Shown piece after piece: positions 1 through 40,846 of a stretch of 40,846 nt of DNA. The position numbers and the translations under genes are program-made. The stretch covers positions 1-40,846 of the forward strand of contig JBFLYA010000006.1 in NCBI GenBank assembly GCA_040757115.1, written 5' to 3'. The notes beneath the pieces are model-generated. The model searched no databases and had not been told where the DNA came from. It worked only from the letters and a program-made list of their open reading frames with translations. This stretch comes from a bacterium (lineage in GTDB: Bacteria; UBA9089; CG2-30-40-21; SBAY01). Numbering within the stretch: the first letter of the stretch is position 1; each line of letters starts with the position of its first letter.

Positions 1-119
1 TTTCCACAATCAATTTCTACCTATTTCTATAAATTTCAATCTATTTCTATTATCTTATCTCCATATCACTCTTATCTCCTTATCCCCTTTCTTACACTTT
101 TGATATATAGCCTGAACGG

Positions 120-557
120 TTACAAAATCTCATTAAAGATTTGATGAAGTTTCTGGTCAATATTACCAGTAAAATCTTGATGAGGAATATTTAGATGTTT
201 TAGTACTTTAGAAAACCTTTTGTATCCATTTTCACTTCTTAATTCAACCCATTCTACGCCTAAACTATCCAGTTGTCTTTTATTAGTTTCTGATAATTTA
301 TCAGCCACAAAAATCTTACTTTCCCTTGCGATTACTGCGTCTGCACTTTCTGGGTTACCACGTCCCATCAGTTTCACTTCGCATTTATACTGGTTTTTAC
401 CTTCAACCAGGTGAAAATCAATTTCTCTTTCAAAGTCAACATCATCTACCACTTTACCTTTGATTTTTACAGAATAATTTTTATCAGGCACTCCATATAA
501 TTTGCACAGGGTTTGCATTAACGGTTTTTCTACCCTTTTCCCACCAGTGCTCCACAA
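120..557 (-). CDS. hypothetical protein (145 aa), no recognisable motifs
   Basis: Intact ORF in the six-frame track, co-oriented with and 90 bp downstream of a 65-aa ORF. No family motif recognised by eye. Confidence 0.45.
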   Translation of the reverse strand: MWSTGGKRVEKPLMQTLCKLYGVPDKNYSVKIKGKVVDDVDFEREIDFHLVEGKNQYKCEVKLMGRGNPESADAVIARESKIFVADKLSETNKRQLDSLGVEWVELRSENGYKRFSKVLKHLNIPHQDFTGNIDQKLHQIFNEIL

Positions 558-649
558 TCCACCTCTTAACTCTGCTCGTTTTACGGCGAGAGTATTTATT
601 ACGATTAAACTTTCGCTGACATTTAAATCAACACTTACTCCCTTAAAAT

Positions 650-847
650 TTACTCACTTTCGAATTCTTCGATGAGTTTATCCTGTTTTTGAGCATATTC
701 GATAGGATTGATTGATTTACCATCCATAAAACTTTCATCTTCAAAGCTGATTGCAACCCATCGCCACTGTTTTTTATCATTAATCATACATTTTATAGCT
801 TGAAGATGAACTCCCGTTGAAAATATTGTTAATTCTTTTTTCTTCAT
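650..847 (-). CDS. small hypothetical protein (65 aa)
   Basis: Short ORF immediately upstream of the 145-aa ORF on the same strand. It may form a two-gene cassette with it. Confidence 0.35.
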   Translation of the reverse strand: MKKKELTIFSTGVHLQAIKCMINDKKQWRWVAISFEDESFMDGKSINPIEYAQKQDKLIEEFESE

Positions 848-953
848 CTTAATTGTTTAAAAATTTTTCCACCTGTGCGGTTAGATTAACCTCCCTCACA
901 TCTTTTAAAACCACGAAGAACACGAAGGGCACGAAGAATTATAAACCAAATCG

Positions 954-1202
954 TAACTATTCAGCCCCAGATGGACACGGATGAAACACTAAAAATTCGT
1001 AATCCGTGTCCGTTTTCCGTGTCCGTAATTAGGCTGATGGCTGATGGCTGAAAATTCAGGTATAGTGCCTCGTGTCTCCTCTCCTTCTCCGTTTCTCCCT
1101 TTCTTCGTTTCCCCGTTTCCCCCTTTCCCCTCTGCCCTCTGCCTTCTGCCCTCTGCTATTTATCCGTGCTAATCCGTGTTAATCAGTGGCTGAATAGTTA
1201 CC
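954..1202. mobile_element. MITE-like repeat, family 1: TIRs aactattcagcc / ggctgaatagtt, internal 'cgtgtccg' and 'cctctgccctctgcc' simple repeats
   Basis: Terminal inverted repeats at 955-966 and 1188-1199. A shorter copy lies at 5132-5208 and a partial right end at 20225-20332. No ORF. Confidence 0.55.
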
Positions 1203-1246
1203 CTGCTGTTTTTAATTTAATTCATTAATGTATTCTTTTGTTAGCA

Positions 1247-1828
1247 TCATTTTCTAATCTCCAGCGGTAAATTCTCGGCATAAAATGAAATCGTAATGTC
1301 CCCATATCGCTTTTGCTTTATCAATCTTAAGGATTTAATTATCTCTGGTAAAATCTCCTTTTTATGATGTTCTATCCCTATTATTCCATTTGTATTGAGG
1401 ATTTTATTTTCCGATAGAGCAACAAGTGTTGGAAAACAAAAATTTTTTAAAAAAGGTGGTGCTAAATAGACAATATCAAAACACTCTTTTTTTTGTGATA
1501 AAAATTTTATCGCCTTCAGCACTTCTGTTTTATAAACAAAAGTTTGTTCTTCTGAAAAATCTAAGGATAAGATATTTTGTTTGATGATTTTTACCTGCGA
1601 GGCATTATTTTCGACAAAGACTACCTTTTTTGCACCACGACTTAACGCCTCTAAGCCAATATTTCCTGTGCCTGAATAGAGGTCAAGGAAACAGGCTTGA
1701 TTTACTTTATTGCCCAGAGTATCAAATAACGACGCCTTTACCCGACTTAATGTAGGTCTGGTTGCATATCTATTTTTCGCCTTAACAATTCTACCTTTAG
1801 CCTTACCGGCAATAATTCTCACTTTCAT
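1247..1828 (-). CDS. rsmD: 16S rRNA (guanine966-N2)-methyltransferase RsmD
   Basis: 193 aa. N-terminal RIIAGKAKGR...RPT..RVK..LF..L motif and SAM-binding LDLYSGTGNIGLEALSRGA..VVFVE; a conserved acidic/PPF motif typical of N6/N2 methyltransferases. Confidence 0.88.
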   Translation of the reverse strand: MKVRIIAGKAKGRIVKAKNRYATRPTLSRVKASLFDTLGNKVNQACFLDLYSGTGNIGLEALSRGAKKVVFVENNASQVKIIKQNILSLDFSEEQTFVYKTEVLKAIKFLSQKKECFDIVYLAPPFLKNFCFPTLVALSENKILNTNGIIGIEHHKKEILPEIIKSLRLIKQKRYGDITISFYAENLPLEIRK

Positions 1829-1905
1829 ATTTTACTTAAAAAAATATTTATTGTCAACAAAAATCTTGACTTTCACCCTGTTTTGGCGTATAATCAGATT
1901 AAAAG

Positions 1906-2343
1906 ATGGATAAACCAGATGTTCGTGTTGCCCTCGTCATCCTTAAAGAGGATAAAATTTTGTTAGTTCAACATCAAAAGAAAGGTAGAAAATATTGGCT
2001 TTTGCCTGGTGGCAGGGTAGATTTTGGGGAGTCATTAATTGAGGCACTTGAGAGGGAATTGTTAGAAGAGGCAAATATCAAGGTCAAGGTAGGTAATTTA
2101 CTCTTCATCAGCGATGCTATTTCTCCTGATAATGGTAAAAGGCACATTATCAATATCTTCTTTGAAGGGAAAATAATTGGCGGCGAGTTAAAAATTGGCA
2201 ACGAAGAAATCCTTCAACAAATAGAATTTATCCCGGTGAGTCAATTAGACAAATTGACCTTTTATCCAATGGTGAAAGAAGAATTAAAGGAATGGTTACA
2301 AAAGCGAAAACCTTTAGGTTACCTTGGTAATCGGTGGGAGTAA
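1906..2343 (+). CDS. NUDIX hydrolase
   Basis: Canonical Nudix box GGRVDFGESLIEALERELLEEANI (GX5EX7REUXEEXGU). Size (145 aa) fits a single Nudix domain. Confidence 0.88.
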   Translation: MDKPDVRVALVILKEDKILLVQHQKKGRKYWLLPGGRVDFGESLIEALERELLEEANIKVKVGNLLFISDAISPDNGKRHIINIFFEGKIIGGELKIGNEEILQQIEFIPVSQLDKLTFYPMVKEELKEWLQKRKPLGYLGNRWE

Positions 2344-2345
2344 GG

Positions 2346-2906
2346 ATGAATAATATTATCTTATCAGGTTTTATGGGAAGTGGTAAGACTGCGGTAGGCA
2401 AACAACTATCCTCAAAATTAAATATGGATTTTATCGACCTCGATGATTGGATTGAAGAAGAGGCACAAATGGCTATAAATGAAATATTTGCTAAATTTGG
2501 AGAAGATTATTTCCGAGAATTAGAAAAAGAAATAGTTAAAAAAGCCTGTGAGAGCCTTAAGAATAGTGTTATTTCTACTGGTGGTGGGGTAATATTAAGG
2601 GATGAAAATGTAGAAAATTTACATCGAGCCGGGATAGTAATCTGGCTCAAGGTAAGTCCTGAAAAGGTCTATGAACGCACTAAAGATGCTTCTCATCGCC
2701 CATTATTAAATTGCCCTAACCCGCTTGAAAAGATAAAAAAATTGCTCTCCTTTCGCACACCTTATTATACCGCCGCCGCAGATTTTATTGTGGATACATC
2801 AGATTTAACGGTTGAAGAGGTAGTCTTAAGAATTACCCGGTATTTAAAACTTTGCCCTGGTGTGGTGTTGAGTAAGTTTTGCCCGGAGTATCATCAGGTT
2901 TCGTAA
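2346..2906 (+). CDS. aroK: shikimate kinase
   Basis: Walker A GFMGSGKT(A)VG. The GE.YFRE..E motif and STGGG substrate-binding motif are present. Start chosen at the MNNI ATG, which overlaps the NUDIX stop by only a few nucleotides. The ORF-track start at 2334 is probably upstream extension. Confidence 0.88.
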   Translation: MNNIILSGFMGSGKTAVGKQLSSKLNMDFIDLDDWIEEEAQMAINEIFAKFGEDYFRELEKEIVKKACESLKNSVISTGGGVILRDENVENLHRAGIVIWLKVSPEKVYERTKDASHRPLLNCPNPLEKIKKLLSFRTPYYTAAADFIVDTSDLTVEEVVLRITRYLKLCPGVVLSKFCPEYHQVS

Positions 2907-3061
2907 CCTGCAAACGGATAATTGGTTAAATAGCTTCGTCGTGAGCTCAGCCGAACGGTATTTAATTACCCGTTACCAATCACCAGTTACCAGAATCAAA
3001 TTCCGTGCGTTATTTGTTCACCACAACACTAGCCGGTAGGAGAGAACCCTGCAAGTTTCCA

Positions 3062-4723
3062 TCAGTTTTTAAATACAGCGCCGGTAGAGGCTGAGGTAAC
3101 CTGCTGGGCATAGCGATACAGGTAGCCTTCTTTTATCTTATATTCTGGTATCTGCCAATCTTTAAACCTTTTCTTTATCTCCTCCTCGGATAGTTCTATA
3201 TTTAATCGTTTATTAGGAATATCTATGCTTATCATATCGCCGTCTTTGATGATAGCCATTGTGCCTCCTTCTTGTGCCTCTGGTGAGATATGGCCGATAG
3301 CCGCTCCTCGAGTTCCACCTGAGAATCTACCATCTGTTAGTAAAGCGACATCTTTATCCAGACCTACACCTGCAATAGCCGATGTAGGACCAAGCATCTC
3401 GCGCATCCCGGGACCACCTTTAGGCCCTTCATATCGGATAACCACGACCTGCCCTTTTTCTATTTCCTTGTTCAAGATTGCCTTCATTCCAGATTCTTCA
3501 GAATCAAATACCTTTGCTGGTCCCCGATGGACAAGCATCTCTTGAGCAACAGCTGATTGTTTCACCACCGCCCCTTCTGGAGCAAGGTTACCAAATAAAA
3601 TGGCAATACCACCATCCTTTGAATAAGGTCTGTCAATTGGTCGGATAACATCTTCATTCAAATTTTTAGCATTTTTGATATTATCCATAACTGATTTACC
3701 CGTAGCGGTCAGCAATTCGGTATTAATTAACCCTTTTTTATTTAATTCTGACATTACCGCAGGCACGCCACCAGCTTTATCTAAATCCTCAAGGTGATGT
3801 GTGCCTGCTGGAGAGATTTTACATAGATTTGGGGTGCAACTGCTTATTTCGTTAAACAAATTCAAATCAATCTTTATATTTGCCTCACGAGCAATCGCAG
3901 GAAGATGTAAAACAGTATTAGTCGAACTACCCAGTGCCATTTCTACGGCAATTACATTTCTAAATGCCTCCTGGGTGGCAATATCTCGGGGCAGGATATT
4001 TTTTTCAAGCAATTCCATTATCTTCATTCCAGCAATCTTTGCCAATCTTTTTCGTTTAGCCGATGTCGCCAGAATAGTTCCATTACCTGGCAAACTTAAT
4101 CCTAATGCCTCACTGAGGCAATTCATAGAATTAGCCGTGAACATTCCCGCACAAGAACCACATCCAGGGCAGGCTTCATCTTCTATTTGTTTTAAGTATT
4201 CTTCGGTAATTTTTCCACCAGCATAGGCACCCACATTTTCAAAAACAGTAATCAAATCAAGTGTTTTACCTTGAAAATAACCGGTTAACATTGGTCCACC
4301 ACTGATTAAAATTGATGGAATATTCAGTCGTAACATTGCCATAAGCATTCCTGGTATAATCTTATCACAATTTGGGACTACAACCAGGGCATCAAAAGGA
4401 TATGCCATTCCCATTGCCTCAACAGAATCAGCAATCAATTCCCGTGAGGCTAAAGAATATTTCATCCCTTTATGTCCCATCGCAATACCATCACAGATAC
4501 CAATGGTAGAAAATTCCATTGGAGTGCCACCGGCTAATCGGACGCCTGCTTTTACCGCCTCGACAATATCGTTTAAATGGATATGCCCTGGTATAAGCTC
4601 ATTAGCCGAGTTAGCAATACCAATTATTGGGCGTTGAATCTCCTCATCTGTGTAGCCCATAGCCTTAAATAGTGAGCGATGAGGTGCTCTTTCAAAACCT
4701 TTTTTCATTACATCCGACCTCAT
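3062..4723 (-). CDS. ilvD: dihydroxy-acid dehydratase
   Basis: [33 protein letters not shown]-terminus is diagnostic of IlvD/EDD. Fe-S cysteine motifs ([15 protein letters not shown]) are present. Start taken at internal Met (MRSD) preceded by an aggagg SD. The 42-codon upstream extension in the ORF track starts with TTG and is probably not translated. Confidence 0.92.
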
Positions 4724-5131
4724 AAATATTTTCCTCCTTTTTATTAAGTGAATAGAGTTCTGCAAAACTAAGAAACTGTAGTTTTTAAGCGGGTATTTAA
4801 AACCTCTATTTTTATCAATTCCCTCCAAAGAGCAAAATGCAAAAAGCAAATATAAAAATTACATATCAAAATGTAAAATTATCTCTTTCCTTTCAGCGTT
4901 AAAATACTTGAAGCAAAGATATTACCAAATTCCTCCAACTCTTTGAGAAACACTATCCTTTGGCAACTTATCGATGAATTCTATAAGTCGCAGAGTAAAG
5001 TTATATAGTCTTTTCTTGAAGTCCTTTTTGAAATTTGATTTGTAATTTTGCATTTTGATATTTGAATTTTTATCTCTAATTTCAGGTCTAACTCTCAGTT
5101 ATCTCCCCCAAATCCTATTTTGCAGAACCCT

Positions 5132-5208
5132 AACTATTCAGCCACAGAGGGACACAGATGAAACACTGAAAATTCGTAATCCGTGTCAATCAGTGGTTGA
5201 ATACTGTT
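5132..5208. mobile_element. MITE-like repeat, family 1 (short copy, ~77 bp)
   Basis: aactattcagcc...cagtggttgaatactgtt shares termini and the 'gatgaaacact(g/a)aaaattcgtaatccgtgtc' core with 954-1202. It overlaps the 3' end of the 391-aa gene. Confidence 0.5.
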
Positions 5209-6382
5209 ATCCTTCTTTTCTTGGTATAGTTAAGATAAATTCACTCTCTATAACCTCAAGTAGCACATCTTTACCAGTAGTCTTTTTTACAGATTCTATT
5301 ATTCTTTGTATTCCAGTTCCTATATCTGTTACAAATCCCATCTTGCCAAGTAAGTTATATATTGTTGGGTTTCTTACCACATGGGCTCCACCTATTTTAA
5401 TGTTTTCAATACTGACGCTATTAGGTAATTTGCCTGGGCTATGAAACTCTATCCTGTTAGTAAATATAAATATCCGAATAGGAGCACTAATAGTATAATC
5501 CCTATGGGCTACTGCATTAACAAGGGCTTCTCTTAAGACAAAATCTTCAATCTCAGGATATTTTTCATTTTCAAGTCCTTTTATAATATGTTTTTCTTTT
5601 ATGTAAATCTTTAGAAATCGCATACAATCCTCAAGTATTTGTGGAACTTTACCGTCAAACTTTTTTAGATCAGATGGTGGAATAGCCATATCATCTCCAT
5701 CTATATAAGCAGTAACTATGTATGAAGTTGGAATATAAAATTGAGGGTTTTCTCCAAAAAACAGAATTCCTGCAAGGGTTGGTTTTTTGTTTTTTGAAAG
5801 CGATTTTATATTAATTAAATACGGTATTAAATCTTTATCTTTTACTTTTAGAGGGAAATACCTTTCTAAAAATTTTTTAGCATAATCAGTATCAATATCT
5901 TTAATACTTGCTCTTGAAATTTCAATCTCATCGTAGTATATACTTTCAGTAGCCTGGAAAAGGCGCAGAAGTTCTTGTCTTCCTGCCTGCCTGCATCTAT
6001 TGGCACTTCGTATGTAATATAATCCTCTTCCAGTTCTGTAAGGTCTTTGATCCCCTTTAGGAACATTCACTATTATTATATTTTTCTCAACAACTACTAA
6101 TGACTCAGTTACAACAGTACAAGGCGGTTCACATCTATTAAAGGCAACATCATCAATTTTCCTTATAGTTTCATCCAGTTCTTCCCTTTCTAATCCAACA
6201 ATTTCACCATTATCACGAACACCTATAATTATTTGACCTCCGTCTGTATTTGCAAAACAAACAATACTTTTTGCAAGTTCTTCATTATCAGTAAGTTTTT
6301 CTTTGAAATCGGTATGTAAATCCTCGCCTTTTAGGATTCTTTCTCTAAGTTCATTCATCATGTTTCTCCTTTGATTGACCAC
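5207..6382 (-). CDS. putative transcriptional regulator with AlbA_2 (Schlafen-like divergent AAA) N-domain and RecG-C-like HATPase_c_4/HTH C-domain
   Basis: N-terminus ELRERILKGEDLHTDFKEKLTDNEELAKSIVCFANTDGGQIIIGVRDNGEIVG matches the AlbA_2 consensus (E..EFK.....AK.I.AFAN..GG.I..GV.D.G). C-terminal ~150 aa (REALVNAVAHRDY...PG.LP) matches the RecG C-terminal-like regulator domain. Confidence 0.7.
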   Translation of the reverse strand: MVNQRRNMMNELRERILKGEDLHTDFKEKLTDNEELAKSIVCFANTDGGQIIIGVRDNGEIVGLEREELDETIRKIDDVAFNRCEPPCTVVTESLVVVEKNIIIVNVPKGDQRPYRTGRGLYYIRSANRCRQAGRQELLRLFQATESIYYDEIEISRASIKDIDTDYAKKFLERYFPLKVKDKDLIPYLINIKSLSKNKKPTLAGILFFGENPQFYIPTSYIVTAYIDGDDMAIPPSDLKKFDGKVPQILEDCMRFLKIYIKEKHIIKGLENEKYPEIEDFVLREALVNAVAHRDYTISAPIRIFIFTNRIEFHSPGKLPNSVSIENIKIGGAHVVRNPTIYNLLGKMGFVTDIGTGIQRIIESVKKTTGKDVLLEVIESEFILTIPRKEG

Positions 6383-6429
6383 TGCCCACTAACCACTGTT
6401 CACTGACCATTTCTTGTATTGCGATTTCA

Positions 6430-7323
6430 CTACTCCAGCACTATCTTCATATAAGCCTTTTCTTTTAATTTATTTATCCAGCGGGTGAATTCTTCATTAA
6501 ATTTTACCTGTCTTAATTTTGTTTCTTGTGTTTTTACTACTTCCTCCAATTGTTCTTCGTCTAACTCTTTTTTTTCTACAAGTTGAATGATATGAAATCC
6601 AAATTTAGTCTCGACTATTCCGCTTATTTCACCTGGTCTTTTTAAAGCAAACGCCGTCTCTGAAAATTCTTTAACCATCTGGCTTTTAGTGAAAAATTCA
6701 ATCATTCCACCCTTATTTTTACTGCCGGGGTCAATAGAGTAATTTTGAGCTAAGTCTTCAAATTTTTCACCTCTCTCTAATCGGGCAAGGATGAGGATTG
6801 CCTCTGGTTTAGTTTTCACCAGGATATGCCTAACTTTAAACTGATGAGAAAATTCATTTCTGATTTGAGCAATTTCATCTACGGACACCTGAATATTTGA
6901 CCATACCTCACTTTCTACTAACTCTTTTTTTATTAAACTTTCTTCATATTCCCGACGAAGGTCATCTTCTGAAAGTCCTTCTAACTCAATAGCCTTTTTA
7001 AATTCATTAATAGATTTGAATTGTTTTTTAACCTTATTGAGTGCTTCTTCGAGCTCTGCAGGGGATATTGTAATTTTTTGTCTTTTAGCCTCTTGTAAAA
7101 TAAGTTTTTCTTCAATTAATTTATCCAACACCTGCTGTTGTAATTTATTCATTTGTTCAGGAGTAAGGTTTGTCTCTATTGCACTCATCGCCTTATCTAT
7201 TTCTGTTTGAGTAATTATATCCTCATTTATCCAGGCAACAATACGGTTAACGGTTTTTGCCTCAGCAAGATAACCTCCTGTAAAAGTTATAATTAAAGAA
7301 AAGATAATATATTTAGATTTCAA
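6430..7323 (-). CDS. SurA/PrsA-like peptidyl-prolyl cis-trans isomerase (parvulin/PpiC type) with signal peptide
   Basis: C-terminal rotamase domain FKVRHILVK...GG.IEFFTKSQMVKEF...GEISGIVETKFGFHIIQL. An N-terminal hydrophobic signal lies after a TTG start preceded by aaggag. The ORF-track extension to 7413 runs through a ggtaactgg repeat and is unlikely to be coding. Confidence 0.78.
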   Translation of the reverse strand: MKSKYIIFSLIITFTGGYLAEAKTVNRIVAWINEDIITQTEIDKAMSAIETNLTPEQMNKLQQQVLDKLIEEKLILQEAKRQKITISPAELEEALNKVKKQFKSINEFKKAIELEGLSEDDLRREYEESLIKKELVESEVWSNIQVSVDEIAQIRNEFSHQFKVRHILVKTKPEAILILARLERGEKFEDLAQNYSIDPGSKNKGGMIEFFTKSQMVKEFSETAFALKRPGEISGIVETKFGFHIIQLVEKKELDEEQLEEVVKTQETKLRQVKFNEEFTRWINKLKEKAYMKIVLE

Positions 7324-7329
7324 TTTTAG

Positions 7330-7740
7330 TCTCCTTATAATTGGTAACTGGTAACTGGTAACTGGTGAATGGTGATTAGTGCTCTGTTGCCATTCAAGTG
7401 ATTGATTGGCCATTGTCCCCCGCTGGCGGGGGTCTTATCGTTACCCACATCTTTTACTGGACAATGTTATTAACTATGCATTCATTCACAATTCACCATT
7501 CACAATTTTTTCCCTAAATTTCCTTAATAATGATGAATGGTGAATTATCAATTGTCAATTATTAAAACCCCTTTCTTCTCACGCTTCACGGTGTCCACTA
7601 AAACTTGTGGGTAACGATAAGGGCGGGGGTAGGGGGGTGGATTTTTCTATTTCAGATTTCATATTCCACCCTATTACCCCCGCCAGGGGACATCAATTGA
7701 GTAGCGACAGAGCATTAGTCACCAATTTTTAAATTCGTGA
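7330..7740. repeat. complex nested inverted-repeat region (ggtaactgg tandem, ~65-bp outer arms around cccgctggcggggg cores, inner cattcacaat palindromes)
   Basis: 7372-7440 is approximately the reverse complement of 7660-7735. 7421-7440 is approximately the reverse complement of 7603-7622. The internal 7440-7600 segment is itself partly palindromic. Confidence 0.6.
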
Positions 7741-8110
7741 AGCCCTATAGAGTATTATAATATCAAAATCTATATTAATTGTCAATTTATTTTTTATCTT
7801 GACATTTACAGATTTATCTGATAGGCTAATTATAGCAGTTATTAGTCAAAATTTACTCAGAGTGGATAAGTAAAAAATCCCAAATCCCAAGCACCAAATC
7901 TCAAATAAGCACCCAATTTCAACTAATAAATACCAAACTATGGGGGGGTAATGTTTTGAATTTTGGTCATTCGAATTTGTTTGGAATTTGGAATTTGTGA
8001 TTTGGAATTTCAGAGCCATATCTATGTCAAATTTCGATTAATAACTGCTATAGTAGTCATTAGTTTTTGCTTTCTGATGGCTGAACACTTAGAATAGAGG
8101 AGTATAAATT

Positions 8111-9109
8111 ATGGGTATAACTTACAAATCAGCCGGGGTAGATATTAATGCGGGAAATGAATTGGTCCGTCGCATTAAAAAACTACCAACCAAAATTAGA
8201 GGTTCTACCTGGCAAGTTATTGGTGGGATTGGTGGGTTTAGTGGCTTATTTGAACTTGATTTCAAAAAATATAAAGAACCAGTTTTAGTCAGTAGTTGTG
8301 ATGGCGTTGGGACGAAAATCAAAATTGCTCAAAAACTAAATCAACATAGAGGTATGGGGATTGATTTAGTGGCAATGTGTGTCAATGACCTGGTTACCTG
8401 CGGGGCACAATCTTTATTTTTCCTGGATTACCTGAGTTTTGGTAAATTAAACCTTACTGTTGCTCAAGAAATACTGGAGGGAATTGTTGAAGGCTGTAAT
8501 CAAGCAGATTGTGCCTTGTTAGGCGGAGAAACTGCTGAAATGCCTGCGGTCTATTCGCCTGATGAGTATGATTTAGCTGGTTTTGCCGTCGGAGTAGTTG
8601 AGAAAGGAAATTTAATCGATGGAAACCAGATAGCTATTGACGATGCCATTATTGGTATTGCCTCCTCGGGCTTACATAGTAATGGTTTTTCATTAGTGCG
8701 GAAGGTATTTGAACAAGATATGGAAACTTTCAAAGATGAACTCCTTAAACCAACCAGGATTTATGTAAAGTCTATTTTGACACTCAAGGAAAGTTTTAAC
8801 TTAAAGGGTATTGCCCATATCACGGGTGGTGGATTTTTAGATAATATCCCACGCATCCTGCCTGAAGGCACAAAAGCAGTGATTAGAAGAAATTCATGGG
8901 AAGTACCGTGGATTTTTAATGAGATTCAAAATAGAGGTGAAATTCAAGACCTTGAGATGTATCGAACATTTAATATGGGTATTGGAATGGTCATTATCGT
9001 TTCCGAAAAAGAGTTTTCCTCTGCTATGAAAAAATTAGACAGCTTGAGTGAAAAAACCTATTTAATCGGCCAGATAAAAGCAGGTAATAATGAAGTAGAA
9101 TTCAGGTAA
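8111..9109 (+). CDS. purM: phosphoribosylformylglycinamidine cyclo-ligase (AIR synthetase)
   Basis: Glycine-rich N-terminal motif (IGGIGGFSGLFE), a conserved DGVGTK motif and PurM-like C-terminal domain. Length (332 aa) is typical. Confidence 0.93.
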   Translation: MGITYKSAGVDINAGNELVRRIKKLPTKIRGSTWQVIGGIGGFSGLFELDFKKYKEPVLVSSCDGVGTKIKIAQKLNQHRGMGIDLVAMCVNDLVTCGAQSLFFLDYLSFGKLNLTVAQEILEGIVEGCNQADCALLGGETAEMPAVYSPDEYDLAGFAVGVVEKGNLIDGNQIAIDDAIIGIASSGLHSNGFSLVRKVFEQDMETFKDELLKPTRIYVKSILTLKESFNLKGIAHITGGGFLDNIPRILPEGTKAVIRRNSWEVPWIFNEIQNRGEIQDLEMYRTFNMGIGMVIIVSEKEFSSAMKKLDSLSEKTYLIGQIKAGNNEVEFR

Positions 9110-9164
9110 TCAGTAATGCGTCAGTCATTTGGGGAAATGAACATTAACCTGCGGAGGACAGAGC

Positions 9165-9300
9165 AATGAAAATAGTAGGCAAGTAGGTAGTAGGTAAGTA
9201 GGAAAGGGATAAAGGATGTGCACGGTATTCCTCTTCTGGGGGTAATGTCTCCTCCTTTCCTACTCTCCTACTTCCTACTTTCAGGAGAATCCCCCATTTC
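9165..9300. repeat. palindromic 'gtaggaagt / acttcctac' repeat element
   Basis: aagtaggtagtaggtaagtaggaaaggg ... cctttcctactctcctacttcctact forms an imperfect hairpin. Related motifs occur at 10375-10430, 15700-15740, 19795-19925 and inside the CDS at 33170-33225. Confidence 0.55.
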
Positions 9301-9348
9301 ACTGACCCATTACGGTAATCGGTAATACTGATTACCTGATTTCCAAAA

Positions 9349-10170
9349 CTACTTATGAGGGGAGACATCAATAAAGGGCACAGGTCCTCCACCAACATAT
9401 TGAGGTAAAACACCATTCCATTTTTCGATTGCGGCCATTTGAGCCTCTATTTTGCGTAATTCTACCAATTGAGGTGTAACTTGTTCTTTTTGGAGTCGGA
9501 GTGCTTCTGCCTGGGCTTGTGCTTGAGCGACTTTTTGTTCTGCCTCAGTCTTAATCCGCTCTAAATCCCGTTTTGCTTTCAAAGCCAGTTGTTCAGCCTG
9601 TTGTTTTGCTTCAATGGCGGCATTAAAATCGGCACTAAAATTAAAATCAGTAATTGAAACCGCATCTACTACCAAATACTTTTCTTTTAACCGAACATCC
9701 AATAATTGTTCTACCTGTTGTTTGACTTCTTCTCGTTTCTGGACAAGTTCTTCAGCAGTAAATCTTGCCGTCACGGCTTTGACTGATTCCTGAATAGCCG
9801 GGTCAACTATTCTACTTTCAAAATCAGGTCCTATTTCTTGCCACAATTTATTAACCATTATCGGATTTAACCCATAGTTTAGGGCAATTTCTGTGCTAAC
9901 GGTTTGTAAATCTTTACTTGCGGCACTGGCTCTACTTTCACGCTTCCTTACTTTTACATCGACCAATATTACCTTTTCTATTATTGGAATTTTGAAATTT
10001 AGCCCTTCATTCTTTATTGAATCTTGCACCGCACCAAATCTTGTTACAACACCACGCTCACCAGGTCCAACGATGACAAATGGATTAAGTGTCATCAGAA
10101 GCATCAGAAGAACAAACCCCACAACGCCAAATTTAATTAAATGCTCTACACCTTTGTCTGATTTTACCAT
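9349..10170 (-). CDS. SPFH/band-7 (prohibitin/HflC-like) membrane protein
   Basis: N-terminal TM helix, then V..GERGVVTRFG...GLNFKIP.IE.V..VDV core and a long C-terminal coiled coil rich in AEQKVAQAQAQAEA. Confidence 0.88.
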   Translation of the reverse strand: MVKSDKGVEHLIKFGVVGFVLLMLLMTLNPFVIVGPGERGVVTRFGAVQDSIKNEGLNFKIPIIEKVILVDVKVRKRESRASAASKDLQTVSTEIALNYGLNPIMVNKLWQEIGPDFESRIVDPAIQESVKAVTARFTAEELVQKREEVKQQVEQLLDVRLKEKYLVVDAVSITDFNFSADFNAAIEAKQQAEQLALKAKRDLERIKTEAEQKVAQAQAQAEALRLQKEQVTPQLVELRKIEAQMAAIEKWNGVLPQYVGGGPVPFIDVSPHK

Positions 10171-10195
10171 TTTTTTTCACCTCCTTTAGTTTGGT

Positions 10196-10262
10196 AAATG
10201 GTAACTGGTAATTGGTAACTGATAACTGGTAATTAATTACCAATTACCAGTTACCATTTAAC
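10196..10262. repeat. perfect long palindrome of 'ggtaactgg/ccagttacc' units
   Basis: aatggtaactggtaattggtaactgataactggtaattaattaccaattaccagttaccattt is self-complementary. Related ggtaactgg runs occur at 2965-2990, 7340-7380 and 10905-10940. Confidence 0.6.
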
Positions 10263-10521
10263 CGATTACTTATTTTTAATTTCGTGAAGTCCTATTTGGT
10301 CAACGCTCTCGGATAAATTTGAGCGTTGATTTTATTAGTTTTCTCAAATCCACAGTTCTTCCTTCACCTCCATCTTTTTAAGTAGGAAGTGAGAAGTGAA
10401 AAGTGAGAAGTAAGAAAGTAAAAGGATAATTGATTAAACAGATTACATTTTTTGTAACCGTTCACCGCAGAGACACAGAGACGCAGAGAAGAAAATTAAA
10501 ATTTATGGACGATAGGCTTAA

Positions 10522-10633
10522 CATCCCTGATTTTCATCAGTGCAAGCTCCTGAGTCCAACAACATTAAACTTGCCCTGATGAAAATCAGGGATGGATTAA
10601 CAAATCTGGCTTGCCGGCTGAACATTCGGCAAG
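10522..10633. other. highly structured intergenic segment: 19-bp perfect stem with 35-nt loop, followed by an 8-bp GC stem
   Basis: catccctgattttcatcag (10522-10540) pairs perfectly with ctgatgaaaatcagggatg (10576-10594). It is followed by gcttgccg...cggcaagc (10601-10627). No ORF support. Confidence 0.4.
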
Positions 10634-10924
10634 CAGGTCATAAGTATTTCAATGGCTACACCAATAATCTTTTCTGTTATCTGATTTATTTCCATATCTT
10701 CTCTGTTCCTCTGCGTCTCTGCGGTAAATTACCACCTGAACGGTTACCATTTTTTATTGTAAGCGGATTGAACGGATTGAGCGGATTTTTTTATTTCTTT
10801 TTCCGCTAAATTCGTTAAATCCGCTTACTAAATCCACCCGCTTGCTATTAAAAATCTGCTTCCTTAATTTTCTACCTGCACAGGTCGAAAGTTTTCTTGC
10901 TAAATGGTAACTGATGAATGGTAA

Positions 10925-12715
10925 TTAAGTTCCAATTACTAGAGATTCCCGGAGTCGTTCACAAAGTGCGTCGTGTTCATCCCAGAGAGCCTGTGGCAGT
11001 CGGTCTCCAAACTGGTTAAAGAATTCTGCAATACTTCTGGTCTCTTCAAGCCAGTCCTGTGGATTTACCTCGAAGAGGTGGTCTATAATCTCCGAAGGCA
11101 GGTCAAGACCAGTCATATCAAGGCTTTCTGGAGTAGGGACATAACCAATAGGGGTCTTTTTGGCTGATGTTTTACCGTTACAGCGGTCAATAATCCATTC
11201 GAGAACACGCAGGTTTTCACCATAGCCTGGCCAGAGGAATTTACCATCGTCCATTCTAAACCAATTAACATGGAATATCTTTGGTGGCTTTGTCATCTGG
11301 CGTCCCATTTTAAGCCAGTGACCAAAATAATCAGCCATATTGTAACCACAAAAGGGCAACATAGCCATTGGGTCGCGGCGAACTTCTCCCTGCTTTCCAT
11401 ACTGAGCCGCAGTCCGTTCTGAAGCCATAGTTGCTCCCATATAAACTCCATGCTCCCAATCAAATGCCTCGTAGACTAATGGGGCTAAATGTGCCCGTCT
11501 TCCACCAAAGATAATAGCCGTGATTGGCACTCCATGATGATGTTCTAATCGGTGGCTGGCGGAAGGACAATTAGCGATGGGCACCGTAAAACGACTGTTA
11601 GGGTGAGCACCTTTAATCGCATTACCATCTTTATCAACCATCCCTGGTTTCCATGGTTTCCCTTGCCAGTCCATTCCTTCATCAGGAACTGGACCATCTC
11701 CATCTTCCCACCATACCGTTCCATCTGGTTTAAGAAGAACATTTGTATAAATGGTATCTTTTTGAATCATAGTCACTGCGTTTGGATTGGTTTGAGAATT
11801 AGTGCCAGGTGCGACGCCAAAAAATCCTGCTTCCGGATTAATTGCCCATAATGCCCCATCACTATCAATTCGCATCCAGGCAATATCATCACCTACAGTC
11901 CAGATTCTATAACCTTTTTTCTTTAATCCCTCTGGTGGAATAAGCATAGCCAGATTGGTCTTACCGCAGGCACTTGGAAATGCGGCGGCAATATATTCGA
12001 TATAGCCATTAGGTGACTCTATGCCCATAATTAACATATGTTCTGCCAGCCAGCCTTCTTTTTTCGCCAAATAACTGGCAATACGGAGGGCTAAACATTT
12101 TTTCCCGAGCAGGACATTTCCTCCGTATCCTGAGCCCACACTCCAGATAGTATTATCCTCCGGGAAATGTAAGATAAGTCGGCGATTAATATCCAGGTCA
12201 GCCTTAGAATGCAAACATCTGGTAAATTCTCCCCATTCTCCTAATTTATCAAGCACCGCTTTTCCCATTCTGGTCATAATCCGCATATTCAAGACAACAT
12301 AAATGCTGTCGGTTAATTCTACGCCTATCTTGCTGAAAGGAGACCCGACAGGACCCATTGAAAATGGCACGACATACATTGTTCGTCCAACCATCGAGCC
12401 ATTAAATATCTCACCAGCTTTTTTATAAGCCTCCTCTGGCGGCAGCCAGTTGTTAGTTGGTCCTGCCTCTTCCTTTGAGGATGTGCAAATATAGGTCAGG
12501 TTTTCTGTTCGAGCAACATCATTAAGGGCGGTGCGGTGGTAAAAACAGCCTGGTAATTTTTCCTGGTTCAGTTCAATTAATTCACCAGTCTTAATGGCTT
12601 CTTTTGTCAGGCGATGTTTTTCTTCCTCAGACCCATCGCACCAGTGAATACTATCTGGCTTACATAACCTTGCCATCTCATCAACCCAGGCAAGCAAAGC
12701 ACTATTGTTAGTCAT
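10925..12715 (-). CDS. pckG: phosphoenolpyruvate carboxykinase (GTP)
   Basis: 596 aa. GTP-PEPCK signatures include the kinase-1a P-loop AFPSACGKTNLAM, the CHSKADLD and GGRRA motifs, and a typical N-terminus. Confidence 0.93.
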   Translation of the reverse strand: MTNNSALLAWVDEMARLCKPDSIHWCDGSEEEKHRLTKEAIKTGELIELNQEKLPGCFYHRTALNDVARTENLTYICTSSKEEAGPTNNWLPPEEAYKKAGEIFNGSMVGRTMYVVPFSMGPVGSPFSKIGVELTDSIYVVLNMRIMTRMGKAVLDKLGEWGEFTRCLHSKADLDINRRLILHFPEDNTIWSVGSGYGGNVLLGKKCLALRIASYLAKKEGWLAEHMLIMGIESPNGYIEYIAAAFPSACGKTNLAMLIPPEGLKKKGYRIWTVGDDIAWMRIDSDGALWAINPEAGFFGVAPGTNSQTNPNAVTMIQKDTIYTNVLLKPDGTVWWEDGDGPVPDEGMDWQGKPWKPGMVDKDGNAIKGAHPNSRFTVPIANCPSASHRLEHHHGVPITAIIFGGRRAHLAPLVYEAFDWEHGVYMGATMASERTAAQYGKQGEVRRDPMAMLPFCGYNMADYFGHWLKMGRQMTKPPKIFHVNWFRMDDGKFLWPGYGENLRVLEWIIDRCNGKTSAKKTPIGYVPTPESLDMTGLDLPSEIIDHLFEVNPQDWLEETRSIAEFFNQFGDRLPQALWDEHDALCERLRESLVIGT

Positions 12716-12875
12716 AACTATTTTTCTCCTTACTTTTTGGTCATTGGTAATTAGTCACCAATTTTTAATTTCGGACATAATTAAAGTCTGTCTTTGGTTT
12801 TTAGTCTTTGGTCTTCTTATCCTCTCATTTTCATCCAATTCTCTAATCTCTAATTTGTTTAATTTACTAATTCGC

Positions 12876-13931
12876 TTAATTTTCCTCTAACATCTTCTTT
12901 ATCTTTTCCTTTCCAAGAAGTTTTATAAGATCTCTTTGTATTTTCTCTTCCCCAATGCTACGAATTACCTCTTTTTCCCCAATGCTACGAATTACCTCTT
13001 TTTCTCCAATGCTACGAATTACCTCTTTTTCCCCAATGCTACGAATTACCTTCTTTTCCCCAATGCTACGAATTACCTTCTCCTCTCCAATCCCTTGCAC
13101 AAATTTGTCAATCCCTACTATATCGACAAGCTCTCTCATTATATCTGGTCTATCTGCTAATGTCTTCGGCATCAATTTTACCTCCTCTTCTCCCAGACTC
13201 CGAAGTAACCTCTCCTTACCAATACCCTGGATAAACTTATCAACTCCAACTATATCTGCCAGTTCACCAATTATATCTGGTCTATCTGCTAATGTCTGTG
13301 GCATTAATTTCACCTCCTCCTTAAATTCATCAGGATGTAGATACAACCCTGTTTCTATTAACTCTACTAACTCTACCTCTAATATATCTTCCCTTTTACT
13401 ACCTATTCCCCTGGCTAATTCCCTAATGGATTCTCCTGAAGTAAAAAGAATTAGTCCATAGTTTTCAGGAGTCACCTCTAACCTATCCAGCTGGATTAAA
13501 TAAAAATTAAACCCAAAATCCGCAAAATAAAGCCCTTCCTTTATCTTTGCCAGTTTATGCCCATTACCACGAATATAATCCTCTATCCCCTTTATACCAC
13601 CGCTTAAAAGTGCATAAACATTTATTTGTCTTCGCCATTCTATATTCTTTTTTATCTTAAATAATAGCACATAAGCAAATAATCGGTCAAAATCATTCCG
13701 GGTGAATCTATCCCCAGGTGATTTATATTCAATAACATTATAATCAGTAAATGATTGGAAGACAAAAGGTAAGGATTTAACATCCGCATCCTTGCCCTTT
13801 TTAATGACCACAATATCTATCCTTAATGGCATTTTGCCAACTTCAACCTCAGTTTCAACCGTAAACCCTTTAGGTTCGAGTAGATGTTTTAATACATTTG
13901 AGAAATACGGATGCCATTTCTTCTTCATCAT
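12876..13931 (-). CDS. PD-(D/E)xK nuclease-family (Rpn/TIGR01784-like putative transposase/invertase) protein with C-terminal tandem peptide repeats
   Basis: N-terminal core RIDIVVI ... VIEYKS supplies D...E-x-K in the expected order and spacing. The C-terminus carries 2 x 39-aa (EEVKLMPxTLADRPDI..EL.DIVG.DKF.QGIG.E) and 6 x 9-aa (V/I)IRSIGEKE repeats. Confidence 0.5.
   Translation of the reverse strand: MMKKKWHPYFSNVLKHLLEPKGFTVETEVEVGKMPLRIDIVVIKKGKDADVKSLPFVFQSFTDYNVIEYKSPGDRFTRNDFDRLFAYVLLFKIKKNIEWRRQINVYALLSGGIKGIEDYIRGNGHKLAKIKEGLYFADFGFNFYLIQLDRLEVTPENYGLILFTSGESIRELARGIGSKREDILEVELVELIETGLYLHPDEFKEEVKLMPQTLADRPDIIGELADIVGVDKFIQGIGKERLLRSLGEEEVKLMPKTLADRPDIMRELVDIVGIDKFVQGIGEEKVIRSIGEKKVIRSIGEKEVIRSIGEKEVIRSIGEKEVIRSIGEEKIQRDLIKLLGKEKIKKMLEEN
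12936..13100. repeat. 27-bp perfect/near-perfect tandem repeat x6 (within CDS; encodes IRSIGEKEV x6)
   Basis: ccccaatgctacgaattacctcttttt(c/t) repeated head-to-tail. It also creates an artefactual 168-aa ORF on the opposite strand. Confidence 0.8.
13101..13335. repeat. ~117-bp direct repeat x2 within the same CDS
   Basis: atatctggtctatctgctaatgtct(t/g)(c/t)ggcat(c/t)aatttcacctcctc and flanking sequence occur twice. Confidence 0.65.
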
Positions 13932-14115
13932 CTATAAGTATATACTAAACTTCTATCTTTGTCAATAAATTTTTAGCAGGTTTTTAAATTGACAGGATGC
14001 AGGAATGACACAAAGAACGCAGGAATGACAAATAAAGCAAAAATTCTCATTTTGCAGAAGTCTTTCACACCAACTAAACGATTACTATTGTAGCAGACCA
14101 GTAGATTTTTGATTC

Positions 14116-15669
14116 TTATCTCTTGATCAAGAAACTCCTTTTCTCTTCGATAGATTTCTTCTCTCCATAGCTAATCTCAAATATGGCAATATATTCACCG
14201 GGCTCAAGATTATGAGGTTGTAGTAAATCTATCTTGTGAGTTCCTTGAGGTAAGATTAATATCCCTTCAGGAAGTAATATTTCAGCCACTTTTTCTCCAT
14301 GTCTTTCCTGAACTACAACTTTACCCGTAGGTTGAAGGCTTACATTCCCAGCATTCGTAAGGTTGAATGACACCTTCAACTCCTTGAGATTTGGTAAGAT
14401 TTTTAAATCGTTAAGAATGAGATTCTCTTGCAAAGTATTGGGAATAATTATGCCAATGGGCACAATAGCCTCTCCTCGTTTATCGCCAGAAGAGGCAATA
14501 AACAAAATCGCTCCATATTTCCCTCCCCGTTCCTCTTTAGGTACGGAGATATTATATTTTACAACCTTTTGTTCATTAGCGGGAATAGTAAAGGATGAAG
14601 GATTCACTTTAAGGCAATTTACGCAGGAATATGAAGTAGTGCCTGGCTCTAAATAGATAATCCGTCCCTTCTCATCAATAAATGCATCTCTTAATTCTAC
14701 CCGGATATCAATAGGGATATTCTCGGTATTAAATAATTGGATTACTCTACTTCGAAACCCTTGTGGCATAACTTTCTCATTTGCTGCCGTAGGAAGTGTA
14801 TAGAAGCTGAGGTATTCTTCACTCTTTTCTTCACCTACTCCTTTGGCTAAGACACCATTCTTTACCATAACTGGAGTTTTGCTCATTAATATCTTTTTTC
14901 TACCATATTTTTCTTGACCATAAGGGATTTTAATCTCAGCGGTATAATTGCCATCAGGCAACTTCTGGTTAATTACTGCCTTAAAATCTCGTATATCCTC
15001 GGGAAACATAGTGTAAGTATCAGCAGTAATTGGAGTTTGGGTAATTATCCTTCCTCGACCACTCTTGATATATAATATTCCTTTATCTGGAACCAGACGA
15101 ATATTACCTTTATTCTCTACGGTTATGGTAAAGATTGTATTTTCTTTTTCTTTTGTCATATCCGTATTCAAGATATTGATTTTTTCTGTAAATCCTCTAA
15201 TTCCAACCGTCAGATAGACAATAGATGCTATTCGATAATGTGCCGTAATCCCACCTTTAGCCGTTTTCTCTGGTAGGGTTTCGCACATAATTGCGGCATA
15301 CCTTTCGCCAATTGGTGTTCCCCGTGGTATGGTGACTTTACATAAAATCTTCTTTTTCTCATCCTCTTTTATAATCATCTCACCCTCTGGTTGTAGTTTT
15401 ATCCATTTTGCGCATGAATATTTTGACATACCAGCTGGAGGATATCTAAACTCCCCATTTCTTTCAATAGTAATATCAGTGGGATATATTTTTACTTTTG
15501 CCTCTTTTTTATCTGAAATAAAGATGTTAATCTCAAATGTCCTTGATGTTCCTGGGGAACCTTTAATTTCAGTAGCAAATGGGTCAAAACCAAGTTTCCA
15601 GGCAAAAGATTCTTTCCCTCCTAAACTAATAATCAACAAAATAAGTATTGTAATCTTAATTCCTCTCAT
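14116..15669 (-). CDS. secreted protein with two internally duplicated ~240-aa β-sandwich-like modules (unknown function)
   Basis: N-terminal signal peptide (MRGIKITILILLIISLGG). The two halves share the pattern F.I..F.......V.IYP.D......G.......SC..W / YSCVNCLKVNP plus a charged hairpin. It is divergently arranged with the secretin gene. Confidence 0.55.
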   Translation of the reverse strand: MRGIKITILILLIISLGGKESFAWKLGFDPFATEIKGSPGTSRTFEINIFISDKKEAKVKIYPTDITIERNGEFRYPPAGMSKYSCAKWIKLQPEGEMIIKEDEKKKILCKVTIPRGTPIGERYAAIMCETLPEKTAKGGITAHYRIASIVYLTVGIRGFTEKINILNTDMTKEKENTIFTITVENKGNIRLVPDKGILYIKSGRGRIITQTPITADTYTMFPEDIRDFKAVINQKLPDGNYTAEIKIPYGQEKYGRKKILMSKTPVMVKNGVLAKGVGEEKSEEYLSFYTLPTAANEKVMPQGFRSRVIQLFNTENIPIDIRVELRDAFIDEKGRIIYLEPGTTSYSCVNCLKVNPSSFTIPANEQKVVKYNISVPKEERGGKYGAILFIASSGDKRGEAIVPIGIIIPNTLQENLILNDLKILPNLKELKVSFNLTNAGNVSLQPTGKVVVQERHGEKVAEILLPEGILILPQGTHKIDLLQPHNLEPGEYIAIFEISYGEKKSIEEKRSFLIKR

Positions 15670-15845
15670 CTTCTTTAATAACCTCCTTTGGAATTAGAAA
15701 GTAGAGAGTAAAGAAAACAAGCCTCTTCCCTCTCTCTACTACCAATATATCATAATTCATTATGTTCTGTCAACAAAATTTTCAGAGAAAGGGGCAAAGA
15801 ATTTTGTTGACAAACATTAAAACTTAATGATATTATAGTAGCATA

Positions 15846-17714
15846 ATGAAATATAAAAAGGTGATTTTTGGGGGAATTGCTATCTTTTTAACTATAGTGA
15901 ATAACTCTTATCCTGCCACAGTTTCTACATCCTCACTCCTTAGAAATGGTGATTTTAGTGCGGGACTTGATTTGTGGGAAGAACTACGGCAGGGGAAGGC
16001 AAATATTATGACTATTAATATTGTTAAAGATAGCCCAAAGTATCCACATGTTCTTCAATTTAAAAGAAAAATAGCCAGAAAAACCATAGGTAAATTAGGG
16101 ATTAAACAGGATATAAATAGAGAGGTTGCTACTGTATCTACATCACTTTTTATCAAAACAGATGTAAAGGTAATTCACTCTTCACTTATGAGTGATACCC
16201 TTCTCAAAGGTGGGATTTACCCACTTACTCTGGAAATAGAGTATTTGGATGAACAGGGAAAAATCTACTTGTGGAAGCATGGCTTCTTATATTCCACACC
16301 CAGATATAAAGATAAAGGAGAAATGGTAAAACGGAATGAATGGCACTCATATACTTCTGAAAACCTACTTTCATTAACTCCAAAGCCAAAGATAATCACT
16401 CAGATAAAGGTCTATGGTGAAGGTTGGGAATTCTGGGCAAGGATAGCAAATCTTCAACTACTTGAAGAAAGACTATCAGTAGCCGAAGAATTAGTTACAG
16501 AGCAAAAGGAAGGCGATGAAGGAACCTCCCCCTTAATCCCTCTCCAGAAGGAGATAATTGTGGGGAGTTCGAGTCAAGAAGAAATTAAGAAAGAGGAAAA
16601 ATCTGCACTTGCGTCTGAAGAGAAAGAACCACTAATTACCAATACCTTTGTTGATACTGATATAAGGCAAGCACTTCAAGATATAGCTTCACAGGCGCAG
16701 GTTACTATTATTGCAGACGAGAGTGTTCAAGGAGTAGTATCTATGGAGTTAGATAATCTACCGTTAGAAAAGGCGCTTAAAAGAATCCTTACCCCTTCGG
16801 GATATCTTTTTAAAAAAATAGAAGATTATTACCTGGTTACCTCGTCTGACCCTACTACCCCGACATTCCTTCTATTATCTACAGTTGAACGAATTAAACC
16901 CAGTTACTTAAAAGTAGATTCCATATCTAATCTCCTACCAGCTAATTATGCTAAATATATCAAAACAGATTCTGGCGAGAATATCCTTACTGTAACCGCA
17001 CCAGCAGAGATTATTGAAGAAATTAAGGAATATATAAAAAAGATTGACCTTGCACCTAAACAAATACTTGTAGAGGTGATGGTAACTGAATTATCCGAGC
17101 AAGCAAGAAGAAGTCTGGGAATAGATTGGTCTTTCCAGGAGGGAAAGACTAAAGTTACACTTCTACCTACTACACTGGAGTTAAAAGGGAATTATCTAAG
17201 TGTTGGAGTATCCTCAGAAGCTATGGCTACCATAAAGATATTAGCTGAGAAAGGAAAAGCAAAGATTAGAGCTACTCCGCGAATACTTACTATAAATGGC
17301 AAAACAGCTAATATCTATATGGGTAGGGAAGAATACTATTCCCTACCAGGAACTGCTTATCAACCCGCAAGTTTTAGTAAGGTATTAAGTGGAATTACCT
17401 TAAAAATTACCCCTTATATATGTAGTGATGATGAGATTACAGTTTCTATTGAACCTGATGTAAGTGATGTTACTGGAATAGGCAAGGAAGGTTATCCGGT
17501 TATCAGTAAGCGAACTGCAAATACTATGGTCAGGATGAAAAATGGCCAAACAATTACTATTGGTGGACTAATTCAACAAAAAGAGGAACATAATATCACC
17601 AAGATACCCGTGATAGGAAGTATACCTTTATTAGGATTCCTTTTCCGGAATACTCAAATTAAATCTGCAGAAACAGAAATAGTGATATTTATTACACCGC
17701 ATATCATTGATTAA
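15846..17714 (+). CDS. secretin-family outer-membrane channel (GspD/PilQ-type) with atypical CBM-like N-terminal domain
   Basis: C-terminal secretin domain: the GG motif with downstream P.IG..P.LG.LF ... E.VIFITPHII, which is the canonical secretin C-domain signature. A secretin-N/STN-like domain (FVDTDIRQALQDIASQAQVTII...LPLEKALKRIL) is present. The N-terminal ~200 aa begins NGDFSAGLDLWE, reminiscent of CBM4_9-type carbohydrate-binding modules, and is followed by an E/K/S-rich linker. Confidence 0.82.
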   Translation: MKYKKVIFGGIAIFLTIVNNSYPATVSTSSLLRNGDFSAGLDLWEELRQGKANIMTINIVKDSPKYPHVLQFKRKIARKTIGKLGIKQDINREVATVSTSLFIKTDVKVIHSSLMSDTLLKGGIYPLTLEIEYLDEQGKIYLWKHGFLYSTPRYKDKGEMVKRNEWHSYTSENLLSLTPKPKIITQIKVYGEGWEFWARIANLQLLEERLSVAEELVTEQKEGDEGTSPLIPLQKEIIVGSSSQEEIKKEEKSALASEEKEPLITNTFVDTDIRQALQDIASQAQVTIIADESVQGVVSMELDNLPLEKALKRILTPSGYLFKKIEDYYLVTSSDPTTPTFLLLSTVERIKPSYLKVDSISNLLPANYAKYIKTDSGENILTVTAPAEIIEEIKEYIKKIDLAPKQILVEVMVTELSEQARRSLGIDWSFQEGKTKVTLLPTTLELKGNYLSVGVSSEAMATIKILAEKGKAKIRATPRILTINGKTANIYMGREEYYSLPGTAYQPASFSKVLSGITLKITPYICSDDEITVSIEPDVSDVTGIGKEGYPVISKRTANTMVRMKNGQTITIGGLIQQKEEHNITKIPVIGSIPLLGFLFRNTQIKSAETEIVIFITPHIID

Positions 17715-17749
17715 TTACTTTACGAAGCCTCTGGGATAAAATATAGAGG

Positions 17750-18316
17750 AATGGTTAACCCTACAACGACATCTATGATTGATCCACAAATCAGGTGGTC
17801 TGGTGTCTGGGTGTCTAAGTGCCTGTGAGGTGGGTATGAGTGACGATAAGTATCGGCTGGATGATTTTGAGCTTTATCAACTGGCACGTAAGTTTCGACA
17901 AAATGTTTACAAGCTCATTAAACAGCTTCCATCTGAGGAGCGCTATTGTTTAGACCCGCAGATGAGAAAGGCGATTGTCTCAGTCACGAACAACATCGCA
18001 GAAGGACATGGACGTTGGCATTATCAGGAGAATATACGATTTTGCAGGATTGCAAGAGGTTCGGTTGAAGAAATTCTGGACGACATCAATGTTTGTATGG
18101 ATGAAGGCTACGGAGAGAAATCCGTAAGCGTTCAGCTCAGGAAGGAAGGTTACGAGCTAATTGCGAAAGTTAACAGTTATATTGGCTATCTACGTAGATG
18201 TAAGCAAGGAATGGAGGAAGAACAGTCTGGTGGTCAGACACCAGACACCTATCCCTCAGAGTATCTGAACGCTTACTAGCGGTAAAATTAGTAAATGACG
18301 TTGTAGGGTTAAATAA
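17750..18316. mobile_element. TIR-flanked, GC-elevated cassette carrying a four-helix-bundle (23S rRNA IVS-type) gene
   Basis: Imperfect TIRs ttaaccctacaacgacat (17755-17773) and atgacgttgtagggttaa (18297-18314). Inner inverted motifs ggtggtctggtgtctgg / ccagacaccagac. The enclosed gene is ~47% GC against ~35% in the flanks. Confidence 0.4.
17836..18279 (+). CDS. four-helix-bundle protein (TIGR02436; 23S rRNA intervening-sequence protein family)
   Basis: Y.LARKFRQNVYKLIKQLP..ERY.L..QMRKA..SV..NIAEG.GR....E...F..IARGS..E matches the family consensus. Start placed at MSDDKYRL. The ORF-track start at 17779 lies inside the left TIR. Confidence 0.82.
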   Translation: MSDDKYRLDDFELYQLARKFRQNVYKLIKQLPSEERYCLDPQMRKAIVSVTNNIAEGHGRWHYQENIRFCRIARGSVEEILDDINVCMDEGYGEKSVSVQLRKEGYELIAKVNSYIGYLRRCKQGMEEEQSGGQTPDTYPSEYLNAY

Positions 18317-18622
18317 GTTTTTGATTTTCGATTTTTGTCCAATCTAAACAGGTTAATACGCCATTTCACTAACCCATTACAAATTTGCTAAACTTTTTCC
18401 TTGACAATTTTATAGGTTAAATGGTATAATTATCTTACCTTAAAAAAATGGGAGGGAATATTATATGATGGAATTGAAATATATTTAAGTTTGGAACTTA
18501 AATCAGATAAAAAATACCTATAGGCTTAACATAACCGTATCCTTATTCTAATAAAAATCTCATAGTAGGAAATTCACCTTCTTTAAGAAGGACAAGATAT
18601 ATATAGAAGGGGAAAGATAAAA

Positions 18623-19279
18623 ATGTCTACTCCATTTGAGAAGGAAATTTACGATTATGAATTAGAGGCGGATATTTCTTTTGAAAGATTGGAAAAGGTA
18701 AAGCCTACAGAAGATGAGGATACAATTTTAATTAGAAAAAGTATTGAAGGTGATAATTCTGCTTTTGAGAAATTAGTGGGTCGATATGAAGCAAGGGTTT
18801 ATCACCTGATTTACAATATCTTAGAGAATAAAGAAGATGCAGAAGATTTATTACAAGAAACTTTCCTCAAGGTTTATCGATTTCTTTATCAGTTTAGAGG
18901 GGAAGCAAAATTTATTACCTATCTATATCGGATAGCAACAAATCTTTGCTTTCAAAAATTAAAGAAAAAAAAGACTTCCTATTCTCTCGATAACCTTTTA
19001 GAGGCTAATCTTAATGATGAGATGGTTGAATTAGTAAGTATGAAGTTGGGTAATCCTGAAGAAATACTTTTAAAAAAGGAACTTGGCTTAATAATAAATG
19101 AAGCTATTCAAAAATTACCTGAAAAATTCAGAGTAGTCTTTTTCCTCCGAGAAATAGAAAATTTTTCTAATAAACAAGTAAGTGAAATATTAGGTTATTC
19201 AATTGGAACTATAAAATCACAAATACATAGGATAAGGCGATTCTTACATAAGAAAATACTTCCTTATCTCACAATTTAA
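18623..19279 (+). CDS. RNA polymerase ECF-type sigma-70 factor
   Basis: Region 2 (AEDLLQETFLKVYRFLYQFRGEA.F.TYLYRIATN) and region 4 HTH (Q.VSEILGYSIGTIKSQIHR.RR.L). A ~45-aa N-terminal extension is present. Confidence 0.88.
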   Translation: MSTPFEKEIYDYELEADISFERLEKVKPTEDEDTILIRKSIEGDNSAFEKLVGRYEARVYHLIYNILENKEDAEDLLQETFLKVYRFLYQFRGEAKFITYLYRIATNLCFQKLKKKKTSYSLDNLLEANLNDEMVELVSMKLGNPEEILLKKELGLIINEAIQKLPEKFRVVFFLREIENFSNKQVSEILGYSIGTIKSQIHRIRRFLHKKILPYLTI

Positions 19280-19496
19280 TTTTAACCGTTGGGGTAGATA
19301 CCTAAACGCTTACTTTATTTTTTTAACGAATGTTCTCCTTTCCTGAATAAGCATTCATTAGTTGGAAAGGTTAAAGATAACTATAAGCACGACAATGTAA
19401 GTTTTTCTGTAACAGAAAATAGCGATGTAAAGACAAACATAAGGGTTTTTTAATATCAGTCTGGAATACCAAATTATAAGGGAGAACATTAAAATA

Positions 19497-19727
19497 ATGG
19501 AGTGTAATAAGATAAAAGCTCTATTATCAGATTACATAGATTTAGAGCTAAAACCTGGTTTGCAGAGTAAAGTAGAAAAACATATCTTTAAGTGTCCAAA
19601 ATGTAAGTCTTATCTAATAACCTTACAGAGAACCATCCAAATATATAAGTCTGTCCTTAAACCCTCTATTCCACCTGATGTTTCTGAACGATTGCACAAA
19701 AGGCTTAAAGAAGAAATTGAGAAGTGA
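19497..19727 (+). CDS. zinc-finger (zf-HC2/ZAS-type) anti-sigma factor, short cytoplasmic form
   Basis: C-x26-H-x3-C-x2-C arrangement (C3...H30..C34..C37) with the LSDYIDLEL motif typical of anti-sigma N-domains. It lies 217 bp downstream of the ECF sigma gene. Confidence 0.68.
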   Translation: MECNKIKALLSDYIDLELKPGLQSKVEKHIFKCPKCKSYLITLQRTIQIYKSVLKPSIPPDVSERLHKRLKEEIEK

Positions 19728-19794
19728 TAGAACATAAATCCTCATAGTTATCCAACCTCTTCTCTTATTCTATGCTTGAGAGGGATCCCTGTCT

Positions 19795-19925
19795 TTCCAC
19801 TGAAAAATAGGAAGTAGAGAGTAGAGAGTAGAAAGTAGAGAATAGAGAAAAGTAGAGAATAGAGAGTAAAGAAAACATCACTTCACACGCCTATCTCCTT
19901 ACTTCCTACCTTCTATCTCCTACCA
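19795..19925. repeat. 'agtagagag' simple-sequence array plus complementary 'ctcctacttcc' segment
   Basis: ggaagtagagagtagagagtagaaagtagagaatagagaaaagtagagaatagagagtaaag, then ctccttacttcctaccttctatctcctacc. This is part of a 1-kb repeat-filled spacer upstream of the giant gene. Confidence 0.6.
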
Positions 19926-20224
19926 CTATTTTCATCCTCCTATGTGCCGACAAGCTCGGCATGTCGGTTTCCCCTGAAAATAATCCGCAGATTTCGCAGA
20001 TTACACAGATTTTTATTTTTTTATCTCCCCGCTGGCGGGGGATTAAGGGGTTAGGGAATTCTTTTATTCCCGAATCCCGAGTCCCGAGTCCCTTAATTTT
20101 CATCATCCTTTGTGCCCACTCCCTGTGGGCATGAGTGTCTCTCCTTCTAACTTTTATTTTCTATCCTTCTTGATTCTCTGCCACTGGAGGAAATTTCCAC
20201 TCCCAACCCCCCATCGGGGGACAA

Positions 20225-20332
20225 CCCGCTTCTGTCCTCTGCCTTCTGCCCTCTGCCCTCTGCTTTCTGCCCTCTGCCTTCTGTCTTCTGCCCTCTGTAT
20301 TTATCTGTGTTAATCTGTAGCTGAATAATTAC
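20225..20332. repeat. partial family-1 MITE right end (cctctgcc simple repeat + agctgaataattac terminus)
   Basis: Matches the right half of 954-1202, including ctgt(a/c)tttatc(c/t)gtg(c/t)taatc(c/t)gt...gctgaata(g/a)ttac. Confidence 0.5.
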
Positions 20333-20396
20333 AAAAAATTAAAAAATTTTTGCAACCTTTTTGACAATTTTGTAATCTATTTATTTAAAGGGAAGA

Positions 20397-20583
20397 AATT
20401 TCCACCTGTGCGGTTAAATGTAAAATGGATAATGTAAAATGAGAAATGTCCAATGAAAATGTATAACTGAAAGGTAATGAGTCTTGCGAAGTCCTAAAAT
20501 TTCCCAAATTTCATTTCCTATTTTACATTTATTTTTCCTTTGCGTCTCTGCGATGAATTAGTCTAATCGCACAGGTGGAAAAA
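20397..20583. mobile_element. MITE-like element family 2, copy A (TIRs ttccacctgtgcgRtta / taaYcgcacaggtggaa)
   Basis: ~187 bp, AT-rich core with 'tgtaaaatg' repeats. It is the reverse complement (a few mismatches) of 31461-31651. A solo terminus lies at 867-884. Confidence 0.7.
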
Positions 20584-20724
20584 TTTGTGTAATGTGTAAG
20601 AAGAGGAGATTTTTGGGAATTATGGAGAGATGGGGATAAGATAAAAATTACATCTTCCTATCTCCAATATCTCCATTTCCCCTTTTTTATACAATTTTTT
20701 AAATAAATTGGAGGTAAATAAATT

Positions 20725-23700
20725 ATGTGTAAAAAAATTATTTGGGGAATAATGTTGGGAATAGTGATGATTATTAATGCAAAGGTTGCTGTAGCAACAG
20801 ATGTCAGTGGTACTATCACTTCAAATACTACCTGGGATGTTGCTGGCAGTCCCTACATCATCACTGCTGATGTCATTGTCGATCAAGGAGTAACATTAGA
20901 GATTGAGCCGAATGTAGTAGTTAAATTTGCGACCGATACATCATTAATCAGCTATGGGACATTGACCGCTGTTGGAATACCGAATGGGACGATTACCTTT
21001 ACTTCTAATAAACCTACACCTGCTGCTGGAGATTGGACGAGTATTAAACTCAGTGGTACAGGAAGTAGTAGGAGCCAGATCAGTTATTGTCTGACACAGT
21101 ATGCCAAGCAGGCAGTATATTTGGAGAACACGGATAATGTAACGATAACATATAATACAATTAGAGATAATAAAGGTAATGATGGAATTGATAATCAAGC
21201 AACTACTGGGGAGATAGGTGCTGGTATCTATTTAGTGTCGTCAACTAATAATAACATTGAGAATAATACTATTTTTAATAACATTGGTGGACAAGGAGGA
21301 GATGGTGGATATGGTGGTGGAGTTGGTGGTGCTGCTGCAGGAGGACCAGGGGTTGGAATCTATCTTTCTTCATCAAGTAAGAATACTATCTCTCAAAATA
21401 CCATCTTTGATAACATTGGTGGACAAGGGGGAAGAGGAGCGCTTTTTGGAGGAGGAGGTTCAGGTGGTTCTGGAGCTGGAATTTACCTCTCTTCCGCATC
21501 AGTAGAGAATACCATCTCTCAAAACACCATTTTTAACAATGCTGGTGGGCAAGGAGGACAGAGTGGTGATTCTGCTCCAGGTGGTGCAGGCGATCCAGGG
21601 GTAGGATATGGCATCTATATTGATGATTCAAGCTGTTACAACAATACTATTGCTACAACCAATACTTATAATGGTGAGCCAATTCATTTCTACTATAGTC
21701 AAACAGGAATTATTATTGAAGATCAGATTTTAACTGGATCACCTACAACAAACTTAGGAAAGATTAACTTGATTAACTGTTCAGACTTTACTATCAGAGG
21801 AAATACTATTTCAGGAGCAAGAGGATATAGTGGTGAGAGTGGAGATCCTGAAGGTGAACAAGGAGGTAATGGAGTAGGGATATACCTATATCGCTCAGGA
21901 AGTGGTGTTGTTACAAGCAATAGTATTTCCGATAATATTGGTGGTCGTGGTGGTACCGGTCGGAAAGGTTGGTATGCAGCGAGTACAGGAGGTTCAGGTG
22001 GCATGGGATGTGGAATATACCTTTTGTCCTCTACAGATGTTGAGATTAGTGATAATATCATTTCTAACAATCAAGGTGGAAGAGGTGGTGGTTCTGCTGG
22101 TTGGGGTTCGGGTGGTAAAGGTGGACTTGGAGTAGGAATATCTCTCGGATCATCTACTTTAAACAGTATTAGTAATAACACTATTTCTAATAGCCAAGGT
22201 GGACTTTATGGAGGTGGATGGCCGTGTGGAAGAAATGGATTAGGTTGTGGTATCTATATAGACTCAAACAGTTATAATAATATTATAGATACAACTAATA
22301 CCTCTGATGGTCAACCAATCCATTATTATTACAACCGGACAGGGATTATTATTGAAAATCAGACATTAACAGGAACACCTACTACAAACTTAGGAAAGAT
22401 TGTTTTAATTAACTGTTCAAATTTTATTATCAGAAATAATACCATCTCTGGAGCTAGAGGAGATAATGGTAAAACTGGTTGGGCTAATCAAGTAGGTCAT
22501 CCTGGTGAAATTGGTGCTGGAATTTACATTTTATCATCAACAGGTAATACTATAATTGATAACACTATCTCTGATAATCAGGGGGGATTAGGTGGAGGAG
22601 GTGGTGGTGATGCTTCAGGTGGACCTGGTGGTATAGGAACGGGAATATACCTTGGTTCATCTACAAATAATACTATAAGTGGCAACACAATTTCTAATAA
22701 CAGTGGCGGAGAAGGTGGTCATGCTACTTATGGCAATAATTCTTCGGTAGGTGGCTGTGGTGGTGATGGTGCTGGAATTTATCTTTTATCATCAACTGAT
22801 AATACTATTCTCTCTAATAATATATTAGAGAATAGTGGAGGTAGAGGAGGTGGTGTTTATCAACAAGGTAATACTGGTGGTGTCGGTGCTGGTATATACT
22901 TAAACTCATCAGATAATAACAATATTAGTAGAAATAGTATCACAGACAATAATGGTGGTACAGGTGGCACTGGTAATTGTAGCCGAAATAAAGCTGGTGG
23001 TGCTGGTGGTATTGGTGCTGGTATATACTTAAACTCATCAGATAATAACAATATCAGGGAGAATAATGCCATTACAGATAATAGTGGTGGTACAGGTGGC
23101 AGTGGTTGTCCCATTGGTTCAAATGGTAATGGAGTTGGTATCTACGGTGCCTCTTCAGAAGTTGCCAATCTTATCTACAATAACATCTACAACAATACAA
23201 CCTATAACCTCTCAACTGACATCTCTCCGGGCACACAAACAGCAGAATATAACTGGTGGGGAACTTCAGTTGAGTCTGAAATTGTAGCTAAACTATCTGG
23301 TAAGATTGATTATATTCCCTGGTTGATGGGGACATGGACAGAATCAGCACAGATTACAATCTCACCTACTTCTGGTACTGTGGGTACCATCGTCACTGTA
23401 GAAGGTGAAGGATTTGGAAGTACAGAAACTGTACAGATAGATTTTGGAACGACTAAGACGATTACTACTGCCGCAACTAATGGCTTAGGAACTTTCTCAG
23501 TTACTTTCACTATTGATAACCAGCCAGCAGGTACAACTACAGTTACAGCTACTGGTCTTACATCTTCCTATTCTGCTACTGCCACATTTACAATAATTTC
23601 CATTACACAACCAGAGATTACTTTAATATCACCAACCTCTGGTACCGTGGGTACCATCGTTACTGTAGAAGGTAACGGGTTTGGTTCAACAGAGGCTATT

Positions 23701-26700
23701 CGGATAGACTTTGGGACAACTAAAACAATTAAAATAAGCACTACCAATGGAAGTGGACAATTTACTACTACTTTTACAGTCGATTACCAACCAGGCGGAA
23801 CTACTACTCTAACCGCAACAGGGCTTACTTCCAATTTAGTCGCTACGGCTACCTTTGTGACCATCACCCAGCCAACTACCGTTATTGAGCAAGAAGACTT
23901 CTGGAGATATACATATTCACCTAACTCTGGCTGGGAAACATTAGGATATGATGACAGTAGTTGGAGTAAAGGCAGAGCTCCTTTCGGAAATCAGTCTGAT
24001 GGTGATTGGATTCCTCATACAGATTGGCCTGCAGGGACGACACTATACCTTAGAAAGTATATTGATTTACCTGCATCTGCTAAATTGACTATCTATACTG
24101 GCGTAGATAACGAAATCCATATCTATATAAATGGTGTTAATATTTTTAATGCCTCTGCTCATGGATTTACATATCGCTGGGAATATACATTTGACATTCC
24201 TAAAGGATATATAAACCCAGGAAGAAATGTAATTGCTGTGCAAGCAGTGGATTGGGGTGGCGCGACAGGATTTGATCTGAAGGCTATTGCTGAGGTCAAT
24301 ATACCTCCAATGGGTTCTATGGCAATTAGTTCTGTGCCTTCGGAGGCAAAAATTTACTCAGATGGAATGGATACAGGTAAACTCACTCCTGCTGTCTTGA
24401 CCAATCTATCCACAGGTAGTCATCAAATTGTCTTAACTAAGCCTTTGTATAACAATTGGGCTGAAACTGTTACTGTATCCTCAGGACAGACTACAGAAAT
24501 AGATGTTCCTCTTAGACTTTCTCCAACAATTATCCTTACCCCTATTTCTGGTACTGTTGGAATTATAATCACAGTTACAGGTGAAAACTTTAGTCCAAAT
24601 GAGGCAATTAGGATTGATTTTGGTCTGATTTCTTCAATTACCATCGCCAGTACTACTGCCTACGGCACCTTTGCCACTACTTTTACGGTATCTTCTCAAC
24701 CAGCAGGAACCACTACTATTGTGGCTACTGGTCTTACCTCCGGGTCAAAAGCCTATGCTACCTTCACGCTTACTATTCCGGCGCAAGCAACACTGACTGT
24801 CCGATTAGACCAGATTGATGCCGCTAAATTCCCAACTATCGAATGCCATGTCCGTGTAACTCAAGGAACTACATCTATTGCAGGACTGACTGCGGATAAT
24901 TTCCAATTAACCGAGCAGTCTGAATTAGAATCTATAGCGACCGTAGAGATAATCAGTGTCAGTGCAACTAATTCCGCCGGAGTAGCCATCGCCCATGTAT
25001 TAGATAGAAGTGGTAGTATGCAAGGTCAGAAGATAACAGATGCTAAAACTGCCGCTAATTCCCTTGTTGATATGATGCAACCTCTGGATAGGATGGCGAT
25101 AGTCTCCTTTGCTTCAAATGTTACTGTTGACCAATCCTTTACCAGTAATCAATCTGCCTTACATACCGCTATTAACAACTTAGTTGCCGATGGAGCCACG
25201 GCTTTGTATGATGGCATATATACGGGAATAGGTCAATGCACACAAGAAATTGGTGTTAAAGCAGTTATTGCTTTAACCGATGGTCAAGAAAATAGTAGTT
25301 CACATACTCAGCAACAGGTAATTGATTATGCTATTGCCAGTGCTGTGCCTGTTTATACCATTGGTTTAGGCAGTGATGTGAATACTGACATACTTACGCA
25401 AATTGCCACAACTACTGGTGGAACATATCATTTTGCACCAAACTCTACTCAGCTACAAGAGATATTTGCAGATATTAGAGAAGAGATAGAACAGCAGTAT
25501 TTAGTTACTTATAATACTCATAACCCGAATTATGATGGCACACTGCGGAATGTAGTCATTACTGCGAGTTATAACTCTGCCATTGGCTCAGATTCTGGGA
25601 CATATCGTGTAGATGAACCACCGAAAATTATCCGCACCCCAGAAACTATTGCCTTAGGTTCACAAAGTCAACCTGCCAACCAACCATTGACTATCGCCGC
25701 AACCATTACTGATAATACCGCAGTTACTAATGCCACCTTATTCTATCGACATTCGGGAACACTAACCAGCTATTCTCAGCTGACTATGACTCATATGGGT
25801 AATAACCTGTATAAAACAACTATCCCAGCCGCAAGTGTTAATTACCCGGGCGTGGATTACTATATCACTGCCTCAGATGGTAGATTAGTCGCTTCAGACC
25901 CAAAAAACAATCCTGAAATCTACCCATATCAGATTGCGGTATATCCTAATGAAAAACCAGTGATTATACATACCCCTGTTTCTGGAGCGTTAATTAACTC
26001 ATCAGTAACTATTACTGCCTATGCTACGGATACCACAGATTATGTTACTTCGGTAACCTTATCCTATCGTATCAAGGGTTATGTGCTTTATGAGAATGTA
26101 GTTATGACTAAGGCAGGTAATACTTATACCGCTACCATACCGGCGAATAAGATGACCTTTGTCGGGGTCGAATACTATATTGTCGCGATGGACAATTATG
26201 GTTTGCGGGCATATCACGGCACAGATGTTAATCCACACTACATTCGTCCCAATGTTCCACCGAGTATAACCATTACCGCACCACCAGCACAAGGGGCTTA
26301 TGCTACCAGTTCTTATACCATCGCCTGGGTAGATGCTGACCCGGATAATGATGCCCAAATATCACTCTACTATGATACCAATAACACTAACTATGACGGC
26401 TCAACTATCACTACTGGACTTTCTGAGGATAGCAGTATCAATAGCTATATCTGGAATCTCTCAACTATCCCCGAAGGTAGTTACTATATCTATGCCTTGA
26501 TAGATGATGGCACTAATACACCCGTCTATGACTACAGCAATGGACCATTAAATATTGATCATTCACTACCACGAGCAACCATTACTACCACCCCTGCCTC
26601 ACCAATTACTGCTGCTGGGACAGTCTATGTTATCTTAACTGCCTCAGAAAAATTATCTGCCGTCTCACTGACATTTACTCCCTATGGTAAATCACCTCTC

Positions 26701-29700
26701 TCTATACCGTTGACTACCACGGATTATATCACCTGGCAAGGTAATTTCCAGGTTACTCTTTATACTGGCGATGGAATAGGCACATTTAACTATTCCTTGA
26801 AAGATTTATTCAATAATATTGTTACCGGAAGCCAAACTTTTGAGATAGATGTTTCAGGGGTAATATTTACGCAGTCAAATTATACCTTCAATGTTGAGAA
26901 GGACTATAATCAGCAGGGATTGGTTAGGGTTAAGAATATCGATAATGAGCCACACCAATTCTTCGCAGAATCTATTAATGTCCCTAAACCAATAGCGGTA
27001 AATTTTATGGGTGATGGTTCTGTGGATAATCCGATTACCTTACAGCCCGGGGAAGAGACAAATCTTATTCTATCAATGCATACCCAATATGCCACGAAAA
27101 CAAATTACTCCCTCGGCGGTAACTTGACCAATGATAAAGGGTTAATCTCGCATACGACAATAAATATTAATGTTCGCCTGCCCGAGGTTAGATTTACGGT
27201 TAGTCTTATCAGTGAAGACCCAATGACATTAGCCAAAACCTATAGAATTACCAATACGGGTGCTGACCCAATTCCGGATTTAACCATTGACCTCGGTGCA
27301 CTTAAAGATAAGGTGATTATGCATCCGTTACTCTATTCGCTATACTTAGGCACATCGAGTTCAGTTGAATTTAAGCTCATCCCCATTATCACTGAGACTT
27401 TTAGTGGGCTATCTGGCACCTGGAGTGTGAGTAGTGGAGATAAGGTGGTGGAGGTTCTTACTACCTGGCAGGTTACAGGAACCATCTATAAGGTAACATT
27501 AAATCAGCCCAAACTCGTCTTTGATATTAATTATCTATATCAATATGAATTAGAACAACATAAAGTAATAGTGGGATATTGTCCTAATGGAGCACCAATC
27601 TGGGGATGGGTAGCAGACCCGAGGTTAATTAAGAGCATTGACCCATTCTATATACCAACAGGATTTGGAACTTCAAATGTCAAAAGTGCAAACTTGAGTA
27701 TGCATTTTACAGAAGGAAATATTGAGCAAAATCGCAATACCTATATCTATATGAATAATAATGAAGTGGGTAGATTAATAAATGTTAATCCGGAAGGGTA
27801 TTATACATTTCCAGTTGCGCCAGACTATTTTATGTATCCCGACCCGTATGTTGGTAATCGCCGCAATGAGATTAGTATGGAGACAGATATAAATCCTGCT
27901 CATTTAGCCTGGGTAGGTAATTTCAGGGTTACCATACTCTTAGATAAGTTTGAGGTGTATGTTATTGCTACAAGTTCAGCGGCGGCTACCGCTACTGCCT
28001 GGGCATTACCCTATGTGCATCATAATTCAGACCAACTATTTGTCAATATTACTCAACCACCAGAGGGATTTGAGTATAAGATAGGTGCGAAGGTGCAGAT
28101 TAAGGCTGAGGTAAAGGATGAGCATGACATCTTCCAGTGGCTCTGCAATGTCTGTGTAAGTTTTACCAATAGCACCCAAACACTGAATTTATACGATGAT
28201 GGCATGCATAATGATGCCGGTGTAAATGACGGTATTTATGCCAACTACTGGTATCCTGCCAATGAAGGTAGTGTTACTATCACCGTGGTGGCGAATAACT
28301 GTAAGACACAGGCGACTGCGACAGTTAGTGGCAATATTATTGGCAATCGACCGCCGAGCATAGACATTCTTACCCCTACTGAATTACAAACATTACAAGG
28401 AACTACCACTATCTCGTATCAAGCCACAGACCCAGATGGCGATAGTTTATATTTCTATATCTATTATAGTGCCTCCTCGATTGGTCCCTGGAATCTGTTC
28501 TACAGTGGCGTAAATACTGTCTATCTCTGGAATACTAATATCCTGGAAAATGGTATTTACTATATTCGGGTAGTAGCCAGTGACCCTAACGGATTGACAG
28601 GCTCAGATACCGTCAAGGTAACTGTAAAGAATAAAAAACCAAAGATTAGAGTTAATCCTACTGCTGGCTCTCAATGTGCCTTAGTTACGGTTTATGGTGA
28701 AGACTTTGGTGCGACAGAGACGGTTCAGATTGACTTTGGGTTACATCTTAATATTACTACTGGCATGACTAATGCCGAAGGCTCATTTACTACCTTTTTT
28801 ACTGTCGATACGCAACCGGTTGGCACAGTCTCAGTAGTCGCTACCGGTATTGATTCACACCTGAGGGCCTCTGCAGATTTCACTATTACTGCACTACACT
28901 ATATCAAAGGATATATTCGCTATGCGAATGGTGAAGGAATTCCAGGCATCAAAGTCTATTTAATGAGCCCAATAGTAGATGACTGTTTTATCACTTCATC
29001 TGATGGTTATTATGAATTTACCGGTTTGCCCACCGGATATTATCGTGTAAGACCATATAAAGAATGGTATACATTTGAGCCAGCAGGAAGGGAATACCGC
29101 ATACTTACTGCCAGTTGCGATAATCAGAACTACATCGGGACACCACAGAGGTATTATATTAAAGGTAGATGTAACACAGAGGCAGATGAAGGGATAGGTG
29201 GAGTGCAGGTAGTTTTATCAGGTTCTGTGCAGGCAACCTATACTACTAATGCCAGTGGATATTATGCCTTCTGGGATGTTCCGGCGGGCACATATACCAT
29301 CACCCCTTATAGGCAATTCTATACCTTTGTTCCGGCAAATAGAATCCTTCCTAACATAGATTTCCATCAAGCAGGACAGGATTTTGTTGGCACATCTACT
29401 ACTGTAGAAAGATATTATATCAAAGGAACTATCACGGATATGAGTCATAATCCGTTAGCCGGGGTAAGGGTATATCTGTTTGGCACGATGGATAATGTTT
29501 TTATCACCAGAGCAGATGGTTATTATGAATTTACCAATCTTGAGTCAGGTTATTATCGAACCAGCCTGTGGAAACAAGGATATACCTTCGAACCATCTGG
29601 CAGAAGATATGAATACCTGTGTAGCCATTATGAGCATCAAGACTTTGACGATGATGGTCCACCACAAGGAATTCAACCACCACCACCTACCAGTACACTC

Positions 29701-30372
29701 ACATCGCTATTCTTTGTAGTAAAGGATAATGCAGGAAAAGGAATACCAGGGGCAAAGATTACACTGATGCCATTAAATGTAGAAAATGTAGTGAGGGTCT
29801 TCAGACCCGTTGGGGAAAACGCAGAAAATGTAGTGAGGGTCTTCAGACCCGTTGGGGAAAACGCATCTAAAGATGCTCACTACAGACCCGTCTCGGCTGA
29901 GATTATCACTGATGAAAATGGTATGGCAGATATGGTCAAGCCTATCTGGGAATTGTCTGGTAACTACACCATAAAGGTGGTAAAGTTAGGGTATAACTGT
30001 GAAAGTGAGGAGATTACTATTACGGATGAGGAATCGGTTTTTGACCTTGACTTTGTCTTAGAAGCATCACAGCCGTTACCACCCCAGAATAAACTTTACC
30101 AGAATTACCCAAATCCATTCAATCCCAATCAGGAAGAAACACAGATTCCGTATGATTTAGCCGTGAATGCTCATATAGTCATTAAGATTTACAACATTGC
30201 TGGAGAATTAGTCAGGACATTAGAGGAAGATAAACTTGCCGGGTCAAATATTACTACCCCATGGAATGGTAGAAATGATGATGGTGATATTGTCTCCAAC
30301 GGCGTCTATTTCTATCAATTACATATTGGTGGAAGTGTAGTTGGGACTAAGAAGATATTAGTAATAAAATAG
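20725..30372 (+). CDS. giant secreted surface protein (3215 aa): Gly-rich parallel β-helix repeats, IPT/TIG x4, GH2-N-like sugar-binding jelly roll, PEGA, vWFA, CarboxypepD_reg-like x3, T9SS-type C-terminal sorting domain
   Basis: Signal peptide, then ~15 PbH1-like coils, each N.I..N.I.DN.GG.GG...G.GIYL.SS. IPT/TIG units follow (ISPTSGTVGTIVTVEG.GFG.TE...IDFG). YDDSSW...IYTGVDNEIHIYINGVNI...DIPKGYINPGRNVIAV matches the GH2 N-terminal sugar-binding fold. A PEGA domain (SSVPSEAKIYSDG...TPAVLTNLSTGSHQIVLTKP) is present. The vWFA MIDAS motif DRSGSM...ALYDGI...LTDGQEN is present. YIKGY.R...G.G..GV.VYL..... repeats occur three times. The C-terminus NYPNPFNP.T.I.Y.L...A.V.IKIYNIAGELVRTL......G.....WNG.N..G..V.SGVYFY matches Por_Secre_tail/FlgD-Ig-like. 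Confidence 0.88.
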   Translation: MCKKIIWGIMLGIVMIINAKVAVATDVSGTITSNTTWDVAGSPYIITADVIVDQGVTLEIEPNVVVKFATDTSLISYGTLTAVGIPNGTITFTSNKPTPAAGDWTSIKLSGTGSSRSQISYCLTQYAKQAVYLENTDNVTITYNTIRDNKGNDGIDNQATTGEIGAGIYLVSSTNNNIENNTIFNNIGGQGGDGGYGGGVGGAAAGGPGVGIYLSSSSKNTISQNTIFDNIGGQGGRGALFGGGGSGGSGAGIYLSSASVENTISQNTIFNNAGGQGGQSGDSAPGGAGDPGVGYGIYIDDSSCYNNTIATTNTYNGEPIHFYYSQTGIIIEDQILTGSPTTNLGKINLINCSDFTIRGNTISGARGYSGESGDPEGEQGGNGVGIYLYRSGSGVVTSNSISDNIGGRGGTGRKGWYAASTGGSGGMGCGIYLLSSTDVEISDNIISNNQGGRGGGSAGWGSGGKGGLGVGISLGSSTLNSISNNTISNSQGGLYGGGWPCGRNGLGCGIYIDSNSYNNIIDTTNTSDGQPIHYYYNRTGIIIENQTLTGTPTTNLGKIVLINCSNFIIRNNTISGARGDNGKTGWANQVGHPGEIGAGIYILSSTGNTIIDNTISDNQGGLGGGGGGDASGGPGGIGTGIYLGSSTNNTISGNTISNNSGGEGGHATYGNNSSVGGCGGDGAGIYLLSSTDNTILSNNILENSGGRGGGVYQQGNTGGVGAGIYLNSSDNNNISRNSITDNNGGTGGTGNCSRNKAGGAGGIGAGIYLNSSDNNNIRENNAITDNSGGTGGSGCPIGSNGNGVGIYGASSEVANLIYNNIYNNTTYNLSTDISPGTQTAEYNWWGTSVESEIVAKLSGKIDYIPWLMGTWTESAQITISPTSGTVGTIVTVEGEGFGSTETVQIDFGTTKTITTAATNGLGTFSVTFTIDNQPAGTTTVTATGLTSSYSATATFTIISITQPEITLISPTSGTVGTIVTVEGNGFGSTEAIRIDFGTTKTIKISTTNGSGQFTTTFTVDYQPGGTTTLTATGLTSNLVATATFVTITQPTTVIEQEDFWRYTYSPNSGWETLGYDDSSWSKGRAPFGNQSDGDWIPHTDWPAGTTLYLRKYIDLPASAKLTIYTGVDNEIHIYINGVNIFNASAHGFTYRWEYTFDIPKGYINPGRNVIAVQAVDWGGATGFDLKAIAEVNIPPMGSMAISSVPSEAKIYSDGMDTGKLTPAVLTNLSTGSHQIVLTKPLYNNWAETVTVSSGQTTEIDVPLRLSPTIILTPISGTVGIIITVTGENFSPNEAIRIDFGLISSITIASTTAYGTFATTFTVSSQPAGTTTIVATGLTSGSKAYATFTLTIPAQATLTVRLDQIDAAKFPTIECHVRVTQGTTSIAGLTADNFQLTEQSELESIATVEIISVSATNSAGVAIAHVLDRSGSMQGQKITDAKTAANSLVDMMQPLDRMAIVSFASNVTVDQSFTSNQSALHTAINNLVADGATALYDGIYTGIGQCTQEIGVKAVIALTDGQENSSSHTQQQVIDYAIASAVPVYTIGLGSDVNTDILTQIATTTGGTYHFAPNSTQLQEIFADIREEIEQQYLVTYNTHNPNYDGTLRNVVITASYNSAIGSDSGTYRVDEPPKIIRTPETIALGSQSQPANQPLTIAATITDNTAVTNATLFYRHSGTLTSYSQLTMTHMGNNLYKTTIPAASVNYPGVDYYITASDGRLVASDPKNNPEIYPYQIAVYPNEKPVIIHTPVSGALINSSVTITAYATDTTDYVTSVTLSYRIKGYVLYENVVMTKAGNTYTATIPANKMTFVGVEYYIVAMDNYGLRAYHGTDVNPHYIRPNVPPSITITAPPAQGAYATSSYTIAWVDADPDNDAQISLYYDTNNTNYDGSTITTGLSEDSSINSYIWNLSTIPEGSYYIYALIDDGTNTPVYDYSNGPLNIDHSLPRATITTTPASPITAAGTVYVILTASEKLSAVSLTFTPYGKSPLSIPLTTTDYITWQGNFQVTLYTGDGIGTFNYSLKDLFNNIVTGSQTFEIDVSGVIFTQSNYTFNVEKDYNQQGLVRVKNIDNEPHQFFAESINVPKPIAVNFMGDGSVDNPITLQPGEETNLILSMHTQYATKTNYSLGGNLTNDKGLISHTTININVRLPEVRFTVSLISEDPMTLAKTYRITNTGADPIPDLTIDLGALKDKVIMHPLLYSLYLGTSSSVEFKLIPIITETFSGLSGTWSVSSGDKVVEVLTTWQVTGTIYKVTLNQPKLVFDINYLYQYELEQHKVIVGYCPNGAPIWGWVADPRLIKSIDPFYIPTGFGTSNVKSANLSMHFTEGNIEQNRNTYIYMNNNEVGRLINVNPEGYYTFPVAPDYFMYPDPYVGNRRNEISMETDINPAHLAWVGNFRVTILLDKFEVYVIATSSAAATATAWALPYVHHNSDQLFVNITQPPEGFEYKIGAKVQIKAEVKDEHDIFQWLCNVCVSFTNSTQTLNLYDDGMHNDAGVNDGIYANYWYPANEGSVTITVVANNCKTQATATVSGNIIGNRPPSIDILTPTELQTLQGTTTISYQATDPDGDSLYFYIYYSASSIGPWNLFYSGVNTVYLWNTNILENGIYYIRVVASDPNGLTGSDTVKVTVKNKKPKIRVNPTAGSQCALVTVYGEDFGATETVQIDFGLHLNITTGMTNAEGSFTTFFTVDTQPVGTVSVVATGIDSHLRASADFTITALHYIKGYIRYANGEGIPGIKVYLMSPIVDDCFITSSDGYYEFTGLPTGYYRVRPYKEWYTFEPAGREYRILTASCDNQNYIGTPQRYYIKGRCNTEADEGIGGVQVVLSGSVQATYTTNASGYYAFWDVPAGTYTITPYRQFYTFVPANRILPNIDFHQAGQDFVGTSTTVERYYIKGTITDMSHNPLAGVRVYLFGTMDNVFITRADGYYEFTNLESGYYRTSLWKQGYTFEPSGRRYEYLCSHYEHQDFDDDGPPQGIQPPPPTSTLTSLFFVVKDNAGKGIPGAKITLMPLNVENVVRVFRPVGENAENVVRVFRPVGENASKDAHYRPVSAEIITDENGMADMVKPIWELSGNYTIKVVKLGYNCESEEITITDEESVFDLDFVLEASQPLPPQNKLYQNYPNPFNPNQEETQIPYDLAVNAHIVIKIYNIAGELVRTLEEDKLAGSNITTPWNGRNDDGDIVSNGVYFYQLHIGGSVVGTKKILVIK
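29781..29897. mobile_element. MITE-like palindromic element family 3 inserted in-frame in the giant CDS, with tandem 42-bp duplication
   Basis: gaaaatgtagtgagggtcttcagacccgttggggaaaacgca x2 then tctaaagatgctcactacagaccc. Nested hairpins tgtagtgag/ctcactaca and gggtct-tc-agaccc. The same element lies intergenic at 40607-40704. Translated as ENVVRVFRPVGENA x2 ...KDAHYRPV. Confidence 0.7.
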
Positions 30373-30468
30373 GACGCAGATGTACAGGATTTACAGGATT
30401 TTTAAAAAATATTATCCTAATAATCTACGGAGAAAAATCTTGCGTCCCAAAAAAGGAGGTAAAATAAA

Positions 30469-31413
30469 ATGTTAAACAAAAAGGTACAACAGGTAAGTAT
30501 AACTCTATTTCTTTCTTTACTCTCTACTCTCTACTTTCTACTTCCTAATGCCGAGGCAGGGGCGGATACCGGCGCTGATTTCTTAAAGCTGGGCGTAGGA
30601 GCAAGGGCATCTGCAATGGGTGAGGCATTTTGTGCCGTAGCAGATAGTGTTGACTCTATTTATTACAATCCGGCAGGATTAGCCCGGCTGAAACAAAAAG
30701 AGGTCTCTGCAATGTATGGCGATAAACGAGAGGATACTGCCCGCACATCATTAGTTTATGCCCAGCCACTACAAGAATGGGAAGCTGGTGGCGTATTAGG
30801 AATAGGTATCATCTATCAAGACTTAGGTGAGATAGAACTGCGTGATAAATCTAATCAACCACAAGGTTCTATCAATCCCGCTGAGTTTGCCGTGATTTTC
30901 TCCTATGCGAAAAAGTCTTATGAAAATCTATTATTAGGTGGGAATGTAAAATACATCCAACGCGAGCTTAAGAAAATAAAGGCTAAAGCCGTTGCCTTTG
31001 ACCTTGGTCTCCTATATTTCCCGCAAATCCCAAAATTCCTAAACCTCTCAGGAACAGGTTTAACTACAGGTCTGTGTCTGGAGAATATAGGTAGTAAGAT
31101 AAAGGGTGATGAGTTGCCGTTAAACTTACGGCTTGGTGTAGCGTATTCGCCTTTAAATAATCTCTGCTGTAGTTTAGATGTGAACCAACACCTTTATAAT
31201 TCCGACTTATGTTGGAATCTTGGGCTTGAATATAGATATAGTTTGTTGGCTGTCCGACTGGGCTATTTTGACAAAGGAAGACAGATAAAGGGATTGAGTT
31301 ATGGGTTTGGAATAAAGTATCTGGGTTATCAGCTTGACTTTGCTAATCTTGCCAGTGGTGAGATGGAAAATGCAGAAGATATGAACCGCATATCCCTCTC
31401 AGTGAGTTGGTAG
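30469..31413 (+). CDS. PorV/PorQ-family-like outer-membrane β-barrel protein (T9SS-associated shuttle family); alternative: UPF0164/FadL-like
   Basis: Signal peptide. N-terminal motif GADFLKLGVGARASAMGEAF.AVADSVDSIYYNPAGLA resembles the conserved PorV/PorQ N-terminal block (G..FL.IG.GAR..AMGGAF.AVADD.SA.YWNPAGL). Alternating β-strand pattern with an aromatic C-terminus (SLSVSW). Strong SD aaggagg. Confidence 0.55.
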   Translation: MLNKKVQQVSITLFLSLLSTLYFLLPNAEAGADTGADFLKLGVGARASAMGEAFCAVADSVDSIYYNPAGLARLKQKEVSAMYGDKREDTARTSLVYAQPLQEWEAGGVLGIGIIYQDLGEIELRDKSNQPQGSINPAEFAVIFSYAKKSYENLLLGGNVKYIQRELKKIKAKAVAFDLGLLYFPQIPKFLNLSGTGLTTGLCLENIGSKIKGDELPLNLRLGVAYSPLNNLCCSLDVNQHLYNSDLCWNLGLEYRYSLLAVRLGYFDKGRQIKGLSYGFGIKYLGYQLDFANLASGEMENAEDMNRISLSVSW

Positions 31414-31460
31414 CCGCAGGCTTGTATCCTGCGTAGCTCGGGTCAGTTCTGAAGAGTAAA

Positions 31461-31651
31461 TTTCCACCTGTGCGATTAGACTAATTCATCGCAGAGACGC
31501 AAAGGAAAAATAAATGTAAAATGTAAAATAGGAAATGAAAAATGGGAAATTTTAGTACTTCGCAAGACTCATTACCTTTCAGTTATACATTTTCATTTTA
31601 CATTTCTCATTTTACATTATCCATTTTACATTTAACCGCACAGGTGGAAAA
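31461..31651. mobile_element. MITE-like element family 2, copy B (inverted relative to copy A)
   Basis: tttccacctgtgcgattagactaattcatcgcagagacgc...catttaaccgcacaggtggaaaa is approximately the reverse complement of 20397-20583. It is followed by a tctgcgtctctg motif also seen at 10470-10495, 10705-10730 and 32750-32775. Confidence 0.7.
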
Positions 31652-31792
31652 TTCTCTGCGTCTCTGTGCCTCTGCGGTGAACAATTACGAAAAATTTCTC
31701 TCTTCAAACAAAAGCAAAAAGGAGGTGGTAAGATATTTCAACGCTGGCGAAGAGTTAACATAAAAATCTAAAACAAAAGGAGGTGAAAAAAA

Positions 31793-32428
31793 ATGAAAAA
31801 ACTAACATTACTTACTATGCTTGTCCTTGGGCTACTTGCTACCGCTACCTATACAACTACAGTATACGCAGAAGATACACAAGCTTATTATACGCAGAAC
31901 AACACACCTGTTCCTTCATCTATTGCATGGGGAACTGGAGTGAATACACCCTACCAGAGCTTCGGTGGAGGTCCCTGCGTAGCAACAATGACCCATACTT
32001 TTTACTATGACAGAGAATGTATAGTAGTGGATATTGATGATGACCACCTTGAATGGACATCCAGAGCGGGTGAGGCTGATTATATGATTATGTGGACAAA
32101 TATCTATGCCTGGGCAGCGGCTACTGGAACATATTATTTGCAGATAACTGCTACAGGAACTGACCATATAAAGAGAAGTGATGGAGCGACTATCACCACA
32201 TCCTATGCGTTAGTACCACCAAGTGGTCCACATCCTACTCCAGGTGATTTTATCCTGGCACCAGCCTTCAATGGTAATCTACCAAATACTCCAATTGAGG
32301 GTGTCAATGGTTCCCCAGTAAGATATGATAGAGACCTGTGGGCAAGGGTCCAACCAACCAACAATAATCCATTAGGAAAATACGAGGATGTATTCTACCT
32401 CACCTTTGCAATTACACTGACACCGTAG
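31793..32428 (+). CDS. small secreted hypothetical protein (211 aa) with signal peptide
   Basis: MKKLTLLTMLVLGLLATATY signal, strong SD aaggaggtg. Locally elevated GC (~45%). No recognisable domain. It is followed by a hairpin plus T-tract. Confidence 0.55.
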   Translation: MKKLTLLTMLVLGLLATATYTTTVYAEDTQAYYTQNNTPVPSSIAWGTGVNTPYQSFGGGPCVATMTHTFYYDRECIVVDIDDDHLEWTSRAGEADYMIMWTNIYAWAAATGTYYLQITATGTDHIKRSDGATITTSYALVPPSGPHPTPGDFILAPAFNGNLPNTPIEGVNGSPVRYDRDLWARVQPTNNNPLGKYEDVFYLTFAITLTP

Positions 32429-32470
32429 GAGGAACACACTATAAGAGTAGCAGTGTAGAACGAGAAGTAA

Positions 32471-32518
32471 GAGAGACCTGTTTCCTTTTTGTCGGAGAGG
32501 GGCGGGTCTCTCTTTTTT
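32471..32518 (+). terminator. putative rho-independent terminator
   Basis: gagagacc (32471-32478) ... ggtctctc (32505-32512) followed by tttttt, immediately after the stop of the 211-aa gene. The loop is long, so this is only moderately convincing. Confidence 0.45.
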
Positions 32519-32580
32519 ATAGCGGTTATTAACTGGAAGTTTACATAGGATAATACCCATAAATAAGGCATGAGAATAAT

Positions 32581-32706
32581 CGTTCCGTTAGGAACATAAT
32601 ATTGGTAGGAATAGATAGACAAATCAATCAGTTCCGTAGGAACGATATATTGGTAGGAATAGATAGACAAATCAATACAGTTCCGTAGGAACGATATATT
32701 GGTAGA
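32581..32706. promoter_or_regulatory. three tandem ~47-bp direct repeats, each with a gttcc-gta-ggaac hairpin core, 130-250 bp upstream of giant gene 2
   Basis: (c)gttccgt(t)aggaac(a/g)ata(a/t)attggtaggaatagatagacaaatcaat(a)ca x2 plus a truncated third copy. Candidate operator or iteron array. Confidence 0.45.
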
Positions 32707-32834
32707 AAATTTAATTCTAAGTAAAGTTTTGAATAATAACTGCTATATTCTTTGTGTCCTCTGCGTCTCTGCGGTGAAAAACTATTTTAATTTTTTCTCT
32801 TCCCTTTTATACATTTTTATGGTAAAATACTAAT

Positions 32835-35800
32835 ATGCTAAAGAAATTTATCTTAATGTTATTTATATTATTTCCAACTATTAGTAATGCAGGTAATTGG
32901 GTAGCGTTTAAAGAAGGTATTACTTCGCCTACAAAGCCTGAGATTATAGTTGTAAAAGAGGATGCTTCAGGTATTACCTTAGATGCAAGTATCTTGGGGA
33001 TGAAGGTAGAAGCACGGAGCACGGAGCACGGAGCACGAAGTGTAGGGACAGAGATATTTCAGTTGCTTAGTATTCCAGGGCATGAATATAGCTATACCCA
33101 GGAAGTAGGCAAACCCAAACTGCCATTCCTTCAAATTCTCCTTGCCATCCCGGATGATGTAGAAATTAATCTTTCCTCTATTTCTACTTCCCACTTCCCA
33201 CTTCCTACTTCCTACTTAATCTATCCCGTGCCAAAGCAAGTAATCAAGACCACCCCTGAAGGCTACAAATACATCGCTGAGGAGTTCTACATAGATGAAG
33301 ATTTCTACAAGCAAGACATCTGGTATCCGCAAGAGGATAAAGTTATCACTTATCATACCAGTTATCTTCGTGACCAGCGGATACTTTATCTACAAATCCA
33401 TCCTATTCAGTTTAACCCGGCAAAAAATCAGCTTCAGGCTTATTCTAATCTGAAGATAGAGATAAAATACATGGCTAAAAAGGGCAGAAGTATTTCGTTA
33501 AAGCAGTCAAAGATGGCAGAGCCTTTTGCTAATGTCTTGCAGAAATCTGTATTGAATTACCTAGGCTACGGGTCTAAAGACCCTCACTACTTTCGTGCAC
33601 CTAAAAGAATAGGCACGGTTACTTACCCCAGTATCCTTAAAAGCCCCAATAACTCAGCAGATTATTTGATTATCACTTCTTCATCTTATTACCATAATTC
33701 TGATGTAGCCAGACTGGCTGAACATCGTGCTGAGTTCAACGGCTTTGATGTGGCTGTGGTTAATACTACCTCTATCTACAATGAATTCCCTATTACCGAT
33801 AAAGGCACAACTACATCTATTAAGGACTTCATCAGATATGTCTATTATAATTGGTCTGCCCCATCTATGGAGGATAATCATCTGGGATATATCCTTATAT
33901 TTGGGGATGGGGAGGAGACCCGGGATTCTTATGTTCCATCTAAAGAGATTCGAGAGATATATCCAACTATAAGAAATCCGGTATCTGACCCGTGGTATGC
34001 TTGTATTAATGATGAAGATTTGGATTGGAGCTACTGGACAGTGGATATAATGATTGGACGATTGCCTGTAGAGACTGGGACAGATGCAAAGACAATGGTA
34101 GATAAAACAATCGGCTATGAAAAGACCCCTGAGTTAGGTCAATGGCGTAACAAGATTTTATTAGTTACAGGCGAAGATGGTCTTGAACTCACAGTAATAA
34201 AGGATAATTACCTTTTACCTGCCGGGTTTGAAGTCGCTGAAACTACCCGCGGTGATGAGGTGTTTAATGCCATAGATAGTGGTCAATTATTGGTCTCCTA
34301 TTCTGGACATGGTGTCCCATTCGGATGGGCAACGAATCCTGCTTTTTCTGCTGAGCACGATGTCTCAAAACTCTCTAATAGAGGCAAACTACCTGTAGTT
34401 TTAGCCGCTGCTTGTGATACCGCTTGTTTTCAATATGATTATGATTATGTTATAGGAGAAACATTCCTCACAAAAGAAAATGGAGGGGCTATTGCCTATT
34501 GGGGGGCATCTGATCCTACTGGGGCAAATACTGATATATTCATTATAAAGGCATACCAGTTCATAGCCGACTACACCCCAAATACCTTCTATCTTGGACA
34601 AATAACCCTTAATACCTATTTTCAGTCATTACCACAAGAATGGAACCTATTAGGAGACCCTGCACTAACTATCTCACGGGTAGGTCTTGAACCAGGTAAG
34701 GCAGAGTTAGAGGTTGAACCAGTTGATATCAGGTTTAATCCCCAATCCCCTAAACCTGGCCAGCAGACAAATATCTCTGCAATTATCCATAATCTCGGGG
34801 ATATAGATGCAAAAGATGTATTAGTCCAATTCTTCCTTGGCAAACCTGGTGAGGGTGGGATGGAAATAGGCTCTAAAACAATCCCTGCCATCAAGAGTAA
34901 TGACCAGGAAACAGCAGTCATAGATTGGAAACAAAATCTACCTATCGGAGAATATCCAATCTATGTAATAATCAATCCTTATAATACCATTTTAGAAGCA
35001 GGGACAATCAATAATACCACCTGTAAATCTATAGAGATAAATTTCTATCAAGAAGGCTATCCTAAAATCCCTGAGGGAGGATTTACCATAGAAAACTCTC
35101 CTGTCATAGGAGATGTAGATGGGGATGAGGATTTAGAAGTGATGGCTTGTGCAGGAGGATATGTGTATATCTGGCATCATAATGGTTCGCCACTAAATAA
35201 TTGGTATAAGATAATCCCTGACCTTGCAACACCTTCTCCTCCTCTTTTAGCCGAGGTGGATAATGATGATGGATTAGAGGTGATAAAGAATGGTGGTGGA
35301 GGATTCTACATCTTAAGGTCTGATGGTAGTAATCTCGCTGGTTTCCCAATCTCAGGGTCAAATACAAGCAGTCCTGCCCTTGGAGATATAGATGGAGATG
35401 GGGATTTAGAGATTGCTATAGGGATGAACAATAAATTCTATCTCTTCCATCATACCGGAGAATTAGTAAAAGGAGATTGGCCTATAGATATAGCCGTAAA
35501 CCAGAACTATCACCCAATGATAGCAGATATAGATAGAGATGGTCATCTTGAAATTATTGTCCTTGCTGATAAGATATATGTCTTTAATAGCGAAGGTAAG
35601 TTAATTCCTGGGCAATGGCCTAAGAGTATCTCAGGGTATATATTTACTAATGGATTGGCTATAGGTAATATTGATAATGATGATGAATTAGAGATTCTCA
35701 TTGTGACACAAGAGGAACCAAAGATATTTTTGCACGCCTTGAATTATGATGGAACTAATGTGACAGGTTATCCGAAACAGGTAGGAGGAATGGATTATGA

Positions 35801-38800
35801 CTATCCATATTCAGTTACCCCTGGAGATATTGACAATGATAAAGAAATGGAAATAATTATTGATTGTAGAAAATCTATATATGTATTAAATTCTGATGGT
35901 AGTGATTTTCCAGGTTGGCCCAAAGGAGGAAGGGAAAGGGGACCATCTTATCCAGTAATTGCAAATGTAGATGGAGATAAAGTCTTAGAGATTATAGAAA
36001 GTAGAGATGATATGAAGGGAACGGTCACTATTTGGAATAATGATGGGACTAATCAAACAGATTTGTTTTTGAAACCAGGGGATAAAAGGACATCACCCTT
36101 TGTTGTGGGAGATATGGATTTAGATGGAGATATAGAAGTAATCTGTGGTGGGGAGGATTATAAAGACTTAGGTCGGGCATTACCAAAGATTTACATCTGG
36201 GACTACTGGGGCAGTTGTACCGCTGGGGCACTGGAATGGCCGATGGCAAATCACGATATGCGCCGGACTAATTGCTATAATACAGATATTGTCCCCCCTT
36301 CTCGCATAACTGACCTTAAGGCGCTTAATCCCAAACCTACCTCTATTGACTTAACCTGGACTGCACCTGGTGATGACAAAGATAAAGGCTCTTCTACCTG
36401 CTACTACATCCGCTACGCTACCTGGACCATTACCCCACAAAACTGGCACCTGACTAATAAAGCTACATCCACTATTGTTCCCAAAGATGCTGGCTCTCCT
36501 GAATCTTTTACCGTCCCTAACCTCTGCCCAACTACCACCTACTACTTCTGTATTCGCGCCAGGGATGATGACTTCAATCTCTCCCCACTTTCTAATATCA
36601 CCTTTGAGAAAACACTGTCACCAGCAATGATTACCCTGATTTCACCTACAAGAGGTGTAGTAGGTAAGCGGGTTACTATTAGCGGGTGCAATTTCTACCC
36701 GACAGAGACCATTCGCATAGAATTTGGCAATACTACCACTATTGCTCTATCTACCTGTGTTGGTGGTTCTTTTACTACTACCTTTACCGTTAATGACCAG
36801 GGATTTGGCACGATAACCATTACTGCCTATGGACTTATTTCAGGATATGAGGCAAGGGCGTCCTTTTATATCACTGCCGTAGAATATTTTCTGTTTGCCA
36901 CAATTTCCTCTCCCCAAATAGCCGGGACAGGATTTCGAATAAAGATGACTGCTTATGATGAATTTGGTGATGTAGTGCTAAATTTCAAAGATAAAGTTGG
37001 ACTCTCTGACCTTTCTCAAACCATTCAACCTACTATCACCTCTAACTTCACTGATGGCATCTGGGATGGCACAGTTAGCATCACCAGAGCAGGCACGAGC
37101 GCGATTACTGCAGGTTACCAGAGTAAGACAGGCACAAGCAATCCATTTTATGTCTGGCCAGGCGAGCCAGTTAAATTCATCGTCTATCCTGAAAATCCTA
37201 TCTACATCCTGGCAGGGGGTTCAGTAAGCATCACTGCCCAATTAAGCGATGTTTATGGTAATGCGGTTGGGTCTGCAGGGATTAGTTGTAATTTAGAGGT
37301 AGTGGTGCTTTCTGGTAAAGCAGGAACACTATCTGCCACCACTTCTACTACCACCAATACCGGTCAGATAAACACTATTACCTACTGGGTTTCCCCTCAT
37401 GCCAACGATAAAGTCAGGATAAAACTCCTATCTACTCTACCACCTGCTACCTCCGGCACTATTACTACCACTTCTGGCGAATTAGCAATGTTCACCTTCG
37501 ATACTATTGCTACCCAGACTGCGGGGATGAATTTCCCCATTAAAATCACCGCCAGAGATGCCTACGAAAATCCTATCCCTTTTACCAGGACAGTAACTCT
37601 AATTGACTTCAGTAACAGCCTTAAACCTACACAGACTACTTCATTTATAGATGGTCTGTGGGCTGGATTTGGCTCTATCACCGTAAGAGGCACTACCAGT
37701 ATTACTGTGATTTATGGGGATATTCGAGGCACAAGTAACACCTTCTGGGTCTGTGGCGGCGAGGTAGAGTATTTTGTCATTAGCAGCATAACTACTCAAA
37801 CCGCAGGTATTAGTTTCCCAGTCAGCATCAATGCCTATGACCGCTGGAGAAATATTGCTGATATGTTTAACTCATCCGCCATACTAACTGATACCAGCCA
37901 CAGCATTAGCCCGACTAAAACCACAAACTTTAGCCTGGGCATCTGGGATGGCACAGCTAGCATCACCAAAGCAGGCACAACCACGATTATGGCAGGTTAT
38001 CAAGGTAAAACAGGCACAAGCAATCCCTTCTTTATTACCCCCAGTAGCCTCGACCATTTCTTAATCGGCACTATCACCAATCAAATTGCTGGGATAGATT
38101 TTCCTGTCGTCCTCACTGCAAAAGATGCCTACAACAATACAGTAAGCACCTTTACCGATAAGGTGCAATTGGAAGATACCAGCCTAACATTGAATCCAAA
38201 GATAACTGATAATTTTGTGGCAGGTATCTGGGATAGTATTGGCTCTATTACCAGAACAGGCACTACCTCGATTACAGCAAGTTACCAGGGAAAAACAGGC
38301 ACAAGCAATCCCTTCTTAGTTAGCCATAACATTCTTGCCCATTTTCTGATGGGGACTATTAGCAATTGTGTAGCAGGCGTTCCTTTTCCCATAACCATTA
38401 TGGCACAAGATTCTTACGGTAACACGATGCTTAACTTTAGTGATAAAGTCCAGTTAGAGGATAGCTCGCTGAGCTTGAATCCGAAGTTAACCACCAACTT
38501 TGTGGCAGGTATCTGGGATGGCATTGGCTCTATTACCAGAACAGGCACAACCTCGATTATGGCAGGTTACCAGGGGAAAACAGGCACAAGCAATCCCTTC
38601 TTAGTTAGCCATAACCGCCTTGACCATTTTCTGATTGGGACTATTAGCAATTGTCTTGCGGGCATTCCTTTTCCCATCACCATTATGGCACAAGATTCTT
38701 ACGGTAACACGATGCTTAACTTTAGTGATAAAGTCCAGTTAGAGGATACCTCACTGACCTTAAATCCGAAGCTAACCACCAACTTTATGGCAGGTATCTG

Positions 38801-40604
38801 GGATGGCATTGGTTCTATTACCAGAACAGGCACAACCTCGATTATGGCAGGTTACCAGGGAAAAACAGGCACAAGCAATCCATTTTTAGTCCAGGCTGGC
38901 AGTCTTTCCTTGATTAAGGTTATGCCAGGAAGTGTAACCTTGCTGCCTGATGAATCACAATTATTCACCAGCAGAGGCTATGATGGCAATGGGAATGAGA
39001 AAGAAGTGGGAAATGGGAAATGGGAAGTAGGAAAAGAGATAGGGAGTTTGAGTAATATTTTCGGCACAATGACCAGATTTACTGCTGGCACAAAGGCAAC
39101 ATCAGGCATCATCAAGGTAAGTGCAGAAGAAGTTATTGGCACGGCTAATATCCGAATTGTGCCAGGAAAACTGGCAAAGATAACCATTCTGCCCAAAGAG
39201 GTGGTGGTAGAGGTAGCCGGGACTTCCACATTTACCGCTTATGGATATGACAAATATGGGAATGAGAAAGAGGTAGGAAATGGGAAATGGGAAGTAGGAA
39301 GTGAACTGGGAAAGTTGACCAATGTTATTGGCACAAACACGACTTTTGTCGCCGGGACAAAACCAGGCAAAGGCACACTTACCTACACAGTAAGAGAAGC
39401 GGTTATGAACCTTCATCTCACAAATGAATCTGTCCCCCTCGGGATGTGGATTAAGGGGGAGGAAAGAAATAATCTCCCCGAGCCCCGAGCCCCGAATCCC
39501 GAGCCCCGAGCTCCGAGTCCCGAGTCCCGAGCCCCGAGTCCCGAGTCCCGATTTTCAGAGGAGATAATTGGAACAGCCAGCATAACTGTCAGGTCTGGTA
39601 GAGTCAGTCGATTTGACTTTGACCCGATTAACCATCAGATTATCAATACGAAGTTTGGCATTAAAGTAACTGCCCTGGATAGATACGGCAATCTGGCAAA
39701 TGATTACAACCAAACGGGTTATCTTACAACTAACTTTGGTCAGATAAAACCTACCGCTATCACCTTCAAAAACGGTATATCTACCGGCACAGTAATGATT
39801 GAGACTAACAAGGCAGGACCTGATGTCCGTATCAGTCTTAGAGCCGAGGCAATAGAGTCTCAGAGTAATGATTTTGCGGTGTTATACGATGACGCAAGTA
39901 ATGTAAAGGTTGAAGAGGGAGGCTTGAAGATAGACATTAAGTCTCATAGTGTAAGTAAAGATTATTACCTAAAGATAGATAAACCAGGTCTGGATGAGGA
40001 TGAGATTAAGATAGCGAATTTGCAGATGAATCATTATAACCCCGGATTTTGTCTGCTAACTGACACCATTATCCGTATAGTAGCTAAAGATGGGGATAAG
40101 AAACCGATAGAAGGTGATTTTGGGACACGAACGACCAGAATGATGATTTATTACCATCAGCCACCCAAGAATGTAGCCGAGGAGACATTGAAATTATACA
40201 TTCTGGATGAGGAATCAATTGAATCGAGGTGGGTGGAGATAGCCAATGCACAGGTCTTAATCGGAGGTAATTTTGTCTATGGCAATATACCGCATTTTGG
40301 GACATTTATTTTGATTGGGGAAGGGATACCGGCGGGTTTTGATGGGGTTGTGGTCTATCCGAATCCGTTCAAGCCAAGCCGCGGGGATGAAAATATCGTT
40401 TTTGAAGGGTTACCAGAGGATACCCAAATTCGCATCTACGACATCTCAGGTAGTTTAGTCAAAGATGAAGAAGGCAAACGCGCCACCTGGATTTGGGATG
40501 TTCGGAATAATTATGGGAAGAAGATAGATAGTGGGGTATACATCTATGTGTTGACCACTGGCGATGGGAAGAAGAAGACAGGGAAGATTGCGATTATCAG
40601 GTAA
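32835..40604 (+). CDS. giant secreted gingipain-like (peptidase C25) protein (2589 aa) with CARDB, FG-GAP/VCBS β-propeller, FN3, IPT/TIG, ~7 tandem Ig-like repeats, Big-like domains and T9SS-type C-terminal sorting domain
   Basis: Signal peptide. C25 catalytic block: DYLIITS...GHGVPFGWA (His) and LPVVLAAACDTACF (Cys). CARDB-like segment EVEPVDIRFNP.SPKPGQ...I.NLG. Seven DxDGDxxxE FG-GAP-like blades. FN3 (TWTAPGDD...YYIRYA...YYFCIRARDD). IPT (ISPTRGVVGKRVTISG.NF). ~96-aa repeats end in GTSNPF. C-terminus VVYPNPFKPS...IRIYDISGSLV......WDVRNN.G..IDSGVYIYVL. Confidence 0.88.
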   Translation: MLKKFILMLFILFPTISNAGNWVAFKEGITSPTKPEIIVVKEDASGITLDASILGMKVEARSTEHGARSVGTEIFQLLSIPGHEYSYTQEVGKPKLPFLQILLAIPDDVEINLSSISTSHFPLPTSYLIYPVPKQVIKTTPEGYKYIAEEFYIDEDFYKQDIWYPQEDKVITYHTSYLRDQRILYLQIHPIQFNPAKNQLQAYSNLKIEIKYMAKKGRSISLKQSKMAEPFANVLQKSVLNYLGYGSKDPHYFRAPKRIGTVTYPSILKSPNNSADYLIITSSSYYHNSDVARLAEHRAEFNGFDVAVVNTTSIYNEFPITDKGTTTSIKDFIRYVYYNWSAPSMEDNHLGYILIFGDGEETRDSYVPSKEIREIYPTIRNPVSDPWYACINDEDLDWSYWTVDIMIGRLPVETGTDAKTMVDKTIGYEKTPELGQWRNKILLVTGEDGLELTVIKDNYLLPAGFEVAETTRGDEVFNAIDSGQLLVSYSGHGVPFGWATNPAFSAEHDVSKLSNRGKLPVVLAAACDTACFQYDYDYVIGETFLTKENGGAIAYWGASDPTGANTDIFIIKAYQFIADYTPNTFYLGQITLNTYFQSLPQEWNLLGDPALTISRVGLEPGKAELEVEPVDIRFNPQSPKPGQQTNISAIIHNLGDIDAKDVLVQFFLGKPGEGGMEIGSKTIPAIKSNDQETAVIDWKQNLPIGEYPIYVIINPYNTILEAGTINNTTCKSIEINFYQEGYPKIPEGGFTIENSPVIGDVDGDEDLEVMACAGGYVYIWHHNGSPLNNWYKIIPDLATPSPPLLAEVDNDDGLEVIKNGGGGFYILRSDGSNLAGFPISGSNTSSPALGDIDGDGDLEIAIGMNNKFYLFHHTGELVKGDWPIDIAVNQNYHPMIADIDRDGHLEIIVLADKIYVFNSEGKLIPGQWPKSISGYIFTNGLAIGNIDNDDELEILIVTQEEPKIFLHALNYDGTNVTGYPKQVGGMDYDYPYSVTPGDIDNDKEMEIIIDCRKSIYVLNSDGSDFPGWPKGGRERGPSYPVIANVDGDKVLEIIESRDDMKGTVTIWNNDGTNQTDLFLKPGDKRTSPFVVGDMDLDGDIEVICGGEDYKDLGRALPKIYIWDYWGSCTAGALEWPMANHDMRRTNCYNTDIVPPSRITDLKALNPKPTSIDLTWTAPGDDKDKGSSTCYYIRYATWTITPQNWHLTNKATSTIVPKDAGSPESFTVPNLCPTTTYYFCIRARDDDFNLSPLSNITFEKTLSPAMITLISPTRGVVGKRVTISGCNFYPTETIRIEFGNTTTIALSTCVGGSFTTTFTVNDQGFGTITITAYGLISGYEARASFYITAVEYFLFATISSPQIAGTGFRIKMTAYDEFGDVVLNFKDKVGLSDLSQTIQPTITSNFTDGIWDGTVSITRAGTSAITAGYQSKTGTSNPFYVWPGEPVKFIVYPENPIYILAGGSVSITAQLSDVYGNAVGSAGISCNLEVVVLSGKAGTLSATTSTTTNTGQINTITYWVSPHANDKVRIKLLSTLPPATSGTITTTSGELAMFTFDTIATQTAGMNFPIKITARDAYENPIPFTRTVTLIDFSNSLKPTQTTSFIDGLWAGFGSITVRGTTSITVIYGDIRGTSNTFWVCGGEVEYFVISSITTQTAGISFPVSINAYDRWRNIADMFNSSAILTDTSHSISPTKTTNFSLGIWDGTASITKAGTTTIMAGYQGKTGTSNPFFITPSSLDHFLIGTITNQIAGIDFPVVLTAKDAYNNTVSTFTDKVQLEDTSLTLNPKITDNFVAGIWDSIGSITRTGTTSITASYQGKTGTSNPFLVSHNILAHFLMGTISNCVAGVPFPITIMAQDSYGNTMLNFSDKVQLEDSSLSLNPKLTTNFVAGIWDGIGSITRTGTTSIMAGYQGKTGTSNPFLVSHNRLDHFLIGTISNCLAGIPFPITIMAQDSYGNTMLNFSDKVQLEDTSLTLNPKLTTNFMAGIWDGIGSITRTGTTSIMAGYQGKTGTSNPFLVQAGSLSLIKVMPGSVTLLPDESQLFTSRGYDGNGNEKEVGNGKWEVGKEIGSLSNIFGTMTRFTAGTKATSGIIKVSAEEVIGTANIRIVPGKLAKITILPKEVVVEVAGTSTFTAYGYDKYGNEKEVGNGKWEVGSELGKLTNVIGTNTTFVAGTKPGKGTLTYTVREAVMNLHLTNESVPLGMWIKGEERNNLPEPRAPNPEPRAPSPESRAPSPESRFSEEIIGTASITVRSGRVSRFDFDPINHQIINTKFGIKVTALDRYGNLANDYNQTGYLTTNFGQIKPTAITFKNGISTGTVMIETNKAGPDVRISLRAEAIESQSNDFAVLYDDASNVKVEEGGLKIDIKSHSVSKDYYLKIDKPGLDEDEIKIANLQMNHYNPGFCLLTDTIIRIVAKDGDKKPIEGDFGTRTTRMMIYYHQPPKNVAEETLKLYILDEESIESRWVEIANAQVLIGGNFVYGNIPHFGTFILIGEGIPAGFDGVVVYPNPFKPSRGDENIVFEGLPEDTQIRIYDISGSLVKDEEGKRATWIWDVRNNYGKKIDSGVYIYVLTTGDGKKKTGKIAIIR
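38040..38890. repeat. three near-identical ~288-bp tandem coding repeats within giant gene 2
   Basis: Units beginning cattt(c/t)ct(a/g)at(c/g)gg(c/g)actat(c/t)a(c/g)caat and ending caggcacaagcaatcccttctt. The last two copies (38332-38619, 38620-38907) differ at only a handful of positions. Confidence 0.75.
39470..39552. repeat. 'cccgag(c/t)' simple-sequence array inside CDS (encodes PEPRAPNPEPRAPSPESRAPSPESR)
   Basis: ctccccgagccccgagccccgaatcccgagccccgagctccgagtcccgagtcccgagccccgagtcccgagtcccg. The same motif occurs intergenic at 20060-20095. Confidence 0.75.
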
Positions 40605-40606
40605 GG

Positions 40607-40704
40607 AAATGTAGGTAAGGAAATGTAGTGAGGGTCTTTAGACCCGTTTCATGGAAAGCTTGCATTTAAAAGGGGAACGCATCTAAAGATGCTCACTACA
40701 GATA
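40607..40704. mobile_element. MITE-like palindromic element family 3, intergenic copy abutting the stop codon of giant gene 2
   Basis: ggtaaggaaatgtaggtaaggaaatgtagtgagggtctttagacccgtttcatgg...gggaacgcatctaaagatgctcactacaga. The TAA stop (40602-40604) lies in the first 'ggtaagg' unit. Confidence 0.65.
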
Positions 40705-40846
40705 GAAAAAATTATATTTATTTTAATCCTGATAATCTGCGAAAATCTGCGTCCTATTAATTTTTGGAACACAGATGAACAGATAACACAGATTATATAT
40801 TCTCTAATTCACTAATTCCCATAAACCCATACCTTTGGGTTAAAAT

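Follow-up and report, generated by a model that had tools for sequence, protein, structure and literature searches.

A secretin gene and the divergently transcribed gene of a 517-aa exported protein are apparently central to a surface-export system that is widespread and has not been described; the pair has no motor genes next to it. In the window, the whole 40,846-nt stretch of bacterial DNA that was analysed, the gene of the 517-aa protein is located at 14116..15669 on the minus strand and that of the 622-aa secretin at 15846..17714 on the plus strand. Both coordinates and the divergent arrangement were exactly as given in the original prediction, which regarded the two products as a channel plus a dedicated substrate or pilotin-like partner. 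The idea of a channel with a dedicated partner was strongly supported by the co-occurrence check across genomes that had been proposed with it. The genes of the 517-aa homolog and the secretin were neighbours or members of one operon in each of the 13 distinct loci, window included. The 12 further distinct loci came from Zixibacteria, diderm Bacillota and unclassified MAGs, and in all 12 an orthologous minimal secretin was encoded in the same operon as the homolog. In several of them (L002, L003 and L017) the two genes overlapped or abutted. The divergence of the 517-aa family was correlated with that of the secretins (mirror-tree r 0.92, Mantel p ~2e-4), and the two proteins co-evolve. The loci of the window, L001 and L002 hold just the pair. 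Scans with short degenerate patterns recovered 3 loci in the genome collection and 1 locus in the metagenome collection, because the 517-aa family is too divergent for such patterns.

The 622-aa protein comprises a signal peptide, an extra N-terminal domain, an acidic linker and a minimal secretin module (16647..17711, plus strand) with N0/STN at residues 268-333, N1 at 349-406 and the secretin domain at 466-622. Its identity as a secretin, as predicted, was confirmed by Pfam Secretin (PF00263, E 1e-41) together with STN/N0 and Secretin_N, and PilQ and GspD of the PDB matched it at E 1e-31. The presence of N0, N1 and a C-terminal secretin domain is shared with the secretins of known machines (T2SS GspD, T4P PilQ, Tad RcpA, T3SS SctC and phage pIV), and in size and architecture the protein is closest to pIV and RcpA-type minimal secretins. 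However, it missed the curated NCBIfam cutoff of every named subfamily (GspD, PilQ, SctC, MshL, HofQ and PilN), scoring 182.7 against a cutoff of 284 for PilQ and 175 against 351 for GspD, and cognate machine genes of these subfamilies were found neither in the window nor in any related locus. No ATPase or inner-membrane platform gene was adjacent in any of the 13 loci, most of which are short contigs. T2SS, T4P or Tad genes were likewise not adjacent to the pair in the 13 loci, and no pseudopilin or pilin genes were adjacent to the secretin; the constant partner here was the WxLIP/PapD-like protein. To our knowledge, every secretin that has been studied well acts together with an ATPase-driven machine in the inner membrane. 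The minimal module of the window secretin has its orthologs in the 386-541-aa secretins encoded in related operons; these are also orthologous to one another and, as partner secretins of the other loci, share 33-60% identity with it.

A further difference from known secretins in the window lineage is the extra unannotated N-terminal domain of ~190 aa (residues ~24-210; 15915..16475, plus strand). This domain carries the motif NGDFSxGLxxW. Among the secretins it is limited to those of the window, L001 and L002, and it otherwise occurs in a few standalone proteins; it had no Pfam match and no PDB match by sequence profile. The possibility that it is a fused copy of the small protein family described below was rejected, as BLAST and HMM comparisons were negative and HHalign gave a probability of 0.8%. 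It is a separate module gained in the window lineage, of which standalone copies exist.

The 517-aa protein is a 55-kDa non-lipoprotein. As read from the sequence, its predicted signal peptide (residues 1-23; 15601..15669, minus strand) is of the typical Sec type, MRGIKITILILLIISLGGKESFA, cut after SFA and before W, and contains no lipobox; in the structure model, residues 2-17 form an N-terminal helix of low confidence. The mature part is divided into two units. Unit 1 (residues ~24-262; 14884..15600, minus strand) consists of a DUF916-like sandwich and a second Ig-like sandwich, and its conserved, poorly structured loop at residues 65-89 bears D65, G72, S85, C86 and W89. Unit 2 (residues ~289-517; 14119..14805, minus strand) has the same two-domain arrangement, with D332, G335, S348 and C349 conserved. 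The signal peptide, the homologous halves and the conserved Cys segment in each half had all been predicted. Comparison within the protein gave 22% identity between the halves (E 2e-9), halves of different homologs cross-matched at up to E 4e-17, and the (Y)SC segment was invariant in both halves of 9 homologs (S85/C86 and S348/C349). The protein is the product of an ancient tandem duplication. A C-terminal transmembrane helix was absent from the protein, which ends in ...EEKRSFLIKR, and a hydrophobic C-terminal 19-mer was found in 0 of 148 family representatives.

The module had been described as unannotatable by motif, which did not hold. PF06030 (WxLIP_PGBD, DUF916) matched the 517-aa protein in two stretches at E 6e-12 and 46 bits (cutoff 27.3), the best stretch being residues 309-390 in unit 2, so the search for DUF916/DUF3324 suggested at the time was the right one. 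Among 60 diverse members of the family, PF06030 was matched by 41, a PapD-like ASH domain by 13 and PF11797 (WxLIP_HBD, DUF3324) by 5. The family is extensive: at 50% identity, 493 clusters reached E<1e-30, nearly all of 500-600 aa. In a fold search with the structure model, the best matches were two-domain PapD-type periplasmic chaperones and WxLIP, including the solved EfmWxLIP1 structure; the alpha-macroglobulin-like and tip-adhesin folds suggested earlier were not among the top matches. Two Ig-like domains were in the boomerang arrangement that characterises PapD chaperones. PapD-family Pfam models had no match in the protein, and no PDB relatives of the family were found at the sequence level. 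The genes of WxLIP proteins are clustered with those of at least two WxL-domain proteins. Such clustering was not found here, as the neighbours of the pair had no detectable WxL domain; in related loci this place is taken by the small and large proteins described below, an analogous pair that is unrelated in sequence. Ig-like sandwiches are common folds, and a chaperone role is what the resemblance of the modelled fold suggests. WxLIP has been described as a surface scaffold that binds WxL proteins and not as a chaperone (PMC10599100).

A small unannotated beta-sandwich family was encoded in 7 loci (L003, L004, L009, L010, L013, L014/15 and L017). The five of these with complete flanks (L003, L009, L010, L014/15 and L017) had both a small and a large paralog; the large paralog bears the same C-terminal domain as the small one. 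In other genomes these genes sit immediately upstream of the pair; no small-protein gene was adjacent to it in the window, L001 or L002. A divergent member in the window is the 211-aa exported protein AB1422_01000 (W_211; 31793..32428, plus strand), a candidate cargo or subunit whose gene lies 14 kb from the pair beside type IX secretion genes. It joined the family in HHalign at 96%; its model was weak (pLDDT 65), and CU pilins were its top fold matches, also weak. One W_211 paralog was seen on a 1.7-kb contig. Pfam gave no match for the accessory small proteins, and these showed no detectable similarity to WxL domains. Most loci carry these small beta-sandwich proteins, which are better cargo candidates than the 517-aa protein; for the latter the dedicated-substrate role is less likely.

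The intergenic region between the two genes is 176 bp long and, as predicted, contains an inverted repeat, with perfect 13-nt arms TGTCAACAAAATT and AATTTTGTTGACA at 15768-15780 and 15800-15812. Both arms are kept in L001. A promoter-like site of the 517-aa gene is located at 15744..15773 on the minus strand (TTGACA-18 nt-TATATT with TG; leader ~70 nt) and one of the secretin gene at 15807..15836 on the plus strand (TTGACA-18 nt-TATTAT with TG); the -35 hexamer of the former sits in the left arm and that of the latter in the right arm. Because only 9 nt lie between its -10 box and the ATG, the secretin mRNA would be leaderless or nearly so. The 517-aa gene is preceded by a putative Shine-Dalgarno sequence, AGGAGG, 12 nt upstream of its ATG (15682..15687, minus strand; a reading of the letters). 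With at most one mismatch, the 13-mer occurs at 4 sites in the window against 0.31 expected, two of which precede unrelated genes. An operator was rejected, since both arms are standard -35 regions and the motif recurs before unrelated genes. The repeat amounts to the usual sigma-70-type promoter of the organism, predicted here in two copies placed back to back, and its reading as a regulatory feature of the module was not supported.

Two known kinds of system resemble the module. In Gram-positive WxL clusters (Csc of Lactiplantibacillus; Enterococcus and Listeria), a WxLIP composed of DUF916, DUF3324 and a TM helix is accompanied by two WxL proteins, of which one is small and the other large. 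The likeness lies in PF06030 membership, with PF11797 also matched in some family members, in the fold match to solved EfmWxLIP1, and in the combination of a small protein, a large protein and a WxLIP-like gene in most related loci. In contrast to these clusters, the 517-aa protein is two WxLIP units fused in tandem without a transmembrane anchor, the small and large partners have no detectable WxL domain, and the hosts have an outer membrane with a dedicated secretin always present. We know of no description of a WxL cluster that mentions a secretin. The chaperone-usher pathway (PapD/FimC/CfaA/CsuC; PapC/FimD) is similar in that its two-domain periplasmic chaperones are the best structural matches of the 517-aa protein, that no ATPase is in the operon, that the partners here are small beta-sandwich proteins with CU pilins as best, weak, fold matches, and that the WxLIP family is predicted to bind by strand complementation. 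It differs in that the outer-membrane component here is a secretin, no usher gene having been found in any locus examined, and that the chaperone-like protein is tandem-duplicated, twice the size and without sequence-level similarity to PapD family models. In every chaperone-assisted fibre pathway known to us, the channel is either an usher or of the CsgG type. No description of a system such as the present one was found in the literature on orphan secretins, on PapD-like proteins with secretins, or on WxL and diderms.

We consider it about evenly balanced whether the pair is the central part of a conserved module in the envelope of double-membraned bacteria, in which a minimal secretin is combined with a Sec-exported double WxLIP-like protein of chaperone type that feeds small subunits. 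The 517-aa protein and the small beta-sandwich proteins would reach the periplasm via Sec; in the window the small proteins would be the family of the 211-aa protein (31793..32428) with its paralogs, and elsewhere mostly the small and large paralogs of the operon. Each WxLIP-like unit may bind one partner by a strand from the conserved loop (D..G..YSC.W) entering an incomplete sandwich. By analogy, such strand complementation is the principle of chaperone-usher chaperones, and strand insertion is predicted for Gram-positive WxLIP-WxL pairs (PMC10599100). The complex would dock on its own secretin at the N0/N1 domains in the periplasm, and the partners would be exported or displayed on the surface, with energy derived from folding or assembly and not from an ATPase.

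Known WxLIP proteins are surface scaffolds binding WxL proteins (PMC10599100), and the 517-aa protein might itself be the cargo, exported via the secretin as a surface scaffold or adhesin for the small proteins, which would make it the direct outer-membrane counterpart of the Gram-positive WxLIP complex and would come near to the dedicated substrate of the original prediction. The pair-only loci of the window, L001 and L002 would agree with this, as would the missing anchor, which makes release possible, and the passage of folded proteins through secretins is established for T2SS. This reading seems rather unlikely to us, however, because a scaffold with no anchor would escape from the cell if it were not bound to the secretin or to the outer membrane, the best fold match is to periplasmic chaperones, the protein has no recognisable export signal, and operons with small and large paralogs suggest that the paralogs are displayed. 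A role of the 517-aa protein as a channel accessory (assembly, peptidoglycan anchoring or gating), with the secretin serving a T2SS, T4P or Tad machine whose genes lie elsewhere, is less probable still. Such genes were adjacent in none of the 13 loci, the conserved small-protein paralogs would be unexplained, and the secretin, under every subfamily cutoff, has its own orthologous group tied to the 517-aa partner. Pilotins are small lipoproteins, whereas the protein is much unlike them in size and lipobox, and its PapD-type/WxLIP fold also makes the pilotin-like role of the original prediction less likely. To be set against these points are the frequent need of secretins for dedicated accessory proteins (pilotins, GspAB and plug proteins; PMC13392014), the predicted binding of DUF916 to peptidoglycan N-acetylglucosamine, and the incompleteness of the genomes, in which distant ATPase genes are possible.

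A filamentous prophage remnant with a pIV-like secretin, beside an unrelated phage or host cargo gene, can hardly be credited. The secretin core does match the M13 pIV family profile (phrog_1012) over almost the full length of the profile (E 3e-51; positions 27-400 of 403), but PilQ and GspD profiles score equally well, the neighbours match no other phage family and include no Zot-like ATPase, and the pair is kept across phyla in otherwise differing chromosomal contexts. PADLOC gave no match, and the generic pIV secretin family was the only PHROGs match; a defence-system or phage origin was rejected on these grounds. Taken as a whole, the original prediction stood in the pair, the duplication and the partner idea, but not in the unannotatability or the role of the repeat, and its specific partner roles became less likely.

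The pair may represent an ATPase-independent 'chaperone-secretin' export or fibre-assembly pathway, with the Gram-positive WxL/WxLIP complexes as its single-membrane descendants or relatives, a proposal that we make tentatively. The presence of the module in diderm, spore-forming Bacillota is consistent with this kinship. If true, a secretin with a chaperone-like protein as its sole constant partner would be a new way for folded proteins to cross the outer membrane, and in environmental bacteria, among them Zixibacteria and diderm Bacillota, a function would be given to hundreds of protein clusters now called 'hypothetical'. The WxL/WxLIP surface complexes of lactobacilli, enterococci and Listeria, which are poorly understood, would be linked to an outer-membrane system, a link that would bear on how surface machinery changed as Bacillota lost or kept the outer membrane.

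The 517-aa exported protein (14116..15669, − strand) and the divergently encoded 622-aa secretin (15846..17714, + strand), whose coordinates were borne out by an ORF check, lie on a 40,846-bp contig of an NCBI MAG that is unclassified (locus tags AB1422_..., GC ~38%); the window spans this contig completely. Only 13 homologs of the 517-aa protein were returned by a word-indexed search; an exhaustive profile search gave 493 clusters (50% identity) at E<1e-30, nearly all of 500-600 aa. We sampled 12 further distinct loci down to E ~5e-53, mostly on short metagenomic contigs (L001-L005, L009, L010, L013, L014/L015, L016 and L017). A secretin gene adjoins the homolog or shares its operon in 12 of the 12, and the genes often overlap or abut. 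The secretins of these loci are mutually orthologous (33-69% identity), and pairwise identities of both proteins across the 12 loci are correlated (r = 0.92, Mantel p ~2e-4). Chance adjacency was excluded because the linkage held in 13 of 13 loci with the window included. The pairing of a channel with a dedicated partner, as put forward in the original prediction, is meaningful on both counts: the 517-aa family has an obligatory genomic partnership and has co-evolved with a distinct minimal secretin. Hosts of the pair include Zixibacteria, high-GC 'Bacillota' MAGs and one spore-former with a SASP gene. Motor genes are not adjacent to the pair; in no examined locus was a gene for an ATPase, inner-membrane platform, pilin or usher found beside it.

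Some loci showed variants of this arrangement. The double-unit gene ahead of the secretin in L013 (2206-3426) has only ~407 codons from stop to stop and may be truncated or frameshifted. A further unannotated protein of 421-459 aa is encoded near the secretin in L005 (4151-5530) and L016 (4439-5704). The end of each resembles that of outer-membrane proteins, the L005 protein also has a weak Secretin_N match, and they may represent an additional outer-membrane component in some variants.

Domain matches identify the 622-aa protein as a true secretin: Pfam places Secretin (E 1e-41), STN/N0 and Secretin_N within residues 268-622, and PilQ and GspD are the nearest solved relatives (E ~1e-31). The protein scored under the curated cutoff of each named secretin subfamily and by these profiles is outside all of them. 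In alignment with the minimal pIV-type profile its core covered positions 27-400 out of 403, almost the full length. An extra N-terminal domain with the motif NGDFSxGLxxW spans residues ~24-210 and precedes an acidic linker. It had no match in Pfam or by PDB sequence search and recurs only in the two closest loci, within their secretins, and in a few standalone proteins.

The module had been held to be unannotatable by motif, which was wrong for the 517-aa protein: the Pfam family WxLIP_PGBD (DUF916, PF06030) matched it twice, above the gathering score (E 6e-12). Among 60 diverse relatives, 41 matched PF06030, 13 a PapD-like ASH domain and five WxLIP_HBD (DUF3324). A Sec-type signal peptide opens the protein, which lacks both a lipobox and a C-terminal anchor. 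Its halves share 22% identity (E 2e-9), and matches between halves taken from different homologs reach E 4e-17, which indicates that the duplication is old. The Cys-containing segments noticed in each half are real, with S85/C86 and S348/C349 invariant in nine homologs. An AlphaFold2 model built from eight homologs was confident (pLDDT 84.4) and showed four beta-sandwich domains. Together, the Pfam matches and the model establish the family and fold, each half being a two-domain unit of the PapD-chaperone/WxLIP type.

A third component was found beside the pair in seven loci (L003, L004, L009, L010, L013, L014/L015 and L017), where an unannotated small-protein family with the motifs RKPGTYA, KLWNKI and SSCEYE is encoded. 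These small-protein paralogs are recurrent. Loci with complete flanks (L003, L009, L010, L014/L015 and L017) carry two, one of ~230 aa and another of 250-669 aa with the same domain at its C terminus; L004 and L013 each have one recognisable member. Other unannotated small proteins in L005 and L016 could not be linked to the family, and no WxL domain was detectable in its members. No such gene adjoins the pair in the window, L001 or L002. The top non-member match of the family HMM among 802 ORFs was a 211-aa ORF at 31793..32428 (E 0.03), which has three paralogs elsewhere in the same MAG. A profile of this ORF's own family matched the operon-encoded family with an HHalign probability of 96% (E 3.5e-9). 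By remote homology and a weak model, its product is a tentative candidate for the window's cargo. The gene lies between PorV-like (30469..31413) and C25 genes in a type IX secretion context (20725..40604, + strand), which also encodes a 3215-aa beta-helix/VWA/CarboxypepD_reg protein and a 2589-aa C25-peptidase-like protein with Por_Secre_tail. The 3' end of a C25 homolog adjoins the 519-aa gene in L001.

The predicted intergenic inverted repeat is present, its arms (15768-15780 and 15800-15812) matching perfectly over 13 nt. In both, an 18-nt spacer separates TTGACA from a TG-extended TATATT or TATTAT, and the arms were read as two putative back-to-back sigma-70-type promoters. In alignment with L001, the sole other divergent locus, they are the best-conserved blocks of the intergenic region. 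The 13-mer occurred at four window sites with at most one mismatch (0.31 expected), including ahead of two unrelated genes whose promoters have matching geometry. A module-specific operator was therefore rejected; on this sequence evidence, the repeat is the organism's ordinary promoter architecture. The secretin -10 box ends 9 nt ahead of the ATG, so its mRNA is predicted to have little or no leader; the leader of the 517-aa gene measures ~70 nt and includes an AGGAGG site. The recurrent motif (1852-1864, 13960-13972, 15768-15780 and 15800-15812) comprises an A/T tract and TTGACA, 17-18 nt and a -10 box ending 0-9 nt before the start codon. This pattern suggests that mRNAs with no leader, or almost none, are common in the organism. 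The -10 box at 1828 runs directly up to the annotated ATG, a start codon that may therefore be misannotated.

The gene immediately downstream of the 517-aa gene (12876..13931, − strand) has its own leaderless-type promoter (13937-13965) and encodes a 351-aa protein with striking C-terminal tandem repeats (GEKEVIRSI about five times and a duplicated ~45-aa block); the protein's only matches were a weak HSDR_N_2 and a weak PHROG. On the other side (17779..19727, + strand), a four-helix-bundle gene of the '23S rRNA intervening-sequence protein' family separates the secretin from an ECF sigma factor/zf-HC2 anti-sigma pair. Such a pair is found after the secretin in L001 as well and may thus be tied to the module in this lineage; the promoters of the secretin and 517-aa genes are sigma-70-type in appearance, not ECF-type. 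A Schlafen AlbA_2 and HATPase_c_4 protein (5207..6382, − strand) matched PADLOC pAgo-associated and PDC-S50 defence-candidate models.

How the pair works can be proposed with about even confidence. The double WxLIP-like protein would stay in the periplasm, where a poorly structured conserved loop in each unit (residues 65-89 and 332-352, D..G..YSC.W) would complete the sandwich of one partner. The complex would then bring its partners to its own secretin, to be displayed at the surface or added to growing fibres, with the energy coming from folding or assembly. Alternatively, the 517-aa protein may itself be exported and act as a surface scaffold, to which we give about half that weight. It is rather unlikely that the protein is an accessory that helps to assemble, anchor or gate a secretin serving a machine encoded elsewhere, and very improbable that the pair is a phage remnant.

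The 517-aa protein belongs to the WxLIP family by sequence and fold. However, it lacks the transmembrane anchor and WxL partners that define described WxLIPs, and differs from them as a tandem fusion in double-membraned hosts. The Gram-positive WxL cluster combines a WxLIP with two WxL proteins, one small and one large (PMC10599100), a layout mirrored by the small and large paralogs and WxLIP-like gene of the related loci. In that paper nothing is said of chaperones, PapD or Gram-negative bacteria. Chaperone-usher chaperones are alike in fold and operon logic, but the usher is missing here. The literature searched, whose limited coverage means that absence from it is no proof, gave no account of a secretin with a WxLIP or PapD-like partner; we give the pair an appreciable, though less than even, probability of representing a new export pathway. 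Half-size relatives of ~330-350 aa sit in sortase-containing, apparently single-membrane loci without a secretin. Their single-unit WxLIP-like genes (L006 10001-11002; L007 7699-8745 and 2829-3893) have genes for four or five unannotated ~350-aa proteins around them, and these loci are probably the single-membrane version of the system.

Follow-up and report, generated by a model that had tools for sequence, protein, structure and literature searches.

The window, the whole 40,846-nucleotide stretch of bacterial DNA analysed here (one 40.8-kb contig), contains a secretin gene that is divergently transcribed from the gene of a secreted WxLIP-like protein. The features discussed below are:

14116..15669, minus strand: partner gene, encoding a 517-aa secreted protein with tandem WxLIP-like units (matches to PF06030 and PDB 9i1y)
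15670..15845, no strand assigned: divergent intergenic region of 176 bp between partner and secretin genes
15846..17714, plus strand: secretin gene, an intact ATG open reading frame of 622 aa (stop codon included)
15846..15914, plus strand: Sec-type signal peptide, aa 1–23, read directly from the sequence and containing no lipobox cysteine
15915..16472, plus strand: β-jelly-roll module, aa 24–209 (185 aa), with a CBM-like fold and no Pfam or NCBIfam match
16473..16631, plus strand: low-complexity linker rich in E, S and K, aa 210–262, recognized by composition
16632..16865, plus strand: N0/STN domain, aa ~263–340 (Pfam STN PF07660 and a weak type_II_gspD_N0 match)
16890..17063, plus strand: single Secretin_N domain (N1/N3-type), aa 349–406 (PF03958)
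17241..17711, plus strand: C-terminal secretin domain, aa 466–622 (PF00263)
18623..19727, plus strand: ECF sigma factor gene (18623–19279) and gene of a short zf-HC2 anti-sigma factor (19497–19727), downstream of the secretin gene
31793..32428, plus strand: gene of a 211-aa secreted small protein, a distant member of the small-protein family from unfused clusters

Architecture and surroundings of the secretin gene

Secretins form gated outer-membrane channels of 12–15 subunits. The initial annotation had described this gene as a secretin in which the C-terminal domain follows an STN-like domain and a long linker rich in E, K and S, and each of these elements was recovered. The secretin domain matches PF00263 with an E-value of 1.2e-41 and 142.6 bits (gathering score 27.5), and STN PF07660 is matched at aa 287–333 with 30.4 bits against a cutoff of 28.4, accompanied by a weak Pfam type_II_gspD_N0 match at aa 268–301. 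The Secretin_N match is marginal (E 1e-5), its 26.1 bits lying slightly under the cutoff of 28.2. Because the protein terminates with the secretin domain, it has no S-domain. The 53-residue linker contains 13 E, 7 S and 6 K. Pfam matched nothing within aa 1–260, a region that includes the motifs NGDFSAGLDLWEE (aa 34–46) and WHSYTSENLL (aa ~166–175), and the alignment of the domain family to which the N-terminal module belongs begins at aa 24, right after the signal peptide.

The earlier observation that pilus and type II secretion genes are missing nearby extends to the entire contig, in which no T2SSE, T2SSF, PilMNOP or N_methyl family was found among open reading frames of at least 120 aa and no open reading frame carries a prepilin motif. 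An Rfam scan was negative. In the intergenic region, two sigma70-like promoters with extended −10 elements are placed back to back (15807–15836 on the plus strand and 15773–15744 on the minus strand, each matching 11/12 positions); they are consensus matches only, the total of promoter matches in the scanned region being no higher than in shuffles.

The 211-aa secreted protein is a candidate third component or cargo of the system. It was connected to the small proteins encoded in unfused loci by an hhalign comparison of families A9 and A10 (Prob 97.4%, E 1.5e-11, 191 columns) and by a phmmer match to the small protein of locus L007 (E 2.3e-4). Its gene lies 14 kb from the secretin gene and immediately after a PorV-like gene, and both this distance and the PorV-like pairing count against the export and surface-display reading proposed below. 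Paralogues occur in the same MAG, one of them on a 1.7-kb contig.

A secretin clade linked to a WxLIP-like protein

The strongest clue to the function of the secretin is the conserved partner gene (14116–15669, minus strand), which the initial annotation had overlooked. Its product consists of two WxLIP-like units, each composed of a PGBD/DUF916-like domain and a second Ig-like domain, so that an internal duplication yields four domains in all. Pfam PF06030 matches two stretches of it (E 6.4e-12), and its profile matches EfmWxLIP1 (PDB 9i1y) with an E-value of 8.6e-5 over profile positions 33–271, covering both domains. The protein has no transmembrane helix; its C-terminus reads '...KRSFLIKR', with no hydrophobic tail. 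WxLIP clusters have been defined by the presence of at least two WxL-domain genes alongside (PMC10599100). The Pfam WxL domain was found neither in the window neighbours nor in the small proteins that related loci encode, which form a different family, and a search of one literature library found no paper linking secretins to DUF916/WxLIP.

The partner gene stands beside the secretin gene in all 11 distinct loci of the clade, the window counted. These loci, collected with the A4 profile, are the window, L001–L004, L007–L010, L011/L012 (a WOR-3 genome) and L014; in addition, P0004 and P0197 are from contigs of the same length, 3942 bp. The arrangement of the pair can differ, and in L002 the two genes lie on the same strand with a 4-nt overlap. 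None of the 11 loci contains pilMNOP, GspE/F or pilin genes; the related contigs are mostly short (3–20 kb), and genes for an ATPase or a platform could therefore be located beyond their ends. Members of the small-protein family are encoded in L007, L010, L011, L012 and L014, with the distant member noted above in the window, and the family has no relative in the PDB, Pfam or NCBIfam.

In a distance tree, the partner-linked secretins form one clade apart from PilQ and GspD hits. The window secretin belongs to a separate and as yet undescribed clade of short secretins that consist of N0, one N-domain and the secretin domain, with no S-domain. The search for homologues with the same fusion, suggested in the initial annotation, yielded five fused secretins: the window protein (P0001), P0002–P0004 at ~60% identity and P0058 at 41%. 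All five fall into one subclade nested within the clade. A scan of genome contigs found two further loci, one of which belongs to the clade and comes from a WOR-3 genome; a scan of metagenome contigs found another two, and all four are unfused. The fusion is rare and of single origin. It is not an artefact of assembly or gene calling, since five independent proteins have the same continuous architecture. The linkers of the five differ in length and sequence, and conservation with unfused relatives starts at N0/STN, the region from N0/STN through Secretin_N being kept in all relatives.

The N-terminal jelly-roll and its domain family

The first ~200 residues had been thought to resemble a CBM4_9-type jelly-roll, in place of the N0 or AMIN domains usual in secretins. 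The fold part of this claim held. A structure model based on an alignment of 43 sequences from a search of representatives (a 4-sequence version gave a pLDDT of 44.6) shows aa 24–209 as a β-jelly-roll of the galactose-binding-like type that comes closest, among solved structures, to CBMs (CBM70, CBM16, a porphyran CBM, CBM61, CBM4, CBM22 and CBM11), and AMIN PF11741 is not matched. The sequence part did not hold, as Pfam CBM_4_9 (PF02018) gave nothing at E≤5 against aa 24–209 of the window copy and matched 2 of the 43 family copies at sub-threshold level (best E 0.06). A PDB profile search with the module found nothing significant, its NGDF motif matching Cry1A protoxins at E~0.7 only. Compared with CBM70, CBM16, CBM61, CBM4, CBM22 and CBM11, the module shows only 9–16% identity, and it differs from β-sandwich CBMs in being larger (185 aa), in having no at-threshold Pfam CBM match and in having relatives that are not on CAZymes.

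The domain family of the jelly-roll comprises 615 representatives, and no Pfam or NCBIfam model matched it. Its carriers are mostly FecR-type, BlaR1-type and surface proteins, not glycoside hydrolases. FecR is the commonest partner domain (14 of 102 carriers), and the same set includes two BlaR1 M56 proteins, one sigma-70 fusion and two NosD/β-helix proteins; no glycoside hydrolase, lyase or esterase (GH, PL, CE) is among the 25 most frequent of its 41 Pfam families. The family is extracytoplasmic: N-terminal hydrophobic stretches are present in 96 of the 133 M-starting carriers (149 carriers in total), and the module is found in proteins with T9SS-CTD, PEP-CTERM or dockerin domains, in FecR proteins with a TM anchor and in a single protein with an OmpA domain. 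The secretin copies have A in place of D in the common C-terminal 'DN' motif of the family; the typical metal or ligand site may therefore be altered, which counts against a ligand-binding head. The idea that the fused jelly-roll is a captured small protein of the unfused clusters was rejected, the two showing no relation by HMM or hhalign.

Because neither a CBM_4_9 sequence match at threshold nor CAZyme-type partners among the most frequent families were found, sugar binding by the module may be proposed only at the level of the modelled fold. The N-termini of secretins face the periplasm, so the jelly-roll is expected to lie there, in the position held by AMIN domains in PilQ. It would most likely act as a tethered ligand-binding head that either anchors and positions the channel on a glycan polymer of the periplasm, with peptidoglycan as the obvious candidate, or docks the partner or cargo.

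The commonest companions of the family, FecR and BlaR1 types and not CAZymes, are as compatible with a general sensor of ligands or proteins as with a glycan binder. The jelly-roll of the same clade might accordingly be a protein-binding or signal-sensing head that captures the WxLIP-like partner or small-protein cargo, or that couples the state of the channel to envelope signalling, a reading that we consider possible though doubtful. CFAP20, the Eph receptor LBD and reelin share this jelly-roll fold and bind proteins, although most of the top structural neighbours are true CBMs. The fused loci have no adjacent small-protein gene, unlike most unfused loci of the clade, which encode small secreted β-proteins; the lack of homology between jelly-roll and small proteins speaks on the other side. 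In the window and in L001, genes for an ECF sigma factor and an anti-sigma factor lie downstream of the secretin gene in the same order, and the two sigma factors are 55% identical. However, this synteny is seen in two close relatives only and is missing in L002, and the anti-sigma factor, a soluble protein of 76 aa, lacks a periplasmic part.

Proposed function and comparison with known systems

We give an even chance to the reading that the window protein represents a new secretin clade serving a WxLIP-like module for export or surface display, in which the tethered jelly-roll acts as an anchor in the periplasm or as a docking head. The clade would work with the adjacent secreted four-domain protein and not with the machinery of type IV pili or of type II secretion. 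Its secretin would be the outer-membrane conduit through which the partner and the small secreted β-rich proteins are exported or displayed, and the system, with no ATPase encoded in the cluster, could be a diderm counterpart of Gram-positive WxL/WxLIP surface complexes. One subclade has gained the 185-aa jelly-roll, which is attached through a flexible acidic linker of ~53 aa. This functional reading draws wholly on gene neighbourhood and fold, which counts against it, and no energy source for export is evident in the loci.

The secretin could alternatively be of the PilQ type, belonging to a type IV pilus (T4P) or competence system whose other genes are elsewhere; the jelly-roll would then replace AMIN as a peptidoglycan anchor, and the WxLIP-like neighbour would be accessory or unrelated. 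The PilQ subfamily model (TIGR02515) is indeed the best NCBIfam match, with 182.7 bits, yet this is 100 bits short of its cutoff of 284.35 and nearly equalled by GspD TIGR02517 (175.3 bits against a cutoff of 351.35), and the PilQ, GspD, SctC and MshL scores are all far under their cutoffs. The order of N0, single N-domain and secretin domain is PilQ-like, and the nearest relative outside the clade, P0012, is encoded in a pilMNOPQ-type operon with T2SSE/T2SSF genes. In the clade itself, however, pilMNOP is upstream in none of the 11 distinct loci, and in all 11 the WxLIP-like gene occupies the position where it would be. T4P genes are frequently scattered; against this stand the 40.8 kb of the window, which contain neither pilin-motif open reading frames nor T4P families, and the separation of the clade from PilQ hits in the tree. 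We regard the PilQ interpretation as unlikely. A filamentous-phage pIV-type secretin or its remnant is very improbable, and a phage origin was rejected: residues 270–621 do align to inovirus gene IV proteins and share their minimal layout of N0, N-domain and secretin, but the identity of 23–26% is not above that to PilQ or GspD, pI/Zot, coat and replication genes are found neither in the window nor in related loci, and a cellular partner gene has been kept across divergent lineages.

Secretins are known from T2SS, T3SS, type IV pili (including Tad and Com) and filamentous phage. To our knowledge, all four contexts are coupled to an inner-membrane ATPase machine. Taken further, the export and surface-display reading leads to a tentative proposal, which we rate on the improbable side: a new secretin-dependent pathway with no nearby ATPase, in which a short secretin exports or displays the tandem WxLIP-like protein and small β-rich subunits, either as a diderm WxL complex or as a 'chaperone-secretin' fibre pathway, and in which the fused jelly-roll is an anchor or docking head in the periplasm that is specific to its lineage. 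If true, this would add a fifth role of secretins to those in T2SS, T3SS, type IV pili and filamentous-phage extrusion. A secretin always paired with a WxLIP-like protein, with no machine nearby, would suggest a new outer-membrane route in poorly studied phyla (WOR-3 and relatives), and the pairing would tie diderm biology to Gram-positive WxL surface systems. The jelly-roll would be a third kind of secretin anchoring or docking module, after AMIN and trans-acting LysM/peptidoglycan-binding partners, and the secretin would provide the first functional setting for a large domain family, whose more than 600 representatives were matched by none of the Pfam and NCBIfam models.

The accessory AMIN modules of PilQ bind peptidoglycan in the periplasm. 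The window protein resembles PilQ (TIGR02515) in its succession of signal peptide, accessory N-terminal module on a flexible linker, N0, N1-type domain and C-terminal secretin domain; it differs in carrying a jelly-roll in place of AMIN, in having a tandem WxLIP-like gene in place of upstream pilMNOP and in belonging to a separate clade. The secretin domain and N0 are shared with pIV and GspD, and pIV has the same core of N0, one N-domain and secretin domain. Neither has an N-terminal jelly-roll, however; GspD has N0-N1-N2-N3 and is encoded in a gsp operon, whereas the window protein has one Secretin_N domain and no gsp genes around it, and pIV sits with phage pI, a context that is missing here.

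Chaperone-usher and two-partner secretion systems are comparable by analogy only. They, too, combine secreted Ig-like or β-rich subunits and an Ig-like protein of the periplasm with a single outer-membrane pore, in a small operon that includes no dedicated ATPase gene. In the present loci a secretin takes the place of the usher or Omp85 protein as the pore, and no sequence relation to PapD/PapC was detected. The WxL/WxLIP clusters of Gram-positive bacteria (DUF916 and DUF3324; PMC10599100; PDB 9i1y) differ from the present loci in possessing Pfam WxL-domain genes, whereas the clusters described here occur in a diderm host and include a secretin, and their WxLIP-like protein has its unit duplicated in tandem and no C-terminal TM anchor. 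Common to both are the two-domain unit of PGBD and HBD and a secreted WxLIP-type protein whose gene forms a small cluster with genes of other secreted β-rich proteins.

Relationship of the secretin to named subtypes

The secretin gene is intact, and the motifs quoted for it in the initial annotation were both found in its translation. Pfam likewise recovered the C-terminal secretin domain and preceding STN-like domain recognised there, and residues 1-260 gave no Pfam match.

Features of the secretin and its divergently encoded partner
15846-17714 (+): secretin gene, intact, ATG start, 622 aa
aa 268-301: GspD-type N0 (weak Pfam match)
aa 287-333: STN (Pfam, above the gathering score)
aa 349-406: Secretin_N (Pfam, E 1e-5)
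aa 466-622: Secretin domain (Pfam, E 1.2e-41)
14116-15669 (-): partner gene, divergent from the secretin; 517-aa secreted protein with two WxLIP_PGBD matches (PF06030, E 6.4e-12)

Because the secretin domain forms the C-terminal end of the protein, the S-domain is absent. NCBIfam scores fell far under the cutoffs for PilQ (182.7 against 284), GspD (175.3 against 351), SctC and MshL. By score, domains and gene context the protein fits neither PilQ nor GspD, and it is a secretin that cannot be recognised as belonging to a named subtype. Identity with phage pIV was rejected, as the proteins are 23-26% identical, no better than with PilQ or GspD, and phage genes were not found nearby.

The contig was scanned for all plausibly coding ORFs of at least 120 aa, with overlapping opposite- and alternative-frame ORFs left out. 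T2SSE, T2SSF, PilMNOP and N_methyl families were absent from these ORFs, and no prepilin-motif ORF was found on the contig, in agreement with the lack of adjacent pilus and T2SS genes reported initially. Outside the secretin cluster, the scanned ORFs encode a PorV-like barrel, two giant proteins with a T9SS-CTD, an ECF sigma factor with a short zf-HC2 anti-sigma factor, and housekeeping proteins.

Other features of the contig
120-557 (-): ORF resembling the C-terminal portion of restriction endonuclease CfrBI (E 5.5e-13), also with a weak OLD-type TOPRIM match; lies close to the end of the contig and is probably a fragment of a gene
12876-13931 (-): 351-aa ORF without a Pfam match; a 27-nt tandem repeat (4.9 copies, 12948-13078) encodes repeated IRSIGEKEV units
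17779-18279 (+): 23S rRNA-intervening-sequence protein (PF05635 four-helix-bundle family), between the secretin and ECF sigma genes
18623-19727 (+): ECF sigma and zf-HC2 anti-sigma factors
19728-20724: 1-kb non-coding stretch upstream of the 3215-aa protein, with heptamer arrays AGTAGAG (x8, 19813-19872) and TCTGCCC (x9.6, 20231-20297) that may be regulatory or phase-variable
20725-30372 (+): 3215-aa surface protein with T9SS C-terminal sorting domain; perfect 42-nt duplication at 29781-29865
30469-31413 (+): PorV-like barrel
31793-32428 (+): 211-aa secreted protein
32578-32705: 48-nt repeat (x2.6), upstream of the next gene
32835-40604 (+): 2589-aa surface protein with T9SS C-terminal sorting domain; 285-nt repeat (x2.4) at 38214-38890

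One of the giant proteins carries beta-helix/NosD, VWA and PEGA domains and the other C25 peptidase, FG-GAP and CARDB. In the related loci L001, L009, L011 and L012, too, the partner and secretin genes are flanked by T9SS cargo genes. The sigma/anti-sigma pair (anti-sigma 76-80 aa, without a TM helix) likewise lies downstream of the fused secretin in L001 (5167-6087), where the sigma factor is 55% identical to that of the window and no gene occupies the position equivalent to 17779-18279; the pair is absent in L002.

The N-terminal jelly-roll

The initial annotation had likened the N-terminal region to a CBM4_9-type jelly-roll. An AF2 model built from four sequences was unusable (pLDDT 44.6); the model from a 43-sequence alignment was confident (pLDDT 96.3, pTM 0.90) and all-beta, with 12 strands. 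Its Foldseek neighbours included CBM16, CBM11, CBM4-2 and CBM22 (TM about 0.5-0.56) as well as the CFAP20 jelly-roll, and no AMIN or N0 structure was among the matches listed. The proposed fold was therefore upheld, but sequence membership in CBM_4_9 was not, since only two of the 43 copies gave matches, both sub-threshold (best E 0.06).

Only three full-length relatives (P0002-P0004, ~60% identity) emerged when 5.8 billion proteins were searched by word index; shorter secretins aligned from aa ~260 onward only. Among 1.84 billion cluster representatives, 615 proteins matched an HMM built on aa 24-215 at E<1e-3 (256 at E<1e-10), indicating that the module is a mobile, widespread domain. Among these matches was another fused secretin (P0058; 635 aa, 41% identity), so that the search for homologues sharing the fusion, suggested at the outset, brought the total to five with the window protein (P0001). 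Their linkers differ in length and sequence; that of the window protein (aa 210-262) has 53 residues, including 13 E, 7 S and 6 K. The nearest non-secretin relatives (P0045-P0052) carry two or three tandem copies spaced by long P/E/K-rich linkers similar to the secretin's own, and may represent paralogues in related organisms.

In none of the carriers examined is the domain covered by a Pfam or NCBIfam model, and all carriers, those from Candidatus Desantisbacteria and a DPANN archaeon among them, are named hypothetical or uncharacterized protein at source. A Pfam census of 102 carriers found FecR (14), CarboxypepD_reg (5), PKD (3), PEP-CTERM (3), BlaR1 M56 (2), NosD/beta-helix (2), and OmpA, a sigma-70 fusion, dockerin and secretin (1 each); glycoside hydrolases, lyases and esterases were missing from the 25 most frequent families. 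An N-terminal signal or anchor sequence is present in most carriers. Together with the census and the fold, this points to an extracytoplasmic ligand-binding jelly-roll of CBM-like fold, for which carbohydrate binding is plausible. No report of a CBM-type module on a secretin was found in the literature searched.

A conserved WxLIP-like partner

The profile of the partner and its few homologues (A4) matched the EfmWxLIP1 structure 9i1y over profile positions 33-271 (E 8.6e-5), and the unit is repeated in the second half of the partner. With the two PF06030 matches, these observations indicate that the partner contains, duplicated in tandem, the PGBD+HBD unit described for Gram-positive WxL-interacting proteins, for which beta-hairpin insertion into WxL domains has been proposed (PMC10599100). 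The Gram-positive proteins have a C-terminal TM helix, whereas the partner lacks one. No paper connecting secretins with DUF916/WxLIP was found in the literature searched. The two genes are 176 bp apart, and this spacer contains two near-consensus divergent promoters; these consensus matches are consistent with co-regulation.

According to the A4 profile, the partner directly adjoins the secretin in every clade locus fetched.

Partner genes at related loci
Window, L001: divergent from the secretin
L002: same strand, 4-nt overlap
L003: A4 match, E 5.5e-38
L004: E 1.9e-97
L007: E 1.6e-182
L008: E 2.6e-26
L009: E 6.1e-63
L010: E 6.8e-198
L011, L012 (WOR-3 genome): E 3.1e-194
L014: E 4.4e-135

In a simple NJ tree of distances over the region from N0 to the C-terminus, all partner-linked secretins formed one clade, separate from PilQ and GspD matches, and the five fused secretins formed a subclade within it, implying a single fusion event. 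T4P and T2SS genes were absent from all clade loci fetched, the related contigs being short. P0012, the closest relative beyond the clade (28% identity), is encoded in a classical operon together with T2SSE, T2SSF, pilins and PilO. L007 has a second, truncated secretin gene (4102-5055; 318 aa, Secretin_N and secretin domain only) immediately 3' of the partner-linked one, whose end its start overlaps by 4 nt.

Small secreted proteins, one or several per locus, are also encoded at most unfused loci. A 199-250-aa family with the motifs RKPG and LWNKI.V...EY.D.ATITLTL is present in L007, L010 (two copies), L011, L012 and L014; L003 and L008 instead have beta-rich proteins of 142-205 aa encoded in arrays, and the three of L008 are mutual paralogues. 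The small proteins have no Pfam, NCBIfam or PDB relative, and their candidacy as jelly-roll relatives was rejected, no relation being found. No such gene adjoins the pair in the fused-clade loci (window, L001, L002). The window's 211-aa protein is a member of family A9, in which at least four paralogues share the MAG locus-tag prefix and which is distantly homologous to these small proteins (profile-profile Prob 97.4%, E 1.5e-11, 191 columns). Its gene lies 3' of the PorV-like barrel gene, a pairing that recurs in L016; in L004, the secretin is followed by a weakly PorV-like barrel.

Possible roles and known systems

In secretins, the N-domains lie on the periplasmic side, N0 being the one most distant from the outer membrane. 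On its ~53-aa flexible linker, the jelly-roll would therefore form a tethered periplasmic head, in the place occupied in PilQ by the peptidoglycan-binding AMIN domains at the periplasmic N-terminal end. Peptidoglycan contact is a recurring need in secretin assembly and positioning, as AMIN, ExeA/B, FimV and TsaP illustrate, and for this reason the preferred reading of fold and synteny is that the jelly-roll may anchor or position the secretin on a periplasmic glycan polymer. The main alternative, that it docks the partner or cargo, draws on the family's co-occurrence with FecR and BlaR1 and on its lack of CAZyme contexts.

The invariant partner-secretin pair suggests two candidate arrangements, again from fold and synteny: the partner could be a periplasmic adaptor or chaperone, or a cargo displayed on the surface through its dedicated secretin. 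A new secretin-dependent pathway, represented by the partner-linked clade, is a tentative and rather doubtful proposal, the function of the clade being read from the same evidence. The clusters encode no energy source for export, which would then be driven by machinery encoded elsewhere or by folding or polymerisation, for which chaperone-usher and two-partner secretion systems provide analogues.

Follow-up and report, generated by a model that had tools for sequence, protein, structure and literature searches.

The four-helix-bundle gene described here probably belongs to a free-standing cassette of the rRNA intervening sequence (IVS) type, which would be co-transcribed with the secretin gene located upstream and closed by a stem acting as double-stranded RNA. 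The gene is located at 17836-18279 on the forward strand of the window (the whole stretch of 40,846 nt that was analysed) and codes for a protein of 147 residues (NCBI MEW6617916.1). The ORF begins with an ATG preceded at 5 nt by a Shine-Dalgarno-like GAGG (17827-17830), its longest version starting at a TTG at 17779. Comparison of the protein with curated families gave a match to PF05635 (23S_rRNA_IVP) with an E value of 3.5e-26 and 91.9 bits for a cut-off of 33.8, and to TIGR02436 with 89.5 bits for a cut-off of 24. Since both scores lie above the curated cut-offs, the rRNA-IVS-type four-helix-bundle assignment proposed in a first-pass annotation of this DNA is upheld. The PF05635 family, named for rRNA intervening sequences, comprises over 8000 clusters when grouped at 50% identity, and its sole understood member is Avd, from diversity-generating retroelements (DGR). 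Thousands of its copies carry only the label "four helix bundle protein".

The AlphaFold monomer model of the protein (pLDDT 83.6) exhibited four helices, at residues 12-29, 33-59, 63-90 and 95-123, with the up-and-down four-helix bundle fold of Xcc0516 and BT_0352. These two proteins and Avd were the best PDB matches of the model, with Xcc0516 (2GSC) at a TM score of 0.91 and an rmsd of 1.2-1.3 Å, BT_0352 (2RLD) at 0.88 and Avd (4DWL) at 0.84-0.85, the Avd structure 8UB7 being likewise similar. Xcc0516 from Xanthomonas campestris and BT_0352, both classified in the 'S23 ribosomal protein family', are the nearest solved structures (sequence E 3.7e-13), whereas Avd, a DGR accessory protein, shares the fold with only ~8% of residues identical when the structures are aligned. 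The Avd pentamer binds the reverse transcriptase and holds an RNA stem-loop of 11 bp via flipped-out bases (bioRxiv 10.1101/2023.10.23.563531), and this binding is the only known activity for a four-helix fold of the PF05635 type. The protein alignment showed that the R...S...N..E motif of helix 2 is present, with R44, S49, N53 and E56 invariant; compared with the published family motif GxxRxxxSxxxNxxE (PMC3936711), the arginine is shifted by one residue. Residues ~129 to 147 form a non-conserved tail (pLDDT <50 for 129-147), the length of which varies among homologues, and this tail is encoded through the downstream repeat array described below.

The gene is enclosed by a two-tiered inverted repeat. 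The outer repeat has arms of 21 nt, at 17755-17775 (TTAACCCTACAACGACATCTA, the base of the foldback) and 18292-18312 (TAAATGACGTTGTAGGGTTAA), complementary at 19 of 21 positions (90%). The bracketing inverted repeats of ~18 bp reported in the first-pass annotation are thus real, the 18-mer being found in the whole window at the two arms only, for an expected number of 0.01. The inner inverted motifs of the same annotation held in part: a perfect inner repeat of 12/12 positions does exist, between 17798-17809 and 18235-18246, and the 13-mer given as 'ccagacaccagac' was inexact, the sequence being tcagacaccagac. These motifs are degenerate tandem units of 7-8 nt, G-rich upstream and complementary downstream, which had been missed in the first reading. 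The upstream array, G/T-rich, spans 17794-17830 (GGTGGTC TGGTGTC TGGGTGTC TAAGTGCC TGTGAGG), the GAGG mentioned above forming part of its 3' end, and contains a TRF row at 17798-17816 (period 8, 2.5 copies). The downstream array, inside the 3' end of the ORF, spans 18225-18249 (GTCTGGTGGT CAGACAC CAGACAC C) with a TRF row at 18235-18249 (period 7, 2.1 copies). Both are short, with ~2-5 degenerate units, and in most relatives the upstream one is longer and more regular. The unit GGTGTCT/AGACACC is used in both arms and nowhere else in the window. The duplex of the two flanks has a predicted energy of -63.9 kcal/mol compared to -38.1 ± 5.1 for shuffled sequences (z -5.1, 0/300). In the ensemble of the whole element, pair probabilities were ~1.0 for the outer stem, which appears in the MFE structure, the centroid and the ensemble alike, and ~0.65 for the inner stem, with which a local hairpin within the downstream array (18225-18246) competes. 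The anatomy of the cassette is shown to lie far beyond chance.

The same anatomy was found around related genes. The median inverted complementarity of the flanks was 41.5 for PF05635 genes and 19 for neighbour genes of the same loci (Mann-Whitney p 1.6e-20), and 91% of 76 related loci exceeded the 90th percentile of the neighbour-gene controls. The inverted score was higher than the direct score in 70 loci out of 77, and the flank score was above the maximum of 12 cross-locus controls in 52/77. Arrays of 7-9 nt were ~10 times denser within 300 nt of a PF05635 gene than beyond (2.95 and 0.28 per kb), with a period of 7 in the majority or 8, identical on both sides in 36 loci. The polarity of the arms is also conserved, the upstream arm being rich in G (35%, with 17% C) and the downstream arm in C (31%, with 21% G). 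The upstream neighbour was co-directional in 65/76 loci, as counted from crude longest-ORF calls, with a median gap of 76 nt. The arms can be much longer than in the window, for example (TGGTGAG)x7 facing (ACCACTC)x4.6 in locus L014, (AGTCGCC)x11 facing (GCGACTG)x30 in L050, and 8-mers repeated 20 times on each side in L046; a plasmid copy from Nostoc punctiforme has (TCAGGAG)x7.6 plus its complement around the PF05635 gene. Sequence comparison thus shows that the layout, a PF05635 gene behind a co-directional gene with a G-rich array of period 7/8 upstream and a complementary array downstream, recurs across many phyla, and the inverted short arrays are a hallmark of the entire family. The literature searched, mainly non-subscription, returned no paper describing heptamer-array arms around free-standing PF05635 genes.

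The unit types of the cassette recur in its nearest relatives, L001-L004 and L028, and L001-L004 carry the same element with indels in the arrays. The tail of a 97%-identical copy (P0001) corresponds to the window sequence plus one 8-nt unit in the downstream array. Such alignments show that the arrays change length fast and that the ORF is conserved. In this way the arrays shift the reading frame at the 3' end of the gene between near-identical copies.

The cassette is located between the secretin and sigma genes, as the first-pass annotation had claimed. The secretin gene (15846-17714, forward strand; Secretin E 1.2e-41) is co-directional and its stop codon lies 121 nt ahead of the cassette ATG. 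Neither a promoter-like site (17715-17835) nor a terminator-like site was found between this stop and the ATG, and the secretin gene is the probable source of cassette transcription. Downstream, the ECF sigma gene (18623-19279) has a consensus sigma-70 promoter at 18401-18430 on the forward strand (TTGACA-18-TATAAT, 12/12, with TG), and this predicted promoter would mark the downstream end of the cassette transcription unit. The flanks of the cassette are protein-coding genes and the window contains no rRNA gene; no Rfam family matched in the window at the gathering score, or around the cassette even at E ≤ 1.

Members of the family had been said to reside normally in 23S rRNA IVSs. This was not the case here: an Rfam scan placed 0/60 related loci in an rRNA gene, in a sample that is biased against IVS copies because MAGs often come without rRNA operons. 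A free-standing copy is therefore normal, and such copies are clearly common. Earlier reports had placed PF05635 genes within operons of cas genes, such as between cmr3 and cmr2 (PMC3936711), and in 16S/23S insertions of CPR bacteria. The published association with cas genes may correspond to cassettes wedged into operons. No PADLOC model matched, and the defence-system reading was discarded.

The rRNA-borne relatives give the closest comparison. The 23S rRNA IVSs of Coxiella burnetii and Leptospira, with their S23p ORF, share with the cassette the protein family and complementary ends whose pairing encloses the ORF in a long stem, and they sit inside a host transcript, a position to which that of the cassette is likened. 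In the Coxiella IVS, RNase III cuts a terminal stem of 28 bp, and GACAGAT heptamers, in a copy number that varies between strains, lie upstream of the S23p ORF (PMC4990558), so that tandem heptamer-type units lie just upstream of the ORF in both elements. S23p of Coxiella is, in the published view, probably untranslated (PMC4990558). The cassette differs from an rRNA IVS by its position behind a protein-coding gene, outside any rRNA helix, and by its Shine-Dalgarno-like sequence. The cassette and its relatives show that free-standing copies retain the anatomy of the rRNA elements, the ORF occupying the loop of a stem whose long arms contain tandem units of 7-8 nt. Their hosts range from Planctomycetota to Xanthomonas and Nostoc, in which they are found within ordinary operons. 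The IVS would then be only one of the settings of a general, transcript-embedded cassette.

A second well-defined case is the Xcc0516-type gene of Xanthomonas, also a free-standing cassette, inserted in the accB-accC gap with heptamers of the GGGAATC type and their complement as its flanks. It differs from the cassette of the window by a protein identity of ~30%, by its unit (GGGAATC compared to GGTGTCT) and by its borders, which have no outer unique repeat, the arrays abutting the stop and start codons of the neighbours. The gene keeps this single accB-accC site across Xanthomonas species, and this indicates long vertical residence. The accB-Xcc0516-accC region would be a tractable test bed for the roles of the stem and of the protein.

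We propose the following mechanism for the cassette. A translated Xcc0516/Avd-like gene would occupy the loop of a ~560-nt foldback, whose stem would be two-tiered, the outer part being the unique 21-nt inverted repeat and the inner part the complementary arrays of 7-8-nt units. The cassette, lacking its own promoter, would be transcribed by read-through from the secretin gene, and the arms would then pair in the RNA to give a long double-stranded stem. By analogy with rRNA IVSs, for which excision by RNase III has been shown experimentally, RNase III may cut or trim this stem and so separate the cassette mRNA from the host transcript, leaving the host gene unharmed. Because tandem units could pair in several registers, the stem would tolerate frequent slippage of its own repeats. 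The protein is presumably a pentamer, as judged from 2GSC (Xcc0516) and 4DWL (Avd), and it probably binds structured RNA in the way Avd binds the stem-loop of the DGR RNA.

Base composition bears on how the gene arrived. It had been described as ~47% GC in surroundings of ~35%; the measured values were 43.7% for both the ORF and the element and 39.0% for the window. The genes of the window range from 29% to 45% GC, and the ORF ranks at the 85th percentile among windows of its own length (444 nt; z +1.07), within the gene-to-gene variance of the window. A recent transfer deduced from GC was consequently rejected. The sole composition outlier was GC3, at 0.439 the highest of 19 genes, with 0.390 for the runner-up. 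Among 79 loci the GC of PF05635 genes follows that of the host (r 0.86), being lower than the host value in high-GC hosts and slightly higher in low-GC hosts, and because of this tracking GC does not indicate recent acquisition here.

Four other explanations were weighed against the transcript-embedded cassette. The arms could act in DNA: the inverted arrays would serve as a cruciform or single-strand hairpin in replication slippage, template switching or hairpin-directed recombination of the kind seen at integron attC sites and IS200/IS605 ends. DNA would then also be the target of the protein, with the arrays as product or substrate of the element's spread. Arm mismatches in the related loci are compatible with this, 82 being of the type that would give G:U in the sense RNA for 65 on the antisense strand (p 0.19), and since this excess is not significant nothing in it demands pairing as RNA. 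The growth and shrinkage of arrays between near-identical copies, and the ORF-less foldbacks of the same design throughout the window, also fit a DNA structure. The unit of a cassette is moreover reused in 31% of the distant arrays of its own locus compared to 3.7% across loci, which could reflect copying at the DNA level. Nevertheless, no recombinase was found, and the conserved polarity of the arms relative to the ORF, with the gene mostly co-oriented with the upstream gene, is expected for a function at the transcript level. In addition, the rRNA-borne relatives are processed as RNA and Avd, the sole relative with a known ligand, binds RNA, and we regard a DNA-level role as unlikely. The gene could also be an ordinary resident, placed by chance between two heptamer-array hairpins. 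Arrays are indeed abundant in this DNA, with 41 of 7-9 nt in the window for 0.8 expected, 29 of them intergenic where intergenic DNA makes up 16% of the window; the window holds several ORF-less hairpins with an outer repeat plus inner arrays but no shared terminal sequence, and heptamer repeats are over-represented in bacteria generally (PMC4679880, PMC4692102). A chance placement is nonetheless very unlikely in view of the neighbour genes of the same loci, which lack complementary flanks, of the ten-fold higher density of arrays beside PF05635 genes, and of the unit GGTGTCT/AGACACC, unique in the window, whose type accompanies the gene in its nearest relatives.

The first-pass annotation had read the element as a mobile cassette flanked by terminal inverted repeats (TIRs), and a small MITE-like DNA transposon, recently acquired and mobilised by a transposase in trans, would account for an outer repeat that is unique to the two ends, for the GC3 of the gene, for close protein relatives in several phyla and for the many homologues on short contigs, as is frequent for multi-copy DNA. 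It would also account for the 97%-identical protein (MEW6620690.1) encoded in the same NCBI submission on a different contig, plausibly a second copy. However, the 40.8 kb contain neither a transposase nor an integrase, nor any further copy of the outer-repeat ends TTAACCCTACAACG, and no target-site duplication was seen (left flank ...GGAATGG, right flank ATAAGTT...). In the nearest relatives the ORF has 88-90% DNA identity, homology running from exactly the ATG to ~18235, and no outer repeat occurs in the flanks; since it is not common to relatives, this repeat could be a host hairpin and no part of the element. With the overall GC within the window variance and the fixed accB-accC site in Xanthomonas, a TIR transposon is not supported and seems quite unlikely, and horizontal spread over evolutionary time is plausible because proteins 55-80% identical occur in several phyla. 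An empty-site look-up by exact protein gave no match for the secretin, the cassette protein or P0001, and for the sigma protein the sole match was a 1.5-kb contig identical to the window from 18282. A metagenome scan with the sigma protein reached 46% identity at best, with no synteny; in locus L088 the upstream gene was unrelated to the secretin. Finally, the resemblance of the model to Avd (4DWL, 8UB7) and a weak match to NF033474 (DivGenRetAVD) might point to the accessory gene of a DGR or its remnant. This reading was rejected as extremely improbable: the NF033474 equivalog score was 17.2 bits for a cut-off of 80, the annotated ORFs of the window contain no reverse transcriptase domain, and no TR/VR pair was found near the gene, just short direct repeats at chance level.

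Intergenic heptamer repeats, namely cyanobacterial STRR, Xanthomonas GGGAATC pairs, Nostoc GGGGATT and Beggiatoaceae TAACTGA, resemble the arrays described here as short tandem 7-nt arrays, likewise intergenic. They often form convergent inverted pairs, 70 of them in X. campestris (PMC4692102, PMC4679880), and the arms of the accB-accC cassette are such a GGGAATC inverted pair. The cassette and its relatives tie the PF05635 family physically to STRR and GGGAATC pairs. The repeats published in those two papers differ by enclosing no gene and have been given G-quadruplex or regulatory roles, whereas most arrays here are incapable of forming quadruplexes, for example TGGTGAG, TCAGGAG and TGAATCGT. 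Term searches of the two papers for a four-helix-bundle, S23 or intervening-sequence protein gave no result. As an analogy only, eukaryotic foldback transposons and bacterial MITEs/REPs also have long inverted arms of short tandem repeats, sometimes with an ORF, and ORF-less copies scattered intergenically as for hairpins of the cassette type, but they share with the cassette no homology, transposase, target duplication or terminal sequence common to copies.

It is conceivable, as a tentative proposal that we hold to be doubtful, that PF05635 proteins belong to one system with the heptamer/octamer-array foldbacks, in which the protein would act in trans on the hairpins scattered over its genome, as their binder, processor or propagator, the gene cassette being 'autonomous' and the ORF-less arrays (STRR, GGGAATC pairs, the ~40 arrays of the window) its derivatives or targets. 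If true, this would give a function to the protein of the IVS ORF and an origin or role to heptamer repeats, both of which have gone unexplained for over 30 years. The ten-fold local association of arrays, the reuse of units (31% vs 3.7%) and the window's own ORF-less foldbacks, identical in design, are compatible with this proposal, as are the Xanthomonas and Nostoc cassettes, built of the dominant units of their own genomes (PMC4692102). It is weakened by the uniqueness of the cassette unit within the window and by the density of distant arrays, 0.28 per kb in PF05635 loci, just 2-fold over the 0.143 of unselected metagenome loci, which are possibly not PF05635-free.

Arrays of this kind are a repeat type likely to break assemblies and might be taken for cas-associated features. 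The idea of a HEPN RNase was dropped, since a term search of the HEPN survey did not bring up the family. A tblastn search of 50,697 phage records gave 0 matches, and the plasmid matches were nearly all cyanobacterial.

The interval 17750-18316 contains a single real gene, an ORF of 147 codons on the + strand (17836-18279) with GAGG 5 nt before its ATG. A mechanical ORF list gives an earlier alternative start, TTG at 17779; in the alignment, the homologues of the protein start at the position of MSDDKYRLDDF. Profile searches matched the protein to PF05635, "23S rRNA-intervening sequence protein" (E 3.5e-26), and to TIGR02436, "four helix bundle protein", and one solved protein, Xcc0516 (2GSC), was matched by sequence (E 3.7e-13). 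The AlphaFold model, built on 25 homologues, exhibited four long helices with a core pLDDT >90 and a low-confidence tail from residue 129. Its top structural matches were Xcc0516 (TM 0.91), BT_0352 of the "S23 ribosomal protein family" (0.88) and Avd, a protein of diversity-generating retroelements (DGR) (0.84-0.85). The family proposed in the first-pass annotation is confirmed by these profiles and by the Xcc0516-like fold. The cassette is a real feature, carrying the only PF05635 gene of the window, and its protein adds one more, new, member to a very large family.

The inverted repeats reported around the gene are also real. The outer pair (17755-17775 / 18292-18312) is 90% complementary over 21 nt and the inner pair (17798-17809 / 18235-18246) matches at 12 of 12 positions. 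In RNA folding, the MFE structure and the centroid alike had both tiers closing the element, and the duplex between the arms reached -63.9 kcal/mol compared to -38.1 ± 5.1 in shuffles (z -5.1). The outer repeat may belong to the element or may be a pre-existing host hairpin. The inner motifs are made up of degenerate 7-8-nt units in short tandem arrays, GGTGGTC TGGTGTC TGGGTGTC TAAGTGCC TGTGAGG before the ATG and, complementary to it, CAGACAC CAGACAC C at the 3' end of the ORF. The last ~20 codons come from this downstream array being translated, which accounts for the protein tail's lack of conservation and low model confidence. In the nearest relative, P0001 (MEW6620690.1; 97% identical, on a 6-kb contig from the same NCBI submission as the window protein MEW6617916.1), the C-terminus differs from that of the window protein exactly as an extra 8-nt unit, AAGACACC, in the window array would make it. 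Array indels also set apart the copies of the element in four further samples (L001-L004), which shows the arrays to be unstable while the ORF is conserved.

Domain matches of both neighbours bear out the position of the cassette between a secretin gene and an ECF sigma gene with a zf-HC2 anti-sigma partner. The strong GC contrast first attributed to the gene was not recovered: the ORF has 43.7% GC for 39.0% in the window and 29-45% in the window genes, at the 85th percentile among equal-sized windows (z +1.07), and only its GC3 of 0.439, the highest of 19 genes, stood out. No promoter-like site of the cassette's own was found. A perfect sigma-70 promoter (TTGACA, 18-nt spacer with TG, TATAAT) at 18401-18430, the next one of consensus type, lies upstream of the sigma/anti-sigma pair and serves the sigma gene; the cassette is for this reason most likely transcribed together with the secretin gene. 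An independent assembly of the same organism (L087, Logan assembly SRR29635779) breaks at window position 18282, three bases past the cassette stop codon, consistent with repeats interrupting assembly. Two other genes of the window are possibly defence-related. One, at 120-557 (-), is a fragment matched to the C-terminal part of the restriction endonuclease CfrBI and has an OLD-like TOPRIM hit; the other, at 5207-6382 (-), codes for a Schlafen AlbA_2 / HATPase_c_4 protein.

A search with the cassette protein returned hundreds of clusters at 60-97% identity, and the full scan 8132 clusters at 50% identity (E<=0.001). We fetched 80 loci, all from species-representative genomes, of phyla including Planctomycetota, Latescibacterota, Zixibacteria, KSB1, Poribacteria, Aminicenantes, Verrucomicrobiota, Bacteroidota and Firmicutes. 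The family had been said to reside normally within 23S rRNA intervening sequences (IVS); of 60 loci scanned with Rfam, not one lay inside an rRNA gene. When the 220 nt before each gene were compared with 280 nt from near the end of the conserved domain, the flanks were complementary in inverted orientation, with a median local score of 41.5 compared to ~19-20 when flanks were paired across loci, 18 in direct orientation and 19 for flanks of neighbour genes at the same locus; for 91% of the PF05635 genes the score was above the 90th percentile of the neighbour genes (p 1.6e-20). These complementary flanks consist of tandemly repeated units, mostly with period 7 and otherwise with period 8; in 36 loci the period is equal on both sides, and the upstream arm is G-rich, the downstream arm C-rich. 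Examples are (TGGTGAG)x7 and (ACCACTC)x4.6 around the gene of a Planctomycete, (AGTCGCC)x11 / (GCGACTG)x30 at another locus, and, in a Verrucomicrobium, 8-mers repeated 20 times on either side of the gene. Up to 300 nt from the gene there were 2.95 arrays per kb, most of them within 150 nt, compared to 0.28 per kb at greater distance and 0.143 per kb in metagenome loci taken without selection. By crude ORF calls, the upstream neighbour runs in the same direction as the gene in 65 of 76 loci and lies a median of 76 nt away. Only two of the 80 loci held a second PF05635 gene. Between the window and its nearest relatives, DNA similarity is 88-90% from the ATG to ~18235; the flanks are not alignable, yet have the unit types GGTGTCT and AAGTGCCT in common. 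The relatives share the cassette's anatomy, with statistical support, and its place behind co-directional genes, and the type is conserved despite rapid sequence turnover. Two Planctomycetota genomes (L024, 5205-5420; L057, 739-1438) have several copies of the Acido-Lenti-1 RNA motif (RF01687), on both strands and no more than 2-3 kb from PF05635 cassettes.

This architecture is known in outline from rRNA IVSs. The Coxiella 23S IVS has the same anatomy as the window cassette, with a terminal stem of 28 bp that RNase III cleaves and two or three strain-variable GACAGAT heptamers just upstream of the S23p ORF (PMC4990558). Free-standing copies recur elsewhere. In several Xanthomonas species an Xcc0516-type gene occupies the same site between accB and accC, with GGGAATC-type heptamers upstream and their complement downstream (gene 2501-2830/2881, heptamers 2429-2459, complement 2843-2872 in loci L172-L176); the X. 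citri ORF extends across the downstream array until it overlaps accC. According to Rehm et al. (PMC4692102), these heptamers form ~70 convergent inverted pairs per genome, and term searches of that text found no mention of the four-helix-bundle/S23/IVS gene family. Plasmid-borne relatives are almost all cyanobacterial, a Nostoc punctiforme copy being bracketed by (TCAGGAG)x7.6 and its complement and a Calothrix copy by (TTAGCTG)/(CAGCTAA); both are classical host genera of the intergenic STRR heptamers. Earlier surveys have also reported PF05635 genes inside cas operons, e.g. between cmr3 and cmr2 (PMC3936711), and in 16S/23S insertions of CPR bacteria. In the literature searched, whose coverage is incomplete, we found no description of array arms around free-standing copies, and as far as this search extends their architecture is undescribed and the link to intergenic heptamer repeats unmade.

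By analogy with rRNA IVSs, the arms would pair into double-stranded RNA processed by RNase III. A stem of tandem units could pair in several registers and would therefore survive slippage. The protein probably binds structured RNA, as does the Avd pentamer, which grips an 11-bp stem-loop; the reading of the cassette as part of a DGR fails outright. Foldback at the DNA level is a live rival to pairing in RNA. The first-pass annotation had favoured a mobile cassette with terminal inverted repeats, and this transposon reading failed on target duplication, transposase and shared termini, none of which was found in the window; the outer 18-mer has no further occurrence in the window (expected 0.01). 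Neither a metagenome scan with the sigma protein nor exact-protein look-ups revealed an empty site. The bolder reading, in which the PF05635 protein and the arrays make up one system, is unlikely.

Arrays are not confined to the cassette. The window holds 41 arrays of 7-9-nt units compared to 0.8 in Markov simulations, and 29 of them are intergenic, in 16% of the sequence (sites include 1128-1156, 2966-2993, 7338-7366, 10192-10269, 19813-19872, 20231-20297, 20416-20463, 31512-31633 and 39476-39551). Units vary by site and some recur: the AACTGGT type at 2966, 7338 and 10192, ACTCTCT at 19813 and 30514, AGAGGGC at 1128 and 20231, and AAAATGT at 20416, 31512 and 31588. Intergenic foldbacks lacking an ORF repeat the two-tier design of the cassette, a unique outer repeat of 18-46 nt around inverted heptamer arrays (7434-7621, 7831-8052, 20399-20581, 937-1217); their outer repeats have no sequence in common with each other or with that of the cassette. 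Plain array hairpins lie at 9181-9280, 10195-10260, 10461-10728 and 31511-31634. Across the 80 loci, 31% of the arrays more than 300 nt from the gene used the same unit as the cassette arms of their own locus, compared to 3.7% in cross-locus pairings. In L028, from a MAG related to the organism of the window, two inverted copies of a ~130-nt composite array hairpin (IR score 121) enclose a 430-aa gene (4659-5951) with no relation to PF05635; array structures in these genomes can thus have other genes between them.

Heptamer arrays (CCCCGAG x10.9, GAAATGG x4.6, AGCACGG x3.9, ACTTCCC x4.6) were also seen inside the 2589-aa ORF 32835-40604, at 39003-39551 and 33011-33217. Those near 33000 are probably upstream of its true start, and the ones near 39500 would either be translated as 7-aa repeats or be the sign of a mis-joined ORF. 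The same gene carries 285-nt units x2.4 (38214-38890). Other repeats are an exact 42-nt duplication in a 3215-aa gene (29781-29865), a 27-nt unit x4.9 (12948-13078) inside ORF 12876-13931, and a 48-nt unit x2.6 between genes (32578-32705).

What the first reader, a model, noticed from the sequence alone, without database searches (positions are those of the whole stretch)
20725..30372. Giant adhesin combining a Gly-loop β-helix, GH2-type sugar-binding fold, PEGA, vWFA and T9SS-type CTD
The first ~830 aa are ~15 β-helix coils in which every coil carries a glycine-rich loop (GGQGGDGGYGGGVGG, GGRGGTGRKGW, GGEGGHATYGNN...). The nucleotide sequence is correspondingly repetitive. The 135-aa segment at nt 23898-24300 has the hallmark motifs of the glycoside-hydrolase family 2 N-terminal sugar-binding domain (DDSSW...PH.DW...LYLRK...VDNEIHIYINGVNI...INPGRNVIAV), but no catalytic TIM barrel follows. 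This combination in one 3215-aa polypeptide is unusual and suggests a carbohydrate-targeting adhesin.
Basis: partly seen in the sequence, partly recalled or inferred. Interest (0 to 1): 0.6.

Follow-up and report, generated by a model that had tools for sequence, protein, structure and literature searches.

The report
Giant mosaic T9SS-sorted surface adhesin
This is a real 3,215-residue secreted surface protein from an uncultivated bacterium, assembled from shuffled modules that are each common (beta-helix stalk, lectin-like jelly roll, PEGA, VWA, type IX sorting tail); it is an ordinary member of a widespread class, and its one under-described feature is a conserved glycine-rich insert on 13 coils of the beta-helix.

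Summary
ORF 20725-30372 encodes 3,215 aa with a signal peptide and a NosD/PbH1 beta-helix. Thirteen of its coils carry a 17-24-aa Gly-rich insert. Downstream lie four Ig-like repeats, a 136-aa jelly roll, PEGA, a VWA domain with an intact MIDAS site, three CarboxypepD_reg domains and a T9SS type-A sorting domain (35.7 bits, cutoff 23).

A PorV-family gene and a PorU-like C25 peptidase lie directly downstream. The most likely reading is a T9SS-exported, surface-anchored adhesin with lectin-like and MIDAS binding heads. Carbohydrate targeting is plausible but unproven.

The combination is not special. There is no full-length homolog, but every module pair recurs elsewhere, in shuffled order.

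The Gly insert is the most interesting part. It is conserved in about 20 other giant bacterial and archaeal proteins, has a GGx triplet period and a position-specific consensus, and has no solved counterpart. It could form polyglycine-II-like ridges; this is untested.

The parts
20725..20796 (+). Signal peptide, aa 1-24 (MCKKIIWGIMLGIVMIINAKVAVA, with an AVA|TD cleavage-like site)
   Evidence: Read directly from the translation. No signal-peptide predictor was run.
20797..23304 (+). Right-handed PbH1/NosD-type beta-helix, aa 25-860. It has an N-terminal cap (aa 25-140), 13 coils each followed by a 17-24-aa Gly-rich insert (consensus GGxGGxGGxxGSGGxGGxGA), and two loop-free duplicated modules (aa 296-382 and 509-598).
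   Evidence: Pfam Beta_helix 96.9 bits and NosD 96.7 bits. TIGR03804 85.2 bits. Unit dissection. AF2 pLDDT 80.9, pTM 0.84. Foldseek returns generic beta-helices only. By sequence, the only PDB relative is NosD at E 5e-4.
23353..23874 (+). Two tandem Ig/IPT-like repeats of about 88 aa each, aa 877-1050 (PTSGTVGTIVTVEG..FG..IDFG motif)
   Evidence: Internal repeat at the protein level and at the DNA level, 207 nt at 71% identity. Pfam hits are only weak Ig-like ones.
23887..24294 (+). Galactose-binding-like jelly roll, aa 1055-1190, with a GH2-N-terminal-type fold. It belongs to a large family lacking a Pfam/NCBIfam model that reaches threshold. Conserved acidic or polar residues are D1128, N1129, D1176 and D1184.
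24313..24516 (+). PEGA domain, aa 1197-1264
   Evidence: Pfam PEGA 54.5 bits, cutoff 20.8. The lectin-like domain sits next to PEGA in 7 of 150 family members.
24532..24774 (+). Third Ig/IPT-like repeat, aa 1270-1350
24838..25569 (+). Beta-sandwich plus VWA domain, aa 1372-1615, with a complete MIDAS site (D1427-x-S-x-S, T1492, D1519)
   Evidence: TIGR03436 97.6 bits, cutoff 81.25. Pfam VWA 71.5 bits. Motif positions.
25642..26541 (+). Ig-like domains, aa 1640-1939: two repeats of about 90 aa, then a Kre9_KNH-like Ig domain. Aa 1342-1851 form a cassette that is 56% identical to part of the L004 giant protein.
   Evidence: Big_7 and Kre9_KNH hits. BLAST against L004. PDB sequence matches are only weak Ig-like ones.
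26824..28653 (+). Central block of unassigned function, aa 2034-2643. It includes a choice-of-anchor X motif (aa 2487-2523) and a Big_7/Big_9 Ig domain (aa ~2542-2633). Aa 2034-2249 are 37-38% identical to blocks in P0037 and P0048, and aa 2037-2643 are 28% identical to L004.
   Evidence: NF041940 29.6 bits, cutoff 25. Pfam on segments. BLAST. No PDB sequence relative.
28657..28899 (+). Fourth Ig/IPT-like repeat, aa 2645-2725
28903..29583 (+). Three CarboxypepD_reg (transthyretin-like) domains, aa 2727-2953
   Evidence: Pfam CarboxypepD_reg 76-82 bits, three stretches.
29722..30069 (+). A further beta-sandwich region, aa ~3000-3115, containing an in-frame 42-bp tandem duplication (nt 29775-29858; ENVVRVFRPVGENA x2)
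   Evidence: TRF reports 100% matches. The repeat finder reports 95-100% identity. Weak PEGA-like hit.
30106..30369 (+). T9SS type-A C-terminal sorting domain, aa 3128-3215 (QNYPNPFNP...IKIYN..GELV...W.G.D..G..V.NGVYFYQL...TKKILVIK)
   Evidence: TIGR04183 35.7 bits, cutoff 23. FlgD_ig 28.8 bits, cutoff 27. Alignment with the CTDs of the neighbouring C25 protein and of homologs.
30469..31413 (+). PorV/PorQ-family outer-membrane protein gene, 96 nt downstream, with its own RBS and signal peptide
   Evidence: NF033709 184.3 bits, cutoff 90. Pfam PorV. No terminator-like site in the gap. Sequence.
32835..40604 (+). 2589-aa C25 (gingipain/PorU-type) cysteine peptidase with propeptide, CARDB, FG-GAP and fn3 domains and a T9SS type-A CTD. 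It is a candidate sortase or a second cargo.
   Evidence: Peptidase_C25 226 bits. NF033707 PorU 196.7 bits, below the 420 equivalog cutoff. TIGR04183 42.8-47.8 bits.
18623..19726 (+). ECF sigma factor (18623-19279) and zf-HC2 anti-sigma factor (19497-19726), about 1 kb upstream. This is a possible regulator pair; no link to the giant gene is shown.
   Evidence: Sigma70_r2/r4_2 hits. zf-HC2 34.3 bits.

Best explanation
The gene encodes a giant, modular cell-surface protein. It most likely works in four steps.

1. It is exported by Sec through an N-terminal signal peptide.
2. It crosses the outer membrane by a type IX-like pathway that recognises its C-terminal type-A sorting domain.
3. The PorV-family shuttle and the PorU-like C25 peptidase encoded immediately downstream handle it. 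In Porphyromonas, the equivalent step removes the CTD and links the cargo covalently to a surface glycolipid.
4. On the surface, the ~835-residue beta-helix, the Ig-like repeats and the CarboxypepD_reg domains act as a rigid stalk and spacers. The binding heads are a GH2-N/CBM67-like jelly roll (probably a glycan binder, possibly metal-dependent) and a VWA domain with a complete MIDAS site (metal-dependent protein or ligand binding).

The net function would be adhesion or aggregation to cells, matrix or particles.

Shown here: the ORF, the domain identities, the fold of two regions, the intact MIDAS motif, CTD membership, the neighbouring PorV-family and C25 genes, and the mosaic evolution. 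Inferred: the export route, surface anchoring, ligand classes and the adhesion role.
For: - **Domain map:**
- **CTD:** TIGR04183 35.7 bits vs cutoff 23. It aligns with the CTDs of the neighbouring C25 protein and of homologs.
- **Neighbours:** the PorV-family gene scores 184 bits vs cutoff 90 and lies 96 nt downstream with no terminator-like site between. C25 peptidase with PorU similarity and its own CTD.
- **Recurrent linkage:** the locus of the closest homolog P0001 also has a PorV gene and a PEGA protein nearby.
- **VWA:** complete MIDAS DxSxS...T...D.
- **Jelly roll:** AF2 pLDDT 95.3; GH2 N-terminal domains are the best structural matches. The family profile matches the calcium-dependent CBM67 rhamnosidase entry at 1e-14 and the Pleurotus ostreatus lectin entry 6kbj at about 3e-9 (for its identity; literature). 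The domain occurs free-standing and in tandem arrays of up to 8 copies, as binding modules do.
- **No catalytic signature:** the beta-helix gives only generic Beta_helix/NosD hits and no CAZyme catalytic family in Pfam.
- **Same design elsewhere:** beta-helix + lectin-like domain + the mid block recurs in other giants with a different anchor.
- **Mechanism of PorV and PorU:** PMC5562754 and PMC8545088.
Against: - No experiment and no ligand information exist.
- Only one contig is available, so the T9SS core (SprA/Sov, PorK/L/M/N) is unverified. The organism's phylum is unresolved: the nearest named IlvD relatives are a Nitrospirota MAG at 83% and Omnitrophota MAGs at about 74%.
- The C25 neighbour scores far below the PorU equivalog cutoff (196.7 vs 420) and may simply be a second cargo.
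- The jelly roll fails the Glyco_hydro_2_N cutoff, and GH2 N-terminal domains are not proven autonomous lectins.
- Structural neighbours of the beta-helix include many polysaccharide lyases, hydrolases and epimerases, so an enzymatic role is not excluded.
- About 600 residues (aa 2034-2643) have no assigned function.
Confidence: 0.6

Rival explanations
1. It is a surface-anchored carbohydrate-active enzyme. The beta-helix would be a polysaccharide lyase, hydrolase or epimerase, the jelly roll would act as its CBM, and the rest would be spacers and the anchor.
For: The best structural matches of the beta-helix model are PL6 alginate lyases, phage tailspike depolymerases, GH87, and the AlgE4/AlgG epimerases. 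A CBM-like domain follows the helix.
Against: TM-scores are low (0.1-0.2), and the matches reflect only the generic fold. No catalytic CAZyme family is detected in Pfam; only Beta_helix, NosD and TIGR03804 hit. The helix is unusually regular, with 13 near-identical coil units and no obvious irregular active-site groove. By sequence, the only PDB relative is NosD at E 5e-4.
Confidence: 0.15
2. It is a structural envelope or matrix protein, such as an S-layer-like or sheath component or a biofilm scaffold, whose domains mediate self-assembly rather than binding to foreign targets.
For: PEGA, CarboxypepD_reg and Ig-like domains and NosD-like beta-helices are typical of envelope and S-layer-type proteins. 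Archaeal relatives of the beta-helix and of the mid block exist, one of them with a C-terminal TM anchor. NosD-like proteins lacking the copper motif have been proposed to act in cell-cell adhesion or aggregation in sediment communities (PMC13452462).
Against: A single-copy 3215-aa mosaic with no conserved full-length orthologs is unlike an abundant, conserved lattice protein. The MIDAS VWA and lectin-like heads point to heterologous ligand binding.
Confidence: 0.15
3. It is an assembly chimera or a decaying gene. The long repetitive ORF in a MAG contig would be partly an artefact, and the domain combination would not exist in the cell.
For: The window is a MAG contig. The ORF contains internal repeats and a perfect 42-bp duplication. 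The exact protein is not on record as a called gene product, although the contig's IlvD is.
Against: The ORF is uninterrupted for 9,648 nt, with a signal peptide at one end and a sorting domain at the other. The internal DNA repeats are only 60-78% identical, too diverged to mislead an assembler. Composition is uniform across the gene and its flanks. Domain boundaries are clean, and both AF2 models are confident.
Confidence: 0.04

Closest known systems
T9SS type-A CTD cargo proteins of Bacteroidota (for example, Porphyromonas gingivalis gingipains and other CTD proteins handled by PorV and PorU)
   Same: N-terminal signal peptide plus a C-terminal ~90-aa Ig-like sorting domain that passes TIGR04183. 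A PorV-family gene and a C25/PorU-like peptidase gene lie alongside.
   Different: The host is an unclassified, uncultivated bacterium. The C25 neighbour is 2,589 aa and scores below the PorU equivalog cutoff. The rest of the secretion machinery is unseen. The cargo is far larger and more mosaic than the characterised examples.
NosD / CASH / PbH1 right-handed parallel beta-helix proteins (NosD 7o0y/7osf, AlgE4, AlgG, PL6 lyases, phage tailspikes)
   Same: Three-stranded coils with the GIxL..N.I..N.I Asn-ladder repeat. Pfam NosD, Pfam Beta_helix and TIGR03804 all score above cutoff. These are also the structural matches.
   Different: Thirteen coils each carry a conserved 17-24-aa GGx-periodic insert, which doubles the repeat length to about 42 aa. 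There is no His-Met-Met copper motif, since aa 100-860 contain one Met and four His. No nos genes are nearby. No solved structure shows such inserts.
Glycoside hydrolase family 2 N-terminal 'sugar-binding' domain (Pfam PF02837; for example 3gm8, 5t98, LacZ domain 1)
   Different: It scores below the Pfam cutoff (18.5 vs 28 bits). No GH2 Ig-like or TIM-barrel domains follow. It belongs to a separate family of at least 2,456 cluster representatives that occurs free-standing or in tandem arrays.
CBM67 (Streptomyces avermitilis rhamnosidase SaRha78A, 3w5m/3w5n) and the CBM67-like Pleurotus ostreatus lectin POL (6kbj)
   Same: These are the best sequence-profile matches of the domain family (1e-14 and about 3e-9). 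The family's invariant D-N pair aligns with D179-N180 of 3w5m. CBM67 is described as a calcium-dependent, non-catalytic rhamnose-binding module (PMC4690510). POL binds Gal, GalNAc, GlcNAc and L-Rha (PMC11186620).
Giant RTX adhesins of Gram-negative bacteria (for example MpIBP and Lap-type adhesins with PA14 sugar-binding and vWFA ligand-binding modules)
   Same: The same design logic applies: a very long rigid extender plus a cluster of lectin-fold and VWA binding modules. PA14 sugar-binding domains of such adhesins appear among the structural and sequence neighbours (6m8m, 6x95).
   Different: The secretion and anchoring systems differ (T1SS with a retention module versus a T9SS-type CTD). 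The extender is a beta-helix rather than tandem Big domains. There are no RTX nonapeptide repeats.
Glycine-rich polyproline-II/polyglycine-II helix bundle domains (Obg GTPase 1LNZ, snow-flea antifreeze 3BOG, phage S16 tail-fibre adhesin 6F45, ALK glycine-rich domain)
   Same: GGx triplet periodicity and GGxGGxGG runs of 6-9 residues. The ~4.7 A inter-helix spacing reported for such bundles (PMC12227593) matches the ~4.8 A rise per beta-helix coil (general knowledge).
   Different: There is no detectable sequence homology to any of these. The backbone geometry of the loops could not be inspected because model coordinates are not exposed. Here the Gly runs are inserts in a beta-helix, not a stand-alone domain.

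Membership tests
Pfam Glyco_hydro_2_N (GH2 N-terminal sugar-binding domain) | Score at or above the curated gathering threshold (28 bits) | tested here: not met
   18.5 bits, E 0.0021 on the isolated segment, and no hit at E<=0.1 on the whole protein. Only 4 of 35 family members hit at E<0.01.
Pfam Glyco_hydro_2_N (GH2 N-terminal sugar-binding domain) | Jelly-roll fold superimposable on GH2 domain 1 | tested here: met
Glycoside hydrolase family 2 enzyme | N-terminal domain followed by the GH2 Ig-like domain and a TIM-barrel catalytic domain | tested here: not met
   No Glyco_hydro_2 or Glyco_hydro_2_C hits. PEGA follows directly.
CBM67 / CBM67-like lectins | Sequence relationship to the CBM67 module of SaRha78A | tested here: inconclusive
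CBM67 / CBM67-like lectins | Calcium-dependent sugar binding through conserved Asp/Asn ligands | not testable with these tools
   The invariant D1128-N1129 pair aligns with D179-N180 of 3w5m. That these residues are the ligands rests on my recollection; the primary paper is not held.
T9SS type-A CTD cargo | C-terminal sorting domain passing TIGR04183 | tested here: met
   35.7 bits vs cutoff 23 on the last 110 aa. Pfam Por_Secre_tail is sub-threshold (16.8 vs 27), but FlgD_ig scores 28.8 vs 27.
T9SS type-A CTD cargo | N-terminal Sec signal peptide | tested here: met
   By inspection only: a K-rich n-region, a hydrophobic core and an AVA|T site. No predictor was available.
T9SS type-A CTD cargo | T9SS attachment-complex genes (PorV, PorU) present in the genome | tested here: inconclusive
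   The PorV/PorQ family model is met (184.3 vs 90), but the PorV equivalog is not (106.9 vs 250). The PorU equivalog is not met (196.7 vs 420), although a C25 domain and a CTD are present.
T9SS type-A CTD cargo | T9SS core translocon and motor (SprA/Sov, PorK/L/M/N) present in the genome | not testable with these tools
   Only this 40.8-kb contig is available, and none of these genes is in the window.
NosD (N2O reductase maturation protein) | NosD Pfam domain | tested here: met
   96.7 bits vs cutoff 23.6, five stretches.
NosD (N2O reductase maturation protein) | Conserved His-Met-Met copper-binding motif and nosZ/F/Y/L gene context | tested here: not met
   Aa 100-860 contain one Met and four His. 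No nos genes are in the window. The motif is as described in PMC13452462.
VWA domain with MIDAS | VWA fold model plus the DxSxS...T...D metal-ion-dependent adhesion site | tested here: met
   VWA 71.5 bits and TIGR03436 97.6 bits. D1427-R-S-G-S, T1492 and D1519 are present.
RTX beta-roll | Tandem GGxGxDxUx nonapeptides (Pfam HemolysinCabind) | tested here: not met
   No HemolysinCabind hit at E<=0.1. The loop consensus has T/N/S rather than D at position 6, and no hydrophobic residue at position 8.
Autotransporter adhesin | C-terminal beta-barrel translocator domain | tested here: not met
   The C-terminus is a T9SS CTD, and no autotransporter family is detected.
Polyglycine-II / PPII helix bundle | Triplet (GGx/Gxx) glycine periodicity in runs of 6 or more residues | tested here: met
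   P(G at i+3 | G at i) is 0.62 vs 0.48+-0.04 for shuffles in the query, and 0.57 vs 0.45+-0.014 in 102 homolog loops. The consensus is GGxGGxGGxxGSGGxGGxGA.
Polyglycine-II / PPII helix bundle | PPII backbone dihedrals and an inter-helix hydrogen-bond network | not testable with these tools
   Model coordinates are not exposed. DSSP output shows only non-regular structure with isolated bridges, and loop pLDDT is about 61-86.

The most novel reading that the evidence does not exclude
The 17-24-residue Gly inserts may not be floppy loops. They could be a conserved, ordered element in which each coil contributes a hairpin of two GGx-periodic polyglycine-II-like helices. The ~4.8 A rise per beta-helix coil matches the ~4.7 A packing distance of PGII helices. 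Successive hairpins could therefore stack into a two-layer PGII sheet running along one flank of the helix. A row of mid-loop aromatic residues would sit along it (9 of 13 loops have one).

This would be a previously undescribed hybrid of a PbH1 beta-helix and a PGII bundle. It is shared by about 20 or more giant surface proteins of uncultivated bacteria and archaea. It might provide a flat recognition face, like those of the snow-flea antifreeze protein or the phage S16 gp38 adhesin.
Probability: 0.25. Interest if true: 0.6.

Novelty: new member of a known kind. Interest (0 to 1): 0.3.

Why it matters
As a whole, the protein is one more mosaic giant surface protein and does not change any picture. 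Three by-products have modest value.

1. **T9SS-type sorting outside cultured Bacteroidota.** The window shows a cargo, PorV-family and C25-peptidase gene cluster with type-A sorting domains in an uncultivated bacterium of unresolved phylum. This adds to the evidence that T9SS-type sorting operates beyond cultured Bacteroidota.

2. **A large lectin-like family without a curated model.** The GH2-N-like jelly roll has at least 2,456 cluster representatives, and no Pfam or NCBIfam model reaches threshold on it. It sits between GH2 domain 1, CBM67 and PA14. It deserves a family model and a ligand screen.

3. **A conserved Gly-looped coil.** The Gly-looped PbH1 coil is a position-specific structural variant with no solved example. 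If its loops form polyglycine-II ridges, it would add a new context to a rare protein architecture. It would also give structural biologists a tractable, highly repetitive model.

Tried and rejected
**Searches that found nothing or could not be run**
- Exact-sequence look-ups of the giant protein and of PorV found no record. The contig is nevertheless in NCBI, as shown by its 100%-identical IlvD on a 40,846-bp contig. A look-up of that IlvD returned only a short Logan contig, so no assembly accession or taxonomy was obtained.
- The word-indexed homolog search of the GH2-like segment found nothing. The exhaustive HMMER search was needed instead.
- The genome scan with the central region found one partial relative only. 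The metagenome scan found none, and the viral scan found none.
- The afdb50 fold library was unavailable.
- PDB sequence searches of aa 1640-2000, 1990-2400 and 2390-2725 gave only weak Ig-like hits or nothing. The aa 2034-2643 block therefore remains functionally unassigned.
- Rfam gave no hit in the window. Promoter and terminator scans were not above the shuffle expectation.
- The primary CBM67 paper is not held.

**Readings considered and rejected**
- RTX beta-roll: no nonapeptide pattern and no HemolysinCabind hit.
- Collagen-like triple helix: the Gly runs are too short and are GGx rather than GXY.
- Autotransporter: no beta-barrel translocator domain.
- Genuine NosD: no His-Met-Met motif and no nos genes nearby.
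- GH2 enzyme: no catalytic domains.
- Phage origin: the window has chromosomal housekeeping genes and no viral relatives.
Full report
**1. Is it there?**

ORF 20725-30372 on the + strand is uninterrupted and encodes 3,215 aa. A GGAGG ribosome-binding site lies upstream. Base composition is uniform across the gene and its flanks. The window carries chromosomal housekeeping genes: ilvD, GTP-dependent PEPCK, aroK, surA and a purM-like gene. The window is itself a complete 40,846-bp contig of an NCBI MAG labelled only 'bacterium'. Its IlvD is 100% identical to a protein recorded on a contig of exactly that length. The nearest named relatives are a Nitrospirota MAG at 83% identity and Omnitrophota MAGs at about 74%, so the phylum is unresolved.

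**2. The beta-helix**

Pfam assigns aa ~114-830 to Beta_helix (96.9 bits) and NosD (96.7 bits), and NCBIfam assigns it to TIGR03804 (85.2 bits).

Cutting the sequence at the GIYL-type strand yields 13 units of 37-47 aa. Each unit is a canonical ~22-aa PbH1 coil (GIYLxSSxxNxIxxNxIxxN) followed by a 17-24-aa insert that is 49% Gly. Two loop-free duplicated modules lie at aa 296-382 and 509-598, and an N-terminal cap of ordinary coils precedes the array. Glycine makes up 24% of aa 150-830 against 7.8% elsewhere.

At the DNA level the units are diverged repeats with 60-78% identity at 117-135-nt spacing. One 218-nt module is duplicated at 78% identity.

An AF2 model built on 11 homologs is confident (pLDDT 80.9, pTM 0.84). 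It shows one three-stranded coil plus a non-regular excursion of about 20 residues per unit. Loop pLDDT is mostly 61-86, so the loops are predicted to be ordered rather than disordered.

Foldseek against the PDB returns only generic right-handed beta-helices, all with low TM-scores: PL6 alginate lyases, HK620 and CBA120 tailspikes, NosD, AlgE4/AlgG and GH87. By sequence profile, the only PDB relative is NosD at E 5e-4. The protein is not a true NosD. Aa 100-860 contain one Met and four His, so the His-Met-Met copper motif described in PMC13452462 cannot be present, and no nos genes are nearby.

**3. The Gly inserts are a conserved element, not noise**

About 20 other giant proteins of 1,776-3,848 aa share the same looped coil at 14-23% Gly. 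They include proteins from Altiarchaeota and Micrarchaeota MAGs, and they also share the conserved loop-free module (YNNxI..GxPIxYYY..NPTNxGKIxLINC).

Within the loops, glycine shows a period of three. P(G at i+3 | G at i) is 0.62 against 0.48+-0.04 in shuffles for the query. It is 0.57 against 0.45+-0.014 for 102 homolog loops, with weaker peaks at lags 6 and 9. The modal 20-residue loop has a position-specific consensus, GGxGGxGGxxGSGGxGGxGA. Nine of the 13 query loops have an aromatic residue mid-loop.

GGx triplets are the hallmark of the rare glycine-rich PPII/PGII helix bundles. Examples are Obg, the snow-flea antifreeze protein, the phage S16 adhesin and ALK, as listed in PMC12227593. 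The ~4.7 A helix spacing used in that paper equals the rise per beta-helix coil, which is general knowledge. I therefore keep a 'PGII ridge on a beta-helix' as the most novel reading not excluded. It could not be tested because the model coordinates are not exposed. RTX nonapeptide and collagen-like readings do not fit the consensus.

**4. The GH2-like segment**

Against Pfam the segment scores 18.5 bits on Glyco_hydro_2_N, below the cutoff of 28, and gives weak hits to BetaGal_ABD2.

A word-indexed search found nothing. The exhaustive HMMER search found 2,456 cluster representatives at E<=1e-3 and 425 at E<=1e-10. These range from ~190-aa single-domain proteins, through tandem arrays of up to 8 copies, to other giants. 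Of 35 aligned members, only 4-5 give even weak Pfam hits to Glyco_hydro_2_N or BetaGal_ABD2, and no NCBIfam model reaches its cutoff on the query's own domain. No Pfam or NCBIfam model therefore reaches threshold on this family.

The family profile matches several solved proteins:
- the CBM67-bearing rhamnosidase 3w5m at E 1e-14, with the invariant D-N pair aligned to D179-N180;
- lectins of about 355 aa at about 3e-9, among them entry 6kbj, which describes as the Pleurotus ostreatus lectin;
- sialate O-acetylesterase at 5e-7;
- GH2 enzymes at about 1e-6.

CBM67 is described as a calcium-dependent, non-catalytic rhamnose-binding module (PMC4690510). The Pleurotus lectin is classed as a CBM67-like lectin that binds Gal, GalNAc, GlcNAc and L-Rha (PMC11186620).

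The AF2 model of the domain is excellent (pLDDT 95.3). Structurally it is closest to GH2 N-terminal domains:
- Foldseek agrees.

Sugar binding is a reasonable inference, resting on the relatives, the free-standing and tandem occurrence, and the conserved acidic cluster D1128/N1129/D1176/D1184. It is not demonstrated.

**5. The rest of the protein**

- Four Ig/IPT-like repeats start at aa 881, 970, 1273 and 2645.
- PEGA covers aa 1197-1264, at 54.5 bits.
- A beta-sandwich plus VWA unit covers aa 1372-1615, passing TIGR03436 at 97.6 bits against a cutoff of 81.25. Its MIDAS site is complete: D1427-x-S-x-S, T1492, D1519.
- Several Ig-like domains and a choice-of-anchor X motif follow.
- A block of about 600 aa (aa 2034-2643) has no assignable function and no PDB relative.
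- Three CarboxypepD_reg domains cover aa 2727-2953.
- The C-terminal domain, scored alone, passes the T9SS type-A sorting model TIGR04183 at 35.7 bits against a cutoff of 23. It aligns with the QNYPNPFNP...TKK..L.K consensus of the homologs and of the neighbouring C25 protein.

**6. Genomic context**

A PorV/PorQ-family gene begins 96 nt downstream (184.3 bits, cutoff 90). It has its own RBS and signal peptide, and no terminator-like site lies in the gap. An uncharacterised 211-aa secreted protein follows.

Next comes a 2,589-aa C25 peptidase. It resembles PorU at 196.7 bits, below the 420-bit equivalog cutoff, and has its own type-A CTD. In Porphyromonas, PorV shuttles CTD cargo, and PorU removes the CTD and attaches anionic LPS (PMC5562754 and PMC8545088).

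The locus of the closest homolog, P0001, also carries a PorV gene and a PEGA protein. Upstream of the giant gene lie an ECF sigma factor and a zf-HC2 anti-sigma factor. In P. gingivalis an ECF sigma factor regulates T9SS genes (PMC7712824). That is context only here; no link is shown.

**7. Is the combination unusual?**

No full-length homolog exists. The best hit covers 32% of the query at 42% identity. No close ortholog of the central architecture was found in reference genomes or metagenomes.

The pieces, however, recur:
- The L004 giant protein shares aa 1342-1851 (56% identity), aa 2037-2643 (28%) and the CTD (41%), in a different order.
- Among the 150 best carriers of the lectin-like domain, the domain co-occurs with PEGA in 7, with the Ig-like repeat in 10, with the CTD in 4 and with a beta-helix in 2.
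- P0037 and P0048 have a beta-helix, then two lectin-like domains, then the aa 2034-2249 block. Their helices are not Gly-rich, and P0048 ends in a TM anchor.

This is the signature of cassette shuffling among giant surface proteins, not of a singular design.

**8. Verdict**

- **Best explanation (confidence 0.6):** a Sec- and T9SS-exported, surface-anchored adhesin. A beta-helix, Ig-like and transthyretin-like stalk presents a lectin-like jelly roll and a MIDAS VWA domain.
- **Rivals:** a surface CAZyme whose beta-helix is catalytic (0.15), a self-assembling envelope or matrix protein (0.15), and an assembly artefact (0.04).
- **Novelty:** a new member of a known kind.
- **Interest:** 0.3, carried mainly by the conserved GGx-looped PbH1 coil and the large lectin-like family without a curated model.

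Noticed in passing
window 29775-29858: There is an in-frame, essentially perfect 42-bp tandem duplication inside the giant ORF (ENVVRVFRPVGENA x2). It is either a very recent duplication or an assembly effect.
   Followed up: partly
window 19730-20720: About 1 kb of non-coding DNA lies upstream of the giant gene. It holds four different heptamer tandem arrays: GTAGAGA-type near 19813-19860, TCCCGAG at 20068-20092, TCTGCCC at 20231-20297 and AAATGTA at 20416-20463. Several GC-rich hairpins are also present. There is no Rfam match. TCCCGAG heptamers also cluster at 39438-39545.
   Followed up: partly
window 18623-19279 and 19497-19726: An ECF sigma factor is followed by a 76-aa zf-HC2 anti-sigma factor that has no transmembrane or periplasmic part. 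The small ORF falls below the 80-aa ORF listing threshold.
   Followed up: yes
window 32429-32834: The intergenic region before the C25 gene holds a terminator-like hairpin (32494-32513). Three tandem repeats of about 49 nt follow, each containing the palindrome GTTCCGTAGGAAC (about 32581-32700). This could be an operator array.
   Followed up: no
window 32835-40604: The 2,589-aa C25 peptidase carries FG-GAP, CARDB and fn3 domains and a type-A CTD. It also gives weak sub-threshold hits to a homing-endonuclease domain (aa 1790-1817) and to the pertussis-like toxin subunit ArtA (aa 1782-1829).
   Followed up: no
window 31793-32428: A 211-aa ORF with a signal peptide lies between the PorV-family gene and the C25 gene. 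It has no Pfam or NCBIfam match.
   Followed up: partly
window 26824-27471 (aa 2034-2249 of the giant protein): This is a domain block with no family assignment. It is 37-38% identical to blocks in two other giants (P0037, 3310 aa; P0048, 5819 aa). Those proteins also pair a beta-helix with two copies of the lectin-like domain. The three modules may be functionally coupled.
   Followed up: partly
PDB 7o0y (NosD) residues ~246-349 versus the A1 profile: Canonical NosD has a single Gly-rich inter-coil stretch (GDTGGDSMISGGEG). It aligns with the family's Gly insert, hinting that the multi-loop variant may have arisen by propagation of one NosD-type loop.
   Followed up: no
window 120-557, 5207-6382 and 14116-15669: Three unrelated genes were seen. 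The first is a CfrBI-type restriction endonuclease fragment with an OLD-like TOPRIM hit. The second is a Schlafen AlbA_2/HATPase_c_4 protein. The third is a 517-aa protein with a WxL-interacting peptidoglycan-binding domain, lying next to a secretin gene (15846-17714).
   Followed up: no

Follow-up and report, generated by a model that had tools for sequence, protein, structure and literature searches.

The window analysed here, 40,846 nt of a MAG contig, carries two giant open reading frames, ORF1 and ORF2 (Table 1). ORF1 encodes a protein with beta-helix/NosD repeats, PEGA, VWA and CarboxypepD_reg-like domains and a T9SS-type C-terminal sorting domain. Each ORF contains arms of a short palindromic repeat, and a further copy follows ORF2.

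Table 1. Genes, domain and repeat features in the window (positions counted from its first nucleotide).
Feature	Position	Strand	Description
Giant ORF1	20725..30372	+	3215 aa; host of the insert
Fourth CarboxypepD_reg-like beta-sandwich domain of ORF1	29689..30066	+	From Pfam, sister-domain alignment and AlphaFold
Tandem unit 1	29782..29823	+	42 nt = 14 codons, ENVVRVFRPVGENA; left arm copy 1 at 29788-29809
Tandem unit 2	29824..29865	+	100% identity to unit 1; left arm copy 2 at 29830-29851
Right arm in ORF1	29862..29883	-	Minus-strand reading GTAGTGAGCATCTTTAGATGCG; translation ASKDAHY
18-nt stretch	29884..29901	+	AGACCCGTCTCGGCTGAG (RPVSAE)
Giant ORF2	32835..40604	+	2589 aa; C25 peptidase, FG-GAP repeats, T9SS tail
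Single arm in ORF2	33569..33590	-	GTAGTGAGGGTCTTTAGACCCG; translation GSKDPHY
14-nt perfect tandem duplication	40599..40628	+	AGGTAAGGAAATGT, 2.1 copies
Intergenic head-to-head dimer	40624..40700	+	Left arm 40625-40646, 31-nt spacer, right arm 40678-40699 (minus strand)

The insert in ORF1 comprises a perfectly duplicated 42-nt core plus an inverted partner arm, and the reading frame remains open across it; the duplication and the open frame had both been recognized in the first-pass annotation. Tandem Repeats Finder returns 2.0 copies of period 42 at 29781-29865 with 100% matches. The left-arm pattern (TGTAGTGAGGGTCTTYAGACCCGTT) matches four times in the window and the right-arm pattern twice, against zero matches expected from shuffles for each. 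The second left arm and the right arm together form the intact head-to-head dimer (29830-29883, 54 nt from GTAG to CTAC), with a predicted fold of -27.6 kcal/mol (z -5.7). The 18-nt stretch that follows lies inside the alignment gap of the sister domains, which are without it; as read from the sequence, the 3′ half of the left arm recurs as CAGACCCGT at 29883-29891, and the stretch may represent a partial third arm. The insert amounts to 37 aa by comparison with three sister domains of the same protein and to 33 aa by comparison with homologue P0003, and the initial estimate of a gain of ~38 aa was right.

The copy downstream of ORF2, previously drawn at 40607-40704, is present with a narrower core, which begins 20 nt past the ORF2 stop codon (40602-40604). 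Its spacer is 23 nt longer than that of the ORF1 copy, and the dimer folds with a predicted energy of -32.8 kcal/mol (z -5.8). The 14-nt tandem duplication at this junction includes the stop codon of ORF2 as well as the GTAG end of the dimer. No site resembling an intrinsic terminator (a G+C-rich hairpin with a T run) was detected in 40300-40846. A known RNA family was considered and rejected: Rfam gave no match at gathering score anywhere in the window, and neither the ORF1 nor the intergenic copy matched when E values up to 1 were admitted. The third copy, a single arm absent from the first-pass annotation, sits in ORF2 in the linker between Propeptide_C25 (to aa 242) and Peptidase_C25 (from aa 277), and three arm sites are seen in the 41 kb of the window's own genome.

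All arms follow one layout, in which GTAG and TGA precede a 6-bp stem closed by a 2-nt loop. The stem is GGGTCT/AGACCC in the left arm and GCATCT/AGATGC in the right arm, and the two arms can also pair mutually into one long hairpin. A full copy reads TGTAGTGAG-stem-loop-CGTT, a spacer of 9-70 nt, and AACG-stem-loop-CTCACTACA. GTAG is invariant across 29 distinct arms. Watson-Crick pairing is kept in 62/62 arms found with a pattern that permitted 16 stem combinations, only 4 of them pairing. Among the 29 distinct arms, 97.7% of stem cells are paired and both-sided changes occur at three of the six stem pairs (32 cells), values reached by none of 500 shuffles; the stem carries compensatory changes. 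Arms occur both singly and as dimers, singles being as common as dimers.

The repeat is widely dispersed. In a scan of one genome per species, 53 contigs of other MAGs carried the 22-nt arm, about 25 from JBFMHD01 and about 12 each from CAZYWQ01 and DYDG01. The host MAGs are labelled Hydrogenedentota, Sumerlaeota, Omnitrophota, Desantisbacteria or simply “bacterium”, and near-identical arms are found in MAGs whose labels, as deposited, belong to different phyla. The contigs behind L017 and L033 are labelled Methanosarcinales and Nanoarchaeota, respectively, and may be contaminants. Most copies lie outside ORFs, many of them at most 60 nt from an ORF 3′ end. Outside the window only one arm lies within a real CDS (L042) and one more overlaps a C-terminus (L045), and the intragenic share is about 1/56. 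As the first reading of the locus had argued, the element is not confined to this protein family; nearly all copies elsewhere are intergenic. A phage vector was also considered and rejected, the arm pattern being absent from viral contigs. Two relatives picked by PEPCK similarity (L061 and L063) are without this arm in the 14-15 kb sampled. These two contigs carry another GTAG palindrome together with 7-nt arrays.

Reading frames differ between the copies. The ORF1 copy is open in one of the three forward frames, namely the frame in use, and the intergenic copy has stop codons in all six. The three sites inside coding sequences (ORF1, ORF2 and L042) share one reading frame for the inverted arm, which is translated as (G/A)SKD(P/A)HY.

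The position of the insert in the protein fold departs from the original description, in which a repeat had been exapted as a coding linker between the last CarboxypepD_reg-like domain and the C-terminal sorting domain. Pfam, the alignment and the structural model instead place it inside the fourth such domain, where it splits a single beta-sandwich at the loop between strand 2 (KITLMP) and strand 3 (AEII). When the insert is deleted, Pfam reports one contiguous CarboxypepD_reg match that scores 30.7 bits and covers positions 6-82 of the 82 in the profile; when it is kept, the match is split and scores 22.3 bits. AlphaFold models the beta-sandwich core with a pLDDT of 70-90, whereas residues 31-65, exactly the element-encoded stretch, fall below 50 and have no secondary structure. 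The ~33-37 extra residues map to this point in comparisons with three sister domains and two homologues as well as in Pfam and AlphaFold, and the model suggests that they most likely form a flexible surface loop. Exaptation implies a gained function, for which a segment modelled in this way gives no support, and tolerance in a permissive loop is the simpler reading.

We interpret the element as a head-to-head heterodimer of GTAG-tagged REPs, that is, a REPIN-like non-autonomous repeat, inserted in the ORF1 loop, and assign this reading a probability of about 70%. Several observations weigh against it, among them the small number of arm sites seen in the window's own genome and, as described below, the lack of an empty-site allele and the long loop of homologue L060. 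No RAYT or Y1 transposase gene was found in the window or in about 330 kb of copy flanks, and a search for HUH/Y1 signature motifs around the copies was negative. Clustering of the ORFs around all copies revealed no recurrent transposase ORF in these flanks, the only recurrent groups being ABC ATPases, response regulators and spurious ORFs over the repeats. Near-identical arms across phylum labels also fit poorly with the mostly vertical inheritance of REPIN-RAYT systems.

The sole hint of such a gene around the copies is a remnant of a DnaA_C-like HTH gene that adjoins an arm in L039 (E 0.0015) and led only to short DnaA_C-like proteins. A homologue of this remnant occurs in L059 with a 60-aa fragment upstream (MARPWRIQYTGTIYHV...), which presumably resembles the N-terminus of a Y1 transposase. 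This fragment has no Pfam, NCBIfam or PDB match, and it is not relied on here.

The first-pass annotation had named the element a palindromic MITE. Its description as a dispersed, non-coding, palindromic repeat family stands, and the arms (about 22 nt) do behave as the imperfect terminal inverted repeats of a 54-96-nt element. The label itself is imprecise, and a classical MITE, an IS deletion derivative with terminal inverted repeats moved by a DDE transposase, is quite unlikely. No target-site duplication was detected at ~20 dimers, the flanks sharing 0 nt (16 of 30 strand-views), 1 nt (12) or 2 nt (2). Furthermore, single arms are as common as dimers, each arm alone is a GTAG-tagged hairpin with compensatory stem variants, and about 330 kb of flanks contain no recurrent transposase ORF. 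Such an anatomy is that of REP dimers or REPINs (PMC3733652, PMC3337134).

Similarly unlikely is a PATE-like remnant of the IS200/IS605 family, which would have subterminal hairpins, make no duplications and be moved as single-stranded DNA by TnpA(Y1). Hairpin ends and the lack of target-site duplication suit such an element, though both are equally true of REPs, and the wide taxonomic spread would be easier to reconcile with an IS family that moves horizontally than with a RAYT that has been domesticated. However, the ends of IS200/IS605 elements are asymmetric, and no tnpA or tnpB ORF adjoins any copy. Both the conservation of the GTAG tag and the symmetry of the head-to-head dimers are hallmarks of REPs (PMC3733652).

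An assembly artefact, in which the ORF1 junction or the 42-nt duplication arose from a repeat common to several contigs, would be conceivable in a MAG contig, repeats being classic misjoining sites, but is very improbable. Both flanks are colinear with P0003 and P0163 in one frame and one domain, deletion of the insert restores a contiguous Pfam domain, and the duplicated stretch is only 84 nt, presumably shorter than a typical short read. Least probable, and already largely refuted by the intergenic distribution, is a native coding sequence or functional RNA motif from which the intergenic copies derive or to which they are convergent. In its favour, the ORF1 arms are intact and the dimer folds well as RNA; against it, more than 50 copies lie outside genes in other genomes, the segment is missing from sister domains and homologues, Rfam has no match and the intergenic copy has no terminator-like T-run.

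Under the preferred reading of a REPIN-like repeat, the copy downstream of ORF2 lies where REPs are usually found, close behind the 3′ end of a gene. Another copy, with a short spacer and probably mobilized in trans by a RAYT-type Y1 transposase, would have entered the strand 2-3 loop of the fourth CarboxypepD_reg-like domain of ORF1. It would have survived there because its landing frame contained no stop, its length preserved the frame and the loop tolerated extra residues. The left arm and spacer would afterwards have been duplicated in tandem (42 nt), probably by slippage or by local reiteration as in REP clusters. A recent date for this duplication is supported, and ongoing slippage is plausible on sequence grounds because the two 42-nt units are 100% identical.

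We infer the direction of the event, insertion in ORF1 and not loss in its relatives, from paralogs and distant homologues, because the collections searched with ORF1 yielded no empty-site allele and no ortholog closer than 50% identity. Matches in the whole-protein search reached at most 42% identity (over 32% of the query), a metagenome scan with the C-terminal 330 aa gave only a sorting-tail match, and exact look-ups of three window proteins found no record. A sibling MAG (GCA_040755795.1; 98.7% DNA identity over the PEPCK gene) contributes only a 2.5-kb contig that diverges from the window at 10886. In the closest homologue (L060, 50% identity) the loop is also long and is filled by a different repeat, an inverted array of 7-nt units that occupies the codon position of the ORF1 insert. 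An older composite insert that was later remodelled is a possible alternative history of the ORF1 loop. A broader proposal would combine two elements: the strand 2-3 loop of the last CarboxypepD_reg-like domain of giant T9SS cargo proteins as a recurrent site of repeat landing and expansion, where insertion and tandem slippage generate surface-loop variation, and a REP family that spreads horizontally. We regard this joint proposal as doubtful.

The REPIN-like reading would extend GTAG-REP/REPIN-type repeats, with occasional in-frame gene capture, to uncultivated lineages with giant T9SS-secreted surface proteins. ORF1 also provides a clean example of the filter that insertions must survive: the frame has to be open, the length divisible by three and the loop permissive. 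For annotation, it suggests that such stretches in giant adhesins should be treated as repeat-derived and not as new motifs, and that they are likely assembly break points. If the same loop is hit repeatedly, this would bear on how surface proteins diversify, and if the arms cross phyla, on how REP systems spread.

In-frame palindromic repeat inserts are already known from Rickettsia and other bacteria (as RPEs and REPs, respectively), and the element can be compared with three groups of small repeats. Classical bacterial MITEs such as Correia, ERIC and Nezha (reviewed in PMC10969869) are likewise small, non-coding and dispersed, have inverted-repeat ends and can form in-frame fusions with host ORFs. 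The present element differs in its GTAG-tagged hairpin ends and in that neither a target-site duplication nor a parent IS was found.

The Rickettsia palindromic elements (RPEs) lie in frame within ORFs that likely stay functional, according to PMC3733652 and PMC10969869. As in ORF1, a palindromic insert contributes additional translated residues where the fold can accommodate them. This likeness is functional and does not imply family membership, as the two sequence families are presumably unrelated and their hosts differ. RPE-1 is also longer (about 100-150 bp). Genes frequently contain RPEs (44 insertions in R. conorii), but intragenic copies of the present repeat are exceptional.

The closest parallels are with GTAG REPs and with REPINs (Bertels and Rainey 2011, PMC3116915; PMC3337134). 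For GTAG REPs, Di Nocera, De Gregorio and Rocco (2013, PMC3733652) describe head-to-head dimers and heterodimers, units reiterated in tandem along with the DNA beside them, and copies within genes that encode 20-82 aa. Like GTAG REPs, the present arms are short stem-loops with an unpaired GTAG on one side, and their 6-bp stem and 2-nt loop fall inside the published ranges. They too form sub-families that differ by complementary changes in the stem, and the arms of a heterodimer can pair into a single larger hairpin. Most copies lie close behind the 3′ ends of ORFs; now and then they are reiterated in tandem along with adjacent DNA or occur inside genes. Single units and inverted dimers with variable spacers (9-70 nt here) are likewise shared with GTAG REPs and REPINs. 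The arm sequence differs from the GTAG-REP families given in the text of PMC3733652, and a cognate RAYT, typical of REPIN-RAYT systems, was not found around the copies here. The hosts of the present repeat are uncultivated lineages and not Proteobacteria, and the same 22-nt arm is found in MAGs with labels from several phyla. REPIN-RAYT systems are described as mostly vertically inherited (10.1101/2022.05.22.493013); in contrast, this REP family, if the horizontal reading is true, would spread horizontally.

The window contains copies of a dispersed, GTAG-tagged palindromic repeat family, and one short-spacer dimer of this family lies in frame in a permissive loop encoded by the giant gene ORF1. 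The repeat unit (arm) consists of GTAG, TGA and a 6-bp stem with a 2-nt loop, and the paired arms of one copy face each other with their GTAG ends outward. Two arm patterns gave 4 and 2 matches in the window versus 0 in shuffles, far above chance. Tandem Repeats Finder resolves 29781-29865 into two 42-nt units with 100% matches, bearing out the first-pass annotation of 29781-29897, which was also right that ORF1 (20725-30372, 3215 aa) stays open through the insert and that a second copy is intergenic; it had overlooked a third, single-arm copy within the second giant gene, ORF2 (see table). The arms of the ORF1 and intergenic copies are essentially identical, the intergenic spacer being 23 nt longer, and the intergenic copy carries a perfect 14-nt tandem duplication at its GTAG end (40599-40628). 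Because the 42-nt duplication of arm plus spacer in ORF1 is perfect, it is recent.

Repeats, arrays and associated features (window positions unless a sampled contig, L number, is named)
Feature	Position	Strand	Remarks
ORF1 insert, tandem unit 1	29782-29823		motif GTAGTGAGGGTCTTCAGACCCG
ORF1 insert, tandem unit 2	29824-29865		motif GTAGTGAGGGTCTTCAGACCCG
ORF1 inverted partner arm GTAGTGAGCATCTTTAGATGCG	29862-29883	minus	3' of tandem units
Intergenic second copy	40624-40700		20 nt past ORF2 stop
Single-arm third copy	33569-33590	minus	within ORF2
ORF1 fourth CarboxypepD_reg-like domain	29689-30066		weaker; contains insert
P0163 heptamer arrays	L060 604-686, 1143-1260		in the loop and just past the gene's stop codon
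Second palindrome GTAGAGAC...GTCTCTAC	L032 5293-5320; L035 1357-1384, 2599-2626; L043 2916-2943		
Second palindrome GTAGAGAC...GTCTCTAC	L061 206-234, 2437-2465		PEPCK-defined relative of the window's organism
AGCACGG x3.9	33011-33037		in ORF2, read in frame
ACTTCCC x4.6	33186-33217		in ORF2, read in frame
GAAATGG x4.6	39003-39034		in ORF2, read in frame
CCCCGAG x10.9	39476-39551		in ORF2, read in frame; gives PEPRAPNPEPRAPSPESRAPSPESR
Intergenic 7-nt arrays	1128-1156, 7338-7366, 10192-10269, 19813-19872, 20231-20297, 20416-20463, 30514-30542, 31511-31634		
Inverted pair TGGTAAC/GTTACCA	10195-10260		
Inverted pair AAATGTA/TACATTT	20415-20531 and 31511-31634		

Complete copies have the form TGTAGTGAG-stem-loop-CGTT, variable spacer, AACG-stem-loop-CTCACTACA, and their length, GTAG to CTAC, is 53-96 nt; strict dimers are no more frequent than single arms. 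Left-arm (GGGTCT/AGACCC) and right-arm (GCATCT/AGATGC) stems differ, and the two arms can therefore fold either apart or together as one long imperfect hairpin; predicted folds reach -27.6 kcal/mol (z -5.7) for the ORF1 dimer at 29826-29888 and -32.8 kcal/mol (z -5.8) for the intergenic dimer. The variable stem positions could take any of 16 combinations under the search pattern, and all 62 arms found with it are Watson-Crick complementary. Among 29 distinct arms, stem cells are paired in 97.7% of cases and both sides have changed in three of the six pairs, values reached by none of 500 shuffles. No target-site duplication was found around the dimers, no Rfam match for the element and no terminator-like T-run at the intergenic copy.

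A scan of one genome per prokaryotic species with a degenerate 22-nt arm pattern returned 53 contigs; viral contigs lack the pattern. Most came from JBFMHD01 (labelled Hydrogenedentota, about 25 contigs), CAZYWQ01 (Sumerlaeota, about 12) and DYDG01 (Marinifilum sp., about 12), with single or double matches in MAGs labelled Omnitrophota, Desantisbacteria, Caldilineales, Dehalococcoidia, Deltaproteobacteria, Methanosarcinales and Nanoarchaeota. Nearly all copies lie outside ORFs, often within tens of nt of an ORF 3' end. The host lineages are mildly unusual for a repeat of the REP (repetitive extragenic palindrome) type, as is, going by MAG labels, the occurrence of near-identical arms in several phyla. 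This spread may partly reflect labels or binning, because an ABC ATPase is 90.7% identical between L004 140-1144 ('bacterium Yes70-11') and L010 2735-3745 ('Marinifilum sp. IMS_BF-2'), and element flanks in a Methanosarcinales-labelled contig (L017) resemble those of Marinifilum-labelled DYDG01 copies. The host MAGs also carry a second family of GTAG-bounded palindromes (28-29 nt), at times lying within a spacer of the first family.

In the first-pass annotation the insert separates the last CarboxypepD_reg-like domain from the sorting domain, when in fact it lies inside a fourth, weaker CarboxypepD_reg-like domain. Pfam matches this domain in split stretches (22.3 bits) with the insert kept, and contiguously (positions 6-82 of 82, 30.7 bits) with it deleted. 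Aligned to it, the three sister domains of the ORF1 protein show a single 37-residue gap facing VRVFRPVGENAENVVRVFRPVGENASKDAHYRPVSAE, and in the homologue P0003 (32% identity, same C-terminal architecture) the loop has 11 residues, with 33 fewer overall. An AlphaFold model, indicative rather than conclusive given an input alignment of only four sequences, shows a beta-sandwich with strands at pLDDT 70-90, while residues 31-65, exactly the element-encoded part, fall below 50 and lack secondary structure. P0163 on contig L060, the nearest homologue of the ORF1 C-terminus and of this domain (50% identity), has, again mildly unusually, a different insert in the same loop, a palindrome of inverted 7-nt arrays, (GGGATNA)n followed by (TNATCCC)n, which is read as KGIRDEGLRDESSLLIPHPSSPIPYPS; this loop therefore holds a second repeat type, which could represent either a separate insertion or the remodelling of one older insert. 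Genes for a PF05635 protein (23S rRNA intervening-sequence protein) occur in the window (17779-18279) and on L060 (1269-1532), the latter directly following the homologous giant-protein gene.

Only one of three forward frames of the ORF1 copy is open, the one that ORF1 uses, and the longer-spacer intergenic copy has stops in all six. Both the GTAG-to-CTAC length of the ORF1 dimer (54 nt) and the 42 nt gained by duplication are multiples of three. This pattern is as a survival filter predicts, under which insertions that broke the frame or hit a structural core would be lost. The ORF2 arm encodes GSKDPHY in the segment linking the C25 propeptide to the catalytic domain. A ComEC-like ORF of DYDG01 (L042 5260-5335; 785 codons stop to stop) reads CGSKDPHYYEP CGFKDHHHKL in frame from one arm and its diverged tandem copy of 30 nt, making it the second instance in which tandem duplication follows an in-gene arm. 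ORF1, ORF2 and the ComEC-like ORF all use the same frame of the inverted arm. Outside the window only about 1 in 56 arms falls within a credible gene; on L045 an arm supplies the C-terminal residues of a NUDIX ORF.

We infer that the ORF1 copy arose by insertion, with paralogs and distant homologues standing in for an empty allele. The element would be moved, as has been proposed for REPs and their inverted dimers (REPINs), by a Y1 transposase of the RAYT type that acts on single-stranded hairpins, and the duplications would stem from slippage or from local reiteration of the kind reported in REP clusters. Flanking ORFs and an HUH/Y1 motif search revealed no RAYT around the copies. A single lead emerged: next to an arm in L039 (5300-5600, minus strand) sits the remnant of a gene for a DnaA_C-like HTH. 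In L059 (3497-4010) its 104-aa homologue closely follows a 60-aa fragment (MARPWRIQYTGTIYHV...) with no match in Pfam, NCBIfam or PDB; the remnant may be a decayed transposase-like gene, a reading with no supporting database match.

The window, a chromosomal contig of 40846 nt from an NCBI MAG labelled 'bacterium', encodes IlvD, PEPCK, a SurA-like protein, shikimate kinase and a secretin, with a PorV-like gene between the two giant genes. Tandem arrays of 7-nt units occupy nearly all intergenic regions, several as inverted pairs that would form long hairpins. The in-frame arrays of ORF2 are candidate phase-variation switches for a giant protease/adhesin, because gain or loss of one unit would shift the frame. 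The units TAACTGG and TAACTGA are similar to TAACTGA repeats known from Beggiatoaceae, Cyanobacteria and Bacteroidetes (PMC4679880), and AAATGTA resembles AAATGTAG, which flanks the GTAG end in both REP dimers. Similar arrays adjoin REP arms in L009, L015, L019, L024, L034, L045, L051 and L053, and occur in L063. Against this 7-nt background the duplication units at 29782-29865 and 40599-40628 (42 and 14 nt) are multiples of seven, which may be coincidence; periods of 27, 48 and 285 are also present. The 27-nt repeat (4.9 copies, 96% matches, 12948-13078) encodes nine-residue protein repeats in an ORF with no Pfam match (12876-13931, minus strand, 351 aa), and the 48-nt repeat (2.6 copies, 93% matches, 32578-32705) lies upstream of ORF2. 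A sibling MAG contig (L058, 98.7% identity across PEPCK) diverges at window 10886 (L058 2090), exactly the repeat-rich intergenic region downstream of PEPCK, and then matches window 1-46, suggesting a rearrangement or assembly break at repeats.

The first-pass label of MITE is not borne out, as the dimers lack the target-site duplication of the classical definition. GTAG-tagged REPs have stems of 5-13 bp and loops of 2-4 nt; they form head-to-head, tail-to-tail and head-to-tail dimers, including heterodimers, with spacers of 1-100 nt, and clusters reiterated in tandem with flanking DNA, and they prefer positions 3' of ORFs (Di Nocera et al., PMC3733652). REPs within genes, most of them dimers or groups, encode 20-30 aa and as many as 82 (PMC3733652). 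The window element agrees with these REPs in every structural respect, and its in-frame behaviour is like that of the Rickettsia palindromic elements (PMC3733652, PMC10969869); GTAG-REP structure and in-frame inserts are both already known from other systems.

What the first reader, a model, noticed from the sequence alone, without database searches (positions are those of the whole stretch)
30469..31413. PorV/PorQ-like β-barrel gene directly downstream of a CTD-bearing giant protein, with no other recognisable T9SS genes in the window
Both giant proteins end in a Por_Secre_tail/FlgD-Ig-like C-terminal domain, which in Bacteroidota is the T9SS cargo tag bound by PorV. A PorV/PorQ-like N-terminal block (GADFLKLGVGARASAMGEAF.AVAD...YYNPAGLA) sits in a 314-aa signal-peptide protein 96 bp after the adhesin stop, inside the same MITE-bracketed segment. 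In a non-Bacteroidota-looking genome, this cargo-plus-shuttle pairing beside a secretin raises the possibility of a reduced or non-canonical CTD export route.
Basis: partly seen in the sequence, partly recalled or inferred. Interest (0 to 1): 0.7.

Follow-up and report, generated by a model that had tools for sequence, protein, structure and literature searches.

The report
Cargo-linked PorV/PorQ-family outer-membrane barrel
The gene is a real PorV/PorQ-type outer-membrane barrel, already annotated as such, and it belongs to a large, widely conserved pairing in which such barrels sit directly beside the secretion-tagged surface protein they probably hold or shuttle; whether a full type IX secretion machine exists in this genome cannot be told from this contig.

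Summary
ORF 30469..31413 (314 aa) passes the PorV/PorQ family model (184 bits, cutoff 90). It fails the PorV, PorQ and PorV2 equivalogs and the FadL/TodX model. Its confident model is a 14-strand barrel closest to solved PorV. Both giants carry genuine type-A T9SS C-terminal domains (CTDs).

Two things are new. First, the second giant is a gingipain-type zymogen (prodomain, C25 catalytic domain, Ig-like domain), not the PorU sortase. Second, the pairing is a rule. In 161 loci from many phyla, 81% of PorV-like genes that have at least 400 nt of flank on both sides (112 of 139) have a CTD gene directly adjacent on the same strand, against 0.12 CTD genes per 10 kb elsewhere. The same four-gene order recurs in a sister MAG, and the genome probably holds at least three paralogous barrels.

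The best reading is a cargo-dedicated CTD shuttle or anchor. This is the type-A counterpart of the known type-B CTD/PorP-SprF pairs.

The secretin link is not conserved, and the downstream MITE copy is an incidental insertion. The window is a whole contig, so the presence of SprA and PorKLMN cannot be tested. A T9SS-independent route stays possible but unsupported.

The parts
20725..30372 (+). Giant adhesin-like protein A (3215 aa): signal peptide, parallel beta-helix/NosD repeats, PEGA, VWA, CarboxypepD_reg repeats and a C-terminal type-A CTD
   Evidence: Pfam and NCBIfam domains. The body has almost no homologues among related loci, only one domain in L069.
30097..30369 (+). Type-A T9SS C-terminal domain of protein A (residues ~3125-3215)
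   Evidence: TIGR04183 scores 35.4 bits (cutoff 23) and FlgD_ig 27.9 (GA 27). The tail is 94% identical to the CTD tail in the syntenic locus L168.
30373..30468 (+). 96-nt spacer between A and the barrel gene. It has a Shine-Dalgarno site and no terminator-like hairpin.
   Evidence: Sequence and terminator scan. The equivalent spacer in L168 is 95 nt.
30469..31413 (+). PorV/PorQ-family outer-membrane 14-strand beta-barrel (314 aa, signal peptide 1-30). This is GenBank MEW6617921.1.
   Evidence: NF033709 scores 184.3 (cutoff 90). The PorV, PorQ and PorV2 equivalogs fail. The AF2 model has pLDDT 91.6. Foldseek matches PorV 8gl6_F and 6h3i_F at E 4e-17 and 3e-16 with TMq 0.76, against TodX/FadL at E 1e-8 to 1e-6. 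The PDB profile search gives PorV E 5.5e-38. Annotation.
31461..31655 (.). MITE-like element, an inverted copy of 20394-20581. It is an insertion relative to the syntenic locus.
   Evidence: The DNA alignment to L168 skips window 31437-31652.
20394..20581 (.). MITE-like element, upstream copy, 144 nt before the start of gene A
31793..32428 (+). Small secreted protein p211 (211 aa, signal peptide). It matches no family and is conserved only in the sister-MAG cassette.
   Evidence: No Pfam or NCBIfam hit. It is 53% identical to the 220-aa ORF at the same position in L168, with the first 32 residues identical. No homologue was found in the loci held at that point (L001-L167).
32835..40604 (+). 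Giant protein B (2589 aa): gingipain-type prodomain, C25 peptidase, CARDB/Ig, FG-GAP propeller, fn3, tandem Ig-like repeats and a type-A CTD
   Evidence: Peptidase_C25 scores 226 bits and Propeptide_C25 72 bits. PorU NF033707 scores only 196.7 against a cutoff of 420. It is 62% identical to the syntenic L168 gene.
32835..35024 (+). Protease module of B (residues 1-730), with catalytic His492 (nt 34308-34310, YSGHG) and Cys527 (nt 34413-34415, AAACDT)
   Evidence: His and Cys are nearly invariant in alignment A4 and align to the RgpB and PorU dyads. The AF2 model has pLDDT 82.7. Foldseek gives RgpB E 3e-21, Kgp 4e-20 and gingipain prodomains TMt 0.74-0.80, with PorU not in the top 50.
40347..40601 (+). 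Type-A T9SS C-terminal domain of protein B
   Evidence: TIGR04183 scores 47.4 (cutoff 23), Por_Secre_tail 27.6 and CHU_C 29.4 (GA 27). The best NCBIfam match is to the CTD end of the PorZ model, 72.7 bits.

Best explanation
The gene encodes a compact PorV/PorQ-family outer-membrane beta-barrel dedicated to neighbouring cargo. It is probably co-transcribed with the giant adhesin upstream. Its inferred job is to bind the type-A C-terminal domain of that adhesin, and possibly also that of the gingipain-like protease two genes downstream, on the outer face of the outer membrane. It would act as a cognate shuttle and/or non-covalent anchor. This is how PorV holds PorU and PorQ holds PorZ in Porphyromonas, and how PorP/SprF-like barrels serve their neighbouring type-B CTD cargo in Flavobacterium.

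Shown: family membership, the PorV-like fold, genuine CTDs on both giants, and a very strong conserved same-strand adjacency of such barrels with CTD genes. Also shown: a conserved cassette (adhesin, barrel, small secreted protein, C25 protease) with a second syntenic copy in a sister MAG.

Inferred: several barrel paralogues in this genome (from adjacent protein accession numbers). Physical CTD binding. That translocation itself uses a SprA-type translocon encoded elsewhere in the genome.
For: Family and fold. NF033709 scores 184.3 bits. The PDB profile hit to PorV has E 5.5e-38. The AF2 model has pLDDT 91.6, and Foldseek puts PorV about nine orders of magnitude better than TodX/FadL.

Cargo tags. 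TIGR04183 is passed by both giants.

Genetic coupling. Among 177 PorV-like ORFs in 161 loci, 105 of 161 have a CTD-ending ORF directly upstream on the same strand, with a median gap of 57 nt. 112 of 139 have one on either side. The background is 7 CTD ORFs in 566 kb lying more than 6 kb away. Eleven cases have an upstream protein of at least 1500 aa; one is an Elusimicrobia gene of at least 3491 aa ending 15 nt before the barrel. The cargo bodies are unrelated to each other and only the CTD is shared.

Dedicated rather than general. The barrel fails the PorV equivalog (106.9 against 250). It also lies outside the PorU-linked clade, whose members do pass PorU at 974 bits and PorV at 255 bits. 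L092 carries two cargo-barrel pairs in tandem. The window genome appears to hold at least three paralogues, MEW6617921, MEW6618793 and MEW6618799.

Cassette. The sister-MAG contig L168 has the same order: CTD tail, 95 nt, barrel, 220-aa ORF, C25 giant.

Precedent. PorU and PorZ are anchored through PorV and PorQ (PMC8545088). Type-B cargo is genetically linked to cognate PorP/SprF shuttles (PMC12618676, PMC9143113).
Against: No binding or secretion data exist, and I could not run a complex prediction. Between the two paralogous cassettes the adhesin CTD is 94% identical while the barrel is only about 70% identical. That is not what tight CTD-barrel co-evolution would predict, although gene conversion of the CTD could explain it. 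The barrel is short (314 aa against 402 for F. johnsoniae PorV), so the long surface loops of PorV are reduced. The current view in Bacteroidota is that one PorV serves all type-A CTDs (PMC12618676). Canonical porU-porV adjacency shows that a CTD neighbour can be a machinery component rather than cargo. No T9SS core gene is visible, so the pathway context is assumed.
Confidence: 0.6

Rival explanations
1. It is simply the organism's general PorV (or PorQ) of a complete canonical T9SS encoded elsewhere, and it happens to lie next to one of many cargo genes.
For: It passes the PorV/PorQ family model and is closest in fold to PorV. T9SS genes are normally scattered, so their absence from a 41-kb contig is uninformative. 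FCB-group MAGs in the same family carry full PorU-PorV-M6i blocks.
Against: It scores 106.9 against the PorV cutoff of 250 and 94.9 against the PorQ cutoff of 220. It falls outside the PorU-linked clade. There appear to be at least three paralogues in the genome and a duplicated cassette. The neighbouring C25 protein is not PorU. Adjacency to heterogeneous cargo is the rule for the closest relatives.
Confidence: 0.12
2. It is a self-contained, T9SS-independent surface-display module. In a lineage lacking SprA and PorKLMN, the CTD protein would cross the outer membrane by another route (for example a secretin or BAM-assisted route) and the PorV-like barrel would be its sole receptor or anchor.
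For: Family members with adjacent giant CTD genes occur in MAGs labelled Elusimicrobia, Hydrogenedentota, Nitrospira, Desantisbacteria, TA06 and FCPU426. The literature states that T9SS genes are absent outside the FCB group (PMC11285876). No T9SS core gene lies within 10 kb in L001, L165, L166 or L168. A secretin lies 3 kb upstream in the window.
Against: No genome was shown to lack the core. MAG taxon labels were not verified. The CTDs are ordinary type-A T9SS signals. A plugged 14-strand barrel cannot itself pass a 3000-aa protein. Secretin adjacency occurs in 1 of about 165 other loci. The published survey statement predates most of these MAGs.
Confidence: 0.15
3. The barrel is the membrane partner of the downstream C25 protease. 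That protease would act as a lineage-specific PorU-like CTD peptidase or sortase, giving a mini attachment complex that processes the upstream adhesin.
For: The canonical arrangement is a C25 peptidase (PorU) next to PorV. B keeps the catalytic His and Cys and a probably retained-type CTD that matches the PorZ and PorU CTD ends. Barrel-C25 linkage is conserved in L168. By sequence, the best PDB hit of B is PorU at 65 bits.
Against: B scores 196.7 against the PorU cutoff of 420, while true PorUs score 974. Its fold, including the prodomain, matches gingipains, and PorU is absent from the top 50 structural hits. Its closest homologues include an archaeal protein, P0122 in L082. A lone paralogue without a barrel exists in L167. 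No C25 gene accompanies the barrel in more distant relatives.
Confidence: 0.1
4. It is a FadL/TodX-type channel for hydrophobic compounds, and its position next to CTD genes is incidental.
For: It belongs to the same superfamily fold. There is a weak Toluene_X hit at 17.4 bits, and TodX and FadL appear among the structural matches.
Against: It is below the Pfam threshold of 29.7. PorV matches are far stronger. The 81% adjacency with CTD genes, against 0.12 per 10 kb background, is incompatible with chance.
Confidence: 0.03

Closest known systems
PorV (LptO) of the Bacteroidota T9SS (F. johnsoniae Fjoh_1555, PDB 6h3i_F/8gl6_F; P. gingivalis PG0027)
   Same: Same family model (NF033709). Same 14-strand FadL-like barrel with the conserved N-terminal block FLK.G.GARA..MG.A..A.ADD....YYNPAG. 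Best structural match, TMq 0.76. It sits next to a gene whose product carries a CTD.
   Different: It fails the PorV equivalog (106.9 against 250). It is about 90 residues shorter, with reduced loops. It is not next to a PorU. It is probably one of several paralogues. It comes from an unclassified non-Bacteroidota MAG. Association with SprA is unknown.
PorQ-PorZ and PorV-PorU anchoring pairs of the P. gingivalis attachment complex
   Same: A PorV/PorQ-family barrel holding a CTD-retaining surface protein is the proposed mode of action (PMC8545088). The CTD of B best matches the PorZ CTD end and the CTD of A best matches the PorU CTD end.
   Different: It fails the PorQ equivalog (94.9 against 220). 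The partners here are a giant adhesin and a gingipain-like protease, not PorZ or PorU. No A-LPS context is known.
PorP/SprF-like cognate shuttles encoded next to type-B CTD cargo (SprB/SprF and others) in Flavobacterium
   Same: The genetic logic is the same: each large surface protein gene is followed by its own outer-membrane barrel gene, with several such pairs per genome (PMC12618676, PMC9143113).
   Different: The barrel family differs (no PorP_SprF PF11751 hit). The CTD is type A (TIGR04183), not type B (TIGR04131 scores only 18.7 against 35). Pairing of type-A cargo with dedicated PorV-family barrels is not described in the papers I found.
FadL/TodX/OmpP1 hydrophobic-compound channels and Treponema UPF0164 proteins
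   Same: Same superfamily fold. It passes Pfam UPF0164 (40.1 against 21.4).
   Different: It is below the Toluene_X threshold. The structural similarity is much weaker (TM 0.55-0.59). The genomic context is CTD proteins, not catabolic genes.
Gingipains RgpB/Kgp (for giant B)
   Same: Prodomain, C25 catalytic domain, Ig-like domain, adhesin region and type-A CTD. The catalytic His/Cys are conserved. Best structural matches.
   Different: It is 2589 aa with an FG-GAP propeller, fn3 and many Ig-like repeats. Identity is about 20%. It is not from Bacteroidota.

Membership tests
PorV/PorQ family (NCBIfam NF033709) | Whole-protein HMM score at or above the curated cutoff (90 bits) | tested here: met
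   184.3 bits, E 4.2e-54, covering residues 34-313 against model positions 2-325 of 326. GenBank already names it so, as MEW6617921.1.
PorV/PorQ family (NCBIfam NF033709) | Signal peptide plus a 14-strand FadL-like outer-membrane barrel closest to solved PorV | tested here: met
   AF2 pLDDT 91.6 with 14 long strands. Foldseek matches PorV at E 4e-17 and TMq 0.76.
PorV proper (NF033710 equivalog) | HMM score of at least 250 bits | tested here: not met
   106.9 bits. The control L013 barrel next to a true PorU scores 255.1.
PorV proper (NF033710 equivalog) | Genetic or physical partnership with the PorU sortase and the SprA/Sov translocon | tested here: inconclusive
   No PorU is present in the window (B scores 196.7 against 420). 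SprA cannot be searched because the window is the entire contig.
PorQ (NF033711 equivalog) | HMM score of at least 220 bits | tested here: not met
   94.9 bits
PorV2 (NF052325, putative type IX sorting system) | HMM score of at least 325 bits | tested here: not met
   60 bits
FadL/OmpP1/TodX (Pfam PF03349) | Score at or above the gathering threshold of 29.7 | tested here: not met
   17.4 bits over 36 residues. The PDB profile search gives FadL E 7e-3 against PorV 5.5e-38.
UPF0164 (Pfam PF03687) | Score at or above the gathering threshold of 21.4 | tested here: met
   40.1 bits. This family overlaps with Pfam PorV.
PorP/SprF family (Pfam PF11751) | HMM match | tested here: not met
   Not among the hits at E<=1
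Type IX secretion system (as a system) | Cargo with type-A or type-B CTD | tested here: met
   TIGR04183 scores 35.4 (A) and 47.4 (B) against a cutoff of 23
Type IX secretion system (as a system) | Core machinery in the same genome: SprA/Sov translocon, PorK/N ring, PorL/M motor | not testable with these tools
   The window is the whole 40,846-bp contig. Other contigs of the MAG could not be retrieved. None of the window ORFs of 150 aa or more that I scanned matches them.
PorU sortase (NF033707), for giant B | HMM score of at least 420 bits and PorU-like domain organisation | tested here: not met
   196.7 bits, against 974.3 for a true PorU. The fold matches the RgpB and Kgp catalytic domains and prodomains, and PorU is absent from the top 50.
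Peptidase family C25 (gingipain type), for giant B | Pfam C25 plus Propeptide_C25 above threshold and a conserved catalytic His-Cys dyad | tested here: met
   226.1 and 72.2 bits. His492 and Cys527 are conserved.

The most novel reading that the evidence does not exclude
CTD-tagged giant surface proteins and their private PorV-like barrels form a two-gene display module. It would operate in phyla that have no SprA/PorKLMN machinery (for example Elusimicrobiota and the unclassified lineage of this contig). CTD recognition by PorV-family barrels would then be older and more widespread than the T9SS itself, and would be coupled to a different outer-membrane crossing route.
Probability: 0.15. Interest if true: 0.8.

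Novelty: new variant of a known kind. Interest (0 to 1): 0.5.

Why it matters
T9SS work in Bacteroidota holds that one PorV handles all type-A CTD cargo, and that only type-B cargo has private PorP/SprF shuttles. Here type-A CTD genes, many of them giants of 1500 to over 3400 aa, are systematically paired with their own PorV/PorQ-family barrels. The barrel family is very large (12,691 50%-identity clusters at E<=1e-3) and spans many candidate phyla, some outside the group where T9SS is thought to exist.

If the barrels are cognate anchors or shuttles, three things follow. It explains how giant adhesins are held on the surface without the A-LPS sortase chemistry. It gives an annotation rule: a CTD gene followed by a barrel gene is a cargo-anchor pair. 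It also makes directly testable whether CTD recognition predates, or can work without, the SprA translocon.

Tried and rejected
- **Retrieving the rest of the genome.** Exact-protein look-ups failed for the window barrel, P0002, P0003 and P0448. The IlvD look-up returned only a 1.8-kb Logan contig. A genome-wide search for sprA/porKLMN was therefore impossible.
- **Collection scans.** The metagenome scan found no relative above 41% identity.
- **Secretin hypothesis: rejected.** Only L056 has a secretin within 10 kb.
- **MITE-bracketed mobile cassette: rejected as a functional boundary.** The downstream copy is an insertion absent from syntenic L168. Only two full copies exist in the window.
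- **Giant B as PorU: rejected**.
- **The earlier inference from L167 that B is unlinked to the barrel.** It was revised after L168 showed the conserved four-gene order.
- **Complex prediction of the barrel with the CTD.** It was prepared but not submitted. Locus-derived and chimeric sequences are not admissible to the structure tool, and a model without an alignment would be uninformative.
- **Literature.** Searches for T9SS or PorV in Elusimicrobia, Omnitrophota, candidate phyla or by assembly accession gave no precedent and no taxonomy.
- **The afdb50 fold library was unavailable**.
- **Heptamer-repeat complementarity.** The match between 19787-19874 and the signal-peptide coding region of the barrel is low-complexity repeat, not a pseudogene.
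Full report
**Observation**

ORF 30469..31413 (+) is real. It is 314 aa, starts with ATG and follows a strong ribosome-binding site. It begins 96 nt after the stop of the 3215-aa ORF 20725..30372. It has a signal peptide (...LPNAEA|GADT) and the quoted block GADFLKLGVGARASAMGEAFCAVADSVDSIYYNPAGLA at residues 35-72.

It scores 184.3 bits on NCBIfam NF033709, the PorV/PorQ family model (cutoff 90). It scores 43.8 on Pfam PorV (GA 27) and 40.1 on UPF0164 (GA 21.4). It fails the PorV equivalog (106.9 against 250), PorQ (94.9 against 220), PorV2 (60 against 325) and Toluene_X/FadL (17.4 against 29.7).

A profile of 39 homologues hits solved F. johnsoniae PorV at E 5.5e-38 and FadL only at 7e-3. An AlphaFold2 model built on 103 homologues is confident (pLDDT 91.6, pTM 0.86) and shows 14 long strands. 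Foldseek ranks PorV chains 8gl6_F and 6h3i_F first (E 4e-17 and 3e-16, TMq 0.76). TodX and FadL follow at E 1e-8 to 1e-6 with TM 0.55-0.59.

**The neighbours in the window**

- **Type-A CTDs.** Both giants end in genuine type-A T9SS C-terminal domains. TIGR04183 scores 35.4 and 47.4 bits against a cutoff of 23.
- **Protein A** is an adhesin-like mosaic of beta-helix/NosD, PEGA, VWA and CarboxypepD_reg domains.
- **Protein B** (32835..40604) starts with Propeptide_C25 (72 bits), Peptidase_C25 (226 bits) and CARDB, followed by FG-GAP, fn3 and Ig-like repeats.
- **Is B the PorU sortase?** It scores 196.7 bits on the PorU model (cutoff 420). A true PorU from a related FCB-group locus scores 974. 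B keeps the catalytic His492 and Cys527. Its AlphaFold2 model (pLDDT 82.7) matches RgpB (E 3e-21), Kgp (4e-20) and the RgpB and Kgp prodomains (TMt 0.74-0.80). PorU is absent from the top 50. One of its closest homologues, P0122 (36% identity over 95% of the module), sits in an archaeal contig with TFIIB, Alba and Pus10. B is therefore a gingipain-type zymogen with a CTD. That makes it cargo-like, not the PorU sortase.
- **p211.** Between the barrel and B lies a 211-aa secreted protein with no family match.
- **The rest of the window** is housekeeping (RsmD, AroK, IlvD, SurA-like PPIase, PurM, PEPCK). It also holds an orphan PilQ/GspD-type secretin, a four-helix-bundle protein and an ECF sigma factor.
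- **T9SS machinery.** No machinery gene was recognised among the ORFs I scanned.

**Comparative evidence**

The family is very large. It has 12,691 50%-identity cluster representatives at E<=1e-3 and 4,959 at E<=1e-10. Named members are called 'PorV/PorQ family protein'. They come from unclassified MAGs, Elusimicrobia, Desantisbacteria, TA06, Nitrospirota and Ignavibacteriales.

I fetched 80 genome loci and 80 metagenome loci. I built local HMMs for the barrel, the CTD and C25 from the window sequences and iterated them. Counts for the 177 PorV-like ORFs in 161 loci:

| Measure | Count |
|---|---|
| CTD-ending ORF directly upstream, same strand (median gap 57 nt) | 105 of 161 |
| CTD ORF directly downstream | 36 of 152 |
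| CTD ORF on either side | 112 of 139 (81%) |
| Background: CTD ORFs more than 6 kb away | 7 in 566 kb (0.12 per 10 kb) |

A neighbour-joining tree separates several groups:

- **A canonical clade.** Here a ~1350-aa C25 protein precedes the barrel and a ~1050-aa CTD protein follows it. NCBIfam confirms these as PorU (974 bits), PorV (255, passing the equivalog) and the T9SS-dependent M6-like protein (621).
- **A clade preceded by M6-like CTD proteases**.
- **A clade with a ~490-aa CTD protein and two tandem barrels.**
- **A set of long branches that includes the window protein.** Their upstream partners are heterogeneous CTD proteins of 340 to over 3400 aa. Apart from a marginal choice-of-anchor X match in one of them, only the tail is recognisable. 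Examples are an Elusimicrobia gene of at least 3491 aa ending 15 nt before its barrel (L165) and a CLIPPER/CHU_C protein before P0022 (L166). L092 has two cargo-barrel pairs in tandem. Barrels in this group that I scanned (P0063, L007), like those sampled from two other non-canonical clades (L064, L037), pass only the family-level model, as the window protein does.

**The immediate lineage**

The window protein is GenBank MEW6617921.1, already annotated 'PorV/PorQ family protein'. The 70%- and 61%-identical paralogues P0002 and P0003 (MEW6618799 and MEW6618793, both on one 23-kb contig) lie in the same accession block. They are most likely from the same MAG.

A contig of the sister MAG GCA_040755795.1 (L168) carries the orthologue of P0002 in the same four-gene order. 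The order is CTD tail, 95 nt, barrel, a 220-aa ORF, then a Propeptide_C25/C25/CARDB/FG-GAP/fn3 giant. Identities to the window are strikingly uneven:

| Part | Identity to window |
|---|---|
| Adhesin CTD tail | 94% |
| Barrel | about 70% |
| p211 | 53% (first 32 residues identical) |
| Giant B | 62% overall, with a 93% DNA block at 36186-37152 |

So the cassette adhesin-barrel-p211-C25 protease is a conserved, duplicated unit in this lineage. A further C25 paralogue without a barrel also exists (L167). The DNA alignment skips window 31437-31652, so the downstream MITE copy is an insertion and not a cassette boundary. Only one other locus has a secretin within 10 kb, so the secretin link is not supported.

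**Taxon and the T9SS core**

The IlvD protein of the window matches at 100% a protein recorded on a 40,846-bp NCBI contig. The window is therefore the whole contig. The best labelled IlvD relatives are Nitrospirota (83%), many Omnitrophota (72-75%) and Deltaproteobacteria/Thermodesulfobacteriota (73%). No Bacteroidota appear in the top 120. The phylum remains unresolved but is not Bacteroidota by this proxy.

I could not retrieve other contigs of the MAG. The presence or absence of SprA, PorK/L/M/N, PorU and PorZ in the genome is therefore untested. The literature I could read says T9SS genes are absent outside the FCB group and that species without T9SS also lack CTD proteins (PMC11285876). 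It also describes T9SS as rarely if ever found outside Bacteroidetes (PMC5837995). I found no paper on PorV-family barrels in Elusimicrobia, Omnitrophota or similar phyla.

**Mechanism**

The best-supported reading is a cargo-dedicated PorV/PorQ-family barrel that recognises the type-A CTD of its neighbour(s). It would serve as a cognate shuttle and/or non-covalent surface anchor.

*Shown:*
- family membership and fold
- real CTDs on both giants
- extreme and conserved adjacency with CTD genes across unrelated cargo bodies
- placement outside the PorU-linked PorV clade
- cassette conservation

*Inferred from established T9SS knowledge:*
- the presence of several barrel paralogues in this one genome, which rests on adjacent protein accession numbers
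- CTD binding by the barrel
- translocation through a SprA-type channel encoded elsewhere

The established knowledge is this. PorU and PorZ are held on the surface through PorV and PorQ (PMC8545088). PorV is the shuttle for type-A CTDs, and type-B cargo is genetically linked to cognate PorP/SprF shuttles (PMC12618676, PMC9143113).

One weak point is that the nearly identical CTD sits beside a 70%-identical barrel in the paralogous cassettes. Another is the short loops of the barrel. There is also no interaction evidence at all.

Rivals, with my estimates:
- the general PorV of a canonical T9SS (0.12)
- a T9SS-independent display module (0.15)
- a partner of the C25 protease acting as a PorU-like processing enzyme (0.10)
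- a FadL-type transporter (0.03)

**Novelty and verdict**

As a single gene this is a correctly annotated member of a known family. What goes beyond current descriptions is the systematic pairing of type-A CTD genes, often giants, with private PorV/PorQ-family barrels across many candidate phyla. There is also a duplicated adhesin-barrel-small protein-gingipain-like cassette in this lineage. This is the type-A analogue of the type-B/PorP-SprF rule, so I rate it a new variant of a known kind, with interest 0.5. Its specific prop, the secretin, is rejected. The decisive test, a core-gene search in the complete MAGs, is simple but outside the tools available here.

Noticed in passing
window 30008-37152 compared with L168 1-6780: Identity between the two paralogous/syntenic cassettes is mosaic. 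The adhesin CTD tail is 94% identical at the protein level and the barrel about 70%. p211 is 53% identical but its first 32 residues are identical. Giant B is 62% identical overall, with a 93% DNA block at 36186-37152. This suggests gene conversion between cassettes or diversifying selection on the barrel and p211.
   Followed up: partly
window 20394-20581 and 31461-31655: These are two inverted copies (93-96% identity) of a ~190-nt, internally palindromic MITE-like element. They are the only full copies in the window. The downstream one is absent from the syntenic locus L168, so it is a recent insertion.
   Followed up: yes
window 29775-29858 (inside gene A): An in-frame 42-nt tandem duplication (95% identical) contains a GGGTCTTCAGACCC hairpin. 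It encodes ENVVRVFRPVGENA twice. It looks like a small repeat element inserted into the coding sequence just before the CTD region.
   Followed up: no
window 39480-39557 (inside gene B): A proline-rich low-complexity insert, EPRAPNPEPRAPSPESRAPSPESR, interrupts the Ig-like repeat region of giant B.
   Followed up: no
window 19787-19880 and 30512-30561: A heptamer repeat (GTAGAGA)n in the 1.4-kb intergenic region upstream of gene A is complementary to the (TCTCTAC)n-like stretch that encodes the hydrophobic core of the barrel's signal peptide (SLLSTLYFLLP). tblastn shows only low-complexity similarity, not a pseudogene.
   Followed up: yes
window 20216-20311 and 32578-32708: There are further intergenic tandem repeats. 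One has a 14-nt period (TTCTGCCCTCTGCC-like) upstream of gene A. Another is three ~48-nt units, each with a GTTCCGTAGGAAC hairpin, between p211 and gene B.
   Followed up: no
window 15846-17714: An orphan secretin (STN, N0, Secretin_N and Secretin domains) has a ~260-aa N-terminal extension of unknown type. It is below all the PilQ, GspD and SctC equivalog cutoffs and is not flanked by T2SS or type IV pilus genes. The divergent neighbour 14116-15669 has WxL-interacting-protein (WxLIP_PGBD) domains.
   Followed up: partly
L082 10001-13444: A Propeptide_C25 + C25 + CARDB + beta-helix protein, 36% identical to the protease module of giant B, lies in an archaeal contig with TFIIB, Alba, Pus10 and EMC3-like genes. 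The gingipain-type zymogen module is therefore shared across domains.
   Followed up: partly
window 37938-38886: Giant B contains tandem ~95-aa Ig-like units with a 285-nt period. Each of them matches the same L168 segment (6684-6775) at 81-88% DNA identity.
   Followed up: no
L092 (metagenome contig Ga0208246_1000825): Two cargo-barrel pairs lie in tandem on one strand: a CTD protein of 1612 aa, a barrel, a CTD protein of 839 aa, then a barrel. L037, L040, L019 and L043 show one ~490-aa CTD protein followed by two different PorV-like barrels.
   Followed up: partly
Homologues P0018, P0021, P0061, P0084, P0090, P0097, P0109: Some family members are fused to TPR repeats, an OmpA-like peptidoglycan-binding domain, SH3 or HEAT-like repeats. 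This hints that some of these barrels are tethered to the cell wall or to periplasmic partners.
   Followed up: no
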